A DNA stretch of 59,099 bases, filler included, from Dugesia japonica (lineage: Eukaryota), in assembly GCA_001938525.1 (NCBI GenBank). It is 5 parts of 5 records of this genome, joined end to end, with 100 filler letters (N's around TTAATTAATTAA, not from the genome) between each part and the next. Parts side by side here need not be neighbours in the genome. Positions count along the whole stretch, not along the records: positions 14,399 to 23,393 come from MQRL01206225.1; 4 more parts are not named here. One strand, 5' to 3'. A program made the translations under genes and the position numbers. This document shows, piece after piece, positions 1 through 59,099 of the stretch. The notes under the pieces are model-generated. The model had not been told where the DNA came from. It worked only from the letters and a program-made list of their open reading frames with translations, and made no database searches. Positions within the stretch are counted from its first letter, which is position 1. Each line of letters opens with the position of its first letter.

Positions 1-71
1 TTACATCACTAATCGGCGGGGGGGGGGTTCACTGAATGTGTGCAGAGGTTTACTGCCACTATCTATCTACT
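1..71. mobile_element. Right terminus of an AGTAG...CTACT-ended (Polinton-type) element
   Basis: G-run followed by ...CCACTATCTATCTACT. This is the same terminal motif as at 11696-11711 and 29839-29854. Confidence 0.5.
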
Positions 72-620
72 AATGGTTATCGTATGTAACGAGATAATAA
101 CTTTACAGAACATAACCCAATACAAAATATAAATTAATAATAATATTAATCGTAAGAATAAAACTCTTAGCAACATCTTAGTGATGTGTTTTATCTTATA
201 TCGGCAATAATCGCGGTGACAACTATAGTAAAGCAAACAATTGCAACAGATCAATTAATTGTGGATTTAAATATATTCATTCGTAACCGAGGTGTGAATA
301 TGGATTCAATGGTTAAATAAAGACTAATAGCATTAATTATGATTTATAGCGGTTGTTACTATTCCTACTATTGACATACATGAATGGTAACTGATAGAAT
401 TCTTAACGAATCATTCTAGGTGTGCGACACTATTCTCGTCACCATCAGAGTGTATGGAATATTTATCTAAAACCAGTTCAGTGGCATAAATTGTGATGAT
501 TTATTGAGTGATATTTTTTAGAGAAAGGCAACACTTTTACTGACAGAAATTTTACTGACAATTATGAAAGAGGTTACACACGCATGTCCAACAATGAGTA
601 TTAAATAATCAGCCAATTAT
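72..620 (-). pseudogene. Possible decayed multi-pass membrane protein (rhodopsin-like GPCR?)
   Basis: Hydrophobic segments in shifting minus-strand frames, interrupted by stops: YLILIVGHACVTSFIIVSKISVSKSVAFL, IIINAISLYLTIESIF, SVAIVCFTIVVTAII, LLRVLFLRLILLLIYILYWV. Confidence 0.25.
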
Positions 621-1899
621 TGCTGGAATTTTACTATAATGTGAAAAATGATTTATCGATTATACGAATCACAAAATCTTGGAAAGTTAACCATTTTATT
701 TTGTTAAACACAATTACATTATAAAAATTAACAATATTTACTTTCTTTTCCACAAAATTAATTCTGCAACGATTTATTAACTAATTCCAATTTATTTATA
801 CACAAAGGTTTCTTTAAATCGCCGGATTTCGCAAATAAATATTTTATCGAAGATGATTATAAGCTAGCTAAACTAGTAGTGATAACCAAATTTTTTCTTA
901 TACAGTTTTCTTAGCACACCCCAACTCTCTCCACACTGGGTAACCATTTTAAGATTCTCTATTAACCTTCTTATTGGTCTTGTCTGATTTTCAGAGTTTT
1001 TTTATTTTTTCCTTGTCTTTTATTGGTGCCTATTTTTAGGACATCATGTGATTCTAATTTCTTTGTTTCTTGTGTTTTCTAAGGTCCCCAATTGGCACAA
1101 TCTATATAGCCTTTTTACCTACTCTTCTAATGATATTCCTTTTTCTCTGTTGGTTAAATAGAATTCCTTGTGCCCTCCTAGATCCAAATTTTCTTTCCTT
1201 TTCTTCCTCCGATTTTCCTGTGAAAGTTTTAACATTTATTCACATTTTTGTTAAATTAATTTTCTTTATTACCAATTAATTAATTTTTTGGTTTATTTTC
1301 TAATATTATTCTTTACGATATTTAAATGATGGGATTATTCCCTGCTTATTCTTAATTGTGGTCGGCCCCTTAATAACTTCCACAATATCTTTGAATAGTT
1401 TCTTGTTACTTTCTTGCATTTCTTTCGGATCCTTTTTATTCTCTTAATTATTTTCTTCTAGAATTAAATTGTAAAATTTTGTTGGCTGGCCTCCTTTTTA
1501 ATATGGTTTAATACTTTGAATTGTTTATTTTCGTGGGTTGATATTTCACCCCAACAAATAAATAATATCCTCACAATACCTATAAACATTTATTTGCATA
1601 TCCTCTTCCTACATGACAAAGTAGTATTTATATCAAAAGTAACATTTCAAATATTAGTAAAATTAATCATTATTCAACTTCTGGGTGACTTGCATCTAGC
1701 GATTAAATATAAATTGATTTAAGTTTGTAATCATTACGTAATATTTTTTTATGAAAATTAATAAAATCTGACAGACAGAAAAAATTTAAATAATTAAAAA
1801 ATTAATATTATGTAATTTTTTAACAATAAATTTAATATTTATTAAGTAACACATTTTTTTACATTTTAATGTTATGAAGTTGTGTATCATTTGGATTTT

Positions 1900-1985
1900 C
1901 GGTGTGACGTCATACTTATCAAACCCCGTCAATTCTTGTCACATCTCTATACCGCCCTAAGTGTGTGATATCATTTATGGATTTA
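1900..1985. mobile_element. Harbinger-like MITE end remnant
   Basis: GTGTGACGTCAT...CCCTAAGTGTGTGATATCATTTATGGA resembles subterminal motifs of PIF/Harbinger MITEs. Confidence 0.3.
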
Positions 1986-4358
1986 AGGTTTTTTAAAATG
2001 ATTTTAATTGTTTTTATAAAACTTCATTGGGTTTTAATACGACTTATAAGAGTTTTATAAAGTTTTTATAGAGCTTGATAGGATTTTATTTTCGAATAAA
2101 GGGAAAAAGCACTCTATTCAATATGGCAATACTCGCTTTACACCTTTATCACTGGAAGATGTTTCTGAGTAAAAGGAAACATGAAATGATCACAATCAAC
2201 CAAATTCAAGAATATCGAAGTAGATAACTCTCACAAAATATATAAAGTTTTATAACATATATAGAAAAAAAATATAAGAAAATAGATAGAATTAAGTTTA
2301 TGGATGCTCGACTGCGTTCCTACCTAGAAAAAACAGCTGTATCCAATATAAAAATGTAAAGTCGCGGAGTTCCTGAAAGGTATGTTATGTTATTTAATGA
2401 AAACTTCGTATTTATATTAAATTCATAATTTAATATTAATTAGTAAGATATCAAAAAAGATATATGATGATTTGAAATATGAATACTTTAGGCAATCCAA
2501 AAAATTCAATTTTTAAATGTGGTGAATACACCAATGTCGTGTTTTAAACATTCATGAAACTATTGCATTAAATACAAATTAATGGACTACGCCTGACATA
2601 ACCCTATGAATATCTATTACATAATAAGTAATTGACAAAATAACAAAAATTCCAAAAACCAATAATTATTAATTATAAAACATATAATTATAAAACTATT
2701 TCGCAGTTTCTATATTATACCTATTTTTAACGTAGAATAAATTTCTGATTGGCAATCCTTCATTATATCGTTCAGCATTTGTCTAACATTAAAAAGAACA
2801 TAATATACGGATAATAAAATAGATTTTACTTGTAATACTGAGAATTATTCCAGATTTTTCTCGTCTTTTAAAAATAATTATAATAAATCATAAAAACTAT
2901 AAATATATTTGAAAATAATTACTATTTAAATGCTTTCAATATTCAAATAATTACCAAAAGAAATATTCAAAACAATCATCGAACTCTCATTTAAGAGTAT
3001 GATGGTAAATAAAAATAAGTAGGTAGCGCATCACTAAACCACAGCTGGTCGATATAACTTAAATTAATCAATTGATTAACCGACATATTTTCATCTGATT
3101 AATCAACCAGGACCAATTTTGAATGACCGACTCACGTGTAGCCATTTATCTGATGAATTCACTAGTAGAAACTTAACTTATACTTCTTATTTTTATTATT
3201 TAAATTGTTTCTGACATATTATTTTCAATGGTAGCCAGAGCTTCACTGTGGTATGTTTGACCGACATCTATAGCCTGGTAGTAATATGTTTAAACGGTAG
3301 TTATTATTGTTATATACAGCTTCACTGAAAGCATCTTTGATAGGCGATCACAACTATGCTGTGGTAAGGTTAGAATGGACAAATAATCTTTTTTGCAACA
3401 ATTATTTTTAAAAATCAAAACGCAAACTGATATAGCAACATCACATTAAAAATAATTGCGATAACGTACAAGTAAATTTCGATTTTACGTCACCCTTATT
3501 TTGAATATAAATAAAATATGAAAATTCCAGTTCGATTTTACATGAAAAAATAAAACGAACAACTCTTAACATAAGATGAGTTGATTATATTGTGATAAAA
3601 TGTCAAACTGTCGCAAATATACATGTTTAAAAAAAATCTATTAGTTTATATAAATTATATTCTAAAACAAATCAATTAAGTCAGTCTATCAAATAAACCA
3701 ATTCAATATATACATGCTGAAAAGTCAGCTAAGTATTCAGTCATCTTTAGTGAGTCAAAGTGAAGAGCAGAAGAAGATATAGTAAGATGATGCGCTGAGA
3801 TGGTGGCTGAAACGAGTGGATGTGCTGAACCGTGTGCAGGATTATGCAACAAGATGATTTTGCAAGACAATATGTTATGAATGACCGTGTTCAAATAACG
3901 TAAAGTATGATGTTTGAATGGTTCGTCTGTTTTTCTGGCCATAACAATTTTACAGTTTCTTTAATTATGTGCAAAATAATTATTTATAAATAAAAAAATT
4001 ATCAACAGGATTATGCGTCATCCTTTACTTTTTAATTTACGTAAAATCAAAATTCACTTGTAATGCAAAAAATTTGAAATTGGGAAACTATTTAGATGTA
4101 GAAAAATAACACTTGCTTTTATTTAAGAAAATTATATAATTATTTTCTTCATATTATGTAATTATTTCTTATTAATGACACATAAAAATCCTTTAATTAG
4201 AGTGAAATTGAAAGGTATTTATTTATTATCAATAATTTACCTTTTCACTTGAAATATATTTCTTTATTATATCAATCATTTTGATTTTATTCAGAAAACC
4301 ACTTTTGTTTAAAATTTCAGGATCCTAATTAAAACAAATTAATTTTATAAATTTTCAT

Positions 4359-4960
4359 TAATAGGTAGATGCTAATGTACTGAGCTACCTCAACCTGCTA
4401 AAAAGAGTCTAATAATTTAGAAATTTTCAATTTGATGGATCCACTCATTTTTGAAGAAAAAATTGATATCGACTTTGATTGATTGAAAATACGCACGGAA
4501 GTTTTGATTATTAGTATTTAATTTTCTCTGCCTAAAAATAAAATATGGCTTCGAATTTGAGAACGTTCGACTGAAAATTAAAATTTGACTATATATATTG
4601 TCTAAAGGACAACTATCAAAAAACGCTTCCTTACTAAAAAATGTACTTAAAAAAGTTAATATCCTATCACAAAATGGCTTGTAAATTTTTCAATTTAATA
4701 CATTTCTGTAAAAACAATTGAATTTGGTATTATTGAATGCCTAATTATGGCTTAGTTATAATTTTTAGTCAGATTCAAGGTAAAAAAAAATATTAAAGAT
4801 TATAAAAAACAAAATATAGTGGTAATTTTCAAAAATATACCATTCAATTTACAATGTAAAAATTGACTATAGATTGCCTTAAGGATTACAATCGAGAAAT
4901 ACTGTTTTCTAATCGTTAAAGTACAGAAGGATATGCTAGTCCGCTAGCATCTACCTATTG
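4359..4960. mobile_element. ~600-bp MITE with terminal inverted repeats
   Basis: AATAGGTAGATGCTA at 4360-4374 is the reverse complement of TAGCATCTACCTATT at 4945-4959. CAT flanks both sides (possible 3-bp TSD). No ORF. Confidence 0.6.
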
Positions 4961-5049
4961 CATTAGAATTTACTTTCAATCCATCTTCTAATTTAATGCC
5001 AGGAAACGATATTTCATCTGAAACTATTTGAAAAAATTTATTAAATTTC

Positions 5050-6893
5050 AATAGATAGCTATTCTATATGTAACTAAGTCAGCACTGGCCCATCTACCCA
5101 TCGTCAGTTAATCAGATTTAGCCCATTACGCAATAAATACATGTAGCCTATAATTTTATGCACTTCATTAAGTAATAGGTATGTGTCGATGGCGTAAGAA
5201 ATATAATATTATATAAATAACTACGTAATTAATACTCGATCATACTTAAATTTATACTTAAATTTACCGATTTTATCGATTATATGGACGGAAAATAATT
5301 TTTTATCAAATTAAAATATTTTAATGTTTTTAACTTAAGTGAAATTTGTGATGTTATCATCTTACCAATCATTCAATCCGAAATTTTACACTGGTCAAGA
5401 ATATTCTTGTTAAAAATCAATACTTTACACACAACAAATAAAATGGAAAAAATATATTAGAATAATGAAATGTTTAAGTGAATTTCACGACAATAATATT
5501 ATTTGCCCACTGACCAATTTTTACATTAGCTATTGAATATTAATATTAACATTAGAAATATATATTTATAAGCTCCTCTGATAATATAATAATAATAATT
5601 AAAATAATAATAATACTCAATAATGAATCATAATAATCATAATATTTATTCACATCATATATAATATCTAAAATTTATTTTAAATGCTATATATTTTAAT
5701 GAGAAATTTAAATGGATTGATGTAAAATAATATGATAAATTAAATCATTATGAAAACTTTATAATTATATGAATTTATTGATTGTTTAATTTTCAAACTA
5801 GTTCTAATGATTTATTGTGAATTTAAAGTTAAAAATTAGTTTAATAATTAAATTTTGATAATTTTTATATGTAGTTTAGATAAAAACAATATAAACTTAA
5901 CTAAATAAACTGTCAAATTTAAATGGTTTTTATGAAAGTTATGATAAATGCAAATGGTATTTAGCAAATAATATAAAATTATTTTGAAAACAGGTTATAA
6001 TATAATGATTTATTTTGATTTAACTTTATAAGTTAAATGTTATAACTATTTTATTTAAATTTCATGTAATAATTTTTAAACTTGTAAATTTCAGTAAAAT
6101 TGTAATAATTTAAATGATTTAATAGTCAATAATTATATGTAACAATACTTTTAAAATTACTTGAAATTTAAATTAAATTGTGTTAATTTAAAACTTAAAT
6201 ACTTCATAAGACATCATTATTTAATTTTGACATGTAATAAATACGACTCTGATTGAATTAAGTCAATGAATTTATTTGTTATTTGAAATTATTTCAGATT
6301 CACATGAAGAAACCACTCAAATCCTGCAATAATTACACGCAAAGATTTTAATCAAAATTATTTTCATTATATTTTGAACAAATACTTTTATTATGATTAG
6401 TATTTTATATTATCATGTAGCAGCTAATGTTAAAATTGCCGTGTGGAACTTCACTTAAATGTATTTGTTTATTTTAATATTTTTTTCTATTTTATTTGTT
6501 GTGTATAAAGTTTATTTATTTCTAATTATAATATTTTTGATCAGTGTAAAACTACGCTTTGGATGATGGGAAACATGAATAAAATCTTAACAAAAAAGCA
6601 TGAAAATATTTTAAAAATTCTATGTCCGTCAAAGAAATAAAAAATCTGTAAATTTAAACGAAATATCATGAAAATCGGTTAATTTAATCAAAAATTATTA
6701 AAATCACTTAATTTAAACAAAGAATTAAATTCACTAGTGATTGTGTAATTAATGTATAATAGTATACTTATTGCACCATTGATACTCATCTTTTGCGTTA
6801 CAAAATCGTTAAATTTATAGGCTTCTCTGTATTTATTTCGTAATCGGCTAAACTCAATCTGACGATGGTGCAGTTCAGACTTATATCTCTACT
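5050..6893. mobile_element. ~1.8-kb non-autonomous element with long degenerate TIRs, right end ...TATCTCTACT
   Basis: CCATCGTCAG..TTTAGCCCATTACGCAATAAATACA..AGCCTATAA (~5097-5153) is inverted at ~6810-6868. The interior is extremely AT-rich and non-coding. Confidence 0.55.
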
Positions 6894-6919
6894 CATATAA
6901 AAATAAATATTAAAGCGAA

Positions 6920-8100
6920 AATTAATTACTATTCATGTTTTCCAAAAATATATTGTTAATAAATTTAATAATTTCTTCATTTACAATGTTTAAAATATTT
7001 TCATATTCCTGATTTCTAATCGATTTTAGCTTCGAATTGACATTTTTATACAATTGTTGAAATTTACTATCAGAAATATTTTTGAAATTCACATCAAGAA
7101 TAATTGGCCTAACAATGAATCAATAAAAATTATATATTTAATTTTATTTATACTCAGCGAGATGTGAAATAAATTTCTTAAACAATAATATTATTTCATT
7201 GACAGTCTTCCGATATTTAAGGTTTGATAATAACGTGTCAAGTGAATTAAAAAAATCCAAATTTTTTATCCAATCTTCTTTCATCTTATGCTTACTTTCT
7301 AACAATTTGAACTTTTCAAGGGGGCTTGTTTGAATATAAATTTTTACATGAACAAGTTTTGTTTGACAATAATTAATTATCTCTCTATTAATTTTATTAT
7401 TATCATTATCTAAACATAAAATAAATTTTCAATGAAAATATGATGTTCATTACCTGATTTGTAGTCTATAATAACAGCAATTTTATCATAATCCTCACAT
7501 TCTTTCAATAATTTCTCATTAGTAATATCAAAATAACTATAATAAATAATTTGCATTTCCTCTTTAATGATTGGATGAATTTCATAATCCAAATATATTT
7601 CTATTGAAATATTTTCGATTATTTTCAATTCGGAAATCAAATTTGATAAATTATTTAATTCTTGTATATTCATCATGTATTTCTAGCATTGTTTCAATAA
7701 AATAAATATAGAAAATTATCAATTAAAACCTTATTTTGGAAAACAAAATATTCGCAATTGGTTTTAATAAAATAACATTTTATCGAAAATTTTTCTATTA
7801 AATTTACGAAAGCAGGAATATTTCGCCCAACCAAATCACGTAAGATATCAGAACTATTAGTTAATTGACTGAAACAATATCAAAATAAAAATTAAAAAAA
7901 ATAATTTTACTTTCCGAATATTACATAGTTTGATCCATAAATTTTATCCAATGATATTGATCTGATATTTCTAGTGAATTGGAATACTTCCTCCTTCAAT
8001 TCCTTTGATGTAACAGCTAATTTAATATTTCAATAAATAATTTTTTCAAAATTATTTATTAACATTTTGAGATGAAATGAATAATTTTTTCAAAGTTTTC
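6920..8100 (-). pseudogene. Uncharacterised multi-exon gene or pseudogene, possible F-box-like N-terminus
   Basis: Successive open segments: LFIENIKLAVTSKELKEEVFQFTRNIRS, ORF 7410-7676, QTKLVHVKIYIQTSPLEKF..., IVRPIILDVNFKNISDSKFQQLY.... No firm family motif. Confidence 0.3.
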
Positions 8101-8539
8101 TATTGATTTTTGTAACTTGCTAAAATAAAAATTATTCTGAAAATTTATTATATAATTCAAAATTTTGATAAGCACTTGATTCTTAATAGAATCAAGTAAC
8201 TTGATTCATAATAGAATTCAACAAAATAAGTTATTACACAGTTTAATGAGAAAAAATAAATTTATATTGATACATTTAAAATAATTTTACTAATTTAATA
8301 AATGTGTATTAAATAATAAAACTGATGAAATTTTTTTTGTGATTCAATATAAACTGATAAAAAAAGGTTAAAAAGATAAGCATAGAATAAAAAAATTAAT
8401 AATAAAAATTTTTTATATTTTTTATTGATTTATTTTAAGGGATGATTGTTAGGCGCATGTTAAAATTATCTCAATGACTGAATTATTTTAGAAATGTTGA
8501 AATTAGAGATGATTAATATAATTATTTGCAAAAGAATTA

Positions 8540-9026
8540 ATTATTTGTCAAGTAGAAAAATGTCATTTCCGACATTTATTATTATTTGAATTCAACAGAG
8601 GTGTTAATGCATCGAAATTCGCTGAATCAATTTATGCAATGGGTTCTTGATTTCAAATAGTGATATGTTGATATACTATATTTAACGTACTAGAAGTCTT
8701 TATTCACGCTAACAACTCGGAATTGGTTATTATGATACACCATCAATCAACTATAGTGCGAACTTTTAAAATCATGGGTAAAGATCTTTTTTGAATTGTT
8801 GTTGGTGATGAAAAAATATACTTTCATGATGATGCCAATAAAAGAAATGAATAGCTTAGTTGTTATGAAGAACAACTTCTCATTTTGCATCCAATTTCCT
8901 CTCCGATTAAAAATTACTTTAACTTTTATACTTCCAAACCAAAGGATATTTTAGCCATGGAATAGAAAGGTTTTCAATTTTTTTGGAAAGAATTGTAAAT
9001 AATGAAAGGGGATATTTTTTGATTAG
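8540..9026 (+). mobile_element. Internally deleted mariner transposase remnant
   Basis: HFRHLLLFEFNRGVNA (mariner N-terminal HTH), IVVGDEK (cf. IVTGDEKW) and a C-terminal FSHGIER..WERIVNNE-like segment, with frameshifts. Confidence 0.75.
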
Positions 9027-9229
9027 TATTTGTACTTTTTTGTTAAAAATCAATACATTTTATTATTATTATTTTAATAAAGAATGAAAAAGTAAATAAC
9101 CGTTTAATTTTTTCATTGCTTTCAACAAATGGTGATACATATGAAGACTTTATTTTCTAAAACATTAATTATTATTAATATTAAATCAATACATGTATAT
9201 AATTCTTCAAGTATTAATATTTTTTTAAT

Positions 9230-10330
9230 ACGAACGAATCTTGCACCTTACATGTAGTGCTTGAAATGCATGCAAAAATAATACACAGCCAAGAACGTCT
9301 TACATGTGATACAGTATATTTTTTAATGACATGTCATTGATTTCAATCTATACTCAACAACGTTTTCTCTTCATTCGTTATTTCATTGTAACATACTGTT
9401 TAGATCGTATCGAAACTGACGTATATACAATTTCCAATTACAAATTCGTTAGCAACTTTGTAATTTTTTGAAACATGTAAGTTTGTTAAATGAACCAATA
9501 ACTTATATTTTAGACGATTCAGTTCAAACACCATATCTGCGCCATACTATAGCGTCATTAATTCTGCCTTTTGTAATATTCTCTAAAACATTGACTTTTT
9601 AATATTGTATTTAATTATCTGAAACATATACATAATTTTAAGAGTATTTAAGGCTCTCATTATTAAATGTCTCTAAATTTTCCTTTGACATTACAAATAT
9701 AATTTTCAACTTTTTATTTGTTTTATTGTAACTTTTTCATAAAAACTAGTAAATAAATTTTTTCTGCATAATTTCTCATCCAATCAAATCTGCTGTCAGT
9801 CTGCAACTAAGAAAATAACTTCTGTACAATTGATCAATTGTCCCTTCATTTCTAACTATCACAATAATTTCAAGTGTGGAATCATTTGCACACCGCCATC
9901 TTTCGTTGCTAACATTTAGGTGTTGTTCTCGAAATTTACAAAAAACATCTAAACTCATGTTTTATTCGGGTTTCACTATCTAAAACACATTCAGCTTTAT
10001 TCCCTTGAATTGATACGGTAACACTTGGTCTCACTTCACTTGATAGTACGAAAATTTCATTTTCAGTTCAACTTCAATTCACCCAATAAATTTTATTATT
10101 TCCAAACATTCACTTTACTAAAAACCTGTATAATCTCTTTGAATATTTTCCCATATTATGGCACTATTCGACCCCAATATGGAAAATCAATCAATATATT
10201 TGTAAATGAGTAGAACCATGTTGTTTTGGTACTATCGTTTGAAACCACTTTTTTATATGAAACCGATCACTTAAGTAGATGGATATGGTCTTAATGGATC
10301 AGAATTGGACGCATCATGAAAGGTATGAAT
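9230..10330 (-). mobile_element. Heavily deleted Ty3/Gypsy remnant (gag start, protease, RNase H)
   Basis: SDPLRPYP (cf. TDLLRPRP at ~46100), MSLDVF...RCANDSTL (cf. protease 47237-47590) and YCITCKTFLAVYYFCMHFKHY (RNase H). Confidence 0.7.
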
Positions 10331-10652
10331 TTTCAAAACTTTGGCGATAATTTTAACATCTTAAAGAAAACAATTAATTTTAATATTGAAACCATGGAAA
10401 ATTAGCACTACATTTGTTTTTTTAAATGAATGAATTTTCACAACTTAATGTAATCAGTGAAATTTCAAACCCTTGGCATGAACTTTTACACTACAATATT
10501 TTAACCAAGTCCACTAAAAAAATAATCATGTAAAATATCACACTTGAATCATGACTGAGAAAATTTGAAATTTCGGTAATCATTATTTCGGACAGATGTA
10601 AACGTGCAGGTATTTCCATGTTATTGTTGAATGTGTAACGAAGTGACGGGTC

Positions 10653-11711
10653 AGTAGATAGATAGTAACGCATTTAAACACCCCCTCCCCCACTCAAAGT
10701 AGAAAATTTTCGAGGTCAAAGTGTTAACGTATACTTGATTCTTATTGGTGGGAGATTTTTTCAAGGTCAAACTATCTACGTATACTCGATTCGGATTGCA
10801 GGAATATTTCAATGTCAAAGTGGCTCATTTTACTCAATTCTGAGTTGCCGAAATTTTCAAGGTCATAATATTTCAAGCATAAATGTAATTAGGTCAAGGT
10901 TATTTCCATGACAACTATCATCCGGGCAGACTTCATATTTAATTTCTTTGCGCAGATTTAATATTTAAATTTCCCGCGCAGACATAATATTTTTTGTTTA
11001 AATTAATTGATTTGTGTGATTTGTTTAAATTTACTGAATTCAGTAATTTAACTTAATGATTATAAATAAACACATTTACATGTAACTTATTTTGTTATTT
11101 AAACTAATTAACTTGTATTATTAAAATCTAATTTACAATTAAGATCCAGATTTAAACAACTGTTCATAATGACTGTGATTATCTGTTTTATCAACAATAA
11201 ATTTTATGTTTTGATTAGTCTTTTCATTTGTCTTTTATATATTATTAATAATATTGTCTGAGAAGCATGTAATCTTAATATTGCTAGGAACGATTAATAT
11301 TGATGTTAATATTGGTCGAGGGAAAATCACTTCAAAATTTGAAAACTTAAACAATATAAGTTTTCCCATACATTTTCTTTGAAAAATCCTTAAAAATCAT
11401 TAAATCACTTAATTTAAATAAAAATCTCAAAAATCAGTAAATTGCCATGGAAATAACCTTGACCTAATTACATTTAACCTTGACCTACATTTACTCGATG
11501 GTTGAAATAGTAAACCAATCAGAATAGAGTATAATGAGATACTTTGACCTTGAAAAAATGTCCCACTGATCAGAATCAAGTATACGTAAACAATTTGACC
11601 TTGAAAAAATGTCCTACTGATCAGAATCAAGTATACGTAAGCACTTTGACGTTGAAAATTTTTCTATCTTGGAGGGAAGCGGGTGTTTACATGCGCTACT
11701 ATCTATCTACT
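10653..11711. mobile_element. 1059-bp non-autonomous element with ~260-bp TIRs, AGTAGATAGATAG...CTATCTATCTACT termini (mini-Polinton-like)
   Basis: 10653-~10915 is the reverse complement of ~11442-11711. The TIRs contain ~51-bp subrepeats. Flanks CGGGTC / CGGATT resemble a decayed 6-bp TSD. Confidence 0.75.
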
Positions 11712-14238
11712 CGGATTTCATTGTGTATACGTATGTTTATACAAGTGGGACGGTAAAATATGTATTAAAGATGTCAAAATGAATACTCGACCAGCCTCCT
11801 TTTTAAACCTTAAGTCCTAATTTTAGTTGTATTCTACTCAGAAAAAAACTGTTTATACATTGTCTAAAACAATTTTGTCGTAAAATATTTTGTCATCTTG
11901 AATATTTAGCACGGGATCACATAATGATAGTTGTTAAAATTATAATGAAATATTAATTTATACTGTAACATGTTAGCCCCATTAGAATCAGCATAAAAAA
12001 CTGCATATACATTGTTTCATCGAAAATGATATATTCAAAAATGACCTCCCACCGAAGATCTTATAAAGAATTTGGTTTTCAGATTTTAGTTTAAAAAATT
12101 AAAATGTAAAATAGAATTATCTAATGAATTTTTATCAAAAAATGTTTCCTTCATCAAGGTGGTGGTTAAAGATACATATCAATTAAATAGGTCAAAGTCC
12201 ACTTATAAAAATGTTTTCATCAATAACATAATGTATATTAGGATCGTAATAAAATGTTGAAATCGAAAGTATTATTTAAATTTAAAAATATACATTTTAA
12301 AAACATGTACCATTTTATAGAGAATAAAAAGTAGACTACAATAAATTTAGTAGAATACCTTCACACAAGTGTTTTCTAACAATGTTATCGATAAAATAAA
12401 AAAATAAACTGTTCAAAAATACTAGAAATAAGTACGTAATACACACTAATATGTGTCGCTGTGTAAAACATGATAATTCGGTAATCTTTTCGAAAATATG
12501 AAGAACAGTTAAGTAATACATATCAATGTGCCTTTGGGTATTTGCATTGGAAAAGTTGTATTCAATTCGATTAGTTTTTCTTCCCCTTTGTTTCTATCAT
12601 TTCTTAATCACCTATTTCATCAAACTAATCCATATAACAACCAACAAAATCATGAATGTATCAATAAAACAAAGAGAAATCTTACTAATTTATAGTTCTT
12701 TATAGCCTCCAAAATCGTATTTTCATTCTAAATAATAATTAAAACTTATTACTAAATTTCAATAAAATAAAAAGTAATCGATTTCTAATAATAAATGGTT
12801 ATTTATTAAAAAAAACGTTTAAATCCTAAATTTAAGATAAATAATTATTTAACTTAATTTAATGAAATCTAAGCTTTCCGTCTACTTGTTTTGTGTAGCA
12901 TAGTAATCTTATAGAAAATATAAATTTTTATGTCAATTGTTTCTAAATTTAAAGTAAAATTAAAAATTTTTATCAAAGTAAAATTTGGAAAAAATAAAAA
13001 AATTGTTTTGACTTAAGCTTTCAGATGTTAATATCAAATAATAATTGTCCTAAATATAATAATGGATACAAAAAATTACTTAACTTGAATCTTTTAAATG
13101 AAACAAAATATTAGACACTGTATGTAGGTGGATAGCAGCGCATTGAAACACCTCTTTCTTCCAAAGTCCCTTCTCACAAACAAAGTGGTTTAGAAATTTA
13201 GTGGTTTGAATTTTGATCTGGTGCAGTATAATCGTTTCTGATTAGACAAAAGTTTATATTGACTTTCCCTGTCGGATGGTATTGCACAAGTATTACAATA
13301 GTATCGTCATATTCGGAATGATGTGACGTATTTCATAGTACAATCATCAGTTCAATGAAGAGTGAAAGCAAAAATGAATATATAAATGAATATAAATGGA
13401 AAACTTGCTCCACCCAGTATTTTGATTGGATCAACTTGAGATTGAACCATTCGACTGGATATTAGAAACTTCCTATGTATTACCTAAATGACTATACAAT
13501 GTTTTGTTCTCGAGATAACGGGTTTAATGCCCCGCAACACTTTAATGATAATCGTTTTACAATTAAAATTATTAGTAGAATAATTGTTGGACTTAACCAT
13601 TGGTCGCATTTTAAATTTCATTAAAATTTTTATAAAATACTGATAATANNNNNNTATATATATATATATATATATATAATCTAATATTAATTTTTACAAA
13701 TATTTAATAGCACCATTGGAATCTGCTTAAACAATTAACAATACATTGTTTTATCGAAAATTGGTTTCCTAATATACCAAACCCCTTTCGCCAATGAGGT
13801 AATTTAGAAATTTGGTTTTTATATTTAGAAAGAAAATAAAAAAAGTACAATAGGAACAGACCCGTACAAAATTTATGAAAATGGCTACTTCTAATTGAAA
13901 AAGGTGGATAAATGTACAAATCAATTTTATAATTTGAAGTCCATTTAAAATCGAATTTTCTGTTCATAACCTATATAAAAACTTCGATTACAATGTTTTT
14001 TGGTTTTTAATCTTAAAAATTTAATTATCAATATCAAAGAAACCAAAATAAAAATGTGATCGAAGCTTTTATTTAAATGAATATCAAAGTAGGTTTTCGA
14101 TATCCTTGCCACTTTACATAATATTGTTTATTCTTACCGCTTTCTCTTGATTTTATAATTTTTTTATTCTATATATATAGGAAGTGAAATAACTTTAAAT
14201 TCTTGCTAATAAAAATTTTTTGCTAAAATAAAAAAAGT

Positions 14239-14275
14239 CAATTCCTGACGAAGACAAGGTCGAAATATCGAATTG
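14239..14275 (+). ncRNA. Minimal type I hammerhead ribozyme motif (Penelope-associated type)
   Basis: CAATTC-CTGACGA-A-GAC-AAG-GTC-GAA-ATAT-C-GAATTG. Helix I is CAATTC/GAATTG, the core is CUGANGA/GAAA, helix II is GAC/GTC, and helix III is the palindrome ATAT. Confidence 0.7.
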
Positions 14276-14298
14276 TTATCCAATATCAATAATTAAAA

Positions 14299-14398
14299 NN
14301 NNNNNNNNNNNNNNNNNNNNNNNNNNNNNNNNNNNNNNNNNNTTAATTAATTAANNNNNNNNNNNNNNNNNNNNNNNNNNNNNNNNNNNNNNNNNNNN
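14299..14398. other. Artificial scaffold-joining spacer N44-TTAATTAATTAA-N44
   Basis: The identical 100-nt spacer occurs four times. The 12-mer has stops in all six frames. Confidence 0.95.
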
Positions 14399-14536
14399 AG
14401 AAAAAAAAACCAGCCCAAAAATAGTGTCACCAAAAATAGTACCCTCATCGTTATGTGTTTTCGAGCCCCCCCCCCACGTGGGGGGGTTCCGTCTAGCGCT
14501 ATGCAAGTACGGGCAGTGTGCCGCTATCCTCCTACT
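14399..14536. mobile_element. Right terminus of a CTACT-ended element
   Basis: ATGTGTTTTCGAGCCCCC...GGGGGGGTT...GTGTGCCGCTATCCTCCTACT matches the terminus at 29786-29854. Confidence 0.5.
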
Positions 14537-14932
14537 GTTATTAACTAAAGATTTCCAATAAATAAAAAAGAAAAATATAATTTTTACTACCACTATTTTG
14601 TTTACTTAATATTTTTACAATACCTTCTAATAATATCTCATACATTCTAAATAATTAAAAATAATAATTCGACGTTGGAGATTATTAGTATTAGAATTAG
14701 TATGTTTTTTAACTATGATCTCTGACATCGTATCTTAAATAAAGAAATAAATATTTTATAAATAGCTATCAGATTCGTAAATTTAATCAAAATAATATGA
14801 TAATTACGATAACCAAATATTTAGAGATAAAATAATAGCAAGAACAGTGATATCAGAGAATAAATAAATTGTAGCAAATAAATAGATAATATATTAATAC
14901 AATTTCAAAAATTAATTGTAATTATGTTTTAG

Positions 14933-15218
14933 ACGATAGTTGTGCTATTCTTCTATGGATCAGTGAGTTTTATTTATTTATTGAAATAATAACAAATCTA
15001 GTTATTATTATTCTTGCTGTCCATTTTCTGGAAACACGATTCAAATTGTTCAGTGAGTTTTTTAAACTATTTTCTTAACAAAATTTAATACAAATCTTTT
15101 TATGTTATAAAAAAATTAATTAAACAAATCAGAATTTGCTGATAAGTGTGCGAATTCAGGAGATGCTTACGTTAATTCAGTACCCGGTGTTGTAAATACG
15201 GATACAGATGAAATTTAG
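14933..15218 (+). CDS. Candidate micro-exons encoding a hydrophobic segment (DDSCAILLWI-IIIILAVHFLETRFKLF-KFADKCANSG...)
   Basis: AG/GTGAGT-bounded phase-1 exons 14933-14962 (30 nt) and 15002-15052 (51 nt). The next acceptor is at 15132. Confidence 0.45.
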
Positions 15219-15228
15219 AAACTCTTAT

Positions 15229-16640
15229 AATATTTATATTTGAATATTGCTATTTGAATATTGTTATTTGAATATTGCTATTTGAATATTGCTATTTGAA
15301 TATTGCTATTTGAATATTGACATTTGAATAATGTTATTTGAATATTTATATTTGAATATTGTTATTTGAATATTGCAATTTGAACATTGCTATTTGAACA
15401 TTGCTATTTGAATATTGCTATTTGAATATTGCTATTTGAATATTGTTATTTGAATATTGCTATTTGAACATTGTTATTTGAATATTGTTATTTGAATATT
15501 GCTATTTGAATATTGTTATTTGAATATTGCTATTTGAACATTGCTATTTGAATATTGCTATTTGAATATTTATATTTGAATATTGTTATTTCAATACTGT
15601 TATTTGAATATTGCTATTTGAACATTGCTATTTGAATATTGCTATTTGAATATTTATATTTGAACATTGCTATTTGAATATTGCTATTTGAATATTGACA
15701 TTTGAATAATCTTATTTGAATATTTATATTTGAATATTGTTATTTGAATATTGCAATTTGAACATTGCTATTTGAATATTGCTATTTGAATATTGTTATT
15801 TGAATATTGTTATTTGAATATTTTTATTTGAATATTGTTATTTCAATACTGTTATTTGAATATTGCTTTTTGAACATTGCTATTTGAATATTAAAATTTG
15901 AATAATGTTATTTGAATATTAAAATTTGAATAATGTTATTTGAATATTTATATTTGAATATTCTTTTTTGAATATTGCAATTTGAACATTTCTTTTTGAA
16001 TATTGTTATTCGAATATTGCTATTTGATTATTGCTATTTGAATATTGCTATTTGAATATTGACATTTGAATAATGTTATTTAAATATTTATATTTGGATA
16101 TTGTTATTTGAATATTGTTATTTGAATATTGCTATTTGAACATTGCTATTTGAATATTGTTATTTGAATATTGCTATTTGAACGTTGCTATTTGAATATT
16201 GCTATTTGAATATTTATATTTGAATATTGTTATTTGAATACTGTTATTTGAAAATTGCTTTTTGAACATTGCTATTTGAATATTGTTATTTGAATATTGC
16301 TATTTGAATATTGCTATTTGAATATTGCTATTTGAATATTGTTATTTGAATATTGTTATTTGAATATTGCCATTTGAACATTGCTATTTGAATATTGTTT
16401 TTTGAATATTGCTATTTGAACATTGCTATTTGCATATTGCTATTTGAATATTTATATTTGAATATTGTTATTTGAATACTGTTATTTGAATATTGCTTTT
16501 TGAATATTGATATTTGAATATTGTTATTTAAATATTGCTATTTGAATATTGATATTTGAATATTGGTATTTGAATATAGTTATTTGATTATTCATATTTG
16601 AATATTGATATTTAAATATTGTTATTTAAATATTGTATTT
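15229..16640. repeat. 14-bp satellite (G[C/T]TATTTGAATATT)n, about 100 units
   Basis: Direct tandem repetition over ~1.4 kb. Confidence 0.97.
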
Positions 16641-16953
16641 CACATTTGATTTATTTCTCTAATTGTTGGCATATTTTTAATTCCAATAACTTCCCCCAAT
16701 TTCTTGGTGACTTATTTATCTTGATGAGACACGGAATTTCGATGTCTTCTATATTTATCAATTATTGCTGATTTATATCATTTTGAACAGTTAACAATAA
16801 TCATTTAAAATCATTAATTTATTAATATAACAAAAAATAAAATTAAAAATTCTTATCTAAAGTTATTTCTTTCAAAAGTATAAGCATAAATACCAGAACA
16901 ATTTATTTATTTTATTTTTCAATTAGGATAATTTATTTATTAAAATTTTCCAG

Positions 16954-18195
16954 CTAAATGTCTACAAATGTGTACAAGAAAAGGTAACTTTCGTTTAAAA
17001 TTACAAAAAATATTTCTAATTAATTTATTAATTCCTAATTTTACAATTAAAAATTTACCTTTTTAAATTATTTTATCATTAAAAATTTTTTTCTTAAGTA
17101 AGCATTTTCAAACTCATTCATAAAACACGTTTAAAATTAAAGTTTTCAACGTTACAATATTTTTCAATTTTAAAATTTATATATATATATATATTTACCC
17201 GAAGTTTATTTATTTAATTTTTTATAATTCAACATTTCAGATCATTTGCAATACGCATTAATAAAAAGCAGAAAAAGAAAATATCAAAATGGTAATTTTT
17301 CATTATTTATTTTATATATTGATGGGGTATTTCATCATCGATTTATTCTCGTTTATTAAGAATTAGAAGCAAAAATTAATCAATGCTTTGGTAATATAAA
17401 AATTGGTAAATTGATTAGCATTTTATTATCGATTTATTCTCGTTCATTCAGAATTAGAATCAAAAATCAATCAATCATTTGGTAAATATGTATTTTATGA
17501 ATTGTTTCCAACTAATATTAAGAAGTGCTATGATAAATAGTGTTATTCATGCGTGACCAGTCATAAGTAATATTTATTTATTTTCCTTAATTTCATTGTG
17601 TTGCCATTTGGCAGCAGGGCCGGACGGATGCCTGGTCAACCGCATAAGTTCCCATGTCATTCTCGTTATTAATAAATTATTTTAATCCTTTTTTTTAAAA
17701 AAAATTACCATAAATAACTTTATAATAATTTAAAACATAATTACTCATATTAATAAAAATTTTCAAGTGTAATATTTAATATATGTATATACTAAAATTA
17801 AAACAACGATTTTTAATTCTACTTATGACAATTTTTTATGTGAAAGAGGTTAGGTAAATGCAATTCTAAAAAATATCTGTTATTTCTATTTATTTATTTG
17901 AGAATGAAAATATAAAAGTAGGTAGTAGCGATAAGAAAACAACAATAAATTGACTAATAAAATAGTAAATTGAATGCAATATCCTTATTGTGAAGAGCTT
18001 TTTTTAAGTAAACGCGGTGTAAGTAAAATTTGTAAAACTCAGAAATGGTATTAAAAATATATTTCAGCGACTTATTTAAATTAAATATTTACAAATGTAT
18101 TTATAATTCCAGAAAATTTGGACATAAAATTTGAAGCGAGATTTCAAGAAATTATTGGTTAACGTTGATTTAATTTCTTTAGCTTTATAATTATT

Positions 18196-18254
<59 letters not shown>

Positions 18255-18422
18255 TATCATCATACTAGATAAATTTAATAAAATTACTTTTGCTTAGATA
18301 AAATTGATCGTGCGCGCACACCATTAAAAGGTTAGAATCATTATTACTATTATGTTGTAATTAAAAAATCTAACTGAAGATAAAATTATTTCCAAATATT
18401 AGACTATCGTCATCTTCATTAA
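16954..18422 (+). CDS. Candidate micro-exon gene (six symmetric phase-1 exons plus a terminal exon), coiled-coil-like product
   Basis: Exons 16954-16983, 17241-17291, 17361-17390, 17452-17481, 18113-18157 and 18298-18330, then 18403-stop. The six internal exons are AG/GT bounded with 3n lengths and splice into one open frame. AATAAA at ~18451. Confidence 0.6.
18196..18263. repeat. (ATC)n microsatellite
   Basis: Direct inspection. Confidence 0.95.
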
Positions 18423-18961
18423 TTACTTCTCAGATTCATTGAAATTATTAAATAAATAAAATAATTAATTTACAAATAAGAATTTATTTAAATTATTATT
18501 GGATAATAATTATTATAAATTGTGTTGATTTTCGGTTTTTTTAAAATTTCTTGATGTTTATTTTAATGAAATGAATAAATGTAATTTGTACCTAGGGTTT
18601 TTTCTCATGATGTGACATTATTCTTTTGAAAGAAAAAACTGTGTGTACAAAGTGTTTGATGATTTCACTTACTTCTTGTCTTAGCTTTTCTTTAATTCTC
18701 TTTTGAATTTTTCGTCAATTGTCACCTTTTTTCGCAAAGTGAGTGTATTTTCATTACAATCTTTTTACTAGCATATTTCTTTCCCAACATATGAACTTTT
18801 GAATTTGTGCAAAATTGTTTCTTGATTTTTGTAATTTTATTATTAATAGTGCTTGAATTCTGAATATTATTCTAGAACTATAATATTATGACTACATAAC
18901 ACATTAAAAAAATTAATTTAATAATAGATTTATAAATTATGATATTATTTCTGTTTTAGAT

Positions 18962-19848
18962 ATGAAAATTCAATTCCAATTTGATGATATCGATCACAAA
19001 TCAATAGAATTGTATGTTCACAATAATCACAATATTGTCCAAGTAAAACAACAAATTTGTTCTAAATTACCACATGCAAAACNNNNNNNNNNNNNNNNNN
19101 NNNNNNNNNNNNNNNNNNNNNNNNNNNNNNNNNNNNNNNNNNNNNNNNNNNNNNNAAATATTGACAAATCAAATACAATTGTAAATTGTTTTATTGATTC
19201 ATCAATGATTGCCAGGTGAATGAATATATTGATTGAAATGAATTGATAATAATTTAATATAATATTTGATAGTGAAATTATTGTTGTGAAATTGCAAGGC
19301 AAAATGCGTCTCCCAGACATCATACAAATAAATAAGAATCAAACAATTGGTCAATTGAAAGAAATGATTGGGAAAATTATCAATTCAAAAGATTTCTCAT
19401 TATTCAAAGAAATTTTAAATAGCGAAAATCAAATGAAAAAAACTTTGTTAAACTTGAGCAGTTATTGCCTTGAAAATGAATTGAATGATGAAGACTGTAT
19501 TCGTATCGTTCAAACGTTATTTTGATATTTTCTAATAAATAGAATAATTCCAGTTTTTATAGAGTTGAAGAAGAATTGATTATTAAATCAATATTTGATG
19601 AAAAAGTCTGTATTACAGCTGCCTATAAAAACACGGATCAAGTTTCATCATTAATAGAATTTGTGGAAAATGATTACAATTGGAATTCAAATAATTTTGT
19701 TTTGTTTTGTAATAACAAATATTTGGAAGAAGATAAATATATCTGTGAATATGATATTTGTGCAGATTCTCCAGTCAAAATTTGTAATATCGCAAAGTTA
19801 GCAACTTTTATTCTAATGATATTTCAAAGTATACTAATATTTCAATAA
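18962..19848 (+). CDS. Protein with three divergent ubiquitin-like domains and a hydrophobic C-terminal tail
   Basis: Three exon-sized ORFs each show a beta-grasp pattern (NIVQVKQQI; TIGQLKEMI; TDQVSSLIEFVE..FVLFCNNKYLEEDKYICEYDI, cf. ubiquitin LIFAGKQLEDGRTLSDYNI). A GT-AG intron at ~19216-19272 keeps frame. Confidence 0.6.
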
Positions 19849-22153
19849 TTTGTTTGCTAAAAGATCTCAAATGCTAGTTTAGATATTCCTTCCATTCTAA
19901 TAACACCTTGTTTTGACAAGTTTTACAAATTAATTTTTATTGAATGGCTGAAATAATTTTACGCTTCCAAATTAAATAAATTTCCTCTCATTCCGTTCTA
20001 TTAAGACCTTATTCATCGACTGTTGTTCATATTTTCCTTAGGAATTCTCTGACGATTTAAATCTTGATTATTTTATATCATAATAGTTCGATAAATTATA
20101 AAGCTTCGATCAAAATGTTGTATTTTTATATTTTTTAGTTGTTATCAATTCGAATTTTCAGCAATTATCTTTAGGAATTAACTTTATGATTTATTCAAGA
20201 TTTATTTATAAAAAGAATTTATTGAATTTTACTGAACTATATGTATTTAACACGCCGCGATAAACAAAGCCATCTTGAAGGTTAAAAATTCGTCCCAGCT
20301 TAAGCACTTCATTGTTCGGCCAGTGTAAAGATGTCAAACCAAACAAAAAGATAAGAAATAAGAAGATGGGGCAAGGAAATGAGGGGAAAGTTTGGAAACC
20401 CTAATTAAAATCGACCACATCAATTTCCTGGTCGATAGAAGAGGAAATTTTCTTTTCACATTTTCACGTAACCCAACCTGTTTTATCCCTGGTTCATTTT
20501 AAACACACTATGATCAAACAGAATAAATAAAATTCATTTTAATATTTGAATATTTCATTTTAAATATTCCATATTTTGGATTTCGATAAATTTAATATTA
20601 ATTTCATTTAAATATATCACAACTTGCTTTACTAAAGTAATTCTTTATGTTTCTTCCTATAAACTATAGAGTCTGATGATACAAGATTGGTGAGCTCATA
20701 ACAATGAGTTTTTGACTTTAAGGATTTCCGGTGTTTCATGTGGTGGTTGAATTTTTTCGGTTTTTGAGTTCTTGGAAAGAGTAGGTGTATTTGTATGTTG
20801 TTGTTTTGAGGTTGATTTTTTGGATTATTGATGAATTTATTTTAGGGTTTATGGTTAATGGTTTGTTAGTAATGTAGGTGAATAGTATATAGATAAGTGT
20901 GCACTGGAACACCTATGTGCGTACCCCCCATTTGGGTGTAAAATGATTACATAAGTTTTCTAATGTAAATAATCGAAGACGCATTGATGTGTATTATGCA
21001 ATGTATTACATAGTGTTTCGGCTTATATAAGATTTAGTCGAGTAATAAATTACGTGACTTTTGCTCGTATTTTGAAAGGTTTACCGAATTATCGGGTTTT
21101 ATATGTAATGAGTAAATTTGTGTGTATTACATAACTTTTGTTCGTATTTTTTTTTGAATAGTTTATTGAATAATTTGAACAGTTTACTGAATTATTTGAC
21201 TAATTTACCAAAGTATTTAAATTTTCGGATGATTTTTTAAGCAAATTTTTCGAGAAGGTTGACTTAGAAGGTTGAAAATTTAGGGATGAAAGTAAAGGAA
21301 AGGAATATCGCAAGTGGATATTTCGAAGTACAAAGTGTTATAGTCTACTTAGTGAAAAAGCGAGCATGCATGCAAAAATCATGGTACTAAAGAGTACAGA
21401 CATAAAACATCAATCATATATAGACTGAGATAATAACAACGAATATGTTTCTGTCTAACAATTTTGAAAAATGACAGAACGTAATTAATTAGTTTTATAA
21501 GTAAATTTGCGTTATCAAATAACGAAAATAATAGGGTTTGAATAAACAAAAACGAAAGTATCCCCTATGGTCACTAATACAATATAATAATGCACTTTTT
21601 TTCATGATATTGTGCTGTCACCATTTGTAAAGAAAATCCAAGTTTACCAATTTTAAAATCCCACGTTAAACATAGGAAAAAAATTCCAAAAATAACTAGA
21701 AGTCCTCAAAACGTTTCATGAATTTATTAGTAGTTAATAGAACTTTGTAAAAGATTACTAGACATTGATAAAAATTGTAATGTAATAAGTAGAAAACACA
21801 AAATTTGCATTATGGCTTCATTTTTTATTTTTTTGATTATATCTGATGTTTCATGAAACCTTAGCATTAACATATAAAAAGTATAGTAATTATCCTGGCG
21901 AAATGGCAGCCCTGTATGAATAACAACAATAATATTACATAGTTATTTAACAATTATCAATACTTACTCGTATTATCACTGTGCATTTCATTTGTTTTCA
22001 TCAATGGTCTTCAGTAATAACATTGATTGCACAATCGTACCCAAGGCAACCAAAAATATATCATTAAACTTTCGATTTAAATTTATAATCAATGGTGAAT
22101 GTGAATCTTTAGAATTAATTGATATATCGTAACAATTATTTTATTAATTGTAG

Positions 22154-23393
22154 AATCGAAGGTCTAGATAAACAAGAGAGGTGTGAAGCAGATATTAATT
22201 GGGAATTGTATCATGCTACAAAGCCACCGAAAAACATGCAAATATTGTTAAAAAAATATAAAAATATTAATCTAGCAAATTGGAAATCTCAAGATTGGAT
22301 GATGAATGAATTGAAAACTTTCTTACTAACTAAAAATCATAAAATATTTATTCAATTGTTTGGTGTGTATTTCGATGACTCGTTGTATGTTGCTATGGAA
22401 AATATGGAGGAGGTATGTTTTATTTTAGAGGGTTTTCAATTTAATTTAATCCTTTTGCAATTTTGCTTATTACTTTTAAAATTTAAAAAATATTTAAATA
22501 ATTTAAAATGAAAAACATTATTTCGAGAAAAAAGCAACTAGAATTAAAATTATAACTGAAACAAGTAAAAGTTTTATTCTATCAACAATGGAAGATGTTT
22601 CAATTACCTTAAATCAATTAAAAAAATTATTACAATCAAAACTACTGATAGTGAAACTTATTTAAGTACCATTAATAATTCAATAACAACATTAAATTAT
22701 TCTTTTAAAAGAATAAAATTAATTCCTCAATAAATAAATTCAAAAATTTATATTGAAAAAAGTATGATTATTGAGTAAATTATTTAAGTTATGATGAAGA
22801 TAAAGTGATATTTCTGGATGAGTATGGAGTAAGTTGCTCTTTGAGACAAAAATTTGGAAGAAGTTTGTTTAAGGCAAATAATTCAAACATAAAAGAAGAA
22901 TTATACGCTGCTATTAACTCAACAATATCGAATATTACTGAAATGAATTATATAAATTATTTTAGTCATGTTAGAGAGTTTGCGGTAATAAAATATTTGA
23001 AAATTTAATTTTCTTGTCTCATAATTTCTTTAAAATTTTTTATTATTTTTAACCTAAGATTAAATTAAGTTGAAACCCTGTATCATTTCATTCTATAATA
23101 AATATTTTGATGAAATTATGATTCAGGGAACTTTGAAAAATTATTTAAAAAGAAATAAAAGTTTTGAAAGAAAATTAATTTGCAAATGGTCGGAACAGAT
23201 TCTTGAAGGATTGGAATATCTTCACGATAGAAAAGTTGTCCATCGAGATTTGAATCGTACAATTTGTTGGACGAATTTAATGAATTATTTATTTATTTCT
23301 AGCATCGAACATTCTTGTGAATGCCAACATTGATTTGAAATTATCGAGTTTCAATTTATCAAAATATGAAAAGATTTATGGGCCCGCTTCTTT
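22154..23393 (+). CDS. MAPK-like protein kinase fold, probable pseudokinase; 3' end cut by scaffold end
   Basis: Exons 22154-22412, 23127-23256 and 23303-23393 give ...LYVAMENMEE/GTLKNYLK...[41 protein letters not shown]. Confidence 0.8.
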
Positions 23394-23493
23394 NNNNNNN
23401 NNNNNNNNNNNNNNNNNNNNNNNNNNNNNNNNNNNNNTTAATTAATTAANNNNNNNNNNNNNNNNNNNNNNNNNNNNNNNNNNNNNNNNNNNN
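23394..23493. other. Artificial scaffold-joining spacer
   Basis: N44-TTAATTAATTAA-N44. Confidence 0.95.
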
Positions 23494-25800
23494 CTTTTAT
23501 CTAATTTGGAGTCGTATTCATAGGCATAACATTTTGATTTAATAAAATCGCATTTAGTTATTTCATTGTTTGGTTTTTCATCTTTCATTTGAAATAAATT
23601 ATTTCCAATAAACTTGTTACTTGTTTTAAATTTTCTTGTCCAATTATTTCTATAAATATAGAATCAGTATCTGAGTAATGAATTTTGTATGGGGCCCTTT
23701 GGGATTTATTAGGAATCTTTACATCTAATTGATTATTAATAAAGTCATAAATTACTTCTTTAACATATTCTAAAATAGTAAAACCAATGTAAGGGAATTT
23801 ATTATACTTTAATTTACTCTGTCTTAAATGGATTGCTGCTGTTTCTGCTTCCAAAGGTNGCGAGTGTCCACGAGCTTCTCCTGTTTCTGTACATGTAAAT
23901 ATTTTACTTGATTTAAAATTTATTTTAGAAGTAAATGTTTGACAATCTTTATCAGTTTCAACTATTTCAACATTACATCTTTTTCTGATATCTTCTAATG
24001 TTTTACCATAAAAAGCATTATTTAATAATTTGAAAAAGTAATCTCCAAAAACATCGTTATTTCTTTTTGATTCATTTCTTTGACCAATAGTAAATTGAAT
24101 ATAATCTTTTAACCAACGGTTTGTTGGCATTTTATATTTACTATGAATTGTTTTTATTTTCCTTCTTAAAGATTTGTATAAATCTAATGTACTTCCTAAA
24201 ACAATATAATTTTGTTTATCAAATTGATATTTACTTTTTACATAAATTCCAAGAGATAATGGTTTTTGTTTATTTGTAATTGTACTTGTCCAACTTTCCA
24301 AATCTGCATAAATTACAAAAGGTAATTCATTTGTGTAATAATTATTTTTAAATGAATAATATTTATCAGTTTCATAATAAAAATTTGATGAATAATGATT
24401 TATACATTCTTTTTGATGATCAATTAATAAAGTTTTACTTCTAAATGAATTCATACAACATAACCATAATTCATTTTGATGATTATTAGTATTTGCAAAA
24501 ACGCCAACATTTCTACATAAAATATAATGACCTTTATAAAATAATAAATTAAATTTATTCGGGGCCCCTTCTGAAGCATTTGAATTANNNNNNNNNNNNN
24601 NNNNNNNNNNNNNNNNNNNNNNNNNNNNNNNNNNNNNGATGGGACCCTTTGGGATTTCGTTCATAATGAGAAATGTAAATAGGATAGATTTTTACTTTTG
24701 ATGTTACTTCAAATACATTTACTTTAAAATCATTTAATTTTTCAAATAATTTTACATCATCAATACTAGCTGAAAAATTAATTCCGTTTGTTTTCAATTC
24801 TGGAATAAATTGTTTATAAACACTTGCTTTAGTTTGATGATTTTGAAAAACATGTTTATGAGNTAAAATAAAATATATAAAACCATAATTATCCTTATTT
24901 ACAATATTAATTACACCTGGTTTTGAAAATGATAATTTCTTAAGTTGCACCAGCAATAGATTGATATTTAGAAAGTTCGATTTTAAAATTAACAATACGA
25001 TCCAAATTCCAACCAGATTCATTTTGATCTTCATCTTCCATGAATCTTTGAAGTTGATTTATTAAATTATTTACAATAATTTTTACATCACTTTGAACAG
25101 TGATTGTTTCATTATCAGAATATGAATTAAATATTCTTTCTTTGCCCTCCGTTTGCGTCTTTACAATTTACACTCAATTGCAACATCATTTTCTTTGAAT
25201 AATCAAAATATATATCAACAATTTTAGTAATTTCTTTTTTAAAATAACTCCTGTATTTAAAACATAATTGTTGATTATTATTTCTAGTTAATTCAATTTT
25301 ACTTTCTTTAAAATATTCGATTTTATAATATTTTATATTCTTTAAATGTTTAAATAAATTTCTTGTTTCATTCTTTTCAAAATCAATTACCTCATCACCA
25401 GGTAATTTCATCAAATAATTTTTTAGTTTCATCTTCTTTCAATTTCAAAACACGATCTTTGTGTATTCCACTATTAAAATGTGATTTTGCATGATTATAT
25501 TTACTAAAAATTAAATGGGGCCCGTTGGGATTGCAAATATCACAATATAATGGAAATACACCAATCCCAGACATGCCTCAAATACTTCCACAATTTGTGG
25601 ATTTTTTATGCAATCGCAAGCCTTTTTCTCTTGCTAATCTTTTGAAGCAAATGCTACATGTGAAATAATTGTGTACCGATAAGGCACATGTTTGAGATTG
25701 GATATGCGACGAATACCCTGGGTTTTTTTAAAAGTCTTGTTACAAACAGGACATTTAAAAATTACCGCTAAAGCGCTTTTTCCACTTATTCATTTTATAG
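23494..25800 (-). mobile_element. Polinton/Maverick protein-primed family B DNA polymerase gene, decayed and internally deleted, with upstream C2H2 zinc-finger region
   Basis: VIYADLES (ExoI), FFKLLNNAFYGKTLED (motif B), HYSDTDSIF (motif C), FEKLNDFKVNVF..IYPIYIS and LLFYKGHYILC. Zinc fingers FKCPVC and YCDIC..H..H lie at 25460-25765. Confidence 0.9.
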
Positions 25801-25949
25801 AGAATAAATATAGGTTGAACAAAAAAACTACCTTAAGGTTATTGTTTTGATAATGCTAAATTATTTCTTTTCTATTGTGGAATTTCTAGAATTTCAAAAG
25901 TATTTGTTTTAACATTAAAAGCACAATCACCACAATTATTTTTAAAATA

Positions 25950-27300
25950 CAATGCCGTCCATATGTTTTGGGCCACCCCTATAAAATGATGAAAATATAT
26001 AATTATAAGTACTTTAATTTAGACTATATTTAAAAATATCAAATAATATGTTGAAGTACATGTTTCCAATAAAAAATTTTCAAAGTAAAATTGTTGTAAG
26101 TGTAGAAAAACCGATTTTTCCAAAAACATCAATTTTTAGGTCATTTTGAATACAAGAGTAAAAATTCAATAAAACATCTTTTATTTACATTTCAAATGAG
26201 GNAACACATTATAATAAATAGTCCACCTCATGAACAATCAAGACACTCAAAATTAGTACCTTGTATTCATACCTTTATGTTTAATTACCCCTTGAATCCT
26301 TCTTGGCATGCTTTCATAAAGATTTTTAATTTTAGATGTTGGAATCAACGCCCATTGCTCCTCGGAATTCTTCCACAGTGCCTCAATATTTGCTGGCTTA
26401 CACATAGCAACTTGGGCTTTTAGGTCAGCTCAATTATATTCAGGTCTGATGATTGAGCCGGCCAATCACTGAGTACGCAGATTTTTTTCATGTCCAAAAA
26501 AGAAGACACCAATCGTGATTTATAGCATGGAACTCCGTTACATATGAAGCTCCAGAATATATTTGTTGAAAAATATTCTGTGCCTCATATATTGGCAACA
26601 ACCCTTTCTTCAATACATTCATGTAGACATCAGAATTCACCTGATCCAGACACCTTATCAGAACTCTGGTACCATCTTCTTTGATNNNNNNNNNNNNNNN
26701 NNNNNNNNNNNCTCCGAATTTCACCGTTTTCGTGATATATTTTGGATTATACCTTGATCCTTGAGGTCTGCGGACATATTCCCTTCTTCTAGAAAACAGT
26801 TCTATGCGACTTTCATCAGTAAAAATCACCTCATTCCAAAAAGAAGGAAGCAGTTTGCTATAATCTCTGCACAACTTTAAGCAATTCTTGATATGTCTCT
26901 CATTTAAATATGGGTTTTTCACTGTAATTCGTCTGAACAAGCCATACTTTCTCAGAATGCGCTTCACAGTACTAACTGAGGAAGTTTGACTTAATTTCCA
27001 ATCGATAAAAAGATCACGTGCTGTTTTCTGGGGATTTTTCTATAACATCCGAATAAGTGATCTTTGTGCATTTTTCGGGTAACGACCACTTTTACTTAGG
27101 TTTTCCAATGTTCCATGTTGTTGCAGCTTCCGTACAATATGTTGAATATCATTCTTGAAATATTGAGTTCATTTGAAATGTTCGGCTGAGACAAACCCTC
27201 TTTCAATTTTTTAATGACTAAATTCCTAATATCTATTGATATCTTGGCATATCTTTAACATAAGAATTTCTAAAAGTAAAAAAATATATTACTTAATCAT
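25950..27300 (-). mobile_element. Tc1-family (DD34E) transposon, decayed, one TIR retained
   Basis: TA|CAATGCCGTCCATATG terminus at 25950. Transposase ~26280-27251 has FWNEVIFTDESRI, TVKFG, IFQQ and DWPAQSSDLNIIE, with frameshifts. Confidence 0.9.
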
Positions 27301-27479
27301 TAGTAAAATGTTGTACTTATAGATTTTACTTAAAAATTTAATTTATTCATTAAAATAGTTTATATATGTAAATAACATCAAAATTTAAAAAAACGCCTTA
27401 ACAAAACAAATCTATTTTAATAATTATAAAATAATTTTTGTAATTTGATTTTGATTTTGAAAAAGACTTTATGGGTTTT

Positions 27480-28157
27480 GCTTTTTTGAAAATCGTTTTA
27501 TTAAAGATTCATCTTGACCATTAACATCTCTTTTTGAAATTTTAATGTTTTCTATTATTATAAGGAATATTAAATTCTTTTAAATATTTTATTAATTTTT
27601 TATCATTTACATTATTTGTTTACAAAAACTTGAAACAGAATTTTCTATAAAATTATAACTCTTAAGAAGTTTATAAAAATCACTTTGCATGATCTCATTA
27701 CTTACCATTTTATTTATAAAAAATTTTTACATAACCATAGAAAACCATACGGAACCTAATCAGAACCTAATCAAAATCTTAAATGTACCATGACAAAAAC
27801 TTATTAAAAATAATAATAACTAAAAATTTATTTCAATATTATATTTTTTATTTTTTCTAATTTTTCTTTCAAGTTTTCATTTTCTGTTTGCATTTGATCA
27901 ACCAGTTTTGTTAAAGATTCATATTGTCCATAAACATATCTTTTTCAAGTTTTAATATTTGTTCTTCTATTATAAGAAATATTAAATTCTCTTAAATATT
28001 TTATTATTGTTTTCTCATTTACATTATTTTCTTTGCAAAAACTTGAAACAGAATTTTTTATAAAATTATAACTTTTTAAGAGTTTATAAAAATTTTCTTC
28101 AGTTGATCCAATTACTATATTTATTCCATTTATTATAATTGTATTGTTGAAATCCAT
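27480..28157 (-). pseudogene. Two tandem copies of a small HTH-like ORF (probably a Polinton accessory gene)
   Basis: FYKLLKSYNFIKNSVSSFCKENNVNEKTIIKYLREFNI (27945-28157) is repeated, decayed, at ~27500-27720. Confidence 0.5.
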
Positions 28158-28223
28158 TTTCTATACTAATAAAATTTTATATTTTTCAAAAACAAAAAAT
28201 TAAAAAACCAAGACGCCAACCCA

Positions 28224-28370
28224 AGTAGACGAGAAATGACCGTTTCCCGTTGGTTTTACAATTTATTTTCACAATTCAAAATTTTATATTGTTATTTTTT
28301 CTAAGTATTAAACATGTAAGTGAAGAAGAAGGGCAGAACCTTACTGGAAAACCGTTATTTCTCGTCTACT
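28224..28370. repeat. 147-bp segment bounded by ~25-bp inverted repeats AGTAGACGAGAAAT...ATTTCTCGTCTACT
   Basis: Direct reverse-complement match. Confidence 0.75.
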
Positions 28371-29019
28371 TCTGTTACATGCTCATTAATCGTGAGAAAA
28401 CGATCCTTTCTTGAAACGATTGGTAACTAGTAGGTGGATCGTTTATACTAATTCAGTGCCAAAAAGTCTTGGTCCTGGAGATATAATCCGCTCAAAGTAA
28501 AATAGAAAGCTGAGACTCATTAGAAAAAGCTTAAAGGTGTCCTGATTTTTGAGCTTCTACTAAGAAAGCAAACAATGTGAAAACACATAGATTTAATCAT
28601 CTGTAAAAGTTATTGGCGTTTGAATTGGATTTACTGCTACAACCACAATACTCACATAACCTTTCACCATCAGATTTCCATTCATTTCACTATCCTCAAA
28701 ACTCCTTGTATGGTGTAATGTTGAAATCAGATGTGGCTATAAATCAACATAAAAACGACAGAAAAGCGCTAGAAGCAATTGAAATGCACTAAACAAGCAG
28801 CAAACCAATTTTTCATTTTATTAAAGCATTAAATCATCAGATATCCAAAATTATATGATTCTTTAGTAAGTATTCAAAATCAAATGATAATTTTAATTTG
28901 GAATCATTTTTATTATTTAATACAATCAATAGTCGATATATTATATTTAATAAAATTTATATTAAACGTTTAACATAAATTGTTGAAAAGTAGTAAAATT
29001 AAAATCTCAACAAAAATTT

Positions 29020-31100
29020 CGGAAAGAATGGATTCCGCAAGATGATTTTAAAGATCGGTTGAAAGCAAATGAAGTAGACTGCACTAAAGGATTTTCCATT
29101 TATTATAAATGTGCAATTGCAGCAAAAAAGCTTATTTAACAAGACATTTGACCACTACTAAACATTNNNNNNNNNAAACTACTCATGTCTAACAGTCAAG
29201 CCAAATTAAATTTTCCAATAATTAATAAATTTCGAGATTGAAGCACTTCGCACAATTTATATTTCCCAACATTGCCCATTACATTCTGTTGATCATCTCG
29301 TAGATCTTTTTAAAATTATTAACAAAGAAAACAAAACAAATTAGAACCAAGTATACAAAAATTATAACAAATGTTTTATCACCACACTATAAGGATAAAT
29401 TATAAAACCATATCAGTGCCAAAAAATTTAGTTTAATTATATATGGAATCAAATGATATTTCCTTTACCATCCATCCAAACTAATAAGTCCTTTAGACAA
29501 TATATAGACCAAATTTTTGTCCAACCACAACCAAATCTTCAAAACCACAAAAAATTATCTCCCAGATCTCCAGCTCCTCCTCCTCGTTTTTTCCAGTCTT
29601 ACACACACAAAAACTCAACTTGACCTACTTTTTAAAAACCACCTTAGCAACTCAAACACACAAAATTTAAAAATACACACACTTTCAGGATAAAAAAAAC
29701 TGATCCGATCAAAAAATTTTTTAACCCAAAAATCTTAGAAAAAAAACGAGCACACAAATCATGTCTAAAAACACAGCTCAAGCGTAATGTGTTTCCGAGC
29801 CTCCCGGGGGGGTTGATTTAGAAAATTGTGCCCGTGTGCCACTATCTATCTATTTACGACTAATTATCCGTTATTATTCAGAAAATAGTAAAATAAAACG
29901 TGGTTAAAACTTATTTGAATTTGATTGAATTAGATGAATGTCAAGCAGAAGGTTTATATAAATCAATTAAAACGTGTTTAAAGAAATACAATTTAGAAAT
30001 CAAAATTTTGATCGAAAGAGGAACTGGCAATACTTCTGTTACGACTCGACATTTTCGCGAAGTTAAAAAGCGATATCTCTCACTTAGTTTTAATTAGATG
30101 CATTTGTCATTCAATATAATTAGCAACATCATACCAAGTTTCAGAGTTTATGCCGATAAACTTGGATTTTCTAGAACAAGAAACATAATTGGTTTTCCTT
30201 TTCAGTTACATGACAAGCAAAGTAAAAAAAAGTTGTTTAATACAATTAACATTAATAAACATTCCTTGAAAATTGCTCAAACCATTAAGAATCTTTGGTT
30301 AGCACTGTAAACATCTGTGTCTGGAATTTTTGTTCAATGGATCGAACTTAAGCTGCGATTTAATTTGGCGAGAAATGATGAAAGATGCTATACTGCTAAA
30401 GTGCTATCATTGATGTTTAATGATAATAAAAACTTCATTCTTTTGATGTTTTTGAAGCATATTTTAATTTAAGTTCAACGCGTCAACAAAATGTTTGAAG
30501 CGGAGAACTCAGATTCAACTAAACCTTTAGTCAGTTTAACACAATTATTTAACAGAATCATTATGCAATATTGTTGTTGTTCCTGTTAAAAAATTATATT
30601 TAGGATATGAATTCGAAAATTAATTAAAAGAATCTAAGTTATCTAACGAGAAAGAAAGAGATTTACGTGTTTGATGCATTAATTTTGTAATAAAATTTAT
30701 TCTGATTTTGAATCAACGTTTGCCTGATAATTACAAAACATTAATTACAATGTATCGATCAATGCAAAGGAGTGTTTTAAAACAATTAAAGAACTTTTAA
30801 TAGACCTTGTCAGCGATAGTGATACATTATCCAAAATAGATAAGCAATGTAAAATGGACAAACAATGAGAAATCTTTTGATCTGCGAATTGAAAGCATTC
30901 AATAAAGAGATGCAGCATATAGCAACTCTTGTGAAAATATTTCTGATTACGCAATATCAATTTTTTCATTACTCCCTTCTAATGCTGATGTCGAGAGACT
31001 TTTCAGTGTTATGAATACTATTAAAAATAAATAGCTTAGTCGAATGTGTTTAGAAATACTAAAAGCTACCATAACAGTTAAATTGTTTTGAAAGTTTCTA
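29020..31100 (+). mobile_element. hAT transposase pseudogene
   Basis: KFRKEW...C..RHLTTTKH N-terminus, FSLII.ESNDIS...LIIRYYS, LNLIELDECQAEGLYKSIK and C-terminal SNADVERLFSVMNTIKNK dimerisation motif. Many stops. Confidence 0.85.
29468..29854. mobile_element. Insertion within the hAT transposase, ending in ...GTGTGCCACTATCTATCTATT
   Basis: It splits ESNDIS from LIIRYYS. The terminus matches those at 56-71 and 14516-14536. Confidence 0.6.
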
Positions 31101-31974
31101 GAAAATATTGTAATTCCCAAACATGTAATGATTTAAATTGAAAGTGCTGAAATATAAAACATCATCGTAATCGAGAACACTATCCTTGTTGAGACAAAAT
31201 GAAAATATCATTTGGGATTTATTAGTTAAATTCAGAACCTCACAACTCTCCATAAGTTTTGATTTTATTATTACAAGTTTTTGATTTAAAGTGAAAAAAA
31301 GCTGAAGATTAATTGATAGTATTCAAACAAAAAACCTGAGAAATTTAAATAAAATATTTAAAAAAAATATCGATTTTAATTTTATGAAATATTTAATTTT
31401 CATATATCTTTAATTGTTTTCAAATATAATTTCACAAAATAATCTTATACTTTTATAATTTTGAAAAAATATAATATAAAGAAATTATTTAAATAATTTG
31501 TATTTAAAAAATGTTTATATATTAAAGATTTTTGTTTTACTTTTTTACTTTTAATCGTTGAATGTTTTTAAAAAATAAATTTAATATAATAAATATAAAA
31601 ATTTAAAAAATCTCAGATTTTTGAAATCTTTAAATCCATCTTACAGGATTTATTACTAAAAGAGGACTATAATTATTGAGAATTGCTGGTTGTGTTATAT
31701 AAAAAAATGTAGTAAACTTATTTTATAATATATATTTTTCTAAAATATGAAGAATTAAATAAATTTACTTATTCGACGAAAAATAAAATCTGCCTTTCCT
31801 ATAATTATTTGAGAAAAATTTATCTGCGACTTTTAAATGATAAGTCAAAATTTTAAAGAACAATTTAATATAAATATAGGAAACATTAAAATATTATCAT
31901 AAATAGATGATAATATTTTTTAGTTTGTTTAATAAACTATATTTTTTATGTACCTACGATAATTTCTATATATA

Positions 31975-32059
31975 ATCATCTCTCTATAACGTCAAACCTC
32001 CCTATAACGTCACTCAGTTCCGGTCGCGATGGGCGACTTTTAAGGGATATTCGACTGTA
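31975..32059. mobile_element. pogo/Tigger-like MITE end
   Basis: Repeated CTATAACGTCA and terminal TTCGACTG|TA. Confidence 0.5.
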
Positions 32060-32119
32060 CATAATTTTAAATCCTTAGCTGTTTCTAAATATAATATAAA
32101 AAATGTATAAACAACAATT

Positions 32120-34065
32120 TTTTTTACAATTACAATTGCGAGAATAATTGTTGAACATAACCATTGATGGTTTTTCAGAATTCATTTAAAATAAAAGCTT
32201 CGATCAAAAAATTATTTTTTTTGCGTTAATAAAATGAAATATTATCAAAAACAAGTTTTGATTTTTTTACTCCTTAATTCGAGAATTATTTCGCAAATAA
32301 ACACTTAAAAATACAATCTTGAAATGAATTTAATATTTTTGGAAATTCAAAGAAATCTTTCGGAAAAATAGCTTAACAAGAAAAAAATGAATAAAAAATA
32401 TTAAAAATGAAATTTTTTAATTATGAACAAAAATATTAAAAAATTTTGATTTTTTTGCAAAATTTTCCATAAAAAACATTTTGAAAATGCTTTTTCTGAA
32501 ATTTTGATGGAATTATATTCAGATGAAATATGATCATTTAAAATTTAAATAGTATTTTTTATTTAAGAATCTAAATTTTAAAATTTATAATAAAATATAA
32601 ATATGTAAATATTCTTTAGAATTTTCTAATAATAATCTTATTTCTTTTTCCAAGTATTTTATTTGTTTTGTTTGATTTGAGTTTATATACAAACAAACTT
32701 ATTTATGATAAAAATGTTATAAATCAGAAAAAAAAACACTATTTTACAATAAAAGCACCAAATTAGCACTAAAATAATGAATAAACGCGCTAGAAAAGTT
32801 AAACTTAAGCATCAAAAGTATTTGGAAAAACACCATATTTGACAAGAAACGCACTAAGTTAGCAAACTTACTTATAATATTTCACATTATAAACTATTTT
32901 ATTCCGTTATTTAATTTATTCTATATTTCCATTACACTCATTTTTGTTTAAATTGATTTTAAATTAAGAACCTTTAATATATTTATAAAATCGAAATTTT
33001 CACAAACCTTATATTTACTAACTATGATCACAGTTGGCATAACGGAAAATGTCTAAAACTTTCTCGCGATGGGTAAAAATTTTAAAGAAATACAAGAGGT
33101 AACGAGGTTATCATATTTTATTGTGCAAAAGCAAATATAAACGGTTCTATCGGACCAACATATTGTTCTAATAAAAAAATGGATCAAAATTCTAACAGAA
33201 CGTAAAAATAAAAAACACAACGGCTTCTAAATGAACACATGTTTTTATTGTTAATAAATCTTTAAGTAATAAAATTATTTATATCATGGAATAACTCTGT
33301 AAATAAAAAATTTTAAAAATATTAATTCGTAAAATATGATTTCTGTAAATTCTCTTGAAAACAGCCTTTATCAGCTGTTAAACTTTAAATTAAAATAAAT
33401 GATTAATTAATTAAATTCTTAATATTTAAAACAAAAATATACTTTATTAAGTGTAGAATCGAAAAAGAGAAAGTAAAAAAAAAACAAACTAGAATTTTAG
33501 TAAAATTAAAATCGATAACAATTTACTAAAAAATTTGAGATAATCTCGATAAGAAAAAGATAATTTCAGAAATTAACACTAAAGATTATGAATATAAATA
33601 GTATTTATTAATAATTTCTAGAATTTCGAAGTGAAGAAAATGCGATTTTAGATAGAAGTAAAATGAAAATTGACATTAATTTTGGGATAATATTTATGGA
33701 AAGAGAATTTTAAAAGAAATTCCTGGTAAAATTTGTAATTAATCAAAATTTATTGAGGTGATTTAACGGAATAAAGAAAAATAAATGTCGATTTTAAAGT
33801 TAAAAAAAATTAAAATCAATAAATTAAACATTATTCATAAATACAATAAATTAATATTCAATTTAAATATTAATTATATATTTTAAAATTCATTAAAATG
33901 AAAGCTTCGATCAAAGTTTTATTAGTTTTAGATAATTATTATTATAAAAAACAACAAAAACCAGAAAAAACCAATTTTGACGGAAGCTTTTATTTTAATG
34001 AATTCTGATAAACGATCAATGGTTGTGTCCAACAATTATTTTCGCAATAATTGCAATTGTAAAAT
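32120..34065. mobile_element. ~1.9-kb region bounded by >100-bp inverted repeats (non-autonomous TIR element)
   Basis: ATTGCGAGAATAATTGTTGAACATAACCATTGAT...AAAAGCTTCGATCAAA (32135-32210) is inverted at 33975-34060. Related copies occur near 13560, 14060 and 20100. Confidence 0.6.
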
Positions 34066-36388
34066 ATATATTTCAAGTACTTTTATTTCTTTGTTTTATT
34101 TACAAAACTGATTGCATGTTATTTTATTACAAAAATTACAACTGTGAAATTTTCACTAATTGAGGGTCTTTAGTAATTACATAATTCATTTGGATCATTG
34201 CTAAACTATTATTGAACAATATTAATACATATATTTACAATTAAACTATACAAACCAAGGGTAGTNNNNNNNNNNNNNNNNNNNNNNNNNNNNTTGTATA
34301 GTTTTGTTGGCGGTAACATTTTAAGATGGCTCATCTTTCTCATAGCATCTTAATTTCGAATCCAAATTTTAGAACGATCAAATAGCATTCAACATTTTAG
34401 AATATAGTGTCAATATTATCATCCTATCTATTTGTACATTTTGTATGTTTACAGCAGGTCGATAGCAACGCAGTATCTCTCCTCCGCTGATAAAGTGTTT
34501 ACTAATTTTTGCATTAATAATATTTTGCAATTTGATTGGTCAATACATTTCAGTAAAAAAATGCTGTTTTTAAATTTGATTTTTTGAAAATTGATGACCT
34601 TTCTTTTTAAATTTTCCTGGCTAAAACATATCGCATCGTTTTAAATTTAGAAAAAATTAACTCTACAAATTGTCTAAAGAATTACTACTGAAAAATGCAT
34701 AGTTCTCACTGGAAGGTTTGTGCAGCACAGAAACATTTATAATGATACTAATTATAATTATAATTATGAAAAATAATAACAATACTTAGAACATCTGGAA
34801 CCATTCGATTCAGAATCATAAAACTGTCCATACATTGCCTAGAGAGCTATTATCGAAAAGCTCACTCTTATAGACAGGGAACAAATTTTGGTTTATAATT
34901 TCATTGGTAGAAAAAGTTTGCCTAAACAATTCAAATATTACATTTGTTTTAATTTTTTTCGGAAATTAAAAATACAATATTTAGTGGGCAATTTTAATTT
35001 GAATATAAACTGCTAATCAATGTTCTCCATATTGATTTAATTATCGAGTATTGACGATTATGACTTTACCAACCAGAAGAATATGAAGAATATCCAATAA
35101 CTATACATTACGAAACTCTGATCCAAACAATTTTTTACCTACTTTATTGACATCGTCTTAACCGTTGAATCCATTCCTCTGTAAAAGTTCTACCAATATC
35201 AGTTTCAGTTTATCAACATTATTTATATAGTGACAATTTTTGTGTCTCCTTCAAAAAAACTCCAAATTATCGTTCCTCGATTACCGAATGTGAACGGTAA
35301 ATCAAAAATCTTATTACCGGTAATATCAGCAAATTCCGGTAACAATCTTTTTTTTCGAGGTTAAACAAAATAAGCCTTTTAAAAAAAATTAACATGTGTA
35401 TTTCATACATAAAAAATAAACAAATAAATAAAGAAATCAATATTTAAATTAATTTCCTCATTCATCAGCAGTTTTGCCTGTGTGTAATTTGTACAATTAA
35501 TTTTTAATTGAAAATTTTGAAACAATGATGTGCAGATTTTCATCCGATAACTTAGTTCTTATTTTAGTGCAAATAAATTAAATTAAATTTCCCGGTTTTC
35601 TAATGACTGCTGCAGATACTTGAGTAAAACGAGATACTTTTGTGACCAAAAATAACGTGAAAATCTTCGAGTCACGTTATATTCGAGACAATTCAGGTAG
35701 AAAAGCCGTATGAACGGTGGTAAAGTTTAAATTATTTCTTATATGATTGTAAGCAATAATTATGGCAACTATGGCTTTTATGCAGTGACCAATTTAACTT
35801 TGGGTCTTGTCTAATAAGCCGGTTCCCTACACAGCTCTAGCCCTGGTAAAGATAACATGAATTATGATGCAATGTAAGATTAAATTGGTAAACATTTCTT
35901 TCAGTAATGAAGATACATAATTGATGGGAGTATTTTGAAAATAATTAAAATTTATTAGATTTATTTGTCAAATAAATTGGCAAAACATTTTTTTCAATAA
36001 AAATATAATAGAAAAAATATAAGAAATCGATAGATTTTGTAAAATTTAATTTAATTTTTCTCATAAAAATATAAACACAAATTTACATCTGCACAATTTT
36101 AATTATGGAATTTTAATGACGGATATGAAGTAAATAAATGTTTGTCAGCACATAGTGATAGAAATAAATGTTCGGTTTTTGAAAAGTAAATAAAATCTTA
36201 TATAAAATAAATTTTAGATAAATATTGAAATTTAAATTAGTGATTTTCGTAAATATTTTATTTTAACTTTATTAATTAAAATAATTTAAAATTTATTAAG
36301 TATGAAATAGATTTTTTTAATAAAAAAATTTTTCTAACAATAAAATGTACTTTATCACAATTATGATCTTAATTAATTAATTAATAAA

Positions 36389-36401
36389 TAATAATAATAA
36401 T

Positions 36402-36451
<50 letters not shown>

Positions 36452-36501
36452 NNNNNNNNNNNNNNNNNNNNNNNNNNNNNNNNNNNNNNNNNNNNNNNNN
36501 N

Positions 36502-36568
<67 letters not shown>
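36389..36568. repeat. (AAT)n microsatellite
   Basis: Direct inspection; spans a gap. Confidence 0.95.
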
Positions 36569-36671
36569 GTTTTACTTTTAATATTTAAAAATTATTGAAT
36601 AAATGAAAAAATAATAAATTTAAATGTTAAAATTTAATATTTTAAAAATTAATTTGCTGGGATTTTTTAGA

Positions 36672-38535
36672 ATGATTATTCAAGAACAAAATTCTTCATT
36701 GGATTCTGAAGGAATGGAAGGAAAATATATTGAAAAAAACTGTTTTAAAGGAAAGAAAATTGCAGTTTTAACTAGTGGAGGTGATTCTCAAGGAATGAAT
36801 GCAGCAGTTAGANNNNNNNNNNNNNNNNNNNNNNNNNNNNNNNCAACAATGTATTTTGTTAAAGAAGGCTATCAAGGTTTAGTTGATGGTGGAACTGATA
36901 TTATTGAAGCAACATGGGCTGATGTTTCTAGTATTATACAATTGGTAAGTCTAAAAAATTGATTTCTTTTTACAATAAGTTTAAATAAACAAAAACAAAT
37001 CCAATTATTAATTGATTATTAAAATGAATTTGAATTAATTTATAAAAAAATCTGTAGGGTGGAACGATTATTGGATCAGCCAGATGTATGGATTTCCAGA
37101 CTCGTGAAGGATTTCTAAAAGCAGCCAAAAATCTTGTAGATCGAGAAATTACAAATCTGGTAGTGATTGGCGGAGATGGTTCATTGACTGGAGCTAACAA
37201 CTTTCGTATTCAATGGACATCTTTATTGACAGAACTTTTACTACAAAGTAAATTGAAAATTGTATTTAAAGAAAAAAAAATTTATTAAAATATTAATAAT
37301 CATAGATAAATTAAATGAAAATCAATTAGAAAAATGTGGACATTTNNNNNNNNNNNNNNNNNNNNNNNNNNNNNNNNNNNNNNNNNNNNNNNNNNCAACA
37401 ATGTATTTTGTTAAAGAAGGCTATCAAGGTTTAGTTGATGGTGGAACTGATATTATTGAAGCAACATGGGCTGATGTTTCTAGTATTATACAATTGGTAA
37501 GTCTAAAAAATTGATTTCTNNNNNNNNNNNNNNNNNNNNNNNNNNNNNNNNNNNNNNNNNNNNNNNNNNNNNNNNNNNNNNNNNNNNNNNNNNNNNNNNN
37601 NNNNNNNNNNNNNNNNNNNNNNNNNNNNNNNNNNNNNNNNNNNNNNNNCAGACTCGTGAAGGATTTCTAAAAGCAGCCAAAAATCTTGTAGATCGAGAAA
37701 TTACAAATCTGGTAGTGATTGGCGGAGATGGTTCATTGACTGGAGCTAACAACTTTCGTATTCAATGGACATCTTTATTGANNNNNNNNNNNNNNNNNNN
37801 NNNNNNNNNNNNNNNNNNNNNNNNNNNNNAAAATTTATTAAAATATTAATAATCATAGATAAATTAAATGAAAATCAATTAGAAAAATGTGGACATTTGA
37901 ATATTGTTGGTTTGGTTGGAAGTATCGACAATGATTTCTGTGGAACAGATATGACTATTGGTACTGATAGTGCATTACATAGAATCATTGAAGCATGTGA
38001 TAATCTTACACCAACTGCTCATAGTCATCAAAGATGTTTCATCATCGAAGTAATGGGTCGTAACTGTGGCTATCTTGCATTGATTTCTGCAATAGCTACA
38101 GAAGCTGCTTGGGTATTCATTCCAGAATCTCCCCCAATTGAAGATTGGGAAAATAAATTATGCGATAAACTACAAATTGTATGTCAAATTTATTTCAAAT
38201 GATTTAAATTTATTTTGAAATGAAAATATTTGTAGGACCGAGAAAATGGACAACGATCAAGCATCATTATTGTGTCTGAAGGAGCAATGGATAACAATTG
38301 CAATGCTATTACATCAGATTATGTACATAAAGTGATCACATCCAAATTGAATATCGATACTCGAGTAACAGTTCTAGGTCATGTACAACGTGGAGGACAT
38401 CCATCAGCATTTGATAGAATTCTTAGTACAAGAATGGGAGCTGAAGCTGTTCTTGCATTAGTTGATGCAGAAAATAATAGAAATTTAGCAGCATGTGTGA
38501 TTTCAATAGATGGAAATCAAATTATTCGAGTTCCT
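36672..38535 (+). CDS. pfk: ATP-dependent 6-phosphofructokinase (eukaryotic type), N-terminal half; truncated at scaffold end
   Basis: [67 protein letters not shown] and [16 protein letters not shown] introns, e.g. 36945-37057 and 38179-38235. An internal block is duplicated between gaps. Confidence 0.97.
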
Positions 38536-38635
38536 NNNNNNNNNNNNNNNNNNNNNNNNNNNNNNNNNNNNNNNNNNNNTTAATTAATTAANNNNNNNNN
38601 NNNNNNNNNNNNNNNNNNNNNNNNNNNNNNNNNNN
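38536..38635. other. Artificial scaffold-joining spacer
   Basis: N44-TTAATTAATTAA-N44. Confidence 0.95.
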
Positions 38636-39404
38636 GCATACCCCTATTTATAAAATTTATATTATTATAAAATTGAATTTCATCTAATTTTACTTTAGAC
38701 ATGTATTCAGAAGTATCAGTAGTTAACCACTTCCAAAATGTTTATGTTTTTTCTCACCTTCAGCTTGCATTTGCTCTTCATTATCTTTTGGAATTTCACG
38801 AACAACTTTTTCAATTGTCATCTTTCTAACTTGAATTTTTCAACTTTGTGTATTTCATTTATATTTTATTAAGTTAAAATTTATAAAAAATTAAAATTTA
38901 TTATTTTCATAATCAGAAGTTTTTTTTTCAAAAACTCTTTCTATTTCTATTTTATATACAGTACCATCCATATCTTCTTTATCTAGTTTATTTACAACTA
39001 AATTTAATATACTCATACTATATGGATCCATATTATTAAAATTTTAAAATAATTAATCAAAACTGAAGTCTCTTCATCTGTTCTATCTTCAATAGTATCT
39101 ACAGTTACCCACTTCTAAAATACTTCTGGTGGATTTTTTAAATTTACAGGTGATTTCTTCAAATATTTATTTTCTTCTTATTCTTTATTAAATTTTTCTT
39201 TTAATTCTTGTTTAATTTCTTCTTTTAGAGTAGTTTTTGATTCCTCTTTTAGAATACCTTTTAAAATCAAATCAAAAGAATTATCACTCATTTTAATTTA
39301 TTANNNNNNNNNNNNNNNNNNNNNNNNNNNNNNNNNNNNNNNNNNNNNNNNNNNNNNNNNNNNNNNNNNNNNNNNNNNNNNNNNNNNNNNNNNNNNNNNN
39401 NNNN

Positions 39405-40050
39405 TTTTATAAACTTGGGTTATAATAAAAATTTCATTTGTCCATTTGGCTGTAAAACCTTTTTCAAATTCATGATTTTGATCTTTGATTATTTCTTTTA
39501 TGTTTCAGGATTTTCAATAGCATCTTTGGGGGGTTTTATACTAGAATGAATTGTATTATTACAATCATTTTCAATTTTATCTAACAAGGTTTTATTACAT
39601 TTTTGATTTTCAACTGATGTAAAATGTTTAAATAATTTATTTTTAAAGGTTTTATTAAATCTTTATATAACAACTGCTTTACCTTATAAATTAATATTAT
39701 TTTCATTACAAAAAGATTTAAATATTTTATTATAAAATTCACTTCCTTTATCAACTAATAAATTATTTGGAATTCTATTATTTTCTTCAATTATATTTTC
39801 TTATGCATTTGTTATTGTTTCACCTGTTTTTGAATTACATATTTCTACAAATGCATATCTATATAATAAAAATCAATAACTGTTAAAATTATTTTCTTAT
39901 TTGGCATGTAAAGTAAATCTGCAGACCAAGTTACATCAATTTCTTTTATTATTACTTTTAGGAAATAATTATGTTTTCTATAATCTTTATGAAATTCATT
40001 TGCAAGTAAGGAGCTCGCTCCGTTCGCTCCTTCATTTTCTTTATTTTCAT
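39405..40050 (-). pseudogene. Polinton retroviral-like (rve) integrase
   Basis: LANEFHK, WSADLLYMP, ILTVID, SKTGETIT, LVDKGSEFYN, RFNKTFKNKL, NNTIHSSI and EKGFTAKWTNEIF, with stops and frameshifts. Confidence 0.9.
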
Positions 40051-40501
40051 TATTTTTTAATATTTAAATCTTTACTATCTTTACTTACACGAGTACTTAA
40101 AATAATTTTACCTTTCATTGCTAATTTAACTAAACCTCTTTATTTTTTCAGAAATAGTTGGATTTTGAATATTATTTAAATCATGAATTAAATTTACATC
40201 TGCAATATGTCTATCTCTTAAATCTTCTGACTTGTAAGATAAATCATGTTTTAAAGCTGTTTCCTCAACTCTATTAATTTATTCTTCTCTAGGTTTTGGT
40301 TTACCTTTAGAATCTAATCTTAAATCTAATATTGTTCCTGGTCCAGTATAATTATGTTTAGGGAAATGTCTTTCTCCTTTATATTTTCCCAAAGTAAATA
40401 GTTTTAATATTACACTTGTTATTTTAGAAGATTGTAAATTTAGCTTTATTTTTTCTAATTAAAATTTTGTTACAATGTTTACAAATACATTTATTATCCA
40501 T
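40051..40501 (-). pseudogene. Parvovirus VP1u-like phospholipase A2 (Polinton/adintovirus PLA2)
   Basis: HFPKHNYTGPGT..L.RL...INRVEETALKHDLSY...RHIAD contains the YxGPG calcium loop and the HDxxY catalytic motif. Confidence 0.85.
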
Positions 40502-40519
40502 TTTATATATTTTAGAATT

Positions 40520-41800
40520 AGAGAATTTTAAACAAAATCTACACCTCGCCTATTTTTAATCATAACAATTTTACTATTTGATAATCTCATTTCAATATGT
40601 TTTTTTCTAAAATACACCAATATAAAGTTCCTTTAAAATCACTATTTTTAGTTATATGTAAAGTTACATCTACATTATTAATATTTAATTTATCATCTTG
40701 AGAACTAACATCAAAATAAAAGATTGGATACAAATCACCAAACTCTTGTAGTGATAACTGAGGTTCAGTGAAAAAGTCTTTACAACAATTTAAGTAATTT
40801 AAATAAGGGAAAATCATTTCATTATTATCTATATTAAATTTACATTCATTTATAGGATAATATGTATTGTTTAATTGTATTTGAATAATTTTAAGAGAAT
40901 ATTTTGTTTTAACTTTTCTATAGTTTTACTATTTTGTTGAATAAATAAATTATTATTCTTTTAATATGAAATTTCTAAATCTTTTAAACTTATAAATATA
41001 TATCTTGGTTTATAAGCTAAATTACTTAATTTAACGGAATAATAATTTTCTGAATCTAAAGTTGTTTTTGAAACAATTCTATTTAAAAAAAAAGCTTGAA
41101 TAGATTTATTTGTATAAATTCTTTCTAAAAGATTTACTTCCCTTTTTGGAACTAATCTACATTCAGAAATATGTAATTCTAGAGTTGTTAATTTTAATAT
41201 AGCAGTTGTATCTTTATCTCCATAAAATAATTATTTATCACTTATTTGTCGATTACAAGTAAATTCAATAATTACATTATATAATAATCTATTATAACAT
41301 TGTAAAAATCCAAATTAATTTTTTAATGGAAAATAACTTTCAAATTTCTTTTTTGAATTATAAAGTTTATTTTCTGAAAAAACCCATCCAGCAACATCAG
41401 CATCACCTTTATTAATATCACGAATCCAACCTGATAATTTACGGTNNNNNNNNNNNNNNNNNNNNNNNNNNNNNNNNNNNNNNNNNNNNNNNNNNNNNNN
41501 NNNNNNNNNNNNNNNNNNNNNNNNNNNNNNNNNNNNNNNNNNNNNNNNNNNNNNNNNNNNNNNNNNNNNNNNNNNNNNNNNNNNNNNNNNNNNNNNNNNN
41601 NNNNNNNNNNNNNNNNNNNTCTCTATTTCAAAGTATAAAAATGAATTACCAATATTTAATGGATTGGTTGATTGTAAATATTGAAAAACTATAACACCAG
41701 AAGACATTAAATTATTAATTGATCCAGATGAATTTAAAATTCTCAAAACCTCATTTTTAAGAAAAAAGTGTTGAAAATTAATATTATTATCAATATTTTA
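40520..41800 (-). pseudogene. Polinton double-jelly-roll major capsid protein (hexon-like), decayed
   Basis: N-terminal IVFQYL..NSFLYFEIE, internal FPLK...GF and PRYIF-like segments, and C-terminal LSLQEFGDLYPIFYFDVSSQDDKL..VDVTLHI typical of Polinton MCPs. It lies next to the PLA2 and integrase genes. Confidence 0.7.
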
Positions 41801-41805
41801 TTTAG

Positions 41806-44800
41806 TGTTCTGGAGGAGAATCTATAGAATGTTGTTCGTGTCATCAGAAGGGACATTTGAGTAGGAATTGTTTAATAAATCAACGTGGAAGATGTTTCGG
41901 TTGCGGTGATTTGGGACATATGAGAAATNAAGGTTCAAAGTTAAAATATTTCCGTTGTGGTAGAGAAGTTGGGAAAAGTGATCGGACAGAGTTTAGAACT
42001 GAAAATAGACGAGTACAAAAACATTGGTTTGGATATTTTAATACAGTTGAAGCGATAGATGAATGGAAGCAACATGAGGATATGTTAGAAGAAAATTGCT
42101 CATAGTCATCGCACCCAAATGGAAGGGCTCCGTCAAGAAAGGAGTTGACAGGTGCCGATTATTAGTAAATACGGGTAAGGAGAATCCTCAAGAAGTGGAG
42201 ACGTGGGAAAATAGAGAAAAGTGTTGTGAAAAAGTGTATAGGTTGTGATATAGAATAGTTGGGGGAAATGTCAGGAGAACTAGAAGTGGAGATTTGAATT
42301 GAAAAATTACAGGGTAGACCGAGTGTAATGATAACTATCGATGAAGTTGAGTTAAAATGCCTTTTAAACACGGGAGCGTGCAATAATGTAATCAGCAAAA
42401 AATGTTTAGAGAGATTGCTAGAAGCAATAGTAATACGTAGTGAGATGAAATTGCATTGTGCTAATGGTAGTGGTTTGTTTATCAAAGGGAAAGTACGATT
42501 GGAGGTGCAATTAGGTGAAAGCGAATCGGGAGTGAAATTTATAGTAGGAAAAAATGTGTTTCCAGTTATTATTGCAGGTATAAATTTCTAACGTATTTTT
42601 GGATTTCAGTTACGTAGGGAAAGGAGTTATCTAGAGAGATAAGTAATCGAAAATCAGTAAAAAACATTGAAGCAAGATTTAGCAAAGAAACTACAGAAAG
42701 TGACAAATTGGAGCAAGTAAAAAATGTAATTGAAATGCGGGATGATAATTGTTTACAGGTGATTTGTAGACAGCGGATAAATGCTTATATAGCGTCAAAA
42801 TGAAATGTTAGATGCACTGCCATTTTGAAGCATAGAATTGTGACAAAAAGTGATCCAATAAANNNNNNNNNNNNNNNNNNNNNNNNNNNNNNNNNNNNNN
42901 NNNNNNNNNNNNNGATTCGAAACTTTGCGGAAAACGGTATTATTCGGAAATGTAATTCACCGTGGAATGCACCATTAATTTGCATATGGAAGAAGAAGAA
43001 AGATATACGACTTTGTCTAGATTTTAGAAGGCTTAACGCAATTACAGTAAGACAAGTATTTTCGATACCTAATGCAGATGAGATGTTAGATGCATTACAT
43101 GAAATGTGTATTTTAGCTCAATCGACTTAGATAATGCATACCAAGTAGAACTAGAAAAAGACTCGCAAGAAAAAAGGGTTTTTTGACAAAAAATGGGCAG
43201 TATTTTTTCACGCGAATTCCTTTTGGGTTTGCAGCTGCTTCGGAAACTTTTCAGTAGATGATGAGAAAAGTTATATATAATATTGATGGGGCGATGGTAA
43301 ATCTCAGCGATATCCTAATTTTCTCTAAAGACAAGGAAAGTCATTACGTTCGAGTAAAAAGGGTATTGGGACGGACAACCAATGCTGGACTGAGAATTAA
43401 TCCTGAAAAATGGGAATTTTTAAACGAGAAATTAATTTTTGGGTCACATTGTGAGTGCAGAGGGGATAAGAACTGATCCGGCAAAGTTAGAAGCTATCTA
43501 AGATTTTGGAACGCCGAATTGTGTAAAAAAGATGCGCAGTTTTCTTGGAATTTGTAATTATTACAAAACATTTATTAATGGTTATGTGGCGAAAGCGAGA
43601 AAGATATGTAGTGGTCCCAGTAATACAAAATGATTATGAAATGATGAATTAGACGGAATTTTGAAGGTTTAAAATGGCATTAATTTCAGCACTTTTACTG
43701 ACATTTCCGGATTTAGACAACACTTTTACATTGGACACGGATACTAGTTTTGAGACCATAGGAGGAGTATTATCTTAGATGGATGATAACAATAAAGAAA
43801 GGGTTATTGCGTATGGATCACGCGCAATGAATAACCATGAAAAAGGTTATTGCTTAACGAGAAAAGAATTATTGGCCGTGTACTATTTCTGTAATTTGCT
43901 TAGGCATTATCTTTATGGGAAGCGATTTTTTTGCAAACAGATCATGTGGCAATCATTTTTATGTAGTGAAAAAAGAAGCCAATTACACCACAATTTCAGA
44001 CTTGGGTGAATTATTTGAGTAGCCTAGACATAAAATTATTTTATAGAAAAATGGAATTACATAGTAATCCAGATTCTTTGTCCAGATCTAAGTGTAATAA
44101 CTGCACACAATGTGATTTGTTCCATGAAAGGCGATGAACAAAAAGATTAAAACAAGGATTCTGCAGAATGTGGCCCCGATGGAGGAGACATAGGAAGGGG
44201 AATGGAATGAGGAAAGGTACAGAGATGAAATGATGAGAATGCATAAAATTCTATCTCATGCGGAAGTCAAAAAATGGTCAGAAGAAGACAATGGCCAAAG
44301 ATTAAATGGGGAGATAAAATTAAGGAGGTAATCCACGGATGTGAACATTGTCAAAGAACAAAGACATGGACAAGTAGAACAAAAGAAGAAGTGGTAAGAG
44401 CTAAACCTAGCAGCGCAGGAGAAACTCTGTGGGTGAATATTTGTGGACCATGGAGAAGAAACTTCGGCAAGAAAAAAATACATTTTTGGGGTGGTGAATC
44501 AGTACACTAAATATATAGTATTAGTAGCCTTGCCCCAACAAGATGAATTGACAGTACTGAAAGCGATACAGAACTAATGGATTCTTAAATGGGGTTTTCC
44601 AAGGGTGTTGAGAGCAGATTGCTGACGGAAATTTGAGTCTAAAGTTATGAAAGAATTTGCGGCGGATTTTGGAATGAAATTGGTGACGTCGAGTCCATAT
44701 CATCACAATACAAACGAACAGATAGAATGTCAATTCAGAACGGTGAGAGAATGGATAAGCACAACGCTGCACGAAAGAGGTACATTGTACTGGGCTGAAA

Positions 44801-44915
44801 TTCTTCCAGAGGTGGAGTTTGTGATGAACTTTACTAAACAGAAAAGTACACAGATGAGCCCTGCGAAACATATGTTTGGGAAACGTATTAGTCGCGAAGT
44901 TCATATAGATTCAAT
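41806..44915 (+). mobile_element. Ty3/Gypsy retrotransposon remnant (gag CCHC, PR, RT, RH, IN)
   Basis: CHQKGHLSRNC and CFGCGDLGH knuckles, LLNTGA, SPWNAPL..IRLCLDFRRLN, KELLAVYYFC and SSPYHHNTN. Many stops, no LTR seen. Confidence 0.92.
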
Positions 44916-45093
44916 GCTAATTCTAATGGAATAAATTCTCGAGAATGTTTTTAATTGATTTGATTTATTGAAGAGATTACATAATTGTTTACATAATCAG
45001 AATTTTTTATGCATAATCATTTTTAAAATAAATTAAGAAAAAAAGAAATAAATATTGTTTCAATAAAGTATTTTCAAAAAAGAATTAAATTAT

Positions 45094-45136
45094 TGTATCC
45101 AAAGATGACAGTTATGCTGTCGAAACATTTTATACA
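45094..45136 (+). ncRNA. Degenerate minimal hammerhead motif (Penelope terminal-repeat remnant)
   Basis: TGTAT-CCAAAGA-T-GACAG-TTATG-CTGTC-GAAACATT..ATACA. The helices are retained but the CUGA core is mutated. Confidence 0.4.
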
Positions 45137-46029
45137 GAAATATATATTTAAATGGCGTTTCAAAGTCTTTATTAAAAAACTGCCATGTTTTTTTTGATTA
45201 TTTTCATTATTATTAATTAATTGTTTTCAGGTTATGAACAATATGAACGGTAATCGAAATATGAATTTGTCAAGTTTAATGATGGAGAATGTAAATTTAT
45301 TTTTATTATTTAATTAATATTCATTATACTTCAGAATTATAATAATTCACATAAAATAGGTAGGGGTATCAAGGGGAAGAGTTAAGTTAAAATGAATTTA
45401 TATTATTATTTCTTAATAGCTATTAAAATTAATATTACAGAATTATGCTACTCCTGTTGCTGCTTCTATTTATAAGAAAAGTTATGTTAATTTTTAGATG
45501 AACCTTCGATAATTTTATATGAATTTTTAATTTAATAAGAATCTTTAAAAATTATTTTAAATTTATGTGAAATTTTTAAATACTTTCTTATTTTCAGATA
45601 TTTTATTAAATAAATTTCATGATATTATGAATATTTTATGTTAATTTTATAACATGGTAAATATTTCAATTTTTCTAGAATGTTTTTCTACAATGTACAA
45701 AAATTATTGTGCAAATAGGACTCATAAAGGCGACTTTTTTAATATTATGGAGAAATATTATGGTTAGTGTTTATTTTTGGAAAAGTATTACATATGTCCA
45801 TCATGTAGGTCTATCGGAATAGGTGAATATATAGACTTTTATAGGTTGTGTGAGAATGATATTTAAATTGTTTAATTTCAAATGTATATGNNCAATTAAA
45901 ATATTTATAAAATCTTTGAAATTTAAAATATTTCAAGAAAATAATTAAAATAATTATTGCGCATATTTGTTTGAATATTAAAACTTTTTTAATTAGTTTT
46001 TTATTTGATAGCAACTTTGTCTTTAATAA

Positions 46030-49000
46030 ATGTTCGATGAGGATAGCGTTTTTCTTGCTAATATGGCAACCACATCAGGCTCAAACGTAGCAACAGATTT
46101 GTTACGCCCAAGACCTTTTAAGTTAGGGGACAATCTGGACAGATTCTTGAGAGATGTCGGTAAATTCTTCAAAGCGGCCAAAATTCCCAAAGATTTACAA
46201 GAAATTGTAATCGGTAAGATGATTAACCCGAAGCTTGAAGAAAGATATGAAGCATCAGAGAACAAAGTCAAGGGGTATAAAGCTAGGCTACGACTACTGG
46301 TGGAAAAAAAAGAGACGTTTTTAAAGACATAGAAGAATTCATTCGTTGCAGTCAGGGTGATACTGATAATGAGGTATTCTTTAACGACGTAGAGAAGTGG
46401 CAGATAAACTGCTTAGTCATAATCTGTAAAAAGAGTCACCACTCTTGATAAACGCAACGACACAGAAAAATGCAAAAAATAGATTCTAATTAAAAACGGT
46501 TTTTGAACCAGAAGAAATAAAGGAAATTATCAGAGACATTTCAAGAATAGCCAAAAAGACAGAATAAATGACCGTGATGCGTAGCTTCAAGGAGGCAATA
46601 TACACAAAATCAAAAAGAACGATACCAAGAATGCAGGAATCAACCTTTAAAGGGCCAAATACCAGAAGAGAGTTTAGAATAGAGAAAATAGAAAGTTGGA
46701 ACTGTCACAAATTAGGACGGGGCCCAGACAGAAAGCATCCTACATGCTATGCATATGGAAGTGTAAGACATTTTAGAAGACAGTGCAACAAGATAAAGAG
46801 TGGAAAATGCAACAAAAACGGTCATAAAACCGAAAACTGTTTCACAAAGATGGAGTACAAGAGATGTAACGAATATCCTTTGGAATATAAGAGAAATGAG
46901 GTTAAAAAAAGCTCTCATATCTTGGTAGACATATTAACATCAATGCAGTGGAAGATGATCAAATAAGTAACAAGGAATATGAGGACGACAGATATGACTC
47001 AAACGTATATGAATCAAGGAGAAACCAAAACGGAGAAGCCCCACCAACAGGAGAGATGGTAGGATTTGTAGAACTCAAAATTTGATGGGTGATCCCCAAA
47101 ATATCGATAGTAAAAGTAATCATATCAATAATATAGTGGATGATATCAAAGAACGAGTTTATAATTTTTAAAAGAAAGAGATATCAGTAATCAAGAGAGA
47201 AAAATCAGTGGAACCAACTATAGCAACAGTGGAAGAATGGGGAAAGGTGGGGTTAGATATGATATAATGCAGGGTAGACCGAGTATTGCGATAAAGATCC
47301 AAAACATGGAGTTTGAATGTCTGAATACCGGAGCAAGAATTAATGTTATGGATTTGGATGTATTTAACGAATTCAAGGATGTCTCGTTATTAAAAACCAA
47401 GAACAGGCTATGGTGCGCTAATGACAGTTCATTAAGCACCAAAGGAAGATTTGAAGTGGAAGTAAGGATCGGCAATTCGAGTAGATGGATAAATTTCATA
47501 GTTATGGAAAAGATAATCCCTAGCATAATTAGTGGCATTGAGTGGCGGACCAGTTTTGGATTAGAACTACATTGGATAGATACAGCATAAAGAGATAAAC
47601 ANNNNNNNNNNNNNNNNNNNNNNNNNNNNNNNNNNNNNNNNNNNNNNNNNNNNNNNNNNNNNNNNNNNNNNNNNNNNNNNNNNNNNNNNNNNNNNNNNNN
47701 NNNNNNNNNNNNNNNNNNNNNNNNNNNNNNNNNNNNNNNNNNNNNNNNNNNNNNNNNNNNNNNNNNNNNNNNNNNNNNNNNNNNNNNNNNNNNNNNNNNN
47801 NNNNNNNNNNNNNNNNNNNNNNNNNNNNNNNNNNNNNNNNNNNNNNNNNNNNNNNNNNNNNNNNNNNNNNNNNNNNNNNNNNNNNNNNNNNNNNNNNNNN
47901 NNNNNNNNNNNNNNNNNNNNNNNNNNNNNNNNNNNNNNNNNNNNNNNNNNNNNNNNNNNNNNNNNNNNNNNNNNNNNNNNNNNNNNNNNNNNNNNNNNNN
48001 NNNNNNNNNNNNNNNNNNNNNNNNNNNNNNNNNNNNNNNNNNNNNNNNNNNNNNNNNNNNNNNNNNNNNNNNNNNNNNNNNNNNNNNNNNNNNNNNNNNN
48101 NNNNNNNNNNNNNNNNNNNNNNNNNNNNNNNNAGAAAGATGTCAAAAAGCTATGAGTGAGATAAATACATTGGAAAATGGCACAATCAAGGAGTTGATAA
48201 GAAAACCTTCAAATATCTTTATGGCAAACAAATGGTACATAGGATGCACAAAACTGAGGAAGCATAAAATAGTAACAAAAGGAGGACCTATAAATGTTAA
48301 GCCATGTAAGACACCTATGAACCTTGAGGAATAGATAAACGAAAGGGTACTTAATCTTTGTGAAAATGGAATTAAACAAATGTGCAATTCAACATTGAAC
48401 ACTCCGTTGATATGTATCTGGAAAAAAGAAAAAAAGATGTTCGTCTCTATCTGGATTTTCGGCAGCTGAACGCTATTACGGAAAGACAAGCGTTTCCAAT
48501 GCCAAATATAAAAGAGATTCTGGATAGATTAAGCGAGTCAAAATTTTTCAGCTCATTAGATTTGGGTAATGCTTACTATCAAGTAGAGTTAGAAGAGGAG
48601 TCAAAAGATTAAACAGCTTTTTCAACAAAGTGAGGTCAATACTGATTCCATAGAATGCCGGTTGACATAGNTGCAGTNCCTGGGACATTCCAGGAACTCA
48701 TGACAAAGGTTTTAGGTACAACAAAGGGAACAACGGTGTATTTAGACGATATTTTAATATATTTAGAAAACTTGGAAGAGCATCATAAAACACTGGATGT
48801 AGTATTTAGTAAATTAAATCAAGCAGGACTACGTTTGAGCTCGTCAAAATGTAAATTGCTTAGAAAAGAGATAAAATTTTTGGGATACATCATAAGTGAT
48901 AAAGAAGTTCAAACCAATCAAGTAGAATTGATGGCAATACAAACATATGTAAGGCCCAAATGCGTAAAAGGATTGAGAAGTTTCTTGGGGATATGTTGCT

Positions 49001-49882
49001 ATTACAGAAGATTGATAAAAGATTACGCAAAGACGGCTAGAGAACTAGAAAACAGTGCAGTGTAAATAAAAAAAAGTTAATATGGACACAGTGCTGCGAA
49101 CATTCATTCAGAGATTTGATAGAAGCATTGACGAAGCCATCAATTTTAGTGTTTCTAGATGTCAGGAGAGAGTTCATACTGGATACGGATGCAAGCTACA
49201 ATACAATCAGTGGTGTATTATCACAAATTGTCAAAAATGAACAAGAAAAATTGATAGCGTATGGATCATACGTAATAAATAACCACGAATTGGGGTATTG
49301 TATAACACGAAAGAAGTTGCTGGCGATATTCTATTTTTGCAACTATTTCAGTCACTTCTTGTATGGGCGAAGATTCACTTTACGAACAGACCATAAGGCG
49401 ATTACGTTTATATTAACTACAAAGAGATCTATAACAGCACAGTTTCAAAATTGGATCAATTACCTTAGTGGATTAGACATTGATTTACAGTATCGTAAAG
49501 GTGACAAACATGGCAATGCGGATTTTCTCTCAAGGCAGGCATGTGGCATTTGTGTACAATGCATGATGTCCAACGAAAATCCTATAGGAAGCAAATTAAA
49601 AACGAGATGTTTGAATATAATAACGAGGACATTAAAATGGCAAAGAGATACGAATAATACAAAAACAAATCAAAGATGGTAAGGAAGAGAGATTTCAATG
49701 AATAGACGTTCAGATATTAACACAAAACGAAAGGATTTGACTACCAACAGATAGGAAATCGGATATTATCAGAGAAATGCATCAGAGAAATGCACGCAGG
49801 AACAGAAAAAGTTGCCAAAGATATTAGAGAACATTATGACATGACGAGGTTGTGGGGAAGCGTAAAGGAAATCGTGGACACA
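46030..49882 (+). mobile_element. Second Ty3/Gypsy remnant (gag, PR, RT, RH, start of IN)
   Basis: Gag ORFs with CCHC-like knuckles, LNTGA protease, LDFRQLN, LDLGNAYYQV, YLDDILI, FILDTDAS and TLRTDHKA. Truncated in the integrase. Confidence 0.93.
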
Positions 49883-50583
49883 TAATTTTATTAAATAAAC
49901 TTTCATCATCACTATTTAAAATTTTAGGTTTATTAATAATTTTAATTTTGGGTTTATTAATATTAAGAATTTTACAAAGTTTACTATCAATAACACTATC
50001 ACTATCACTATCACTTTCAATTTTAGGTTTATTAATAATTTCAATTTTGGGTTTACTATCAATATCACTATCACTTTCATAATCACTATTGTTACTGTTA
50101 GGTGTGACATCTATATTATCAATATCAGGTTTTATGAAAATATGTTTAATATTAGGTTCAATATATTTAATTTTAGGTGTTACATCTATATTTTCAATAT
50201 GTTCATCATCTGAATATTCACTTTCAATTTCATTATCTGAATATTCAATATCTCCAACTTTAGGTTCTATATCTTCATCATCTGTTTCTTCATCAAGTTT
50301 ATTTCTTCTTATTTTAATTCTATATTCAAGAATATTTTCATGAAAAGTTTTAAAATATGATAGTGAATCGATTTCATTATCTATCGTTTTTAATTCTTCA
50401 CAACCTTCTATAATTTTATCTAATACATTTAGAAGATTATTCATCTTTTTTATAGATTAAATCTTTAATCATAGATATAGATTTTATGTTATGCCCAATT
50501 TCAACTTCATTTCATTTATAACTTTAGATTGACTTTCTACTAATAATTTTAAATCAGTATCTTTTTGTTTTCTATGTCCAGAA
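49883..50583 (-). CDS. Low-complexity acidic/Ser-Asp ORF with repeated KPKI motifs, probably a Polinton accessory gene; 3' end cut by Gypsy sequence
   Basis: Intronless 206-aa ORF 49824-50444 with the same strand and composition as the Polinton genes. Its last ~20 codons read into Gypsy antisense. Confidence 0.45.
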
Positions 50584-50683
50584 NNNNNNNNNNNNNNNNN
50601 NNNNNNNNNNNNNNNNNNNNNNNNNNNTTAATTAATTAANNNNNNNNNNNNNNNNNNNNNNNNNNNNNNNNNNNNNNNNNNNN
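50584..50683. other. Artificial scaffold-joining spacer
   Basis: N44-TTAATTAATTAA-N44. Confidence 0.95.
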
Positions 50684-50910
50684 AAGCATAAGATATAAAT
50701 TCTAAAATCAAAATGACATTGTAATAAATAAATATATATATATAACTTTTAAGGAATCAGTTATGCAATAATGTCTGAGCTCTAAATCATACATTCAAAC
50801 ACTCAATCATGCATTCAACTATTATCACATAAATATATCAATTTACTTATATAAAGGTCAATATGAACATATTATATTATTCTTAGTCATATCTCACAAT
50901 GATAAATATT

Positions 50911-50911
<1 letters not shown>

Positions 50912-50975
<64 letters not shown>

Positions 50976-51025
50976 NNNNNNNNNNNNNNNNNNNNNNNNN
51001 NNNNNNNNNNNNNNNNNNNNNNNNN

Positions 51026-51092
<67 letters not shown>
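50912..51092. repeat. (AAT)n microsatellite
   Basis: Direct inspection. Confidence 0.95.
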
Positions 51093-51490
51093 TTAGTTTT
51101 TTAAATAAATATAGGAAGCTCAATTTTTTAAAATTAAATTATAATTTCAGAACCTTGCACTGGTAATGAAGATACATGTGAAACAAATCCATTCGATAGT
51201 AAAGAAAAATATAGAAAAAAGGAGCAATGATTTGATAAGCTGACATTTTAATCAAACATTTATTATAAATAAATATTTGGATCTGGTATTTGTTTGTTAT
51301 ATTTGATTATTTAAATGACAAAATTTCTTATTTTCTACTTATAAACATACAGAAAGACTACGAAAATATTCATAGTATTCATGAAAATAATATTCATGAC
51401 ACGATCTTAGACTTTTGTATTGGGTAGTCTTTAGTAATTTCATGAAAGACAGACAATCTGCAAATAAATCAATTATAAAATGTATTCAAC

Positions 51491-51737
51491 CAGGTGCGCA
51501 CCCAGCCTTTTCGCTTGGGGGCTCAAATAAAAGAAAACATCAACAATAGTTAGAGCCGAGTTCAATTTAAATATTTTTAATATATAATACATGATTTAAA
51601 TATTTTATATTTATTTTGGATAGGAAGGTTGACAAAACTAACCCATTTAATCGATTTTTGTCTATTGTGTAGCGAAAATTGTTATAGGTTTGGGAGCTCA
51701 GCCCCGTGAGCCCCTCACCCCCCTGGGTGCGCGTCTG
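51491..51737. mobile_element. 247-bp hAT-like MITE
   Basis: TIRs CAGGTGCGCACCCAG / CTGGGTGCGCGTCTG with subterminal GGGGCTCA/TGAGCCCC motifs. No clear TSD. Confidence 0.7.
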
Positions 51738-52412
51738 AATAATTTAACTGAAGACTTTGCATAATAAACGAGAATTTTAATTAATTTATTAATACACATA
51801 CATACACAAATTTGAGTCTGATTTAAGTAATTCGCATAAAAACGGAATCTTGTTATGAAATTCATCCAAGAGTATATTTTAAAATTTTTATAAAAATTAA
51901 AAAATCAAAAATACTACTTATGAATGTTCAGAATTATTTTAATCGGTAAAAATAGTTTCATGATTTTGTGTACTAAAAAACAAATAATCTGTAACTTCAA
52001 TCATAATTCTTATTTTTATTATTCTTATTTGAACGCCAATATTTCTAAGTATCATGGTTTCCTTTAAAAATACACGGTTATTTATGATGAAAATCGATTA
52101 TTAAAAATTTTAAATACATTTTAAAAAAGGCGCTCGCGTGAATAGTTTAGTTTAAAATGTCATGTTATGCGATGGAATTCAGCCTTCAAAGCTTTATGGT
52201 CTACGATAAGTACATAAACCTGACATCCATCTAAGACCGGTTTATCAATGTTTGGCTAAAACACGATAAACGAAAACGAGGAATAATTAGAATGTTTTGT
52301 TTCGTTGTACATTGTAGAAATATTACGAATGTTTGAGATAGAGTATAAAAAATGGTTACTTCTTTATGAAAATCTTTAGTAGTAATTTGAAATGATTTTC
52401 TAGAATTTTGAT

Positions 52413-52413
<1 letters not shown>

Positions 52414-52479
<66 letters not shown>

Positions 52480-52529
52480 NNNNNNNNNNNNNNNNNNNNN
52501 NNNNNNNNNNNNNNNNNNNNNNNNNNNNN

Positions 52530-52581
<52 letters not shown>
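52414..52581. repeat. (TAT)n microsatellite
   Basis: Direct inspection. Confidence 0.95.
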
Positions 52582-52582
<1 letters not shown>

Positions 52583-53379
52583 TTTTGTTATTATTAATAT
52601 TGTGGTTATTATCATTTTTTTTTCTCGACCCCGCATTTGTAAAAATCTAAATAAAAAACATTATAAAAGAGAAAATTAATTACCTGAAAATCCAATTAAC
52701 TTAGTAAAAAGATAATTAATAATTAGTAAAAAATTCAAAATTTTTAAATTACCAAATGTTTACCACGATCCCGATTGCGGACTCGCGATCAAGACCTAGA
52801 ATACGGACAGCAACCTAAAATATAATTTAACAATGAAAATTATTTAATAATTTTCTCACTGATCAGGCGGCCAGTTTCCGGAGCGTGGTCTCGATTCTGG
52901 TTGACAATTTCGATATTTAATCGGAATTTCTTTGGATCCGATCATACGCTTTTCTTTTTAAAAAAAAGTCGATTTTAACTCAAAGAAATTAATCTCCAAT
53001 ATTTGGAAGGATCAACGTGAATTTATTTTATTATTTTTTAATATTATTATATATATTATAATTTATTGAAAATTATGGATGATTCAATAACGTCAAGTAT
53101 TTTTGAATATATTTCATTTTTTGAGAAATGAAATAAGTTTATCAAAAATGAAAAGATTTCTCTAAAATCTGTAAGGTCTTTTACCTTTAAAAAGTAGAAA
53201 TAAATAATGAATAACAGTGAAATTATCGAAGTTGGAATGCTAATTAAATCAAAAAATGAATACACAATGAGAAGTGGAAATAAAAAATTAATAACAATAA
53301 AATTGAATGATTTATTGAGTGAGGAGAATGGAATACGTTCAAGAATAATCGATAATAAAGAAGAGAGAAAGAGAAGGGG

Positions 53380-54705
53380 AGAAAAATAATAATTATAAAA
53401 CTTTCAAAGAAACTGAAAGATATACTCATAAATAATATCATCGTATCAAAAACCCTTATGCGATTAATTTGTATGAATTAATTTATTTAATTAAATTCGA
53501 TACGATTTTGCTTTTAAACTTGATTAAATTTTTTACAACAAATAATCACGTTTTAATTAATTGAATTCGTTTAATATAATTTAGTTTAAATTGAGTTGAA
53601 TATGTCTATTTAAATTACATTTCTTGATTCTAAATGTTTAGAAACTCTGCATTAATTACTCAATTTATAATATTGATCTCTGGGATCCTCCACTTATTCC
53701 TTTGAATAATAATTTTACTGCGGTTAACGTATTAGAATAATTCTTCAATTAATCATCAAATATTGTCATTTTATTTTTGTTTATCTAATTGGATTAAACA
53801 ATAAGATTAGAGGGCGAATTAATCCATATCCAAAAGAACATTAATGAAAATAATTTAAAAAGAATTAGACTAAAAATGTAGCATTACTGAATTTATTTAA
53901 AGAATTTTACTTTAAATGAGAAATTTGTTTACAGAAATTAAGTCGTACTTCTACTATGATCCGCTGGAACCAAACCAAAGGGGCGGTTACAGTACTCCCG
54001 CAACAAGGAGTCATCTGAACCAAACCGAGGGCGTATAAGGGATGCACAAAGCTAAGATGATTGTGGCTTTCACAAGAGTGCCATTACTATAACAGAAATA
54101 ACATCTTTTAAACCCAACATCAATATTAAACATAGTGCAATAAAAAGTTTCGAAAATTCTTGAAAAAATCCTTAACCCATTAATATCCAATGATAGAGAT
54201 TGTAAAAATACTTTTGAATTCAAAAATTGCTTAAAAAATAAAAAAGTAATCTCAGGAAAGAAAGTTTTGAATTCTTTTGATATAGGTATTCTGTTAACAA
54301 ACCTTTATATAAATGTTCCTATAAATGTTTCTATATCTGCGTTGAGCGCTGGGCAAAGCTTTGTGCTAATTTAAACTATAAATTTGATTAAATAGTTATG
54401 TATGAATGGTTGAAATTTTGTTGTAAAGACGTTAATGTTTTATTCAATAATTATTGGTTCTCTTAGAAAGATGGTGTTGCAATGGGTTCACTGTTGGCAT
54501 CATTATTTTTGTCTAAAATTGAGTCACGAAGTTCTAATTATTTTGTTAATAAACCCAAAAAATACAAAACAGACGTAGATGATACATTTTTTATTTTACA
54601 AGATTAAGATGAAATACTACCTTTTCTTGATTTTATGAACAGTCTTCATCAGAATATATTTTTTATAGAACTTGAAAAAAATGGTAGACTATCATTTTTA
54701 GGGAT
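53380..54705 (+). mobile_element. Penelope-like retroelement RT remnant
   Basis: KVSKILEKILNPL, KNTFEF, LNSFDI, KDGVAMGS, VDDTFFIL and FLDFMNSLHQNI..ELEKNGRLSFL. The 5' boundary is approximate. Confidence 0.8.
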
Positions 54706-57700
54706 GAAAGGGAAAGAGTGTCTTTGAATTGAACAATTAAAATGATGAGGTCATGCTGGCCAATCACGTGTATATTGGTTTTAATTAAGTCTAGTAACCG
54801 GGAATTTCGAACCTTTTGTTTTAATTAATAAGTACATTTAGTGAAAAATTCAAATTTTTCTTTGGCGAGAAATTTAATTTTTTCTTTAATTTTTTTTTAA
54901 AATTTTCTTTTAATTCTTTTTTAATATTTTTTTCTACTGCCAAATTTAAAAGTGTTTTCTTTCCTCTATCTTTTTTATTTTTAATTTTTTTTATTTTATT
55001 TTTTCGTGTAGGGTTTGTAAATCGGTAAATTATGTCATAGATAATTTTTTACAAAACTGTTCCCGTTGGGTACAGTGACGTGTTATCGGATTTCGGTTTA
55101 AAAGGTCTGGTATTGCGATTTTTTGTGTGATTTAGATGAATTTTGGTTTGAATGAAAGAAGAACACTGGGGACATTTGAAGGTTAAAAGCTTTAGTATTC
55201 TGTAGGTGATGGTGTGTGTGTGTATTTAAAAGTGTATATTTTTAAAATGAAAATTGCGACAGAATGAGTTTCAGGTGATAATATTTAGGTTTCGTTGATA
55301 GATTTGAGTTGGCCATCGAAATCGGTCTAAAGGTTGTCAAAGATAATTATTGGCTAAAATGTGTTACATGCATACAAATTTTGTGTTGCAAAATGAGTTT
55401 CAAGTATATTTTTAAGGTTTTATGAGATTAAAATAGTTAAAATCAATAAATTATTAATAATTATTAATTATTTTCATTGCTTAATTTCCTATTATCATAA
55501 TTGAAATTTTGGTAATTATGAAAATTTAAATTTATATTGAAATATTTAAACAAATAAAATATCAATAAAAATATCTGTAGAAGTTTTTCACCGCTTATTC
55601 ACAAAATCGTTGGAAAGGTTTTAGACAACATATTAATAATAATGTAGCTATCATGAATGATAAAAAAATAATAAGAGATTATAAAACAAAGTATTAAAAT
55701 AGCTGCATATCTGGCAGGCCCTAAACAAAGGCTCAATAATGCATATCAGTAATTAGTAGTTAAAAATTATGTTAATAGTGTAAACCTGTATTTTAATGTA
55801 TATTGCGAATATAATTTATGAAGCCGTAAAATCCATGAATGAATATTTATTATCCCGAGTGATTATGTAAATTATAAAATTTTCATAATGACAAAAATAT
55901 TTATTTGAATATGAAAAGCGACAAAACTTTCATATTATTTTATTTAATGATATGGACGAGTAATAGTGATAGATGAAAATAGATCTATAAACTAAAAAGC
56001 ACAGATCATTTCAAATGGTGAGAAGCCATTCAATAAATGATCCACAGCTCAATAAATATGATGAAAACTTCAACTGATTAAATAATAATCTAAACATTTA
56101 GCAAAATTTATCAAATTTTAAAATTTAAAGTAATTAAGGGTTTCTGACAATTATATTTGAAAATAGAATCAATTTAAAATTTTATGGAGTAGATTCCGAA
56201 CCCTCATTTGTTTTCGTTAAGAGAAAATTGATGTGCGGCCAATTGTTGATCAGCATAGCGAAATCATTTTTATTGGTAGATTTGCGAATACAGAATTATC
56301 TCGAAATTTTGTATTTGTCAATGTTTCATTGGTAGAGTCATGAGTGCAAAAATTTTTGGATTGATTATAATTTGATAAAACATTTCATTGGATTTTTTTC
56401 TTTGTGAATTTGATGTTTGGTGTGTATGATTTATATATATAAACGAATGTAATTTTGCAAAAATAGTTACAGTGAATTTTTTTTATTATTTACACATTTA
56501 CCTTGTATTATTTATACAGTTACAATATTTTGTTTCAAAGAGGGGAATCTTTGTATATTTTATTAAAACATAACTAAAGAAGGGAATTCCACGGACGATT
56601 CATCCANNNNNNNNNNNNNNNNNNNNNNNNNNNNNNNNNNNNNNNNNNNNNNNNNNNNNNNNNNNNNNNNNNNNNNNNNNNNNNNNNNNNNNNNNNNNNN
56701 NNNNNNNNNNNNNNNNNNNNNNNNNNNNNNNNNNNNNNNNNNNNNNNNNNNNNNNNNNNNGATGTTTTAAATTTTATCTGCGAATTTTCCGATCTCATTT
56801 TAATAAATATTATCTCATCTACACATCTAGGGGCATACCTAAACGCCACAAGTATTTATGTCACCTCTGTGACATGTCCATTTTTTCCACGGGATCAGCG
56901 CGACTTTGCGGTATCGCGTCTTACTCCTTGGCTTCCTGAACCCTGACAGCAATAATCCGCTTTACGTTCAGTAATAAATAATAAACTTATTATTATAATT
57001 TTACTTCAAAAAATAAAATTTAACGAAAATTAGAATACTCCATCCACATTCAGTAAAATTTATTTATCCACATTTCAGCCTCCATTAATCGGCGTCCAGA
57101 TCTACTGTCTGATCCGTAATATCGTTTGGTTGCTCTGGTCCTCGGTAATTCAATCAGAGAGTTCGTAACGTAACAAACATGGATCCTTCCCGATCGGCAT
57201 AGGTTTTAATAATATCTGCCATTAGCAGATTCGCATGCTGAAGGGACAGCTCTTTTTCTATAATATGGTTGTATTTTGCGGTAGACTTCAGCACTTATCC
57301 CTTCAACTTCAAAATTTAGTTTTTTAATTCTTTACGCTCTTCTTTCCATCTTTGTTGGGTGGCGGCTGACTCTCGTTTGAATATTTTCTCGTCGTTGGAT
57401 TTGTTCACTATAATTTAAATATCATTCAATGATAATAAGTTTCTTTAAGCATGTAATCAGAAATTATAAAAAAAATAAGAATAGTAAGATAAATATAAGA
57501 TAAATAAACAGTTAACGTTTTTTCGGCCTGTGGTTTATCGGTTCTTCTTCCACCACTTCTATAATACGAACCAAAGAAGATGTTCACTAAAGCAATCATC
57601 TTTCCTAGTTCTTACTACTTCGAAGCTCTACCACGANCTCCCTATCAGCTTATTTCAGAAGAAATGCATAATAACAGTCTGATTATAAATTATCACTGAT

Positions 57701-59027
57701 AATTATATTGAATGGAGATCTGAAATTTACTTTCTTATAAATCGTATTTAATAAATAAAATTAAGCGATAAAATTATTCAACACCGAAACTTAATATTTT
57801 CTTCAAATTATTGAATTATACTACGAAATGTTTTTAAAAAAATCATAAATCAAATTTTCAACTAATTTCAAGCATAAATACTGAAAATGAACACAAAAAA
57901 AATTTTAATCAACGAAAACCAGATCATAATTCTTAATAATCGAGCTCCCATCAAATCCATATCTTCACCTCCTTTCATTCCTCTACCTCTCGAAACTATA
58001 CCCGATCTCCATTAGGATTCATTTTACAACTTCTCCTTCCATTCCTTTGATTTCATTAAATTTCTCAGAATTGATTTCTCCTGCGATTCATTTTCTAACT
58101 TCTCTGTATTTCCACTTTCTCCATCCATAAATTTGATCTCATTAAAATATTCAAACTTGATTTCTGATGCAATTCATTTTTCCAATTTCTATGTTCATAA
58201 ATTTTATTTCATTAAACTCTAAACTCGATTCCTGATGCAATTCGTTTAAGCGGGAGCTAGTTCATCGGTTTTTGGGGCGTACTAGGATAATAAAAGGTAA
58301 TGTTATTCAAAATTAATAAAGATAAGAAAAATATTTAATATTTACTTTGTTGAGATATAATTCTTCGTCGTTCCAAATGTTGTAAATAAACGGAATCGGC
58401 TTCACAGTCACCAAATTGTTTAAAATTGTTTTCATAAATTTTATGACAATTATTTCACAAAATTTTAAAAGGTGTTTTCTTCACTTTTCCTTTGCAATCG
58501 AATTTTATTCCTCTATTGAACACTAACTAAACATCACCTATTTGTTTGCCAATCATCTTCGTTTTTTGTCCAATCCGGGTTTATGATTGGTTGCTGTCTT
58601 CTTCTCCTTCGTTGTGCATCTCTTGGCTAAGTTGTTTCGTATTAATTTTGAAATTGACTTGAAATTGACTCCCTCGTCATCAGTCACCTCGTGTGACCTC
58701 TGATAGTTACTGAGGAGAAGTCCTTTTCTAGCAGGAAATGATTCAGCAGTTTTGTTGATAATTTTCAATTTATTTTTCATCAGCTAGACAAGGACAGATG
58801 ACTGGACCAGCATCAATTAAAATTATAATTAATATTAAACGCTATTTAGCGTTATTTATAGTAATGAAATAGGGTCCAAGAGACCCCTTCAATATAATAT
58901 TATAATATTGTATATTATTTTTATTATTTAATTTATAATTGCTTTTCTTTACATATACTTTTCATTTTTGTACCACCGAAATTGGGTCTTCTACGCCCAA
59001 TTTTCATTTTTCGATATTTTCCAAAAA

Positions 59028-59063
59028 TAATTATAATAATAATAATTACATAATAATAATGAC

Positions 59064-59099
<36 letters not shown>
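59028..59099. repeat. (AAT)n microsatellite
   Basis: Direct inspection. Confidence 0.9.

What the first reader, a model, noticed from the sequence alone, without database searches (positions are those of the whole stretch)
10653..11711. Miniature non-autonomous element with Polinton-type ends
Seen: 1059 bp with ~260-bp TIRs starting AGTAGATAGATAG and ending CTATCTATCTACT. The TIRs hold ~51-bp internal subrepeats and the interior is non-coding. The flanks CGGGTC/CGGATT are 4/6 identical, and both differences are transitions. Established: Polintons have 5'-AG...CT-3' ends with short terminal tandem repeats and 6-bp TSDs. Inference: a MITE-like or satellite-like parasite mobilised in trans by Polinton pPolB and integrase. 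The subrepeats could be protein-binding or packaging sites.
Basis: partly seen in the sequence, partly recalled or inferred. Interest (0 to 1): 0.7.

Follow-up and report, generated by a model that had tools for sequence, protein, structure and literature searches.

The report
Miniature Polinton-type hitch-hiker with receptor sites
This 1-kb gene-less jumping element is one old copy of an abundant repeat family in an animal genome; its ends suggest it is likely moved by the enzymes of large virus-like Polinton transposons, and its arms carry rows of sequences shaped like host transcription-factor sites whose use is untested.

Summary
The element is real. It spans 10653-11711, with inverted arms 77% alike over 273 columns, the first 15 bases identical, AG...CT ends and no gene. 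In four public runs depth collapses at 11711, where 61 contigs run on into unrelated DNA, so it is a multi-copy mobile family. The flanks fit a decayed 6-bp duplication better than any other length (4/6; chance 0.5% at 6 bp, 3.3% for any length). A broken Polinton-type polymerase lies 12 kb away, unlinked. No autonomous Polinton with these ends could be examined, so Polinton mobilisation is inferred (about 0.6).

New here:
- The 51-bp subrepeats centre on TCAAGGTCA, the ERR-type nuclear-receptor site; all 4 perfect copies in the window lie inside the element.
- The left arm adds an E2F/CHR-like 26-bp array that this copy's right arm lacks; the arms were probably about 400 bp.

The scan's notes already report AP-1 and DREAM-like arrays at such ends in this genome. 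Non-autonomous Polintons are known (recalled); the small size, abundance and motif arrays are unusual. Nothing found supports a packaging role.

The parts
10653..11711 (.). whole non-autonomous TIR element, 1059 bp, 29% GC, non-coding
   Evidence: depth confined to this span in 4 runs; end fixed at 11711
10647..10652 (+). left flank hexamer CGGGTC, candidate target-site duplication
   Evidence: covered without difference by a public contig (X1 record 1)
11712..11717 (+). right flank hexamer CGGATT, candidate target-site duplication (4/6 match, two transitions)
   Evidence: not covered by any of the 8 runs laid
10653..10667 (+). terminal core: 15 bases identical in both arms, AG followed by a 4-bp TAGA micro-repeat; the first 14 recur in another end at window 58-71
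10653..10914 (+). left arm, main inverted-repeat segment
10707..10902 (+). array of about 51-bp units, each centred on a TCAAGGTCA-type 9-mer (starts 10710, 10761, 10809, 10857, 10894; 10761 and 10857 perfect)
10922..10992 (+). 26-bp tandem array; its best unit holds TTTAAA next to TTTCCCGCGC (E2F plus CHR-like, 10964-10979); absent from the right arm of this copy
   Evidence: relatives have the site in more units (tables 3 and 7)
10993..11061 (+). 27-bp AT-rich units, inner part of the left arm; similar to 29-bp units of another TIR element at 6642-6725
11062..11384 (.). AT-rich non-coding interior (about 22% GC), colinear in other copies
   Evidence: overlapping contigs of other copies tile 11071-11443 (table 8)
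11385..11443 (-). inner remnant of the right arm, inverted counterpart of 11001-11061; joined directly to the outer arm, which implies loss of about 85-120 bp
   Evidence: opposite-strand joints 11034-11037 to 11432-11436 and loose ends behind 11443 in other copies
11442..11711 (-). right arm, main inverted-repeat segment, with 51-bp array at 11518-11658 and TCAAGGTCA-type sites starting at 11655, 11604, 11553, 11483, 11462 on the minus strand (11604 and 11553 perfect)

Best explanation
The element is an old copy of an abundant gene-less repeat family with AG...CT ends and long inverted arms, likely derived from the ends of a Polinton/Maverick and likely moved in trans by Polinton enzymes. Shown: fixed ends, many insertion sites, no coding capacity, and arms built of a short terminal core followed by tandem modules. 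Inferred: the Polinton retroviral-type integrase would recognise the terminal core and insert the element with a 6-bp stagger. The protein-primed polymerase would copy an excised molecule from its ends, the AG/TAGA micro-repeat suiting protein-primed initiation (established for adenovirus and phi29 ends, recalled). The subterminal modules are shaped like host factor sites (ERR/NR5A-type TCAAGGTCA; E2F plus CHR). They would act in cis to open or license the ends in particular host cells, as host-factor sites do in adenovirus terminal repeats (recalled), or they are simply inherited from the parent Polinton's terminal promoter. This copy has since decayed by point changes and lost part of its right arm.
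For: Ends: 61 contigs (17, 20, 17, 7 in four runs; 325 laid in all) have loose ends behind 11711 with low agreement (0.47-0.53), and summed depth falls from 5,300-16,300 to 0. AG-starting ends of the same type also lie at 71-, 6893-, 14536-, 20884+. Duplication: k=6 gives 4/6 and likelihood ratios of 14-47 for 10-30% divergence; all other k from 2 to 12 give 1.3 or less; random position pairs reach this 0.47% of the time at k=6 and 3.3% at any k, of 20,000 pairs. Most relatives are under 95% alike to this copy (X11: 2632 of 3826 laid), so a decayed duplication is expected. Published Maverick features: end motifs (AGT)2 or (AG)3, TIRs of 46-1447 bp with mean 402, 6-bp TSD (PMC8097293, section 7 and passages). 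The other eukaryotic 6-bp-TSD group, IS3EU/GingerRoot, has TA..TA ends (PMC10045372, passages) and gives 0/6 here. A pPolB remnant at 23514-25161 has 124 homologs at E<=0.001; hits carry PF03175 and PF02945. Motifs: 4 of 4 perfect and 10 of 15 one-mismatch TCAAGGTCA sites of the window lie in the element, against 0.004 perfect sites expected in 1059 bp. The 9-mer is the best-kept part of 7 units (95% against 74%). At the three imperfect sites the contigs mostly carry the motif letter, also in a second organism (10712, 10813, 11651). TCAAGGTCA is the ERRE (PMC4978380, passages).
Against: The duplication is imperfect and from one copy, and the right flank is not confirmed by any of 8 runs. With the boundary moved inward to TAG...CTA a 5-bp reading gives 3/5, so 6 bp is best but not unique. 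The terminus AGTAGA matches (AGT)2 at only 5 of 6 positions. No autonomous Polinton with this end was seen. The pPolB remnant is internally deleted, 12 kb away and not bounded by matching ends or a duplication. Polintons are usually low-copy: fewer than 10 copies and no non-autonomous ones in the anole (PMC3014272, passages). The arms are only about 81% identical with more transversions (29) than transitions (19). The motif count is inflated because the units are copies of one another, the conservation test was anchored on the 9-mer, and the motifs were recognised after the fact. Summed contig depth is not a copy number.
Confidence: 0.6

Rival explanations
1. The element is an ordinary MITE-like derivative of an unrecognised cut-and-paste DDE transposon with AG ends. 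The 51-, 26- and 27-bp subrepeats would then be transposase-binding sites that only happen to look like host factor sites.
For: High abundance, about 1 kb length and subterminal repeats are typical of cut-and-paste MITEs (established knowledge). Several different families in the window share only a short terminus, as MITE radiations do. The duplication is imperfect.
Against: No superfamily checked fits both ends and duplication. TA..TA with 6 bp gives 0/6; 8 bp gives 2/8; 9 bp gives 1/9; there is no TTAA; the ends are not TGT..ACA. An earlier scan note reports a DREAM-like repeat near a Polinton end in the same genome (e1-9221229, unchecked).
Confidence: 0.22
2. The element is Polinton-derived but is moved only by the Polinton integrase in a cut-and-paste manner, as Ginger elements are, without protein-primed replication or capsid.
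For: Ginger2 transposases group with Polinton integrases and move small TIR elements; how either is excised is unknown (PMC2836005, passages). Insect Polintons lacking polB appear to stay mobile (bioRxiv 10.1101/2025.02.07.637071, passages). The arms of this copy are only about 81% alike.
Against: Several arm differences are changes private to this copy: the letter most relatives carry at 10712, 10726, 10743, 10813 and 11651 equals the other arm's letter. The terminal micro-repeat is kept perfectly at both ends.
Confidence: 0.12
3. The stretch is a one-off remnant, a large element whose middle was deleted in place and that never moved in this short form.
For: No contig spans the whole element. 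This copy has at least one internal deletion in the right arm.
Against: Contigs of other copies overlap to tile the interior 11071-11443 at roughly 80-92% identity with no common breakpoint (tables 6 and 8), so the interior is colinear in other copies.
Confidence: 0.06

Closest known systems
Polinton/Maverick elements (PMC8097293, section 7 and passages; bioRxiv 10.1101/2023.08.22.554363, passages)
   Same: AG...CT ends with a short terminal repeat; arm length (262 bp, probably about 400 bp) within the 46-1447 bp range; 6 bp is the best-fitting duplication.
   Different: 1 kb instead of 13-25 kb; no pPolB, integrase, ATPase, protease or capsid genes; terminal repeat has a 4-bp period (TAGA) rather than (AGT)2 or (AG)3; far more copies than the usual few.
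Non-autonomous Polintons (Kapitonov and Jurka 2006, recalled; paper not held), polB-less insect Polintons (bioRxiv 10.1101/2025.02.07.637071, passages) and TIR-only insertions in C. elegans (bioRxiv 10.1101/2024.01.15.575659, passages)
   Same: Polinton-type ends without a full gene set, presumed to be moved in trans.
   Different: The insect cases are 12 kb or more and keep several genes. No MITE-sized, abundant family with factor-site arrays appeared in the passages read or in the listings.
MITEs of cut-and-paste transposons (classification rule in PMC4455052, passages)
   Same: Short, non-coding, TIR-bounded, multi-copy, with subterminal repeats.
   Different: End and duplication signature fits none of IS3EU/GingerRoot, Ginger, hAT, MuDR, Kolobok or Academ as tested here; the last four signatures are recalled.
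ERRE TCAAGGTCA (PMC4978380, passages) and the E2F/DP-LIN-54 (CDE/CHR) hybrid motif (PMC3093354, passages; the motif's letters are in a figure that was not visible)
   Same: Perfect ERRE 9-mers in both arms; an E2F-type TTTCCCGC next to a TTTAAA CHR-like hexamer in the left arm (letters of these two motifs recalled).
   Different: Here they are tandem arrays in a gene-less mobile element. Binding is untested, and the host's receptor for this site is unknown (NR5A/FTZ-F1 and GCNF bind similar sites, recalled).

Membership tests
Polinton/Maverick | 5'-AG ... CT-3' termini | tested here: met
   contigs of many copies end at 11711
Polinton/Maverick | terminal short tandem motif such as (AGT)2 or (AG)3 | tested here: inconclusive
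   AGTAGA matches (AGT)2 at 5 of 6 positions, then a TAGA repeat follows
Polinton/Maverick | TIRs of tens to about 1500 bp | tested here: met
   262/270 bp main arms, probably about 400 bp originally
Polinton/Maverick | 6-bp target-site duplication | tested here: inconclusive
   4/6 in one old copy; best of k=2-12; chance 0.5% at k=6 and 3.3% at any k; right flank not confirmed by runs
Polinton/Maverick (autonomous) | pPolB, integrase, ATPase, protease and capsid genes; 13-25 kb | tested here: not met
   longest ATG frame 44 codons; 1059 bp. It is not filed as an autonomous Polinton.
Non-autonomous Polinton derivative | same TSD length and terminal bases 1-11 (at most 1 mismatch) as a classified element (rule in PMC4455052) | not testable with these tools
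Non-autonomous Polinton derivative | Polinton machinery present in the host genome | tested here: inconclusive
   broken pPolB remnant at 23514-25161; integrase and intact copies not seen in this window
MITE-like element | short, non-coding, TIR-bounded, multi-copy | tested here: met
IS3EU/GingerRoot | TA..TA termini with 6-bp TSD | tested here: not met
   boundary at TAG...CTA gives 0/6 (signature from PMC10045372)
Ginger1/Ginger2 | TGT...ACA termini | tested here: not met
   ends are AGT...ACT (signature from PMC2836005)
hAT / MuDR / Kolobok / Academ | 8-bp, about 9-bp, TTAA, or 3-4-bp TSD (the last with TAG ends); signatures recalled | tested here: not met
   2/8; 1/9; no TTAA; 1/3 and 1/4 at the TAG boundary
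Nuclear-receptor / DREAM response element arrays | binding of the factor in vivo or in vitro | not testable with these tools
   sequence match and conservation only

The most novel reading that the evidence does not exclude
This genome holds a radiation of MITE-sized Polinton satellites. They share a 15-30 bp protein-priming and integration core but carry interchangeable arrays of host transcription-factor sites: nuclear-receptor and E2F/DREAM here, bZIP-type at 20884, AP-1 in another note. The arrays time mobilisation to host cell states and scatter ready-made enhancer cassettes through the genome, and the satellites give a minimal cis-sequence with which to test the unproven Polinton excision-replication-integration model.
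Probability: 0.2. Interest if true: 0.78.

Novelty: new variant of a known kind. Interest (0 to 1): 0.45.

Why it matters
Polintons have so far been characterised mainly in silico (bioRxiv 10.1101/2023.08.22.554363, passage), and how they are excised is unknown (PMC2836005, passage). A natural 1-kb passenger would mark the minimal cis-sequence their enzymes need and would be a ready reporter substrate. If the arrays bind host factors, an abundant repeat family would be a source of nuclear-receptor and cell-cycle regulatory sites across the genome. Earlier scan notes call the host a planarian (not tested here). In the planarian Schmidtea, Polintons are piRNA-silenced and derepressed during differentiation (PMC8532177, passages), which would fit such host-state cues. 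If it proves to be an ordinary cut-and-paste MITE, it is a routine repeat annotation.

Tried and rejected
- Viral contigs: 6 of 6 matches to a 17-base end pattern were one unrelated context.
- Metagenome contigs: 0 matches to a 30-base pattern; 47 matches to an 18-base pattern, 0 of 47 with similarity beyond the pattern.
- Empty-site allele: no joint across the element among the joints shown (15 shown, 96 not shown). The right flank had no cover in 8 runs; the tool warns that a hole proves nothing.
- Pairing other AGTAG-type ends in the window to get more duplications: no second intact element. The 4/6 and 5/6 hexamer matches between unrelated ends are chance among many offsets tried, which also cautions against over-reading a single 4/6.
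- The pPolB remnant lies between ends at 20884+ and 29854-, but these are different families with no matching arms or duplication, so no link is claimed.
- Pfam and PDB searches missed the remnant. The Atlas gave only a lead at score 0.80; the homolog search settled it.
- No Rfam family. The arms fold back as expected (-205 kcal/mol, no shuffle control), which adds nothing beyond the alignment.
- Look-ups of earlier findings by sequence gave nothing relevant.
- Kapitonov and Jurka 2006, PMC5898198 and PMC7165386 were not held. No supplements were read; Repbase-type libraries or supplements may already list this family.

Full report
Observation. The stretch 10653-11711 starts AGTAGATAGATAG and ends CTATCTATCTACT. 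The arms 10653-10914 and 11442-11711 align at 77.3% over 273 columns; the first 15 bases are identical and there are 48 mismatches in 259 gap-free columns. Units of 51 bp lie in both arms, and 26-bp and 27-bp units follow the left arm. The longest ATG frame is 44 codons and Rfam has no match.

It is a mobile family. Of 16 runs listed, 11 hold part of the stretch, none half or more of its words. Laying 4 runs on 10450-11900 placed 946-3882 contigs per run. Summed depth was mostly in the thousands inside the element and 0-7 in the bins just outside. Laying 4 further runs on the right end gave depth 5,300-16,300 over 11685-11704 and 0 from 11720. Of 325 contigs laid, 61 have loose ends behind 11711 and 11 behind 11712 in the rows shown; those behind 11711 are AT-rich with agreement near 0.5, as independent insertion sites would give. 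Summed depth is not a copy number. The direct lower bound is about 20 distinct flanks in one run; hundreds to thousands is a plausible order (inference). One contig covers the left junction with no difference; none covered the right flank. Contigs of other copies tile the interior 11071-11443 with overlaps (table 8), so the interior is colinear in relatives, but no contig spans the whole element. A second organism (run X7) holds related subrepeats and interior, with much lower depth at the tips.

Duplication. For k=2-12 only k=6 fits: 4/6, with likelihood ratios 4, 14, 36 and 47 at 5, 10, 20 and 30% divergence, against 1.3 or less for all other k. Of 56,951 window hexamers 0.86% match CGGGTC at 4 or more places. 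Of 20,000 random position pairs, 0.47% reach the observed ratio at k=6 and 3.3% at any k. Moving the boundary inward to TAG...CTA gives 0/6, 1/3, 1/4 and 3/5. The copy is old: most relatives are under 95% alike. This is moderate support from one copy, not proof.

Each 51-bp unit centres on TCAAGGTCA. All 4 perfect copies in the 59-kb window, and 10 of 15 with at most one mismatch, lie in the element; 0.004 perfect copies are expected in 1059 bp. Among 7 units the 9-mer is the best-kept stretch (95% against 74%), though the comparison was anchored on it and the units are copies of each other. At the three imperfect sites most contigs carry the motif letter (10712, 10813, 11651), in organism A and in organism B. 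TCAAGGTCA is the estrogen-related receptor response element (PMC4978380, two passages); NR5A/FTZ-F1 and GCNF bind similar sites (recalled). The 26-bp array holds TTTAAA next to TTTCCCGCGC, the only TTTSSCGC in the window. It resembles the E2F/DP-LIN-54 hybrid site (PMC3093354, passages; motif letters recalled). Relatives carry this site in more units, and this bin has the highest depth in the three organism A runs. The right arm lacks this array: 11385-11443 is the inverted counterpart of 11001-11061 (0 of 500 shuffles reach the score), and contigs of other copies join the two on opposite strands (table 5). The arms were therefore probably about 400 bp, and this copy lost about 85-120 bp on the right (inference).

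Surroundings. Ends of the same type occur at 71-, 6893-, 14536-, 20884+ and 29854-. A matrix built from seven such ends gave 10 hits above score 12. Seven are seeds, and three are not (4959-, 13123+, 34453+), against 0-3 in five shuffles, so only 13123+ (also BLAST-similar, E 0.003) is more than a lead. These ends diverge after about 15-30 bases. The end at 20884+ carries 9 matches to a bZIP-type pattern in 400 bp against 0.55 expected (pattern chosen after the fact, both strands counted). At 23514-25161 on the minus strand lies a broken, internally deleted family B polymerase: 124 homologs at E<=0.001 among 1492 candidates, best 37% identity, several with PF03175 and PF02945. I read this as a Polinton-type pPolB from its domain content (inference). 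It is not bounded by matching ends.

Mechanism. Most likely (0.6) the family derives from Polinton ends and is moved in trans. Integrase would recognise the terminal core and insert with a 6-bp stagger, and pPolB would copy an excised molecule from its ends. Shown steps: fixed AG...CT ends, many insertions, no genes, best-fit 6-bp duplication, polymerase remnant in the host. Inferred steps: parentage, which enzymes act, and any role of the motif arrays. A gene-less element has nothing to transcribe, so arrays kept in two organisms would most simply serve end access or replication, as host-factor sites do in adenovirus terminal repeats (recalled), or be passengers from the parent's terminal promoter. 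Packaging is unsupported: the element is under a tenth of a Polinton's length and no evidence bears on it. Rivals: MITE of an unrecognised DDE transposase (0.22), integrase-only movement (0.12), one-off remnant (0.06).

Comparison with what is known. Vertebrate Mavericks have (AGT)2 or (AG)3 ends, TIRs of 46-1447 bp and 6-bp TSDs (PMC8097293, section 7 and passages); a wider range of 5-8 bp is also quoted (bioRxiv 10.1101/2023.08.22.554363, passages). Non-autonomous elements are classified by TSD length and terminal bases 1-11 (PMC4455052, passages); that test needs a classified partner and could not be run. Non-autonomous Polintons were named in the 2006 description (recalled; not held). polB-less insect Polintons remain mobile (passages), TIR-only insertions occur in C. 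elegans (passages), and the anole has none (passages). I saw no MITE-sized abundant Polinton derivative in the listings, and no link of TCAAGGTCA to such elements. The library lacks most subscription papers and Repbase, so this is not proof of novelty. The scan itself noted AP-1 and DREAM-like arrays at such ends in this genome (e1-9359705, e1-9221229) and a gene-less 7.6-kb Polinton-type element in another genome (e1-7884016); these notes are unchecked leads.

Verdict. A real, old copy of an abundant non-autonomous TIR family that works most likely like a Polinton passenger; it is not an autonomous Polinton, and membership is unproven. New variant of a known kind; interest 0.45.

Noticed in passing
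window 1-71: Right end of a sister element, cut by the window start; its first 14 bases are identical to the element's terminus, then it diverges and has a poly-C run.
   Followed up: partly
window 5050-6893: Older TIR element of about 1.8 kb with arms about 73% alike, an AGTAG-type right end, a decayed left end and 29-bp units similar to the element's 27-bp units; no duplication recognisable.
   Followed up: partly
window 20884-21283: AGTAT-starting end followed by a cluster of TTAC(A/G)TAA-type (PAR-bZIP or C/EBP-like) words, 9 matches against 0.55 expected with a pattern chosen after the fact; a related inverted piece lies at 12394-12567.
   Followed up: partly
window 13123, 14536, 29854, 34453, 4959: Further AGTAG-like ends. 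14536- and 29854- are related to each other and have poly-C runs; 13123+ resembles the element's first 42 bases.
   Followed up: partly
window 23514-25438: Broken, internally deleted family B polymerase of Polinton type on the minus strand, with frameshifts and an assembly gap.
   Followed up: yes
window 26488-27039: Tc1/mariner transposase remnant (PF01498, E 5.5e-09).
   Followed up: no
window 37750-38202; 36844-37898: Phosphofructokinase exon (PF00365, E 4e-37), next to duplicated blocks, one of them 124 bp at 100% identity beside assembly gaps, possibly an assembly artefact.
   Followed up: no
window 46568-49682: Decayed gypsy-like LTR retrotransposon pieces (gag-, protease-, RT- and RNase H-like frames recognised by eye).
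   Followed up: no
window 32117-34069 and 13555-13627: Another TIR element of about 1.95 kb (arms about 85% alike over 100 bp) with a related end at 13555.
   Followed up: no
window 15229-16640: Minisatellite of about 101 copies of a 14-bp unit.
   Followed up: no
window 22119-23333: Short frames with protein-kinase-like words, just upstream of the polymerase remnant (recognised by eye).
   Followed up: no

What the first reader, a model, noticed from the sequence alone, without database searches (positions are those of the whole stretch)
16954..18460. Micro-exon gene built from symmetric phase-1 exons
Seen: six AG/GT-bounded exons of 30, 51, 30, 30, 45 and 33 nt are all 3n and phase 1, followed by a stop-containing exon and AATAAA. 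The spliced frame is xKCLQMCTRK-DHLQYALIKSRKRKYQN-ELEAKINQCF-ELESKINQSF-ENLDIKFEARFQEII-DKIDRARTPLK-DYRHLH*. It is invisible to the ORF track and contains an NLS-like KSRKRK and a heptad-like region. Established: schistosome micro-exon genes use short symmetric exons to diversify products by skipping. Inference: a similar architecture here, either a host gene or the accessory gene of a DNA transposon.
Basis: partly seen in the sequence, partly recalled or inferred. Interest (0 to 1): 0.7.

Follow-up and report, generated by a model that had tools for sequence, protein, structure and literature searches.

The report
Probable micro-exon gene, RNA proof missing
Six tiny, frame-preserving exons with unusually good splice signals probably form a small, previously unseen gene for a basic helical protein. 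No RNA or relative could be obtained, so it remains a well-supported prediction.

Summary
Exons of 30, 51, 30, 30, 45 and 33 nt (16954-18330) are all AG/GT-bounded, 3n and phase 1. They join into one open frame that ends at TAA 18420-18422, with AATAAA at 18451-18460.

The bare pattern is not beyond chance. Equal or longer chains appear in 39% of dinucleotide shuffles and in control non-coding DNA of the same piece.

The splice signals are beyond chance. All six donors read G|GTNA. With that filter, 0 of 10,000 shuffles reach six exons. With the duplicated exon collapsed, 2 of 10,000 (-1 G filter) or 0 of 10,000 (-1 G and +4 A) reach five. GGTNA is threefold enriched on the + strand (P=0.0005).

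Exons 3 and 4 are a 91-nt tandem duplicate. Its acceptor region, exon and donor are kept at 88%, while the rest of the unit has decayed.

My best reading is a real micro-exon coding unit grown by exon duplication, encoding a basic amphipathic-helical peptide of at least 74 aa. Its 5' end is unresolved.

No homologues, paralogues, signal peptide or transposon features were found. The architecture is MEG-like, but membership of the schistosome family and diversification by exon skipping are untested.

The parts
16954..16983 (+). Micro-exon 1, 30 nt, phase 1. Acceptor ttccag, donor AAG|GTAACT. It holds two ATGs: 16958 (out of frame, giving a 25-codon ORF) and 16968 (in frame, giving a 74-codon ORF).
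17241..17291 (+). Micro-exon 2, 51 nt, phase 1. Acceptor tttcag, donor ATG|GTAATT. It encodes the basic KSRKRK stretch.
17361..17390 (+). Micro-exon 3, 30 nt, phase 1. Acceptor attaag, donor TTG|GTAATA. It is copy 1 of the duplicated exon. An alternative in-frame donor at 17406 would make it 45 nt.
17452..17481 (+). Micro-exon 4, 30 nt, phase 1. Acceptor attcag, donor TTG|GTAAAT. It is copy 2 of the duplicated exon.
17329..17510 (+). Two tandem units of 91 nt. The core (32 nt of intron end, the exon and GGTAA) is 58/66 identical. The 25-nt tail of the unit has decayed to 15 matches plus indels.
   Evidence: (family D20)
18113..18157 (+). Micro-exon 5, 45 nt, phase 1. Acceptor ttccag, donor TTG|GTTAAC.
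18298..18330 (+). Micro-exon 6, 33 nt, phase 1, 39% GC. Acceptor gcttag, donor AAG|GTTAGA.
18403..18460 (+). Putative last exon: 18 coding nt, TAA at 18420-18422, and two overlapping AATAAA at 18451-18460. Its acceptor (tattag) is the weakest of the set.
14933..14962 (+). Possible upstream exon A, 30 nt, symmetric and open in phase 1. Acceptor ttttag, donor TCA|GTGAGT. That it belongs to this gene is an inference.
15002..15052 (+). Possible upstream exon B, 51 nt, symmetric and open in phase 1. Donor TCA|GTGAGT. Together with exon A it would encode a 17-residue hydrophobic stretch. That it belongs to this gene is an inference.

Best explanation
A genuine spliced coding unit lies on the + strand. 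It consists of at least six symmetric phase-1 micro-exons and a short stop-bearing last exon.

The predicted product is a small (at least 74 aa), basic (pI about 9.2), hydrophilic and largely amphipathic-helical peptide. Every exon ends in G and begins with A, so each junction codon is Asp or Glu. One exon pair is a recent 91-nt tandem duplicate. Together these suggest that the gene grew by serial tandem exon duplication.

The 1-1 phase symmetry lets exons be gained, lost or skipped without breaking the frame.

What is shown: the exon geometry, the open frame, the excess of splice consensus over chance, and the duplication with its uneven decay.

What is inferred: that the exons are spliced and translated; where the 5' end lies (the in-frame ATG at 16968, or further upstream exons such as 14933-14962 and 15002-15052 across the minisatellite intron); and what the protein does.
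For: The frame and exon boundaries are exact.

All six donors read G|GTNA. With the -1 G filter, 0 of 10,000 shuffles reach six exons. With the duplicate collapsed, 2 of 10,000 reach five under -1 G and 0 of 10,000 under -1 G plus +4 A. Control DNA of the piece gives at most 4 or at most 1.

GGTNA occurs 10 times against 3.2 expected on the + strand (P=0.0005). GGTAA occurs 6 times against 1.2 (P=0.0015). The - strand has 4 GGTNA.

For each of the six donors, the most pyrimidine-rich acceptor within 27-60 nt gives a 3n exon open in the same phase.

The candidate splice sites are at least as consensus-like as four introns of the neighbouring kinase gene that frame and homology support.

In the duplicate, the core differs at 8 of 66 positions and the tail at about 11 of 25 (Fisher P=0.003).

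Exons are A-rich (AT skew +0.25) and introns T-rich (-0.05), the same direction as in the neighbouring gene.

Codon-position likelihood is 0.098 bit per codon. The neighbour's exons give 0.03-0.16 and chance exons give -0.03 +/- 0.18.

The stop, the AATAAA signals and the next gene's 5' region lie in a sensible tail-to-head order.
Against: The bare AG/GT, 3n, open-frame pattern is common by chance.

The -1 G criterion was chosen after seeing the sites.

A human-type donor matrix weighted on +5 G does not pick this chain.

The coding-potential signal is weak, and frame +1 scores nearly the same.

The first ATG of exon 1 (16958) is out of frame and gives only 25 codons. The 74-codon ORF therefore needs leaky scanning or upstream exons.

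Exon and flanking intron diverge equally between the duplicates (4 of 30 against 3 of 32). Three of the four exon changes alter the amino acid.

No homologue was found by any permitted search.
Confidence: 0.55

Rival explanations
1. A chance assembly. In DNA of 20% GC, open stretches of 10-17 codons flanked by AG and GT are frequent, and a reader can thread them into a frame. The 91-nt duplicate would then be a neutral tandem duplication in non-coding DNA.
For: Chains of six or more arise in 39% of shuffles, and chains of 5-8 arise in control stretches. The exons are about as long as a random open stretch. Coding potential is weak. There is no RNA or homologue evidence.
Against: Six of six donors have -1 G and +4 A, which none of 10,000 shuffles matches. 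The duplicate-collapsed test still gives P of 2e-4 or less. GGTNA is enriched on one strand only. The duplicated unit has decayed unevenly.
Confidence: 0.3
2. The micro-exons are real but belong to the downstream ubiquitin-like/kinase gene, as alternative 5' coding exons. The donor at 18331 would splice to the strong acceptor at 18959|18960, and the stop-bearing piece at 18403 would be skipped or be an alternative end.
For: Joining exon 6 to 18960 gives junction codon GAT and then runs in frame into the kinase gene's ATG at 18962 and its ORF. The acceptor at 18960 has a much better pyrimidine tract than the one at 18403.
Against: Frame compatibility has a one in three chance. The kinase gene's ORF opens with a natural Met-Lys-Ile-Gln-Phe ubiquitin-fold start. 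A GTGAGT donor at 18739 suggests the kinase gene has its own 5'UTR exon. In relatives L001 and L003 the called ORF begins at the ubiquitin-like exon. In L003 an opposite-strand gene lies about 200 nt upstream.
Confidence: 0.08
3. The exons are real but non-coding, as an lncRNA or untranslated leader exons. The open frame would then be incidental.
For: The first ATG is out of frame. Codon signal is weak. The duplicated exon shows no excess of synonymous change.
Against: Six of six exons (five of five independent ones) being 3n has a probability of about 0.004 or less for non-coding exons. The single frame stays open across all junctions and across all skip combinations.
Confidence: 0.05
4. An accessory gene of a DNA transposon.
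For: Some GC-richer islands of unknown origin exist in the piece.
Against: Inverted repeats around the unit are short and only 70-77% complementary, as expected in AT-rich DNA. No ORF of 40 aa or more at 14424-14561 or in 19850-22132 hits a transposase or any mobile-element family. No second copy of any exon lies in the piece apart from the internal duplicate.
Confidence: 0.02

Closest known systems
Schistosome micro-exon genes (MEGs; PMC10526429)
   Same: Most of the coding sequence lies in very short exons whose lengths are multiples of three, so exons can be skipped or added without a frameshift. Automatic annotation and ORF tracks miss such genes. The products are small.
   Different: MEGs have 10-20 exons, mostly of about 15 nt (range 6-81), and introns of 100-5000 nt. 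They have an N-terminal signal peptide, hydrophobic 'sticky' products, flatworm restriction and documented splice isoforms. This unit has six exons of 30-51 nt and introns of 61-631 nt. No signal peptide is shown, the predicted product is hydrophilic, basic and helical, the organism is unknown, and no isoform data exist.
Tandem exon duplication within genes
   Same: Exons 3 and 4, with their splice sites, are a 91-nt head-to-tail duplicate of equal length and phase.
   Different: Classical cases often yield mutually exclusive exons. Here both copies can be included in frame, and nothing shows how they are used.
Phase 1-1 symmetric exon modules and modular evolution (PMC3632108, abstract seen)
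   Same: All internal exons are 1-1 symmetric, the class associated with exon shuffling and duplication.
   Different: Those modules usually encode whole domains or disordered linkers of much larger proteins. Here they are segments of 10-17 residues in one short helix-prone peptide.

Membership tests
Schistosome-type micro-exon gene (MEG) | Most of the CDS lies in exons of 81 nt or less whose lengths are multiples of three | tested here: met
   The six exons are 30-51 nt and all are 3n. The definition comes from PMC10526429.
Schistosome-type micro-exon gene (MEG) | N-terminal signal peptide (secreted product) | tested here: inconclusive
   The 5' end is unresolved. The ORF from ATG 16968 has no hydrophobic N-terminus. 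Possible upstream exons 14933-15052 would add a 17-residue hydrophobic stretch, but no start codon lies in that frame.
Schistosome-type micro-exon gene (MEG) | Protein variation by alternative splicing (exon skipping) | not testable with these tools
What is shown is that every skip combination would stay stop-free.
Schistosome-type micro-exon gene (MEG) | Sequence kinship with known MEG proteins, or flatworm origin | not tested
   The exon-wise searches found nothing. The organism is coded and unknown.
DNA transposon with accessory gene | Terminal inverted repeats and a transposase ORF nearby | tested here: not met
   Only weak AT-rich inverted matches were found. No transposase family was found in the ORFs scanned at 14424-14561 and 19850-22132.
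DNA transposon with accessory gene | Multiple dispersed copies | tested here: inconclusive
   No further copy lies in the 9-kb piece. The rest of the genome was not available.

The most novel reading that the evidence does not exclude
An exon-duplication-driven micro-exon gene outside flatworms. It would use 1-1 symmetric 30-51-nt exons, including near-identical duplicated ones, to make a set of length and sequence variants of a small helical protein by exon skipping. This would be an independent invention of the MEG principle in a very AT-rich eukaryote.
Probability: 0.08. Interest if true: 0.65.

Novelty: new member of a known kind. Interest (0 to 1): 0.4.

Why it matters
If real, this gene is one that ORF tracks and most gene finders miss, in a genome whose proteins appear to be absent from the large public protein sets. 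It would also show exon-level tandem duplication building a small protein from 10-residue units. Confirming or refuting it needs only a few junction reads. If it is chance, it is a useful calibration: in 20% GC DNA, symmetric open AG/GT 'micro-exon' chains arise in about 40% of random 1.5-kb stretches, and only the quality of the splice consensus separates signal from noise.

Tried and rejected
- **Read laying.** No read evidence exists. No letter of 22467-22504 was sent to any search tool afterwards. Later ranges stopped at 22466 or restarted at 22505.
- **The look-up of sequencing runs.** Runs X1-X4 hold 26-32% of the sampled words of 16700-19000, but their kind is only guessed. Thirty-nt exons cannot hold a 31-letter genomic word, so this says nothing about splicing.
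- **Joined peptide.** It was joined only inside the closed Python machine, to check the frame and run statistics.
- **Exon-wise searches by reference or short degenerate pattern.** Pfam found nothing on the open stretches around exons 1-5 and exon A. The search for homologous proteins with 17228-17356 found no candidate sharing three words. Two metagenome scans with back-translated exons 6 and 5 gave 0 hits. These blanks are weak. A HMMER search with a 73-aa exon of the neighbouring gene found no near-identical protein, so this organism appears to be absent from those libraries.
- **The look-up of encoding contigs.** Two unspliced ORFs were not on record.
- **Rfam and tRNA scans.** Rfam over 14399-22466 and the tRNA scan found nothing.
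- **Human-type splice matrix.** It does not recover the chain. I rejected it as a poor model, because the neighbour's supported introns also lack +5 G.
- **Codon-position likelihood.** It is too weak to decide.
- **Hairpin at 17535-17670.** z = -1.2, not significant.

Full report
**Setting.** The piece (14399-23393) is eukaryotic DNA of about 20% GC.
- A 14-nt minisatellite of about 101 copies lies upstream of the finding (15229-16640).
- A + strand gene starts downstream at ATG 18962. It has three ubiquitin-like exons and protein-kinase exons.
- The organism is coded and unknown.

**The observation.**
- The exons are 16954-16983, 17241-17291, 17361-17390, 17452-17481, 18113-18157 and 18298-18330.
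- They measure 30, 51, 30, 30, 45 and 33 nt. Each follows AG, precedes GT, is 3n and is in phase 1.
- A last piece from 18403 carries TAA at 18420-18422, and AATAAA follows at 18451-18460.
No plain ORF of 40 aa or more covers it.

**Is it more than chance?** I built a dynamic-programming search for the longest chain of AG/GT-bounded, 3n, same-phase, open exons (30-60 nt, introns 40-700 nt).
- On those criteria alone the answer is no. The region gives 8 in phase 1, but 39% of dinucleotide-preserving shuffles give 6 or more. Control non-coding stretches of the same piece give 5-8 on either strand.
- The exons are about as long as a random open stretch in such DNA.
- The donors are another matter. 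All six read G|GTNA: four are GTAA and two are GTTA.
- Requiring only G at -1, the best-conserved exonic position of 5' splice sites (general knowledge), 0 of 10,000 shuffles reach six exons.
- After deleting the second copy of the duplicated exon, 2 of 10,000 reach five. Adding A at +4 leaves none.
- Real control DNA gives at most 4 (-1 G) and at most 1 (-1 G and +4 A).
- GGTNA occurs 10 times on the + strand against 3.2 expected (P=0.0005), and 4 times on the - strand.
- For each of the six donors, the most pyrimidine-rich acceptor within 27-60 nt yields a 3n exon open in the same phase.
I therefore treat the corrected significance as roughly 0.01-0.05, not 1e-4.
- A human-type matrix dominated by +5 G does not recover the chain. 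However, four introns of the neighbouring gene that frame and homology support have the donors cag|gtgaat, aac|gttatt, gag|gtatgt and atc|gtacaa. Weak +5 is therefore normal in this organism.

**The duplicate.** Exons 3 and 4 sit in two tandem 91-nt units (family D20).
- The core is the last 32 nt of the intron, the 30-nt exon and GGTAA. It is 58/66 identical.
- The remaining 25 nt of the unit align only with indels, at 15 matches. The Fisher test gives P about 0.003 when indels are counted.
- This uneven decay fits constraint on the splicing signals and the exon.
- Within the core, exon and intron diverge alike, and three of the four exon changes alter the amino acid. There is therefore no sign of purifying selection on the peptide itself.

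**Other intrinsic signals.**
- Exons are A-rich and introns T-rich, the same direction as in the neighbouring gene.
- Codon-position likelihood is 0.098 bit per codon. This lies within the neighbour's range and above chance exons, but frame +1 scores nearly the same. The signal is weak.

**The product.**
- From the in-frame ATG at 16968 the ORF is 74 codons, with pI 9.2 and GRAVY -1.0. It is rich in K, E, R, I and L.
- It has a basic KSRKRK stretch and about 40 residues with hydrophobic positions spaced 3-4 apart, which indicates an amphipathic helix (spacing read from the peptide).
- The first ATG (16958) is out of frame and yields only 25 codons. This argues that the true start lies upstream.
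- Two candidate exons, 14933-14962 and 15002-15052, have the only two GTGAGT donors in 830 nt. Both are 3n and open in phase 1, and both run in frame into exon 1. They would add a 17-residue hydrophobic segment.
- T-rich DNA gives hydrophobic peptides in any frame, and no start codon is seen, so this link is only an inference.
- The donor at 18331 is also frame-compatible with the strong acceptor before the kinase gene's ATG. A fusion reading therefore cannot be excluded.

**External evidence.** None could be obtained.
Those places were kept out of all later searches.
- Exon-wise searches were blank.
- The blanks carry little weight. A HMMER search with a 73-aa exon of the neighbouring gene found only distant relatives at 38% identity or less. 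This organism's proteins therefore seem to be absent from the libraries.
- Those relatives sit on short contigs without the upstream region (L001-L003).

**Comparison with known systems.**
- The architecture works like schistosome MEGs, which also have symmetric micro-exons and are missed by annotation (PMC10526429).
- The other defining MEG features are unmet or untested: signal peptide, splice isoforms and kinship.
- Nothing supports a transposon.

**Verdict.**
- Probably a real micro-exon coding unit grown by exon duplication: 0.55.
- A chance chain: 0.30.
- The remainder is split between alternative 5' exons of the kinase gene, non-coding exons and a transposon gene.
- A handful of junction reads would settle it.

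Noticed in passing
window 15229-16640: A minisatellite of about 101 copies of a 14-nt unit (consensus AATATTGCTATTTG, 86% matches). It would lie in a 1.9-kb intron if the upstream candidate exons belong to the micro-exon gene.
   Followed up: partly
window 18196-18263: An (ATC) microsatellite of about 23 copies lies inside the 140-nt putative intron 5. It is likely to vary in length between individuals.
   Followed up: no
window 18962-23393: A + strand gene has three ubiquitin-like exons (18962-19216, 19273-19515, 19554-19795). After a 2.3-kb gap come protein-kinase exons (22153-22412, 23127-23262, from 23309), with an HRDLNPSN catalytic loop. Relatives on L001 and L003 carry a single ubiquitin-like exon directly before the kinase and have about 40-nt introns. 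In L001 the loop reads HRN, so the catalytic Asp is missing there.
   Followed up: partly
window 19083-19156: A masked N run lies inside the first coding exon of the kinase gene. It was left as it is.
   Followed up: no
window 18739-18959: A likely 5'UTR intron of the kinase gene, with donor aaa|GTGAGT and acceptor ctgttttag two bases before the ATG. It suggests a separate transcription start near 18600.
   Followed up: no
window 14420-14560: A GC-rich island at the edge of the piece has a C9-ACGT-G7 palindrome and a 45-codon ORF followed by AATAAA. It has no Pfam match. It could be the end of an upstream gene or of a repeat.
   Followed up: partly
window 17540-17660: A GC-richer segment inside the 631-nt putative intron 4 has an imperfect inverted repeat. 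Its fold is not better than shuffles (z = -1.2) and it has no Rfam match.
   Followed up: yes
window 17406; 17849 and 17854: Further G|GTNA donor-like sites. The site at 17406 would extend exon 3 to an in-frame 45 nt. The pair at 17849/17854 has no in-frame partner acceptor.
   Followed up: partly
They lie in the 715-nt kinase-gene intron and were avoided in all later searches.
   Followed up: no

What the first reader, a model, noticed from the sequence alone, without database searches (positions are those of the whole stretch)
23689..25531. A 15-nt, frame-preserving, GC-rich micro-element inserted three times in Polinton coding sequence
Seen: AT-GGG(G/A)CCC(T/G)TTGGG-AT occurs at 23689-23705, 24639-24655 and 25515-25531 in very AT-rich DNA. 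Each copy is a 13-nt core plus an AT duplication, exactly 15 nt. On the coding (minus) strand it is read in different phases: SQRAP just upstream of the polymerase YSDTDS motif, PKGSH, and PNGPH. It is therefore conserved as DNA, not as protein. Removing the 25515 copy turns YCDICN[PNGPH]LIFSKYNHAKSHFNSGIH into a canonically spaced C2H2 finger (C-x2-C-x3-F-x8-H-x5-H). The core is palindromic or hairpin-forming (GGGCCC; CCC-NTT-GGG). Inference: this is a tiny mobile or recombinogenic element spreading in a DNA-virus-like genome and tolerated because it is 3n and stop-free. It is analogous to yeast mitochondrial GC clusters or Rickettsia palindromic elements. I do not know of this being described for Polintons.
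Basis: partly seen in the sequence, partly recalled or inferred. Interest (0 to 1): 0.85.

Follow-up and report, generated by a model that had tools for sequence, protein, structure and literature searches.

The report
Repeated 15-base GC-rich insert in polymerase gene
A decayed virus-like DNA polymerase gene in a very AT-rich animal genome holds three near-identical GC-rich 17-base strings: two are clean five-residue insertions and the third probably sits where relatives already encode the same residues, so this looks like one short segment copied inside one gene, not a proven mobile element.

Summary
They are the only ones in 15 kb (0.02 expected by chance). All lie in one strand orientation inside a broken protein-primed polymerase (pPolB) remnant.

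- **Copy 1:** the window is longer than all 159 relatives in this loop, most often by 5 residues. The nearest relative has a clean 5-residue gap opposite SQRAP.
- **Copy 3:** the zinc-finger Cys-to-His spacing is 17, against 12 in relatives.
- **Copy 2:** it lies one base from the N gap. Its residues match those of the nearest N-terminal relative (NPKG) and a spider protein (NPKEKH), so it is probably ancestral and not an insertion.

The motif's codons (CCC, GCC, TCC) are unused elsewhere in the gene. The hairpin is negligible and there are no inverted ends. Copies 2 and 3 share a reading phase.

Best reading: a 15-base segment was copied into two further AT sites of the same gene lineage by a DNA-level, microhomology-bounded process. 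A genome-wide micro-element and an assembly artefact remain open. The genome-wide count could not be made. I did not fetch relatives' DNA; that step is referred. Interest is moderate.

The parts
23494..25574 (-). Remnant of a protein-primed family-B DNA polymerase (pPolB) gene of a Polinton-like element. It is broken and is cut at its 3' end by the piece's edge.
   Evidence: Its longest open stretch matches relative P0191 at E 8e-49 and 48% identity. P0191 and P0049 pass Pfam PF03175. 2195 representatives match at E<=0.001. tblastn bounds are 23526-25161, and the N-terminal zinc-finger piece extends the gene to 25574.
23689..23705 (+). Motif copy 1 (as written on the + strand). On the coding strand it is read as SQRAP, just before YSDTDS.
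   Evidence: There are five extra residues against relatives: the modal excess is +5 in 159 relatives and never 0, and P0191 has a clean 5-residue gap.
24639..24655 (+). Motif copy 2, read as (N)PKGSH, starting one base from the N gap.
   Evidence: Relatives P0106/P0190 have NPKG and P0057 has NPKEKH at the aligned place, so it is probably the ancestral copy.
25515..25531 (+). Motif copy 3, read as (N)PNGPH inside the N-terminal C2H2-type zinc finger.
   Evidence: The spacing from the second Cys to the first His is 17, against 12 in P0190, P0051 and others. Local alignments place a 4-5 residue gap at the motif-coded residues.
24561..24573 (+). Degenerate motif-like GC island (3 mismatches to the core, contains GGGGCCCC), read as EGAP.
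   Evidence: Every GGGNCCC in the piece lies in this gene (0.11 expected).
24588..24637 (.). Assembly gap (N). Its length is only estimated. It was not filled.

Best explanation
One short GC-rich DNA segment has been copied within a single pPolB gene lineage.

**Proposed events.** The copy next to the gap (copy 2) most likely lies in ancestral coding sequence for a linker that relatives also encode (N-P/K-K-x-x-H before the NLL..HY block). Copies 1 and 3 are later additions of the same 15 bases at two other A-A-T sites of the same gene, in the same orientation.

**Proposed mechanism.** The copying acted on DNA, not on protein. Its borders coincide with 2-3 nt of identity (AT or AAT). This fits a repair or replication event in which a 3' end primed on the existing copy, copied 15 bases and returned. 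That would be a templated, microhomology-bounded insertion and not a transposase reaction. The unit is 3n and free of stops in all six frames, so the reading frame stayed open.

**Shown.**
- Three near-identical copies.
- Extra residues at two of the sites.
- Codon usage foreign to the gene.
- No inverted ends and no stable hairpin.

**Inferred.**
- The direction of copying (site 2 to sites 1 and 3).
- The repair mechanism.
- That the additions predate the gene's decay.
For: - **Non-random, clustered copies:** three copies and no others. All are in the 2.0 kb gene remnant out of 14.6 kb of read letters; (g/n)^3 = 0.003. All have the same orientation.
- **Copy 1 is extra:** the window is longer than each of 159 relatives between two conserved anchors, with a modal excess of +5, and the nearest relative has a clean 5-residue gap.
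- **Copy 3 is extra:** the zinc-finger spacing is 17 against 12, and the alignment gap falls at the motif residues in P0190, P0051, P0099 and P0100.
- **Copy 2 looks ancestral:** P0190/P0106 read ISHH-NPKG against the window's ISHY..NPKG, and the spider protein P0057 reads NPKEKH. NPK occurs 19 times in 139,056 residues, yet in two independent relatives at this linker.
- **DNA-level origin:** two reading phases are used, and CCC, GCC and TCC occur only inside the GC patches.
- **No transposon anatomy:** the core starts and ends with GGG, and the hairpin is -1 kcal/mol.
- **Frames stayed open:** a 333-codon open stretch that contains copy 1 has a chance probability of 8e-16 at this composition.
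Against: - The donor itself has odd, GC-ending codons. If it were plain ancestral coding sequence, AT-ending codons would be expected, so its own origin is unexplained.
- Templated inserts described for polymerase-theta repair copy sequence immediately beside the break (PMC4490562). Here the copies are 0.87-0.95 kb apart.
- Two independent events with identical borders are unusual for repair.
- Copy 2 touches an assembly gap, and the two gap flanks may come from different copies of the element.
- The relatives are at most 52% identical. No empty DNA site was seen, and the NPKG match is at protein level only.
Confidence: 0.42

Rival explanations
1. A dispersed micro-element. A 13-nt GC-rich core has inserted independently at all three (or four) sites with an AT target duplication. 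It belongs to a family spread through the genome or through the Polinton lineage, and is moved by some enzyme acting in trans.
For: - The borders are discrete and identical in three copies, and each is flanked by AT.
- The codon usage is foreign at all copies, including copy 2.
- A degenerate fourth island sits nearby.
- The linker around the gap is a median of 11 residues longer than in 50 relatives, about two units.
- Yeast mitochondrial GC clusters give a precedent for GC-rich units with 2-3 nt flanking repeats in AT-rich DNA (PMC4478555).
Against: - There is no copy in the other 12.6 kb of transposon-rich host DNA.
- There are no inverted ends and no stable hairpin.
- Thirteen bases are far below what known transposases bind (own knowledge).
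- Relatives carry NPKG or NPKEKH at site 2.
- None of 191 relatives' proteins shows the unit's translations enriched.
Confidence: 0.25
2. An assembly or sequencing artefact. The string would be a synthetic oligonucleotide remnant or a consensus error of a poor draft.
For: - The draft quality is poor: 12 N runs in 15 kb and single Ns.
- A 552-nt block of the PFK gene is assembled twice at 100% identity around gaps.
- Copy 2 is one base from a gap, and the degenerate island is 14 nt from its other side.
- The spacings are oddly similar, at 870 and 876 nt.
Against: - Copies 1 and 3 lie 156 and about 650 nt from the nearest N.
- Their flanks are colinear with relatives to the residue, and the frame stays open. 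An adapter join would not give that.
- The copies differ by point changes.
- None of the six 13-mer strings appears as a primer or adapter in 8.4 million papers; there were 3 unrelated hits.
Confidence: 0.12
3. Excision footprints of a larger cut-and-paste or Helitron-like transposon that entered and left the gene three times, each time leaving terminal bases between duplicated target bases.
For: - The flanks are AT...AT.
- Tc1/mariner-like remnants lie next to the gene.
- The degenerate island GGGGCCCC is a perfect 8-nt palindrome, as expected for two inverted ends.
Against: - The 13-nt core is not palindromic: it has GGG at both ends.
- Three visits to 1.9 kb leaving the same 13 bases are improbable.
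- No element with such ends lies in the piece.
Confidence: 0.05
4. Native protein motifs. The three strings would be ordinary coding sequence that happens to be similar.
For: Site 2 residues are shared with relatives.
Against: - Two reading phases are used.
- Relatives lack the residues at sites 1 and 3.
- The codons are not used elsewhere in the gene.
- The chance expectation is 0.02.
Confidence: 0.02

Closest known systems
Templated insertions of polymerase-theta-mediated end joining, or replication template switching
   Same: A short insert (15 nt) that is a near-exact copy of sequence in the same locus. The borders fall in 2-3 nt of identity. No transposon ends are present.
   Different: Described templates lie immediately beside the break (PMC4490562), whereas here they are about 0.9 kb away. 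The same donor with the same borders was used twice. No accompanying deletion is seen.
GC clusters of yeast mitochondrial genomes (for example GC42)
   Same: GC-rich units in very AT-rich DNA, flanked by 2-3 nt direct repeats, of unknown mechanism (PMC4478555).
   Different: GC clusters are mitochondrial, tens of bases long, mostly intergenic and present in many copies, and they have a constrained hairpin. The unit here is nuclear (it lies next to an intron-bearing PFK gene), 13-15 nt long, inside coding sequence, lacks a stable hairpin, and has three copies in one gene.
Rickettsia palindromic elements (own knowledge: Ogata et al. 2000)
   Same: Selfish-looking repeats inserted in frame into protein-coding genes and tolerated as extra peptide segments.
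   Different: Those elements are bacterial, 100-150 nt long, strongly palindromic and have dozens of dispersed copies.
MITEs (miniature inverted-repeat transposable elements)
   Same: Short, non-coding, and flanked by a short repeat of the target.
   Different: MITEs have terminal inverted repeats, are at least about 50 nt long, and are dispersed through the genome. None of these features is met here.

Membership tests
Protein-primed family-B DNA polymerase (Pfam PF03175, DNA_pol_B_2): the host gene | Significant similarity to proteins that pass the family's curated cut-off | tested here: met
   E 8e-49 and 48% identity to P0191. P0191 (39.6 bits) and P0049 (88.6 bits) pass PF03175, whose cut-off is 25.8 bits.
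Protein-primed family-B DNA polymerase (Pfam PF03175, DNA_pol_B_2): the host gene | The window's own protein pieces match PF03175 | tested here: not met
   No hit at E<=0.01 or at E<=1. The remnant lacks most of the domain.
Protein-primed family-B DNA polymerase (Pfam PF03175, DNA_pol_B_2): the host gene | Polymerase motifs B (..FYGKT..) and C (YSDTDS) | tested here: met
   These are invariant columns in the alignment with 12 relatives.
Protein-primed family-B DNA polymerase (Pfam PF03175, DNA_pol_B_2): the host gene | Complete exonuclease and motif A part | tested here: not met
   395-513 residues of full-length relatives have no counterpart in the window.
Polinton / Maverick element | Retrovirus-type integrase, capsid proteins, packaging ATPase and protease next to pPolB | tested here: inconclusive
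   On the one side that the piece holds, there is no ORF above 75 aa and only Tc1/mariner-like fragments. The other side lies outside the piece.
Polinton / Maverick element | Terminal inverted repeats and a 6-bp target duplication | not testable with these tools
   The element's ends are not identifiable in the piece.
MITE / cut-and-paste transposon | Terminal inverted repeats | tested here: not met
   The core begins and ends with GGG. Only the flanking AT is symmetric.
MITE / cut-and-paste transposon | Target-site duplication shown by an empty site | tested here: inconclusive
   AT lies on both sides in all copies. No relative is close enough to show a DNA-level empty site: the best is 52% protein identity.
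MITE / cut-and-paste transposon | Copies dispersed in unrelated contexts | tested here: not met
   There is none in the other 12.6 kb of the piece. The rest of the genome was not available.
Yeast mitochondrial GC clusters | GC-rich unit in AT-rich DNA with 2-3 nt flanking direct repeats | tested here: met
   definition from PMC4478555.
Yeast mitochondrial GC clusters | Stable, constrained hairpin; tens of bases long; mitochondrial; mostly intergenic | tested here: not met
   The hairpin is -1.0 to -1.2 kcal/mol. The unit is 13-15 nt long and lies in coding sequence. An animal-type PFK gene with introns lies on the same piece.
Rickettsia palindromic elements | In-frame insertion into protein-coding genes | tested here: met
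   This holds for copies 1 and 3.
Rickettsia palindromic elements | 100-150 nt long, strongly palindromic, bacterial genome | tested here: not met
   15 nt long, weak hairpin, animal host. The definition is from own knowledge.
Templated (polymerase-theta-type) insertion | Insert matches a template in the same locus, with microhomology at the junction | tested here: met
   Copies 1 and 3 match copy 2 at 12/13 and 11/13 core bases. AT/AAT lies at the borders.
Templated (polymerase-theta-type) insertion | Template immediately beside the break | tested here: not met
   The copies are 870-950 nt apart; definition from PMC4490562.
Library adapter / contig-junction artefact | Occurs only at contig or read junctions | tested here: not met
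   Only copy 2 abuts a gap. Copies 1 and 3 lie 156 and about 650 nt from any N. Reads were not available.

The most novel reading that the evidence does not exclude
The 13-nt core plus AT would be the smallest insertion element yet seen in an animal nuclear or virus-like genome. It would be a self-propagating GC-rich unit that spreads in frame through the coding sequence of a Polinton-like lineage, with copy 2 being an old insertion shared with relatives and not native sequence.
Probability: 0.18. Interest if true: 0.8.

Novelty: new variant of a known kind. Interest (0 to 1): 0.4.

Why it matters
Suppose the copying is real. Then a defined 15-base segment has been written twice more into a polymerase gene while keeping the frame open. 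That is a rarely documented way for coding sequence of virus-like elements to gain peptide loops. It would also be a possible nuclear counterpart of the GC clusters of AT-rich organelle genomes. A genome-wide count could turn it into a new class of micro-element, or reduce it to a local repair scar. As it stands, the evidence rests on three copies in one decayed gene of a poor draft assembly.

Tried and rejected
- **Pfam on the window's own pieces:** nothing.
- **PDB profile search with the family alignment:** no hit, so I could not place the sites on a solved fold.
- **Word-based search with the N-terminal piece:** no hit.
- **Scan of 188 relatives (191 after three later additions) for the unit's six translations:** no enrichment.
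- **Search for a local template of the second, roughly 42-nt GC-rich patch:** none found in the piece.
- **Literature search for the six 13-mers, and for GC-rich in-frame inserts in Polintons:** nothing relevant.
- **Hairpin idea:** rejected.
- **Tiny-intron idea:** rejected, because the unit has no GT..AG on the coding strand (read from the sequence).
- **Footprint idea:** weighed and ranked low, because the core is not palindromic.
- **Finding's proposal to take a copy out and re-read the finger:** I did not do this. I only counted spacings and aligned the sequences as they stand.
- **PFK exons:** Only one exon-bearing stretch was searched, by reference.

Full report
**1. Observation**

The pattern GGGRCCCKTTGGG occurs three times in the piece, at 23691-23703, 24641-24653 and 25517-25529, all on the + strand. 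Shuffles give 0.02 matches at up to two mismatches. A T follows in all three, so identity runs over 18 nt. No other 17-mer within four mismatches exists in the 15,042-base piece.

A fourth island at 24561-24573 matches the core with three mismatches. Every GGGNCCC in the piece belongs to these four places, against 0.11 expected. The surrounding DNA has 20-26% G+C.

**2. The gap, tested first**

Copy 2 begins one base after the N run 24588-24637. The degenerate island ends 14 nt before it. With 50 N the flanks differ in phase by one base, but the length is only an estimate, so this carries no information.

In 50 relatives, the residues aligned to the last letters before the gap and the first letters after it are adjacent or overlap. 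The window's known letters already exceed the relatives' linker by a median of 11 residues. So the gap need not hide any part of the gene.

The two flanks are not copies of each other. They may still come from different copies of the element. The same assembly holds a 552-nt block of the neighbouring gene twice, at 100% identity, around N runs.

**3. What the motif sits in**

The minus strand encodes a remnant of a protein-primed family-B DNA polymerase.

- Its longest open stretch (333 codons) finds 2195 representatives at E<=0.001.
- It matches P0191 at E 8e-49 and 48% identity.
- P0191 and P0049 pass Pfam PF03175.
- Motifs B and C are invariant columns in the family alignment.

The gene is broken:

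- at least three changes of reading frame outside the gap, some of which may be draft errors;
- one internal loss of roughly 400-500 residues covering the exonuclease-to-motif-A part;
- no stops inside the homologous stretches;
- a 3' end cut by the piece's edge.

It also carries five short in-frame GC-rich additions or islands: the three copies, the degenerate island and one patch of about 42 nt.

No other Polinton gene is in the piece, so 'Polinton' is an inference from the polymerase alone.

The host is an animal. An exon-bearing stretch at the far end of the piece matches human liver phosphofructokinase at E 4.5e-60, better than it matches the yeast enzymes. The DNA is far too AT-rich to be human.

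**4. Are the copies insertions?**

*Copy 1 (SQRAP, just before YSDTDS).* Between two conserved anchors the window is longer than every one of 159 relatives. The excess is +5 in 85 of them, +4 in 41, +6 in 19, and never 0. The nearest relative shows a clean five-residue gap exactly opposite SQRAP.

*Copy 3 (PNGPH).* The N-terminal finger has 17 residues between the second Cys and the first His. P0190, P0051 and the other finger-bearing relatives have 12. Local alignments to P0190, P0051, P0099 and P0100 put a five-residue gap at the motif-coded residues. The P0190 alignment is weak on its own: 62 of 2000 shuffles reach its score.

*Copy 2 (NPKGSH).* This copy is different.
- The closest N-terminal relative (P0106/P0190, from metagenome and Logan contigs) reads ISHH-NPKG at the aligned place.
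- A protein of the spider Stegodyphus mimosarum (P0057) reads NPKEKH.
- NPK occurs 19 times in 139,056 residues of the relatives, yet it occurs in two independent relatives inside this 14-residue linker.

These residues are therefore probably shared by descent, and copy 2 is probably not an insertion.

**5. DNA, not protein**

- The unit is read in two phases; copies 2 and 3 share one.
- Its codons are alien to the gene. Outside the GC patches CCC is used 0 times in 10 Pro codons, GCC 0 in 11 Ala codons and TCC 0 in 21 four-fold Ser codons. GC3 is 0.12 outside and 0.45 inside.
- In the 333-codon stretch, the only two runs that most relatives lack are both GC-rich: 0.78 and 0.51, against 0.23 for the stretch.
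- The unit has no stop in any of the six frames.
- An open run of 333 codons at this composition has a chance probability of 8e-16. So the additions sat in a gene that was under selection or died very recently.

**6. Anatomy of the unit**

There are no terminal inverted repeats: the core has GGG at both ends. GGGCCC is present in two of the three copies. The best DNA hairpin is a 3-bp stem of -1.0 to -1.2 kcal/mol. All copies have the same orientation.

All three lie in the 2.0 kb gene remnant out of 14.6 kb of read letters, for which (g/n)^3 is 0.003. The spacings of 870 and 876 nt between neighbouring islands are oddly similar and unexplained.

**7. Explanation**

The pattern is one site shared with relatives, two sites where relatives lack the residues, the same gene, the same orientation, borders in AT/AAT identity, and no transposon anatomy.

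This fits best with a short segment copied twice within the gene lineage by a templated, microhomology-bounded repair or replication event. Three points count against it:
- the donor's own GC-ending codons are unexplained;
- described templated inserts use templates right beside the break (PMC4490562), whereas here they are about 0.9 kb away;
- identical borders in two events are unusual.

The identical borders, the foreign codons at all copies, the excess length of the linker, and the precedent of yeast mitochondrial GC clusters with AG or ACT flanking repeats (PMC4478555) all speak for it. The NPKG match and the absence of copies outside the gene speak against it.

An artefact is unlikely for copies 1 and 3. 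They lie 156 and about 650 nt from any N, and their flanks are colinear with relatives to the residue.

**8. Limits**

The source genome could not be reached. No relative is closer than 52% protein identity. So neither the genome-wide count nor a DNA-level empty site could be examined.

I did not fetch the DNA of relatives by look-up, and I did not scan collections for the motif. That step is referred.

- While brainstorming I recalled from memory a few short oligonucleotide strings: adapter or linker sequences, transposon ends and telomere-type motifs.
- The notes also hold the coordinates of the 42-nt patch. The report itself gives counts only.

Noticed in passing
inside the pPolB remnant, window 23494-25574: A further in-frame GC-rich patch of about 42 nt (51% G+C), bounded by a 12-nt direct repeat (11 of 12 identical). 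It encodes 14-15 residues that 168 relatives lack; the modal excess is +15. It is unrelated to the motif except for a 7-mer in inverse orientation, and no template for it is in the piece.
   Followed up: partly
window 36624-38535 (+): Exons of an animal-type ATP-dependent 6-phosphofructokinase (E 4.5e-60 to the human liver enzyme). They show that the host is an animal and that the piece is nuclear.
   Followed up: partly
window 36813-37345 and 37365-37898: A block of the PFK gene is present twice at 100% identity, offset by 552-553 nt and interleaved with N runs. This is almost certainly an assembly duplication and a warning about the sequence next to gaps.
   Followed up: yes
window 26488-26967 (-) and 28613-28792 (+): Remnants that look like Tc1/mariner-type transposases. 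The first has a weak HTH_Tnp_Tc3_2 hit (E 0.015). The second was recognised only by eye, from a C-terminal pattern. The polymerase remnant therefore lies in a nest of decayed transposons.
   Followed up: partly
relatives P0042, P0047, P0057, P0130, P0190, P0191: Many relatives carry a recombination endonuclease VII domain (PF02945) just before the polymerase part, and an N-terminal zf-met/jaz-type finger. This architecture is not part of the finding.
   Followed up: no
window 23689, 24559, 24639, 25515: The start-to-start spacings of the four GC islands are 870, 80 (across the gap) and 876 nt. The near-equality of 870 and 876 is unexplained.
   Followed up: no
window 28218-28248 and 28346-28376: A 31-nt inverted repeat, 84% complementary, with arms 97 nt apart in otherwise AT-rich DNA. 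It may be a small foldback element.
   Followed up: no
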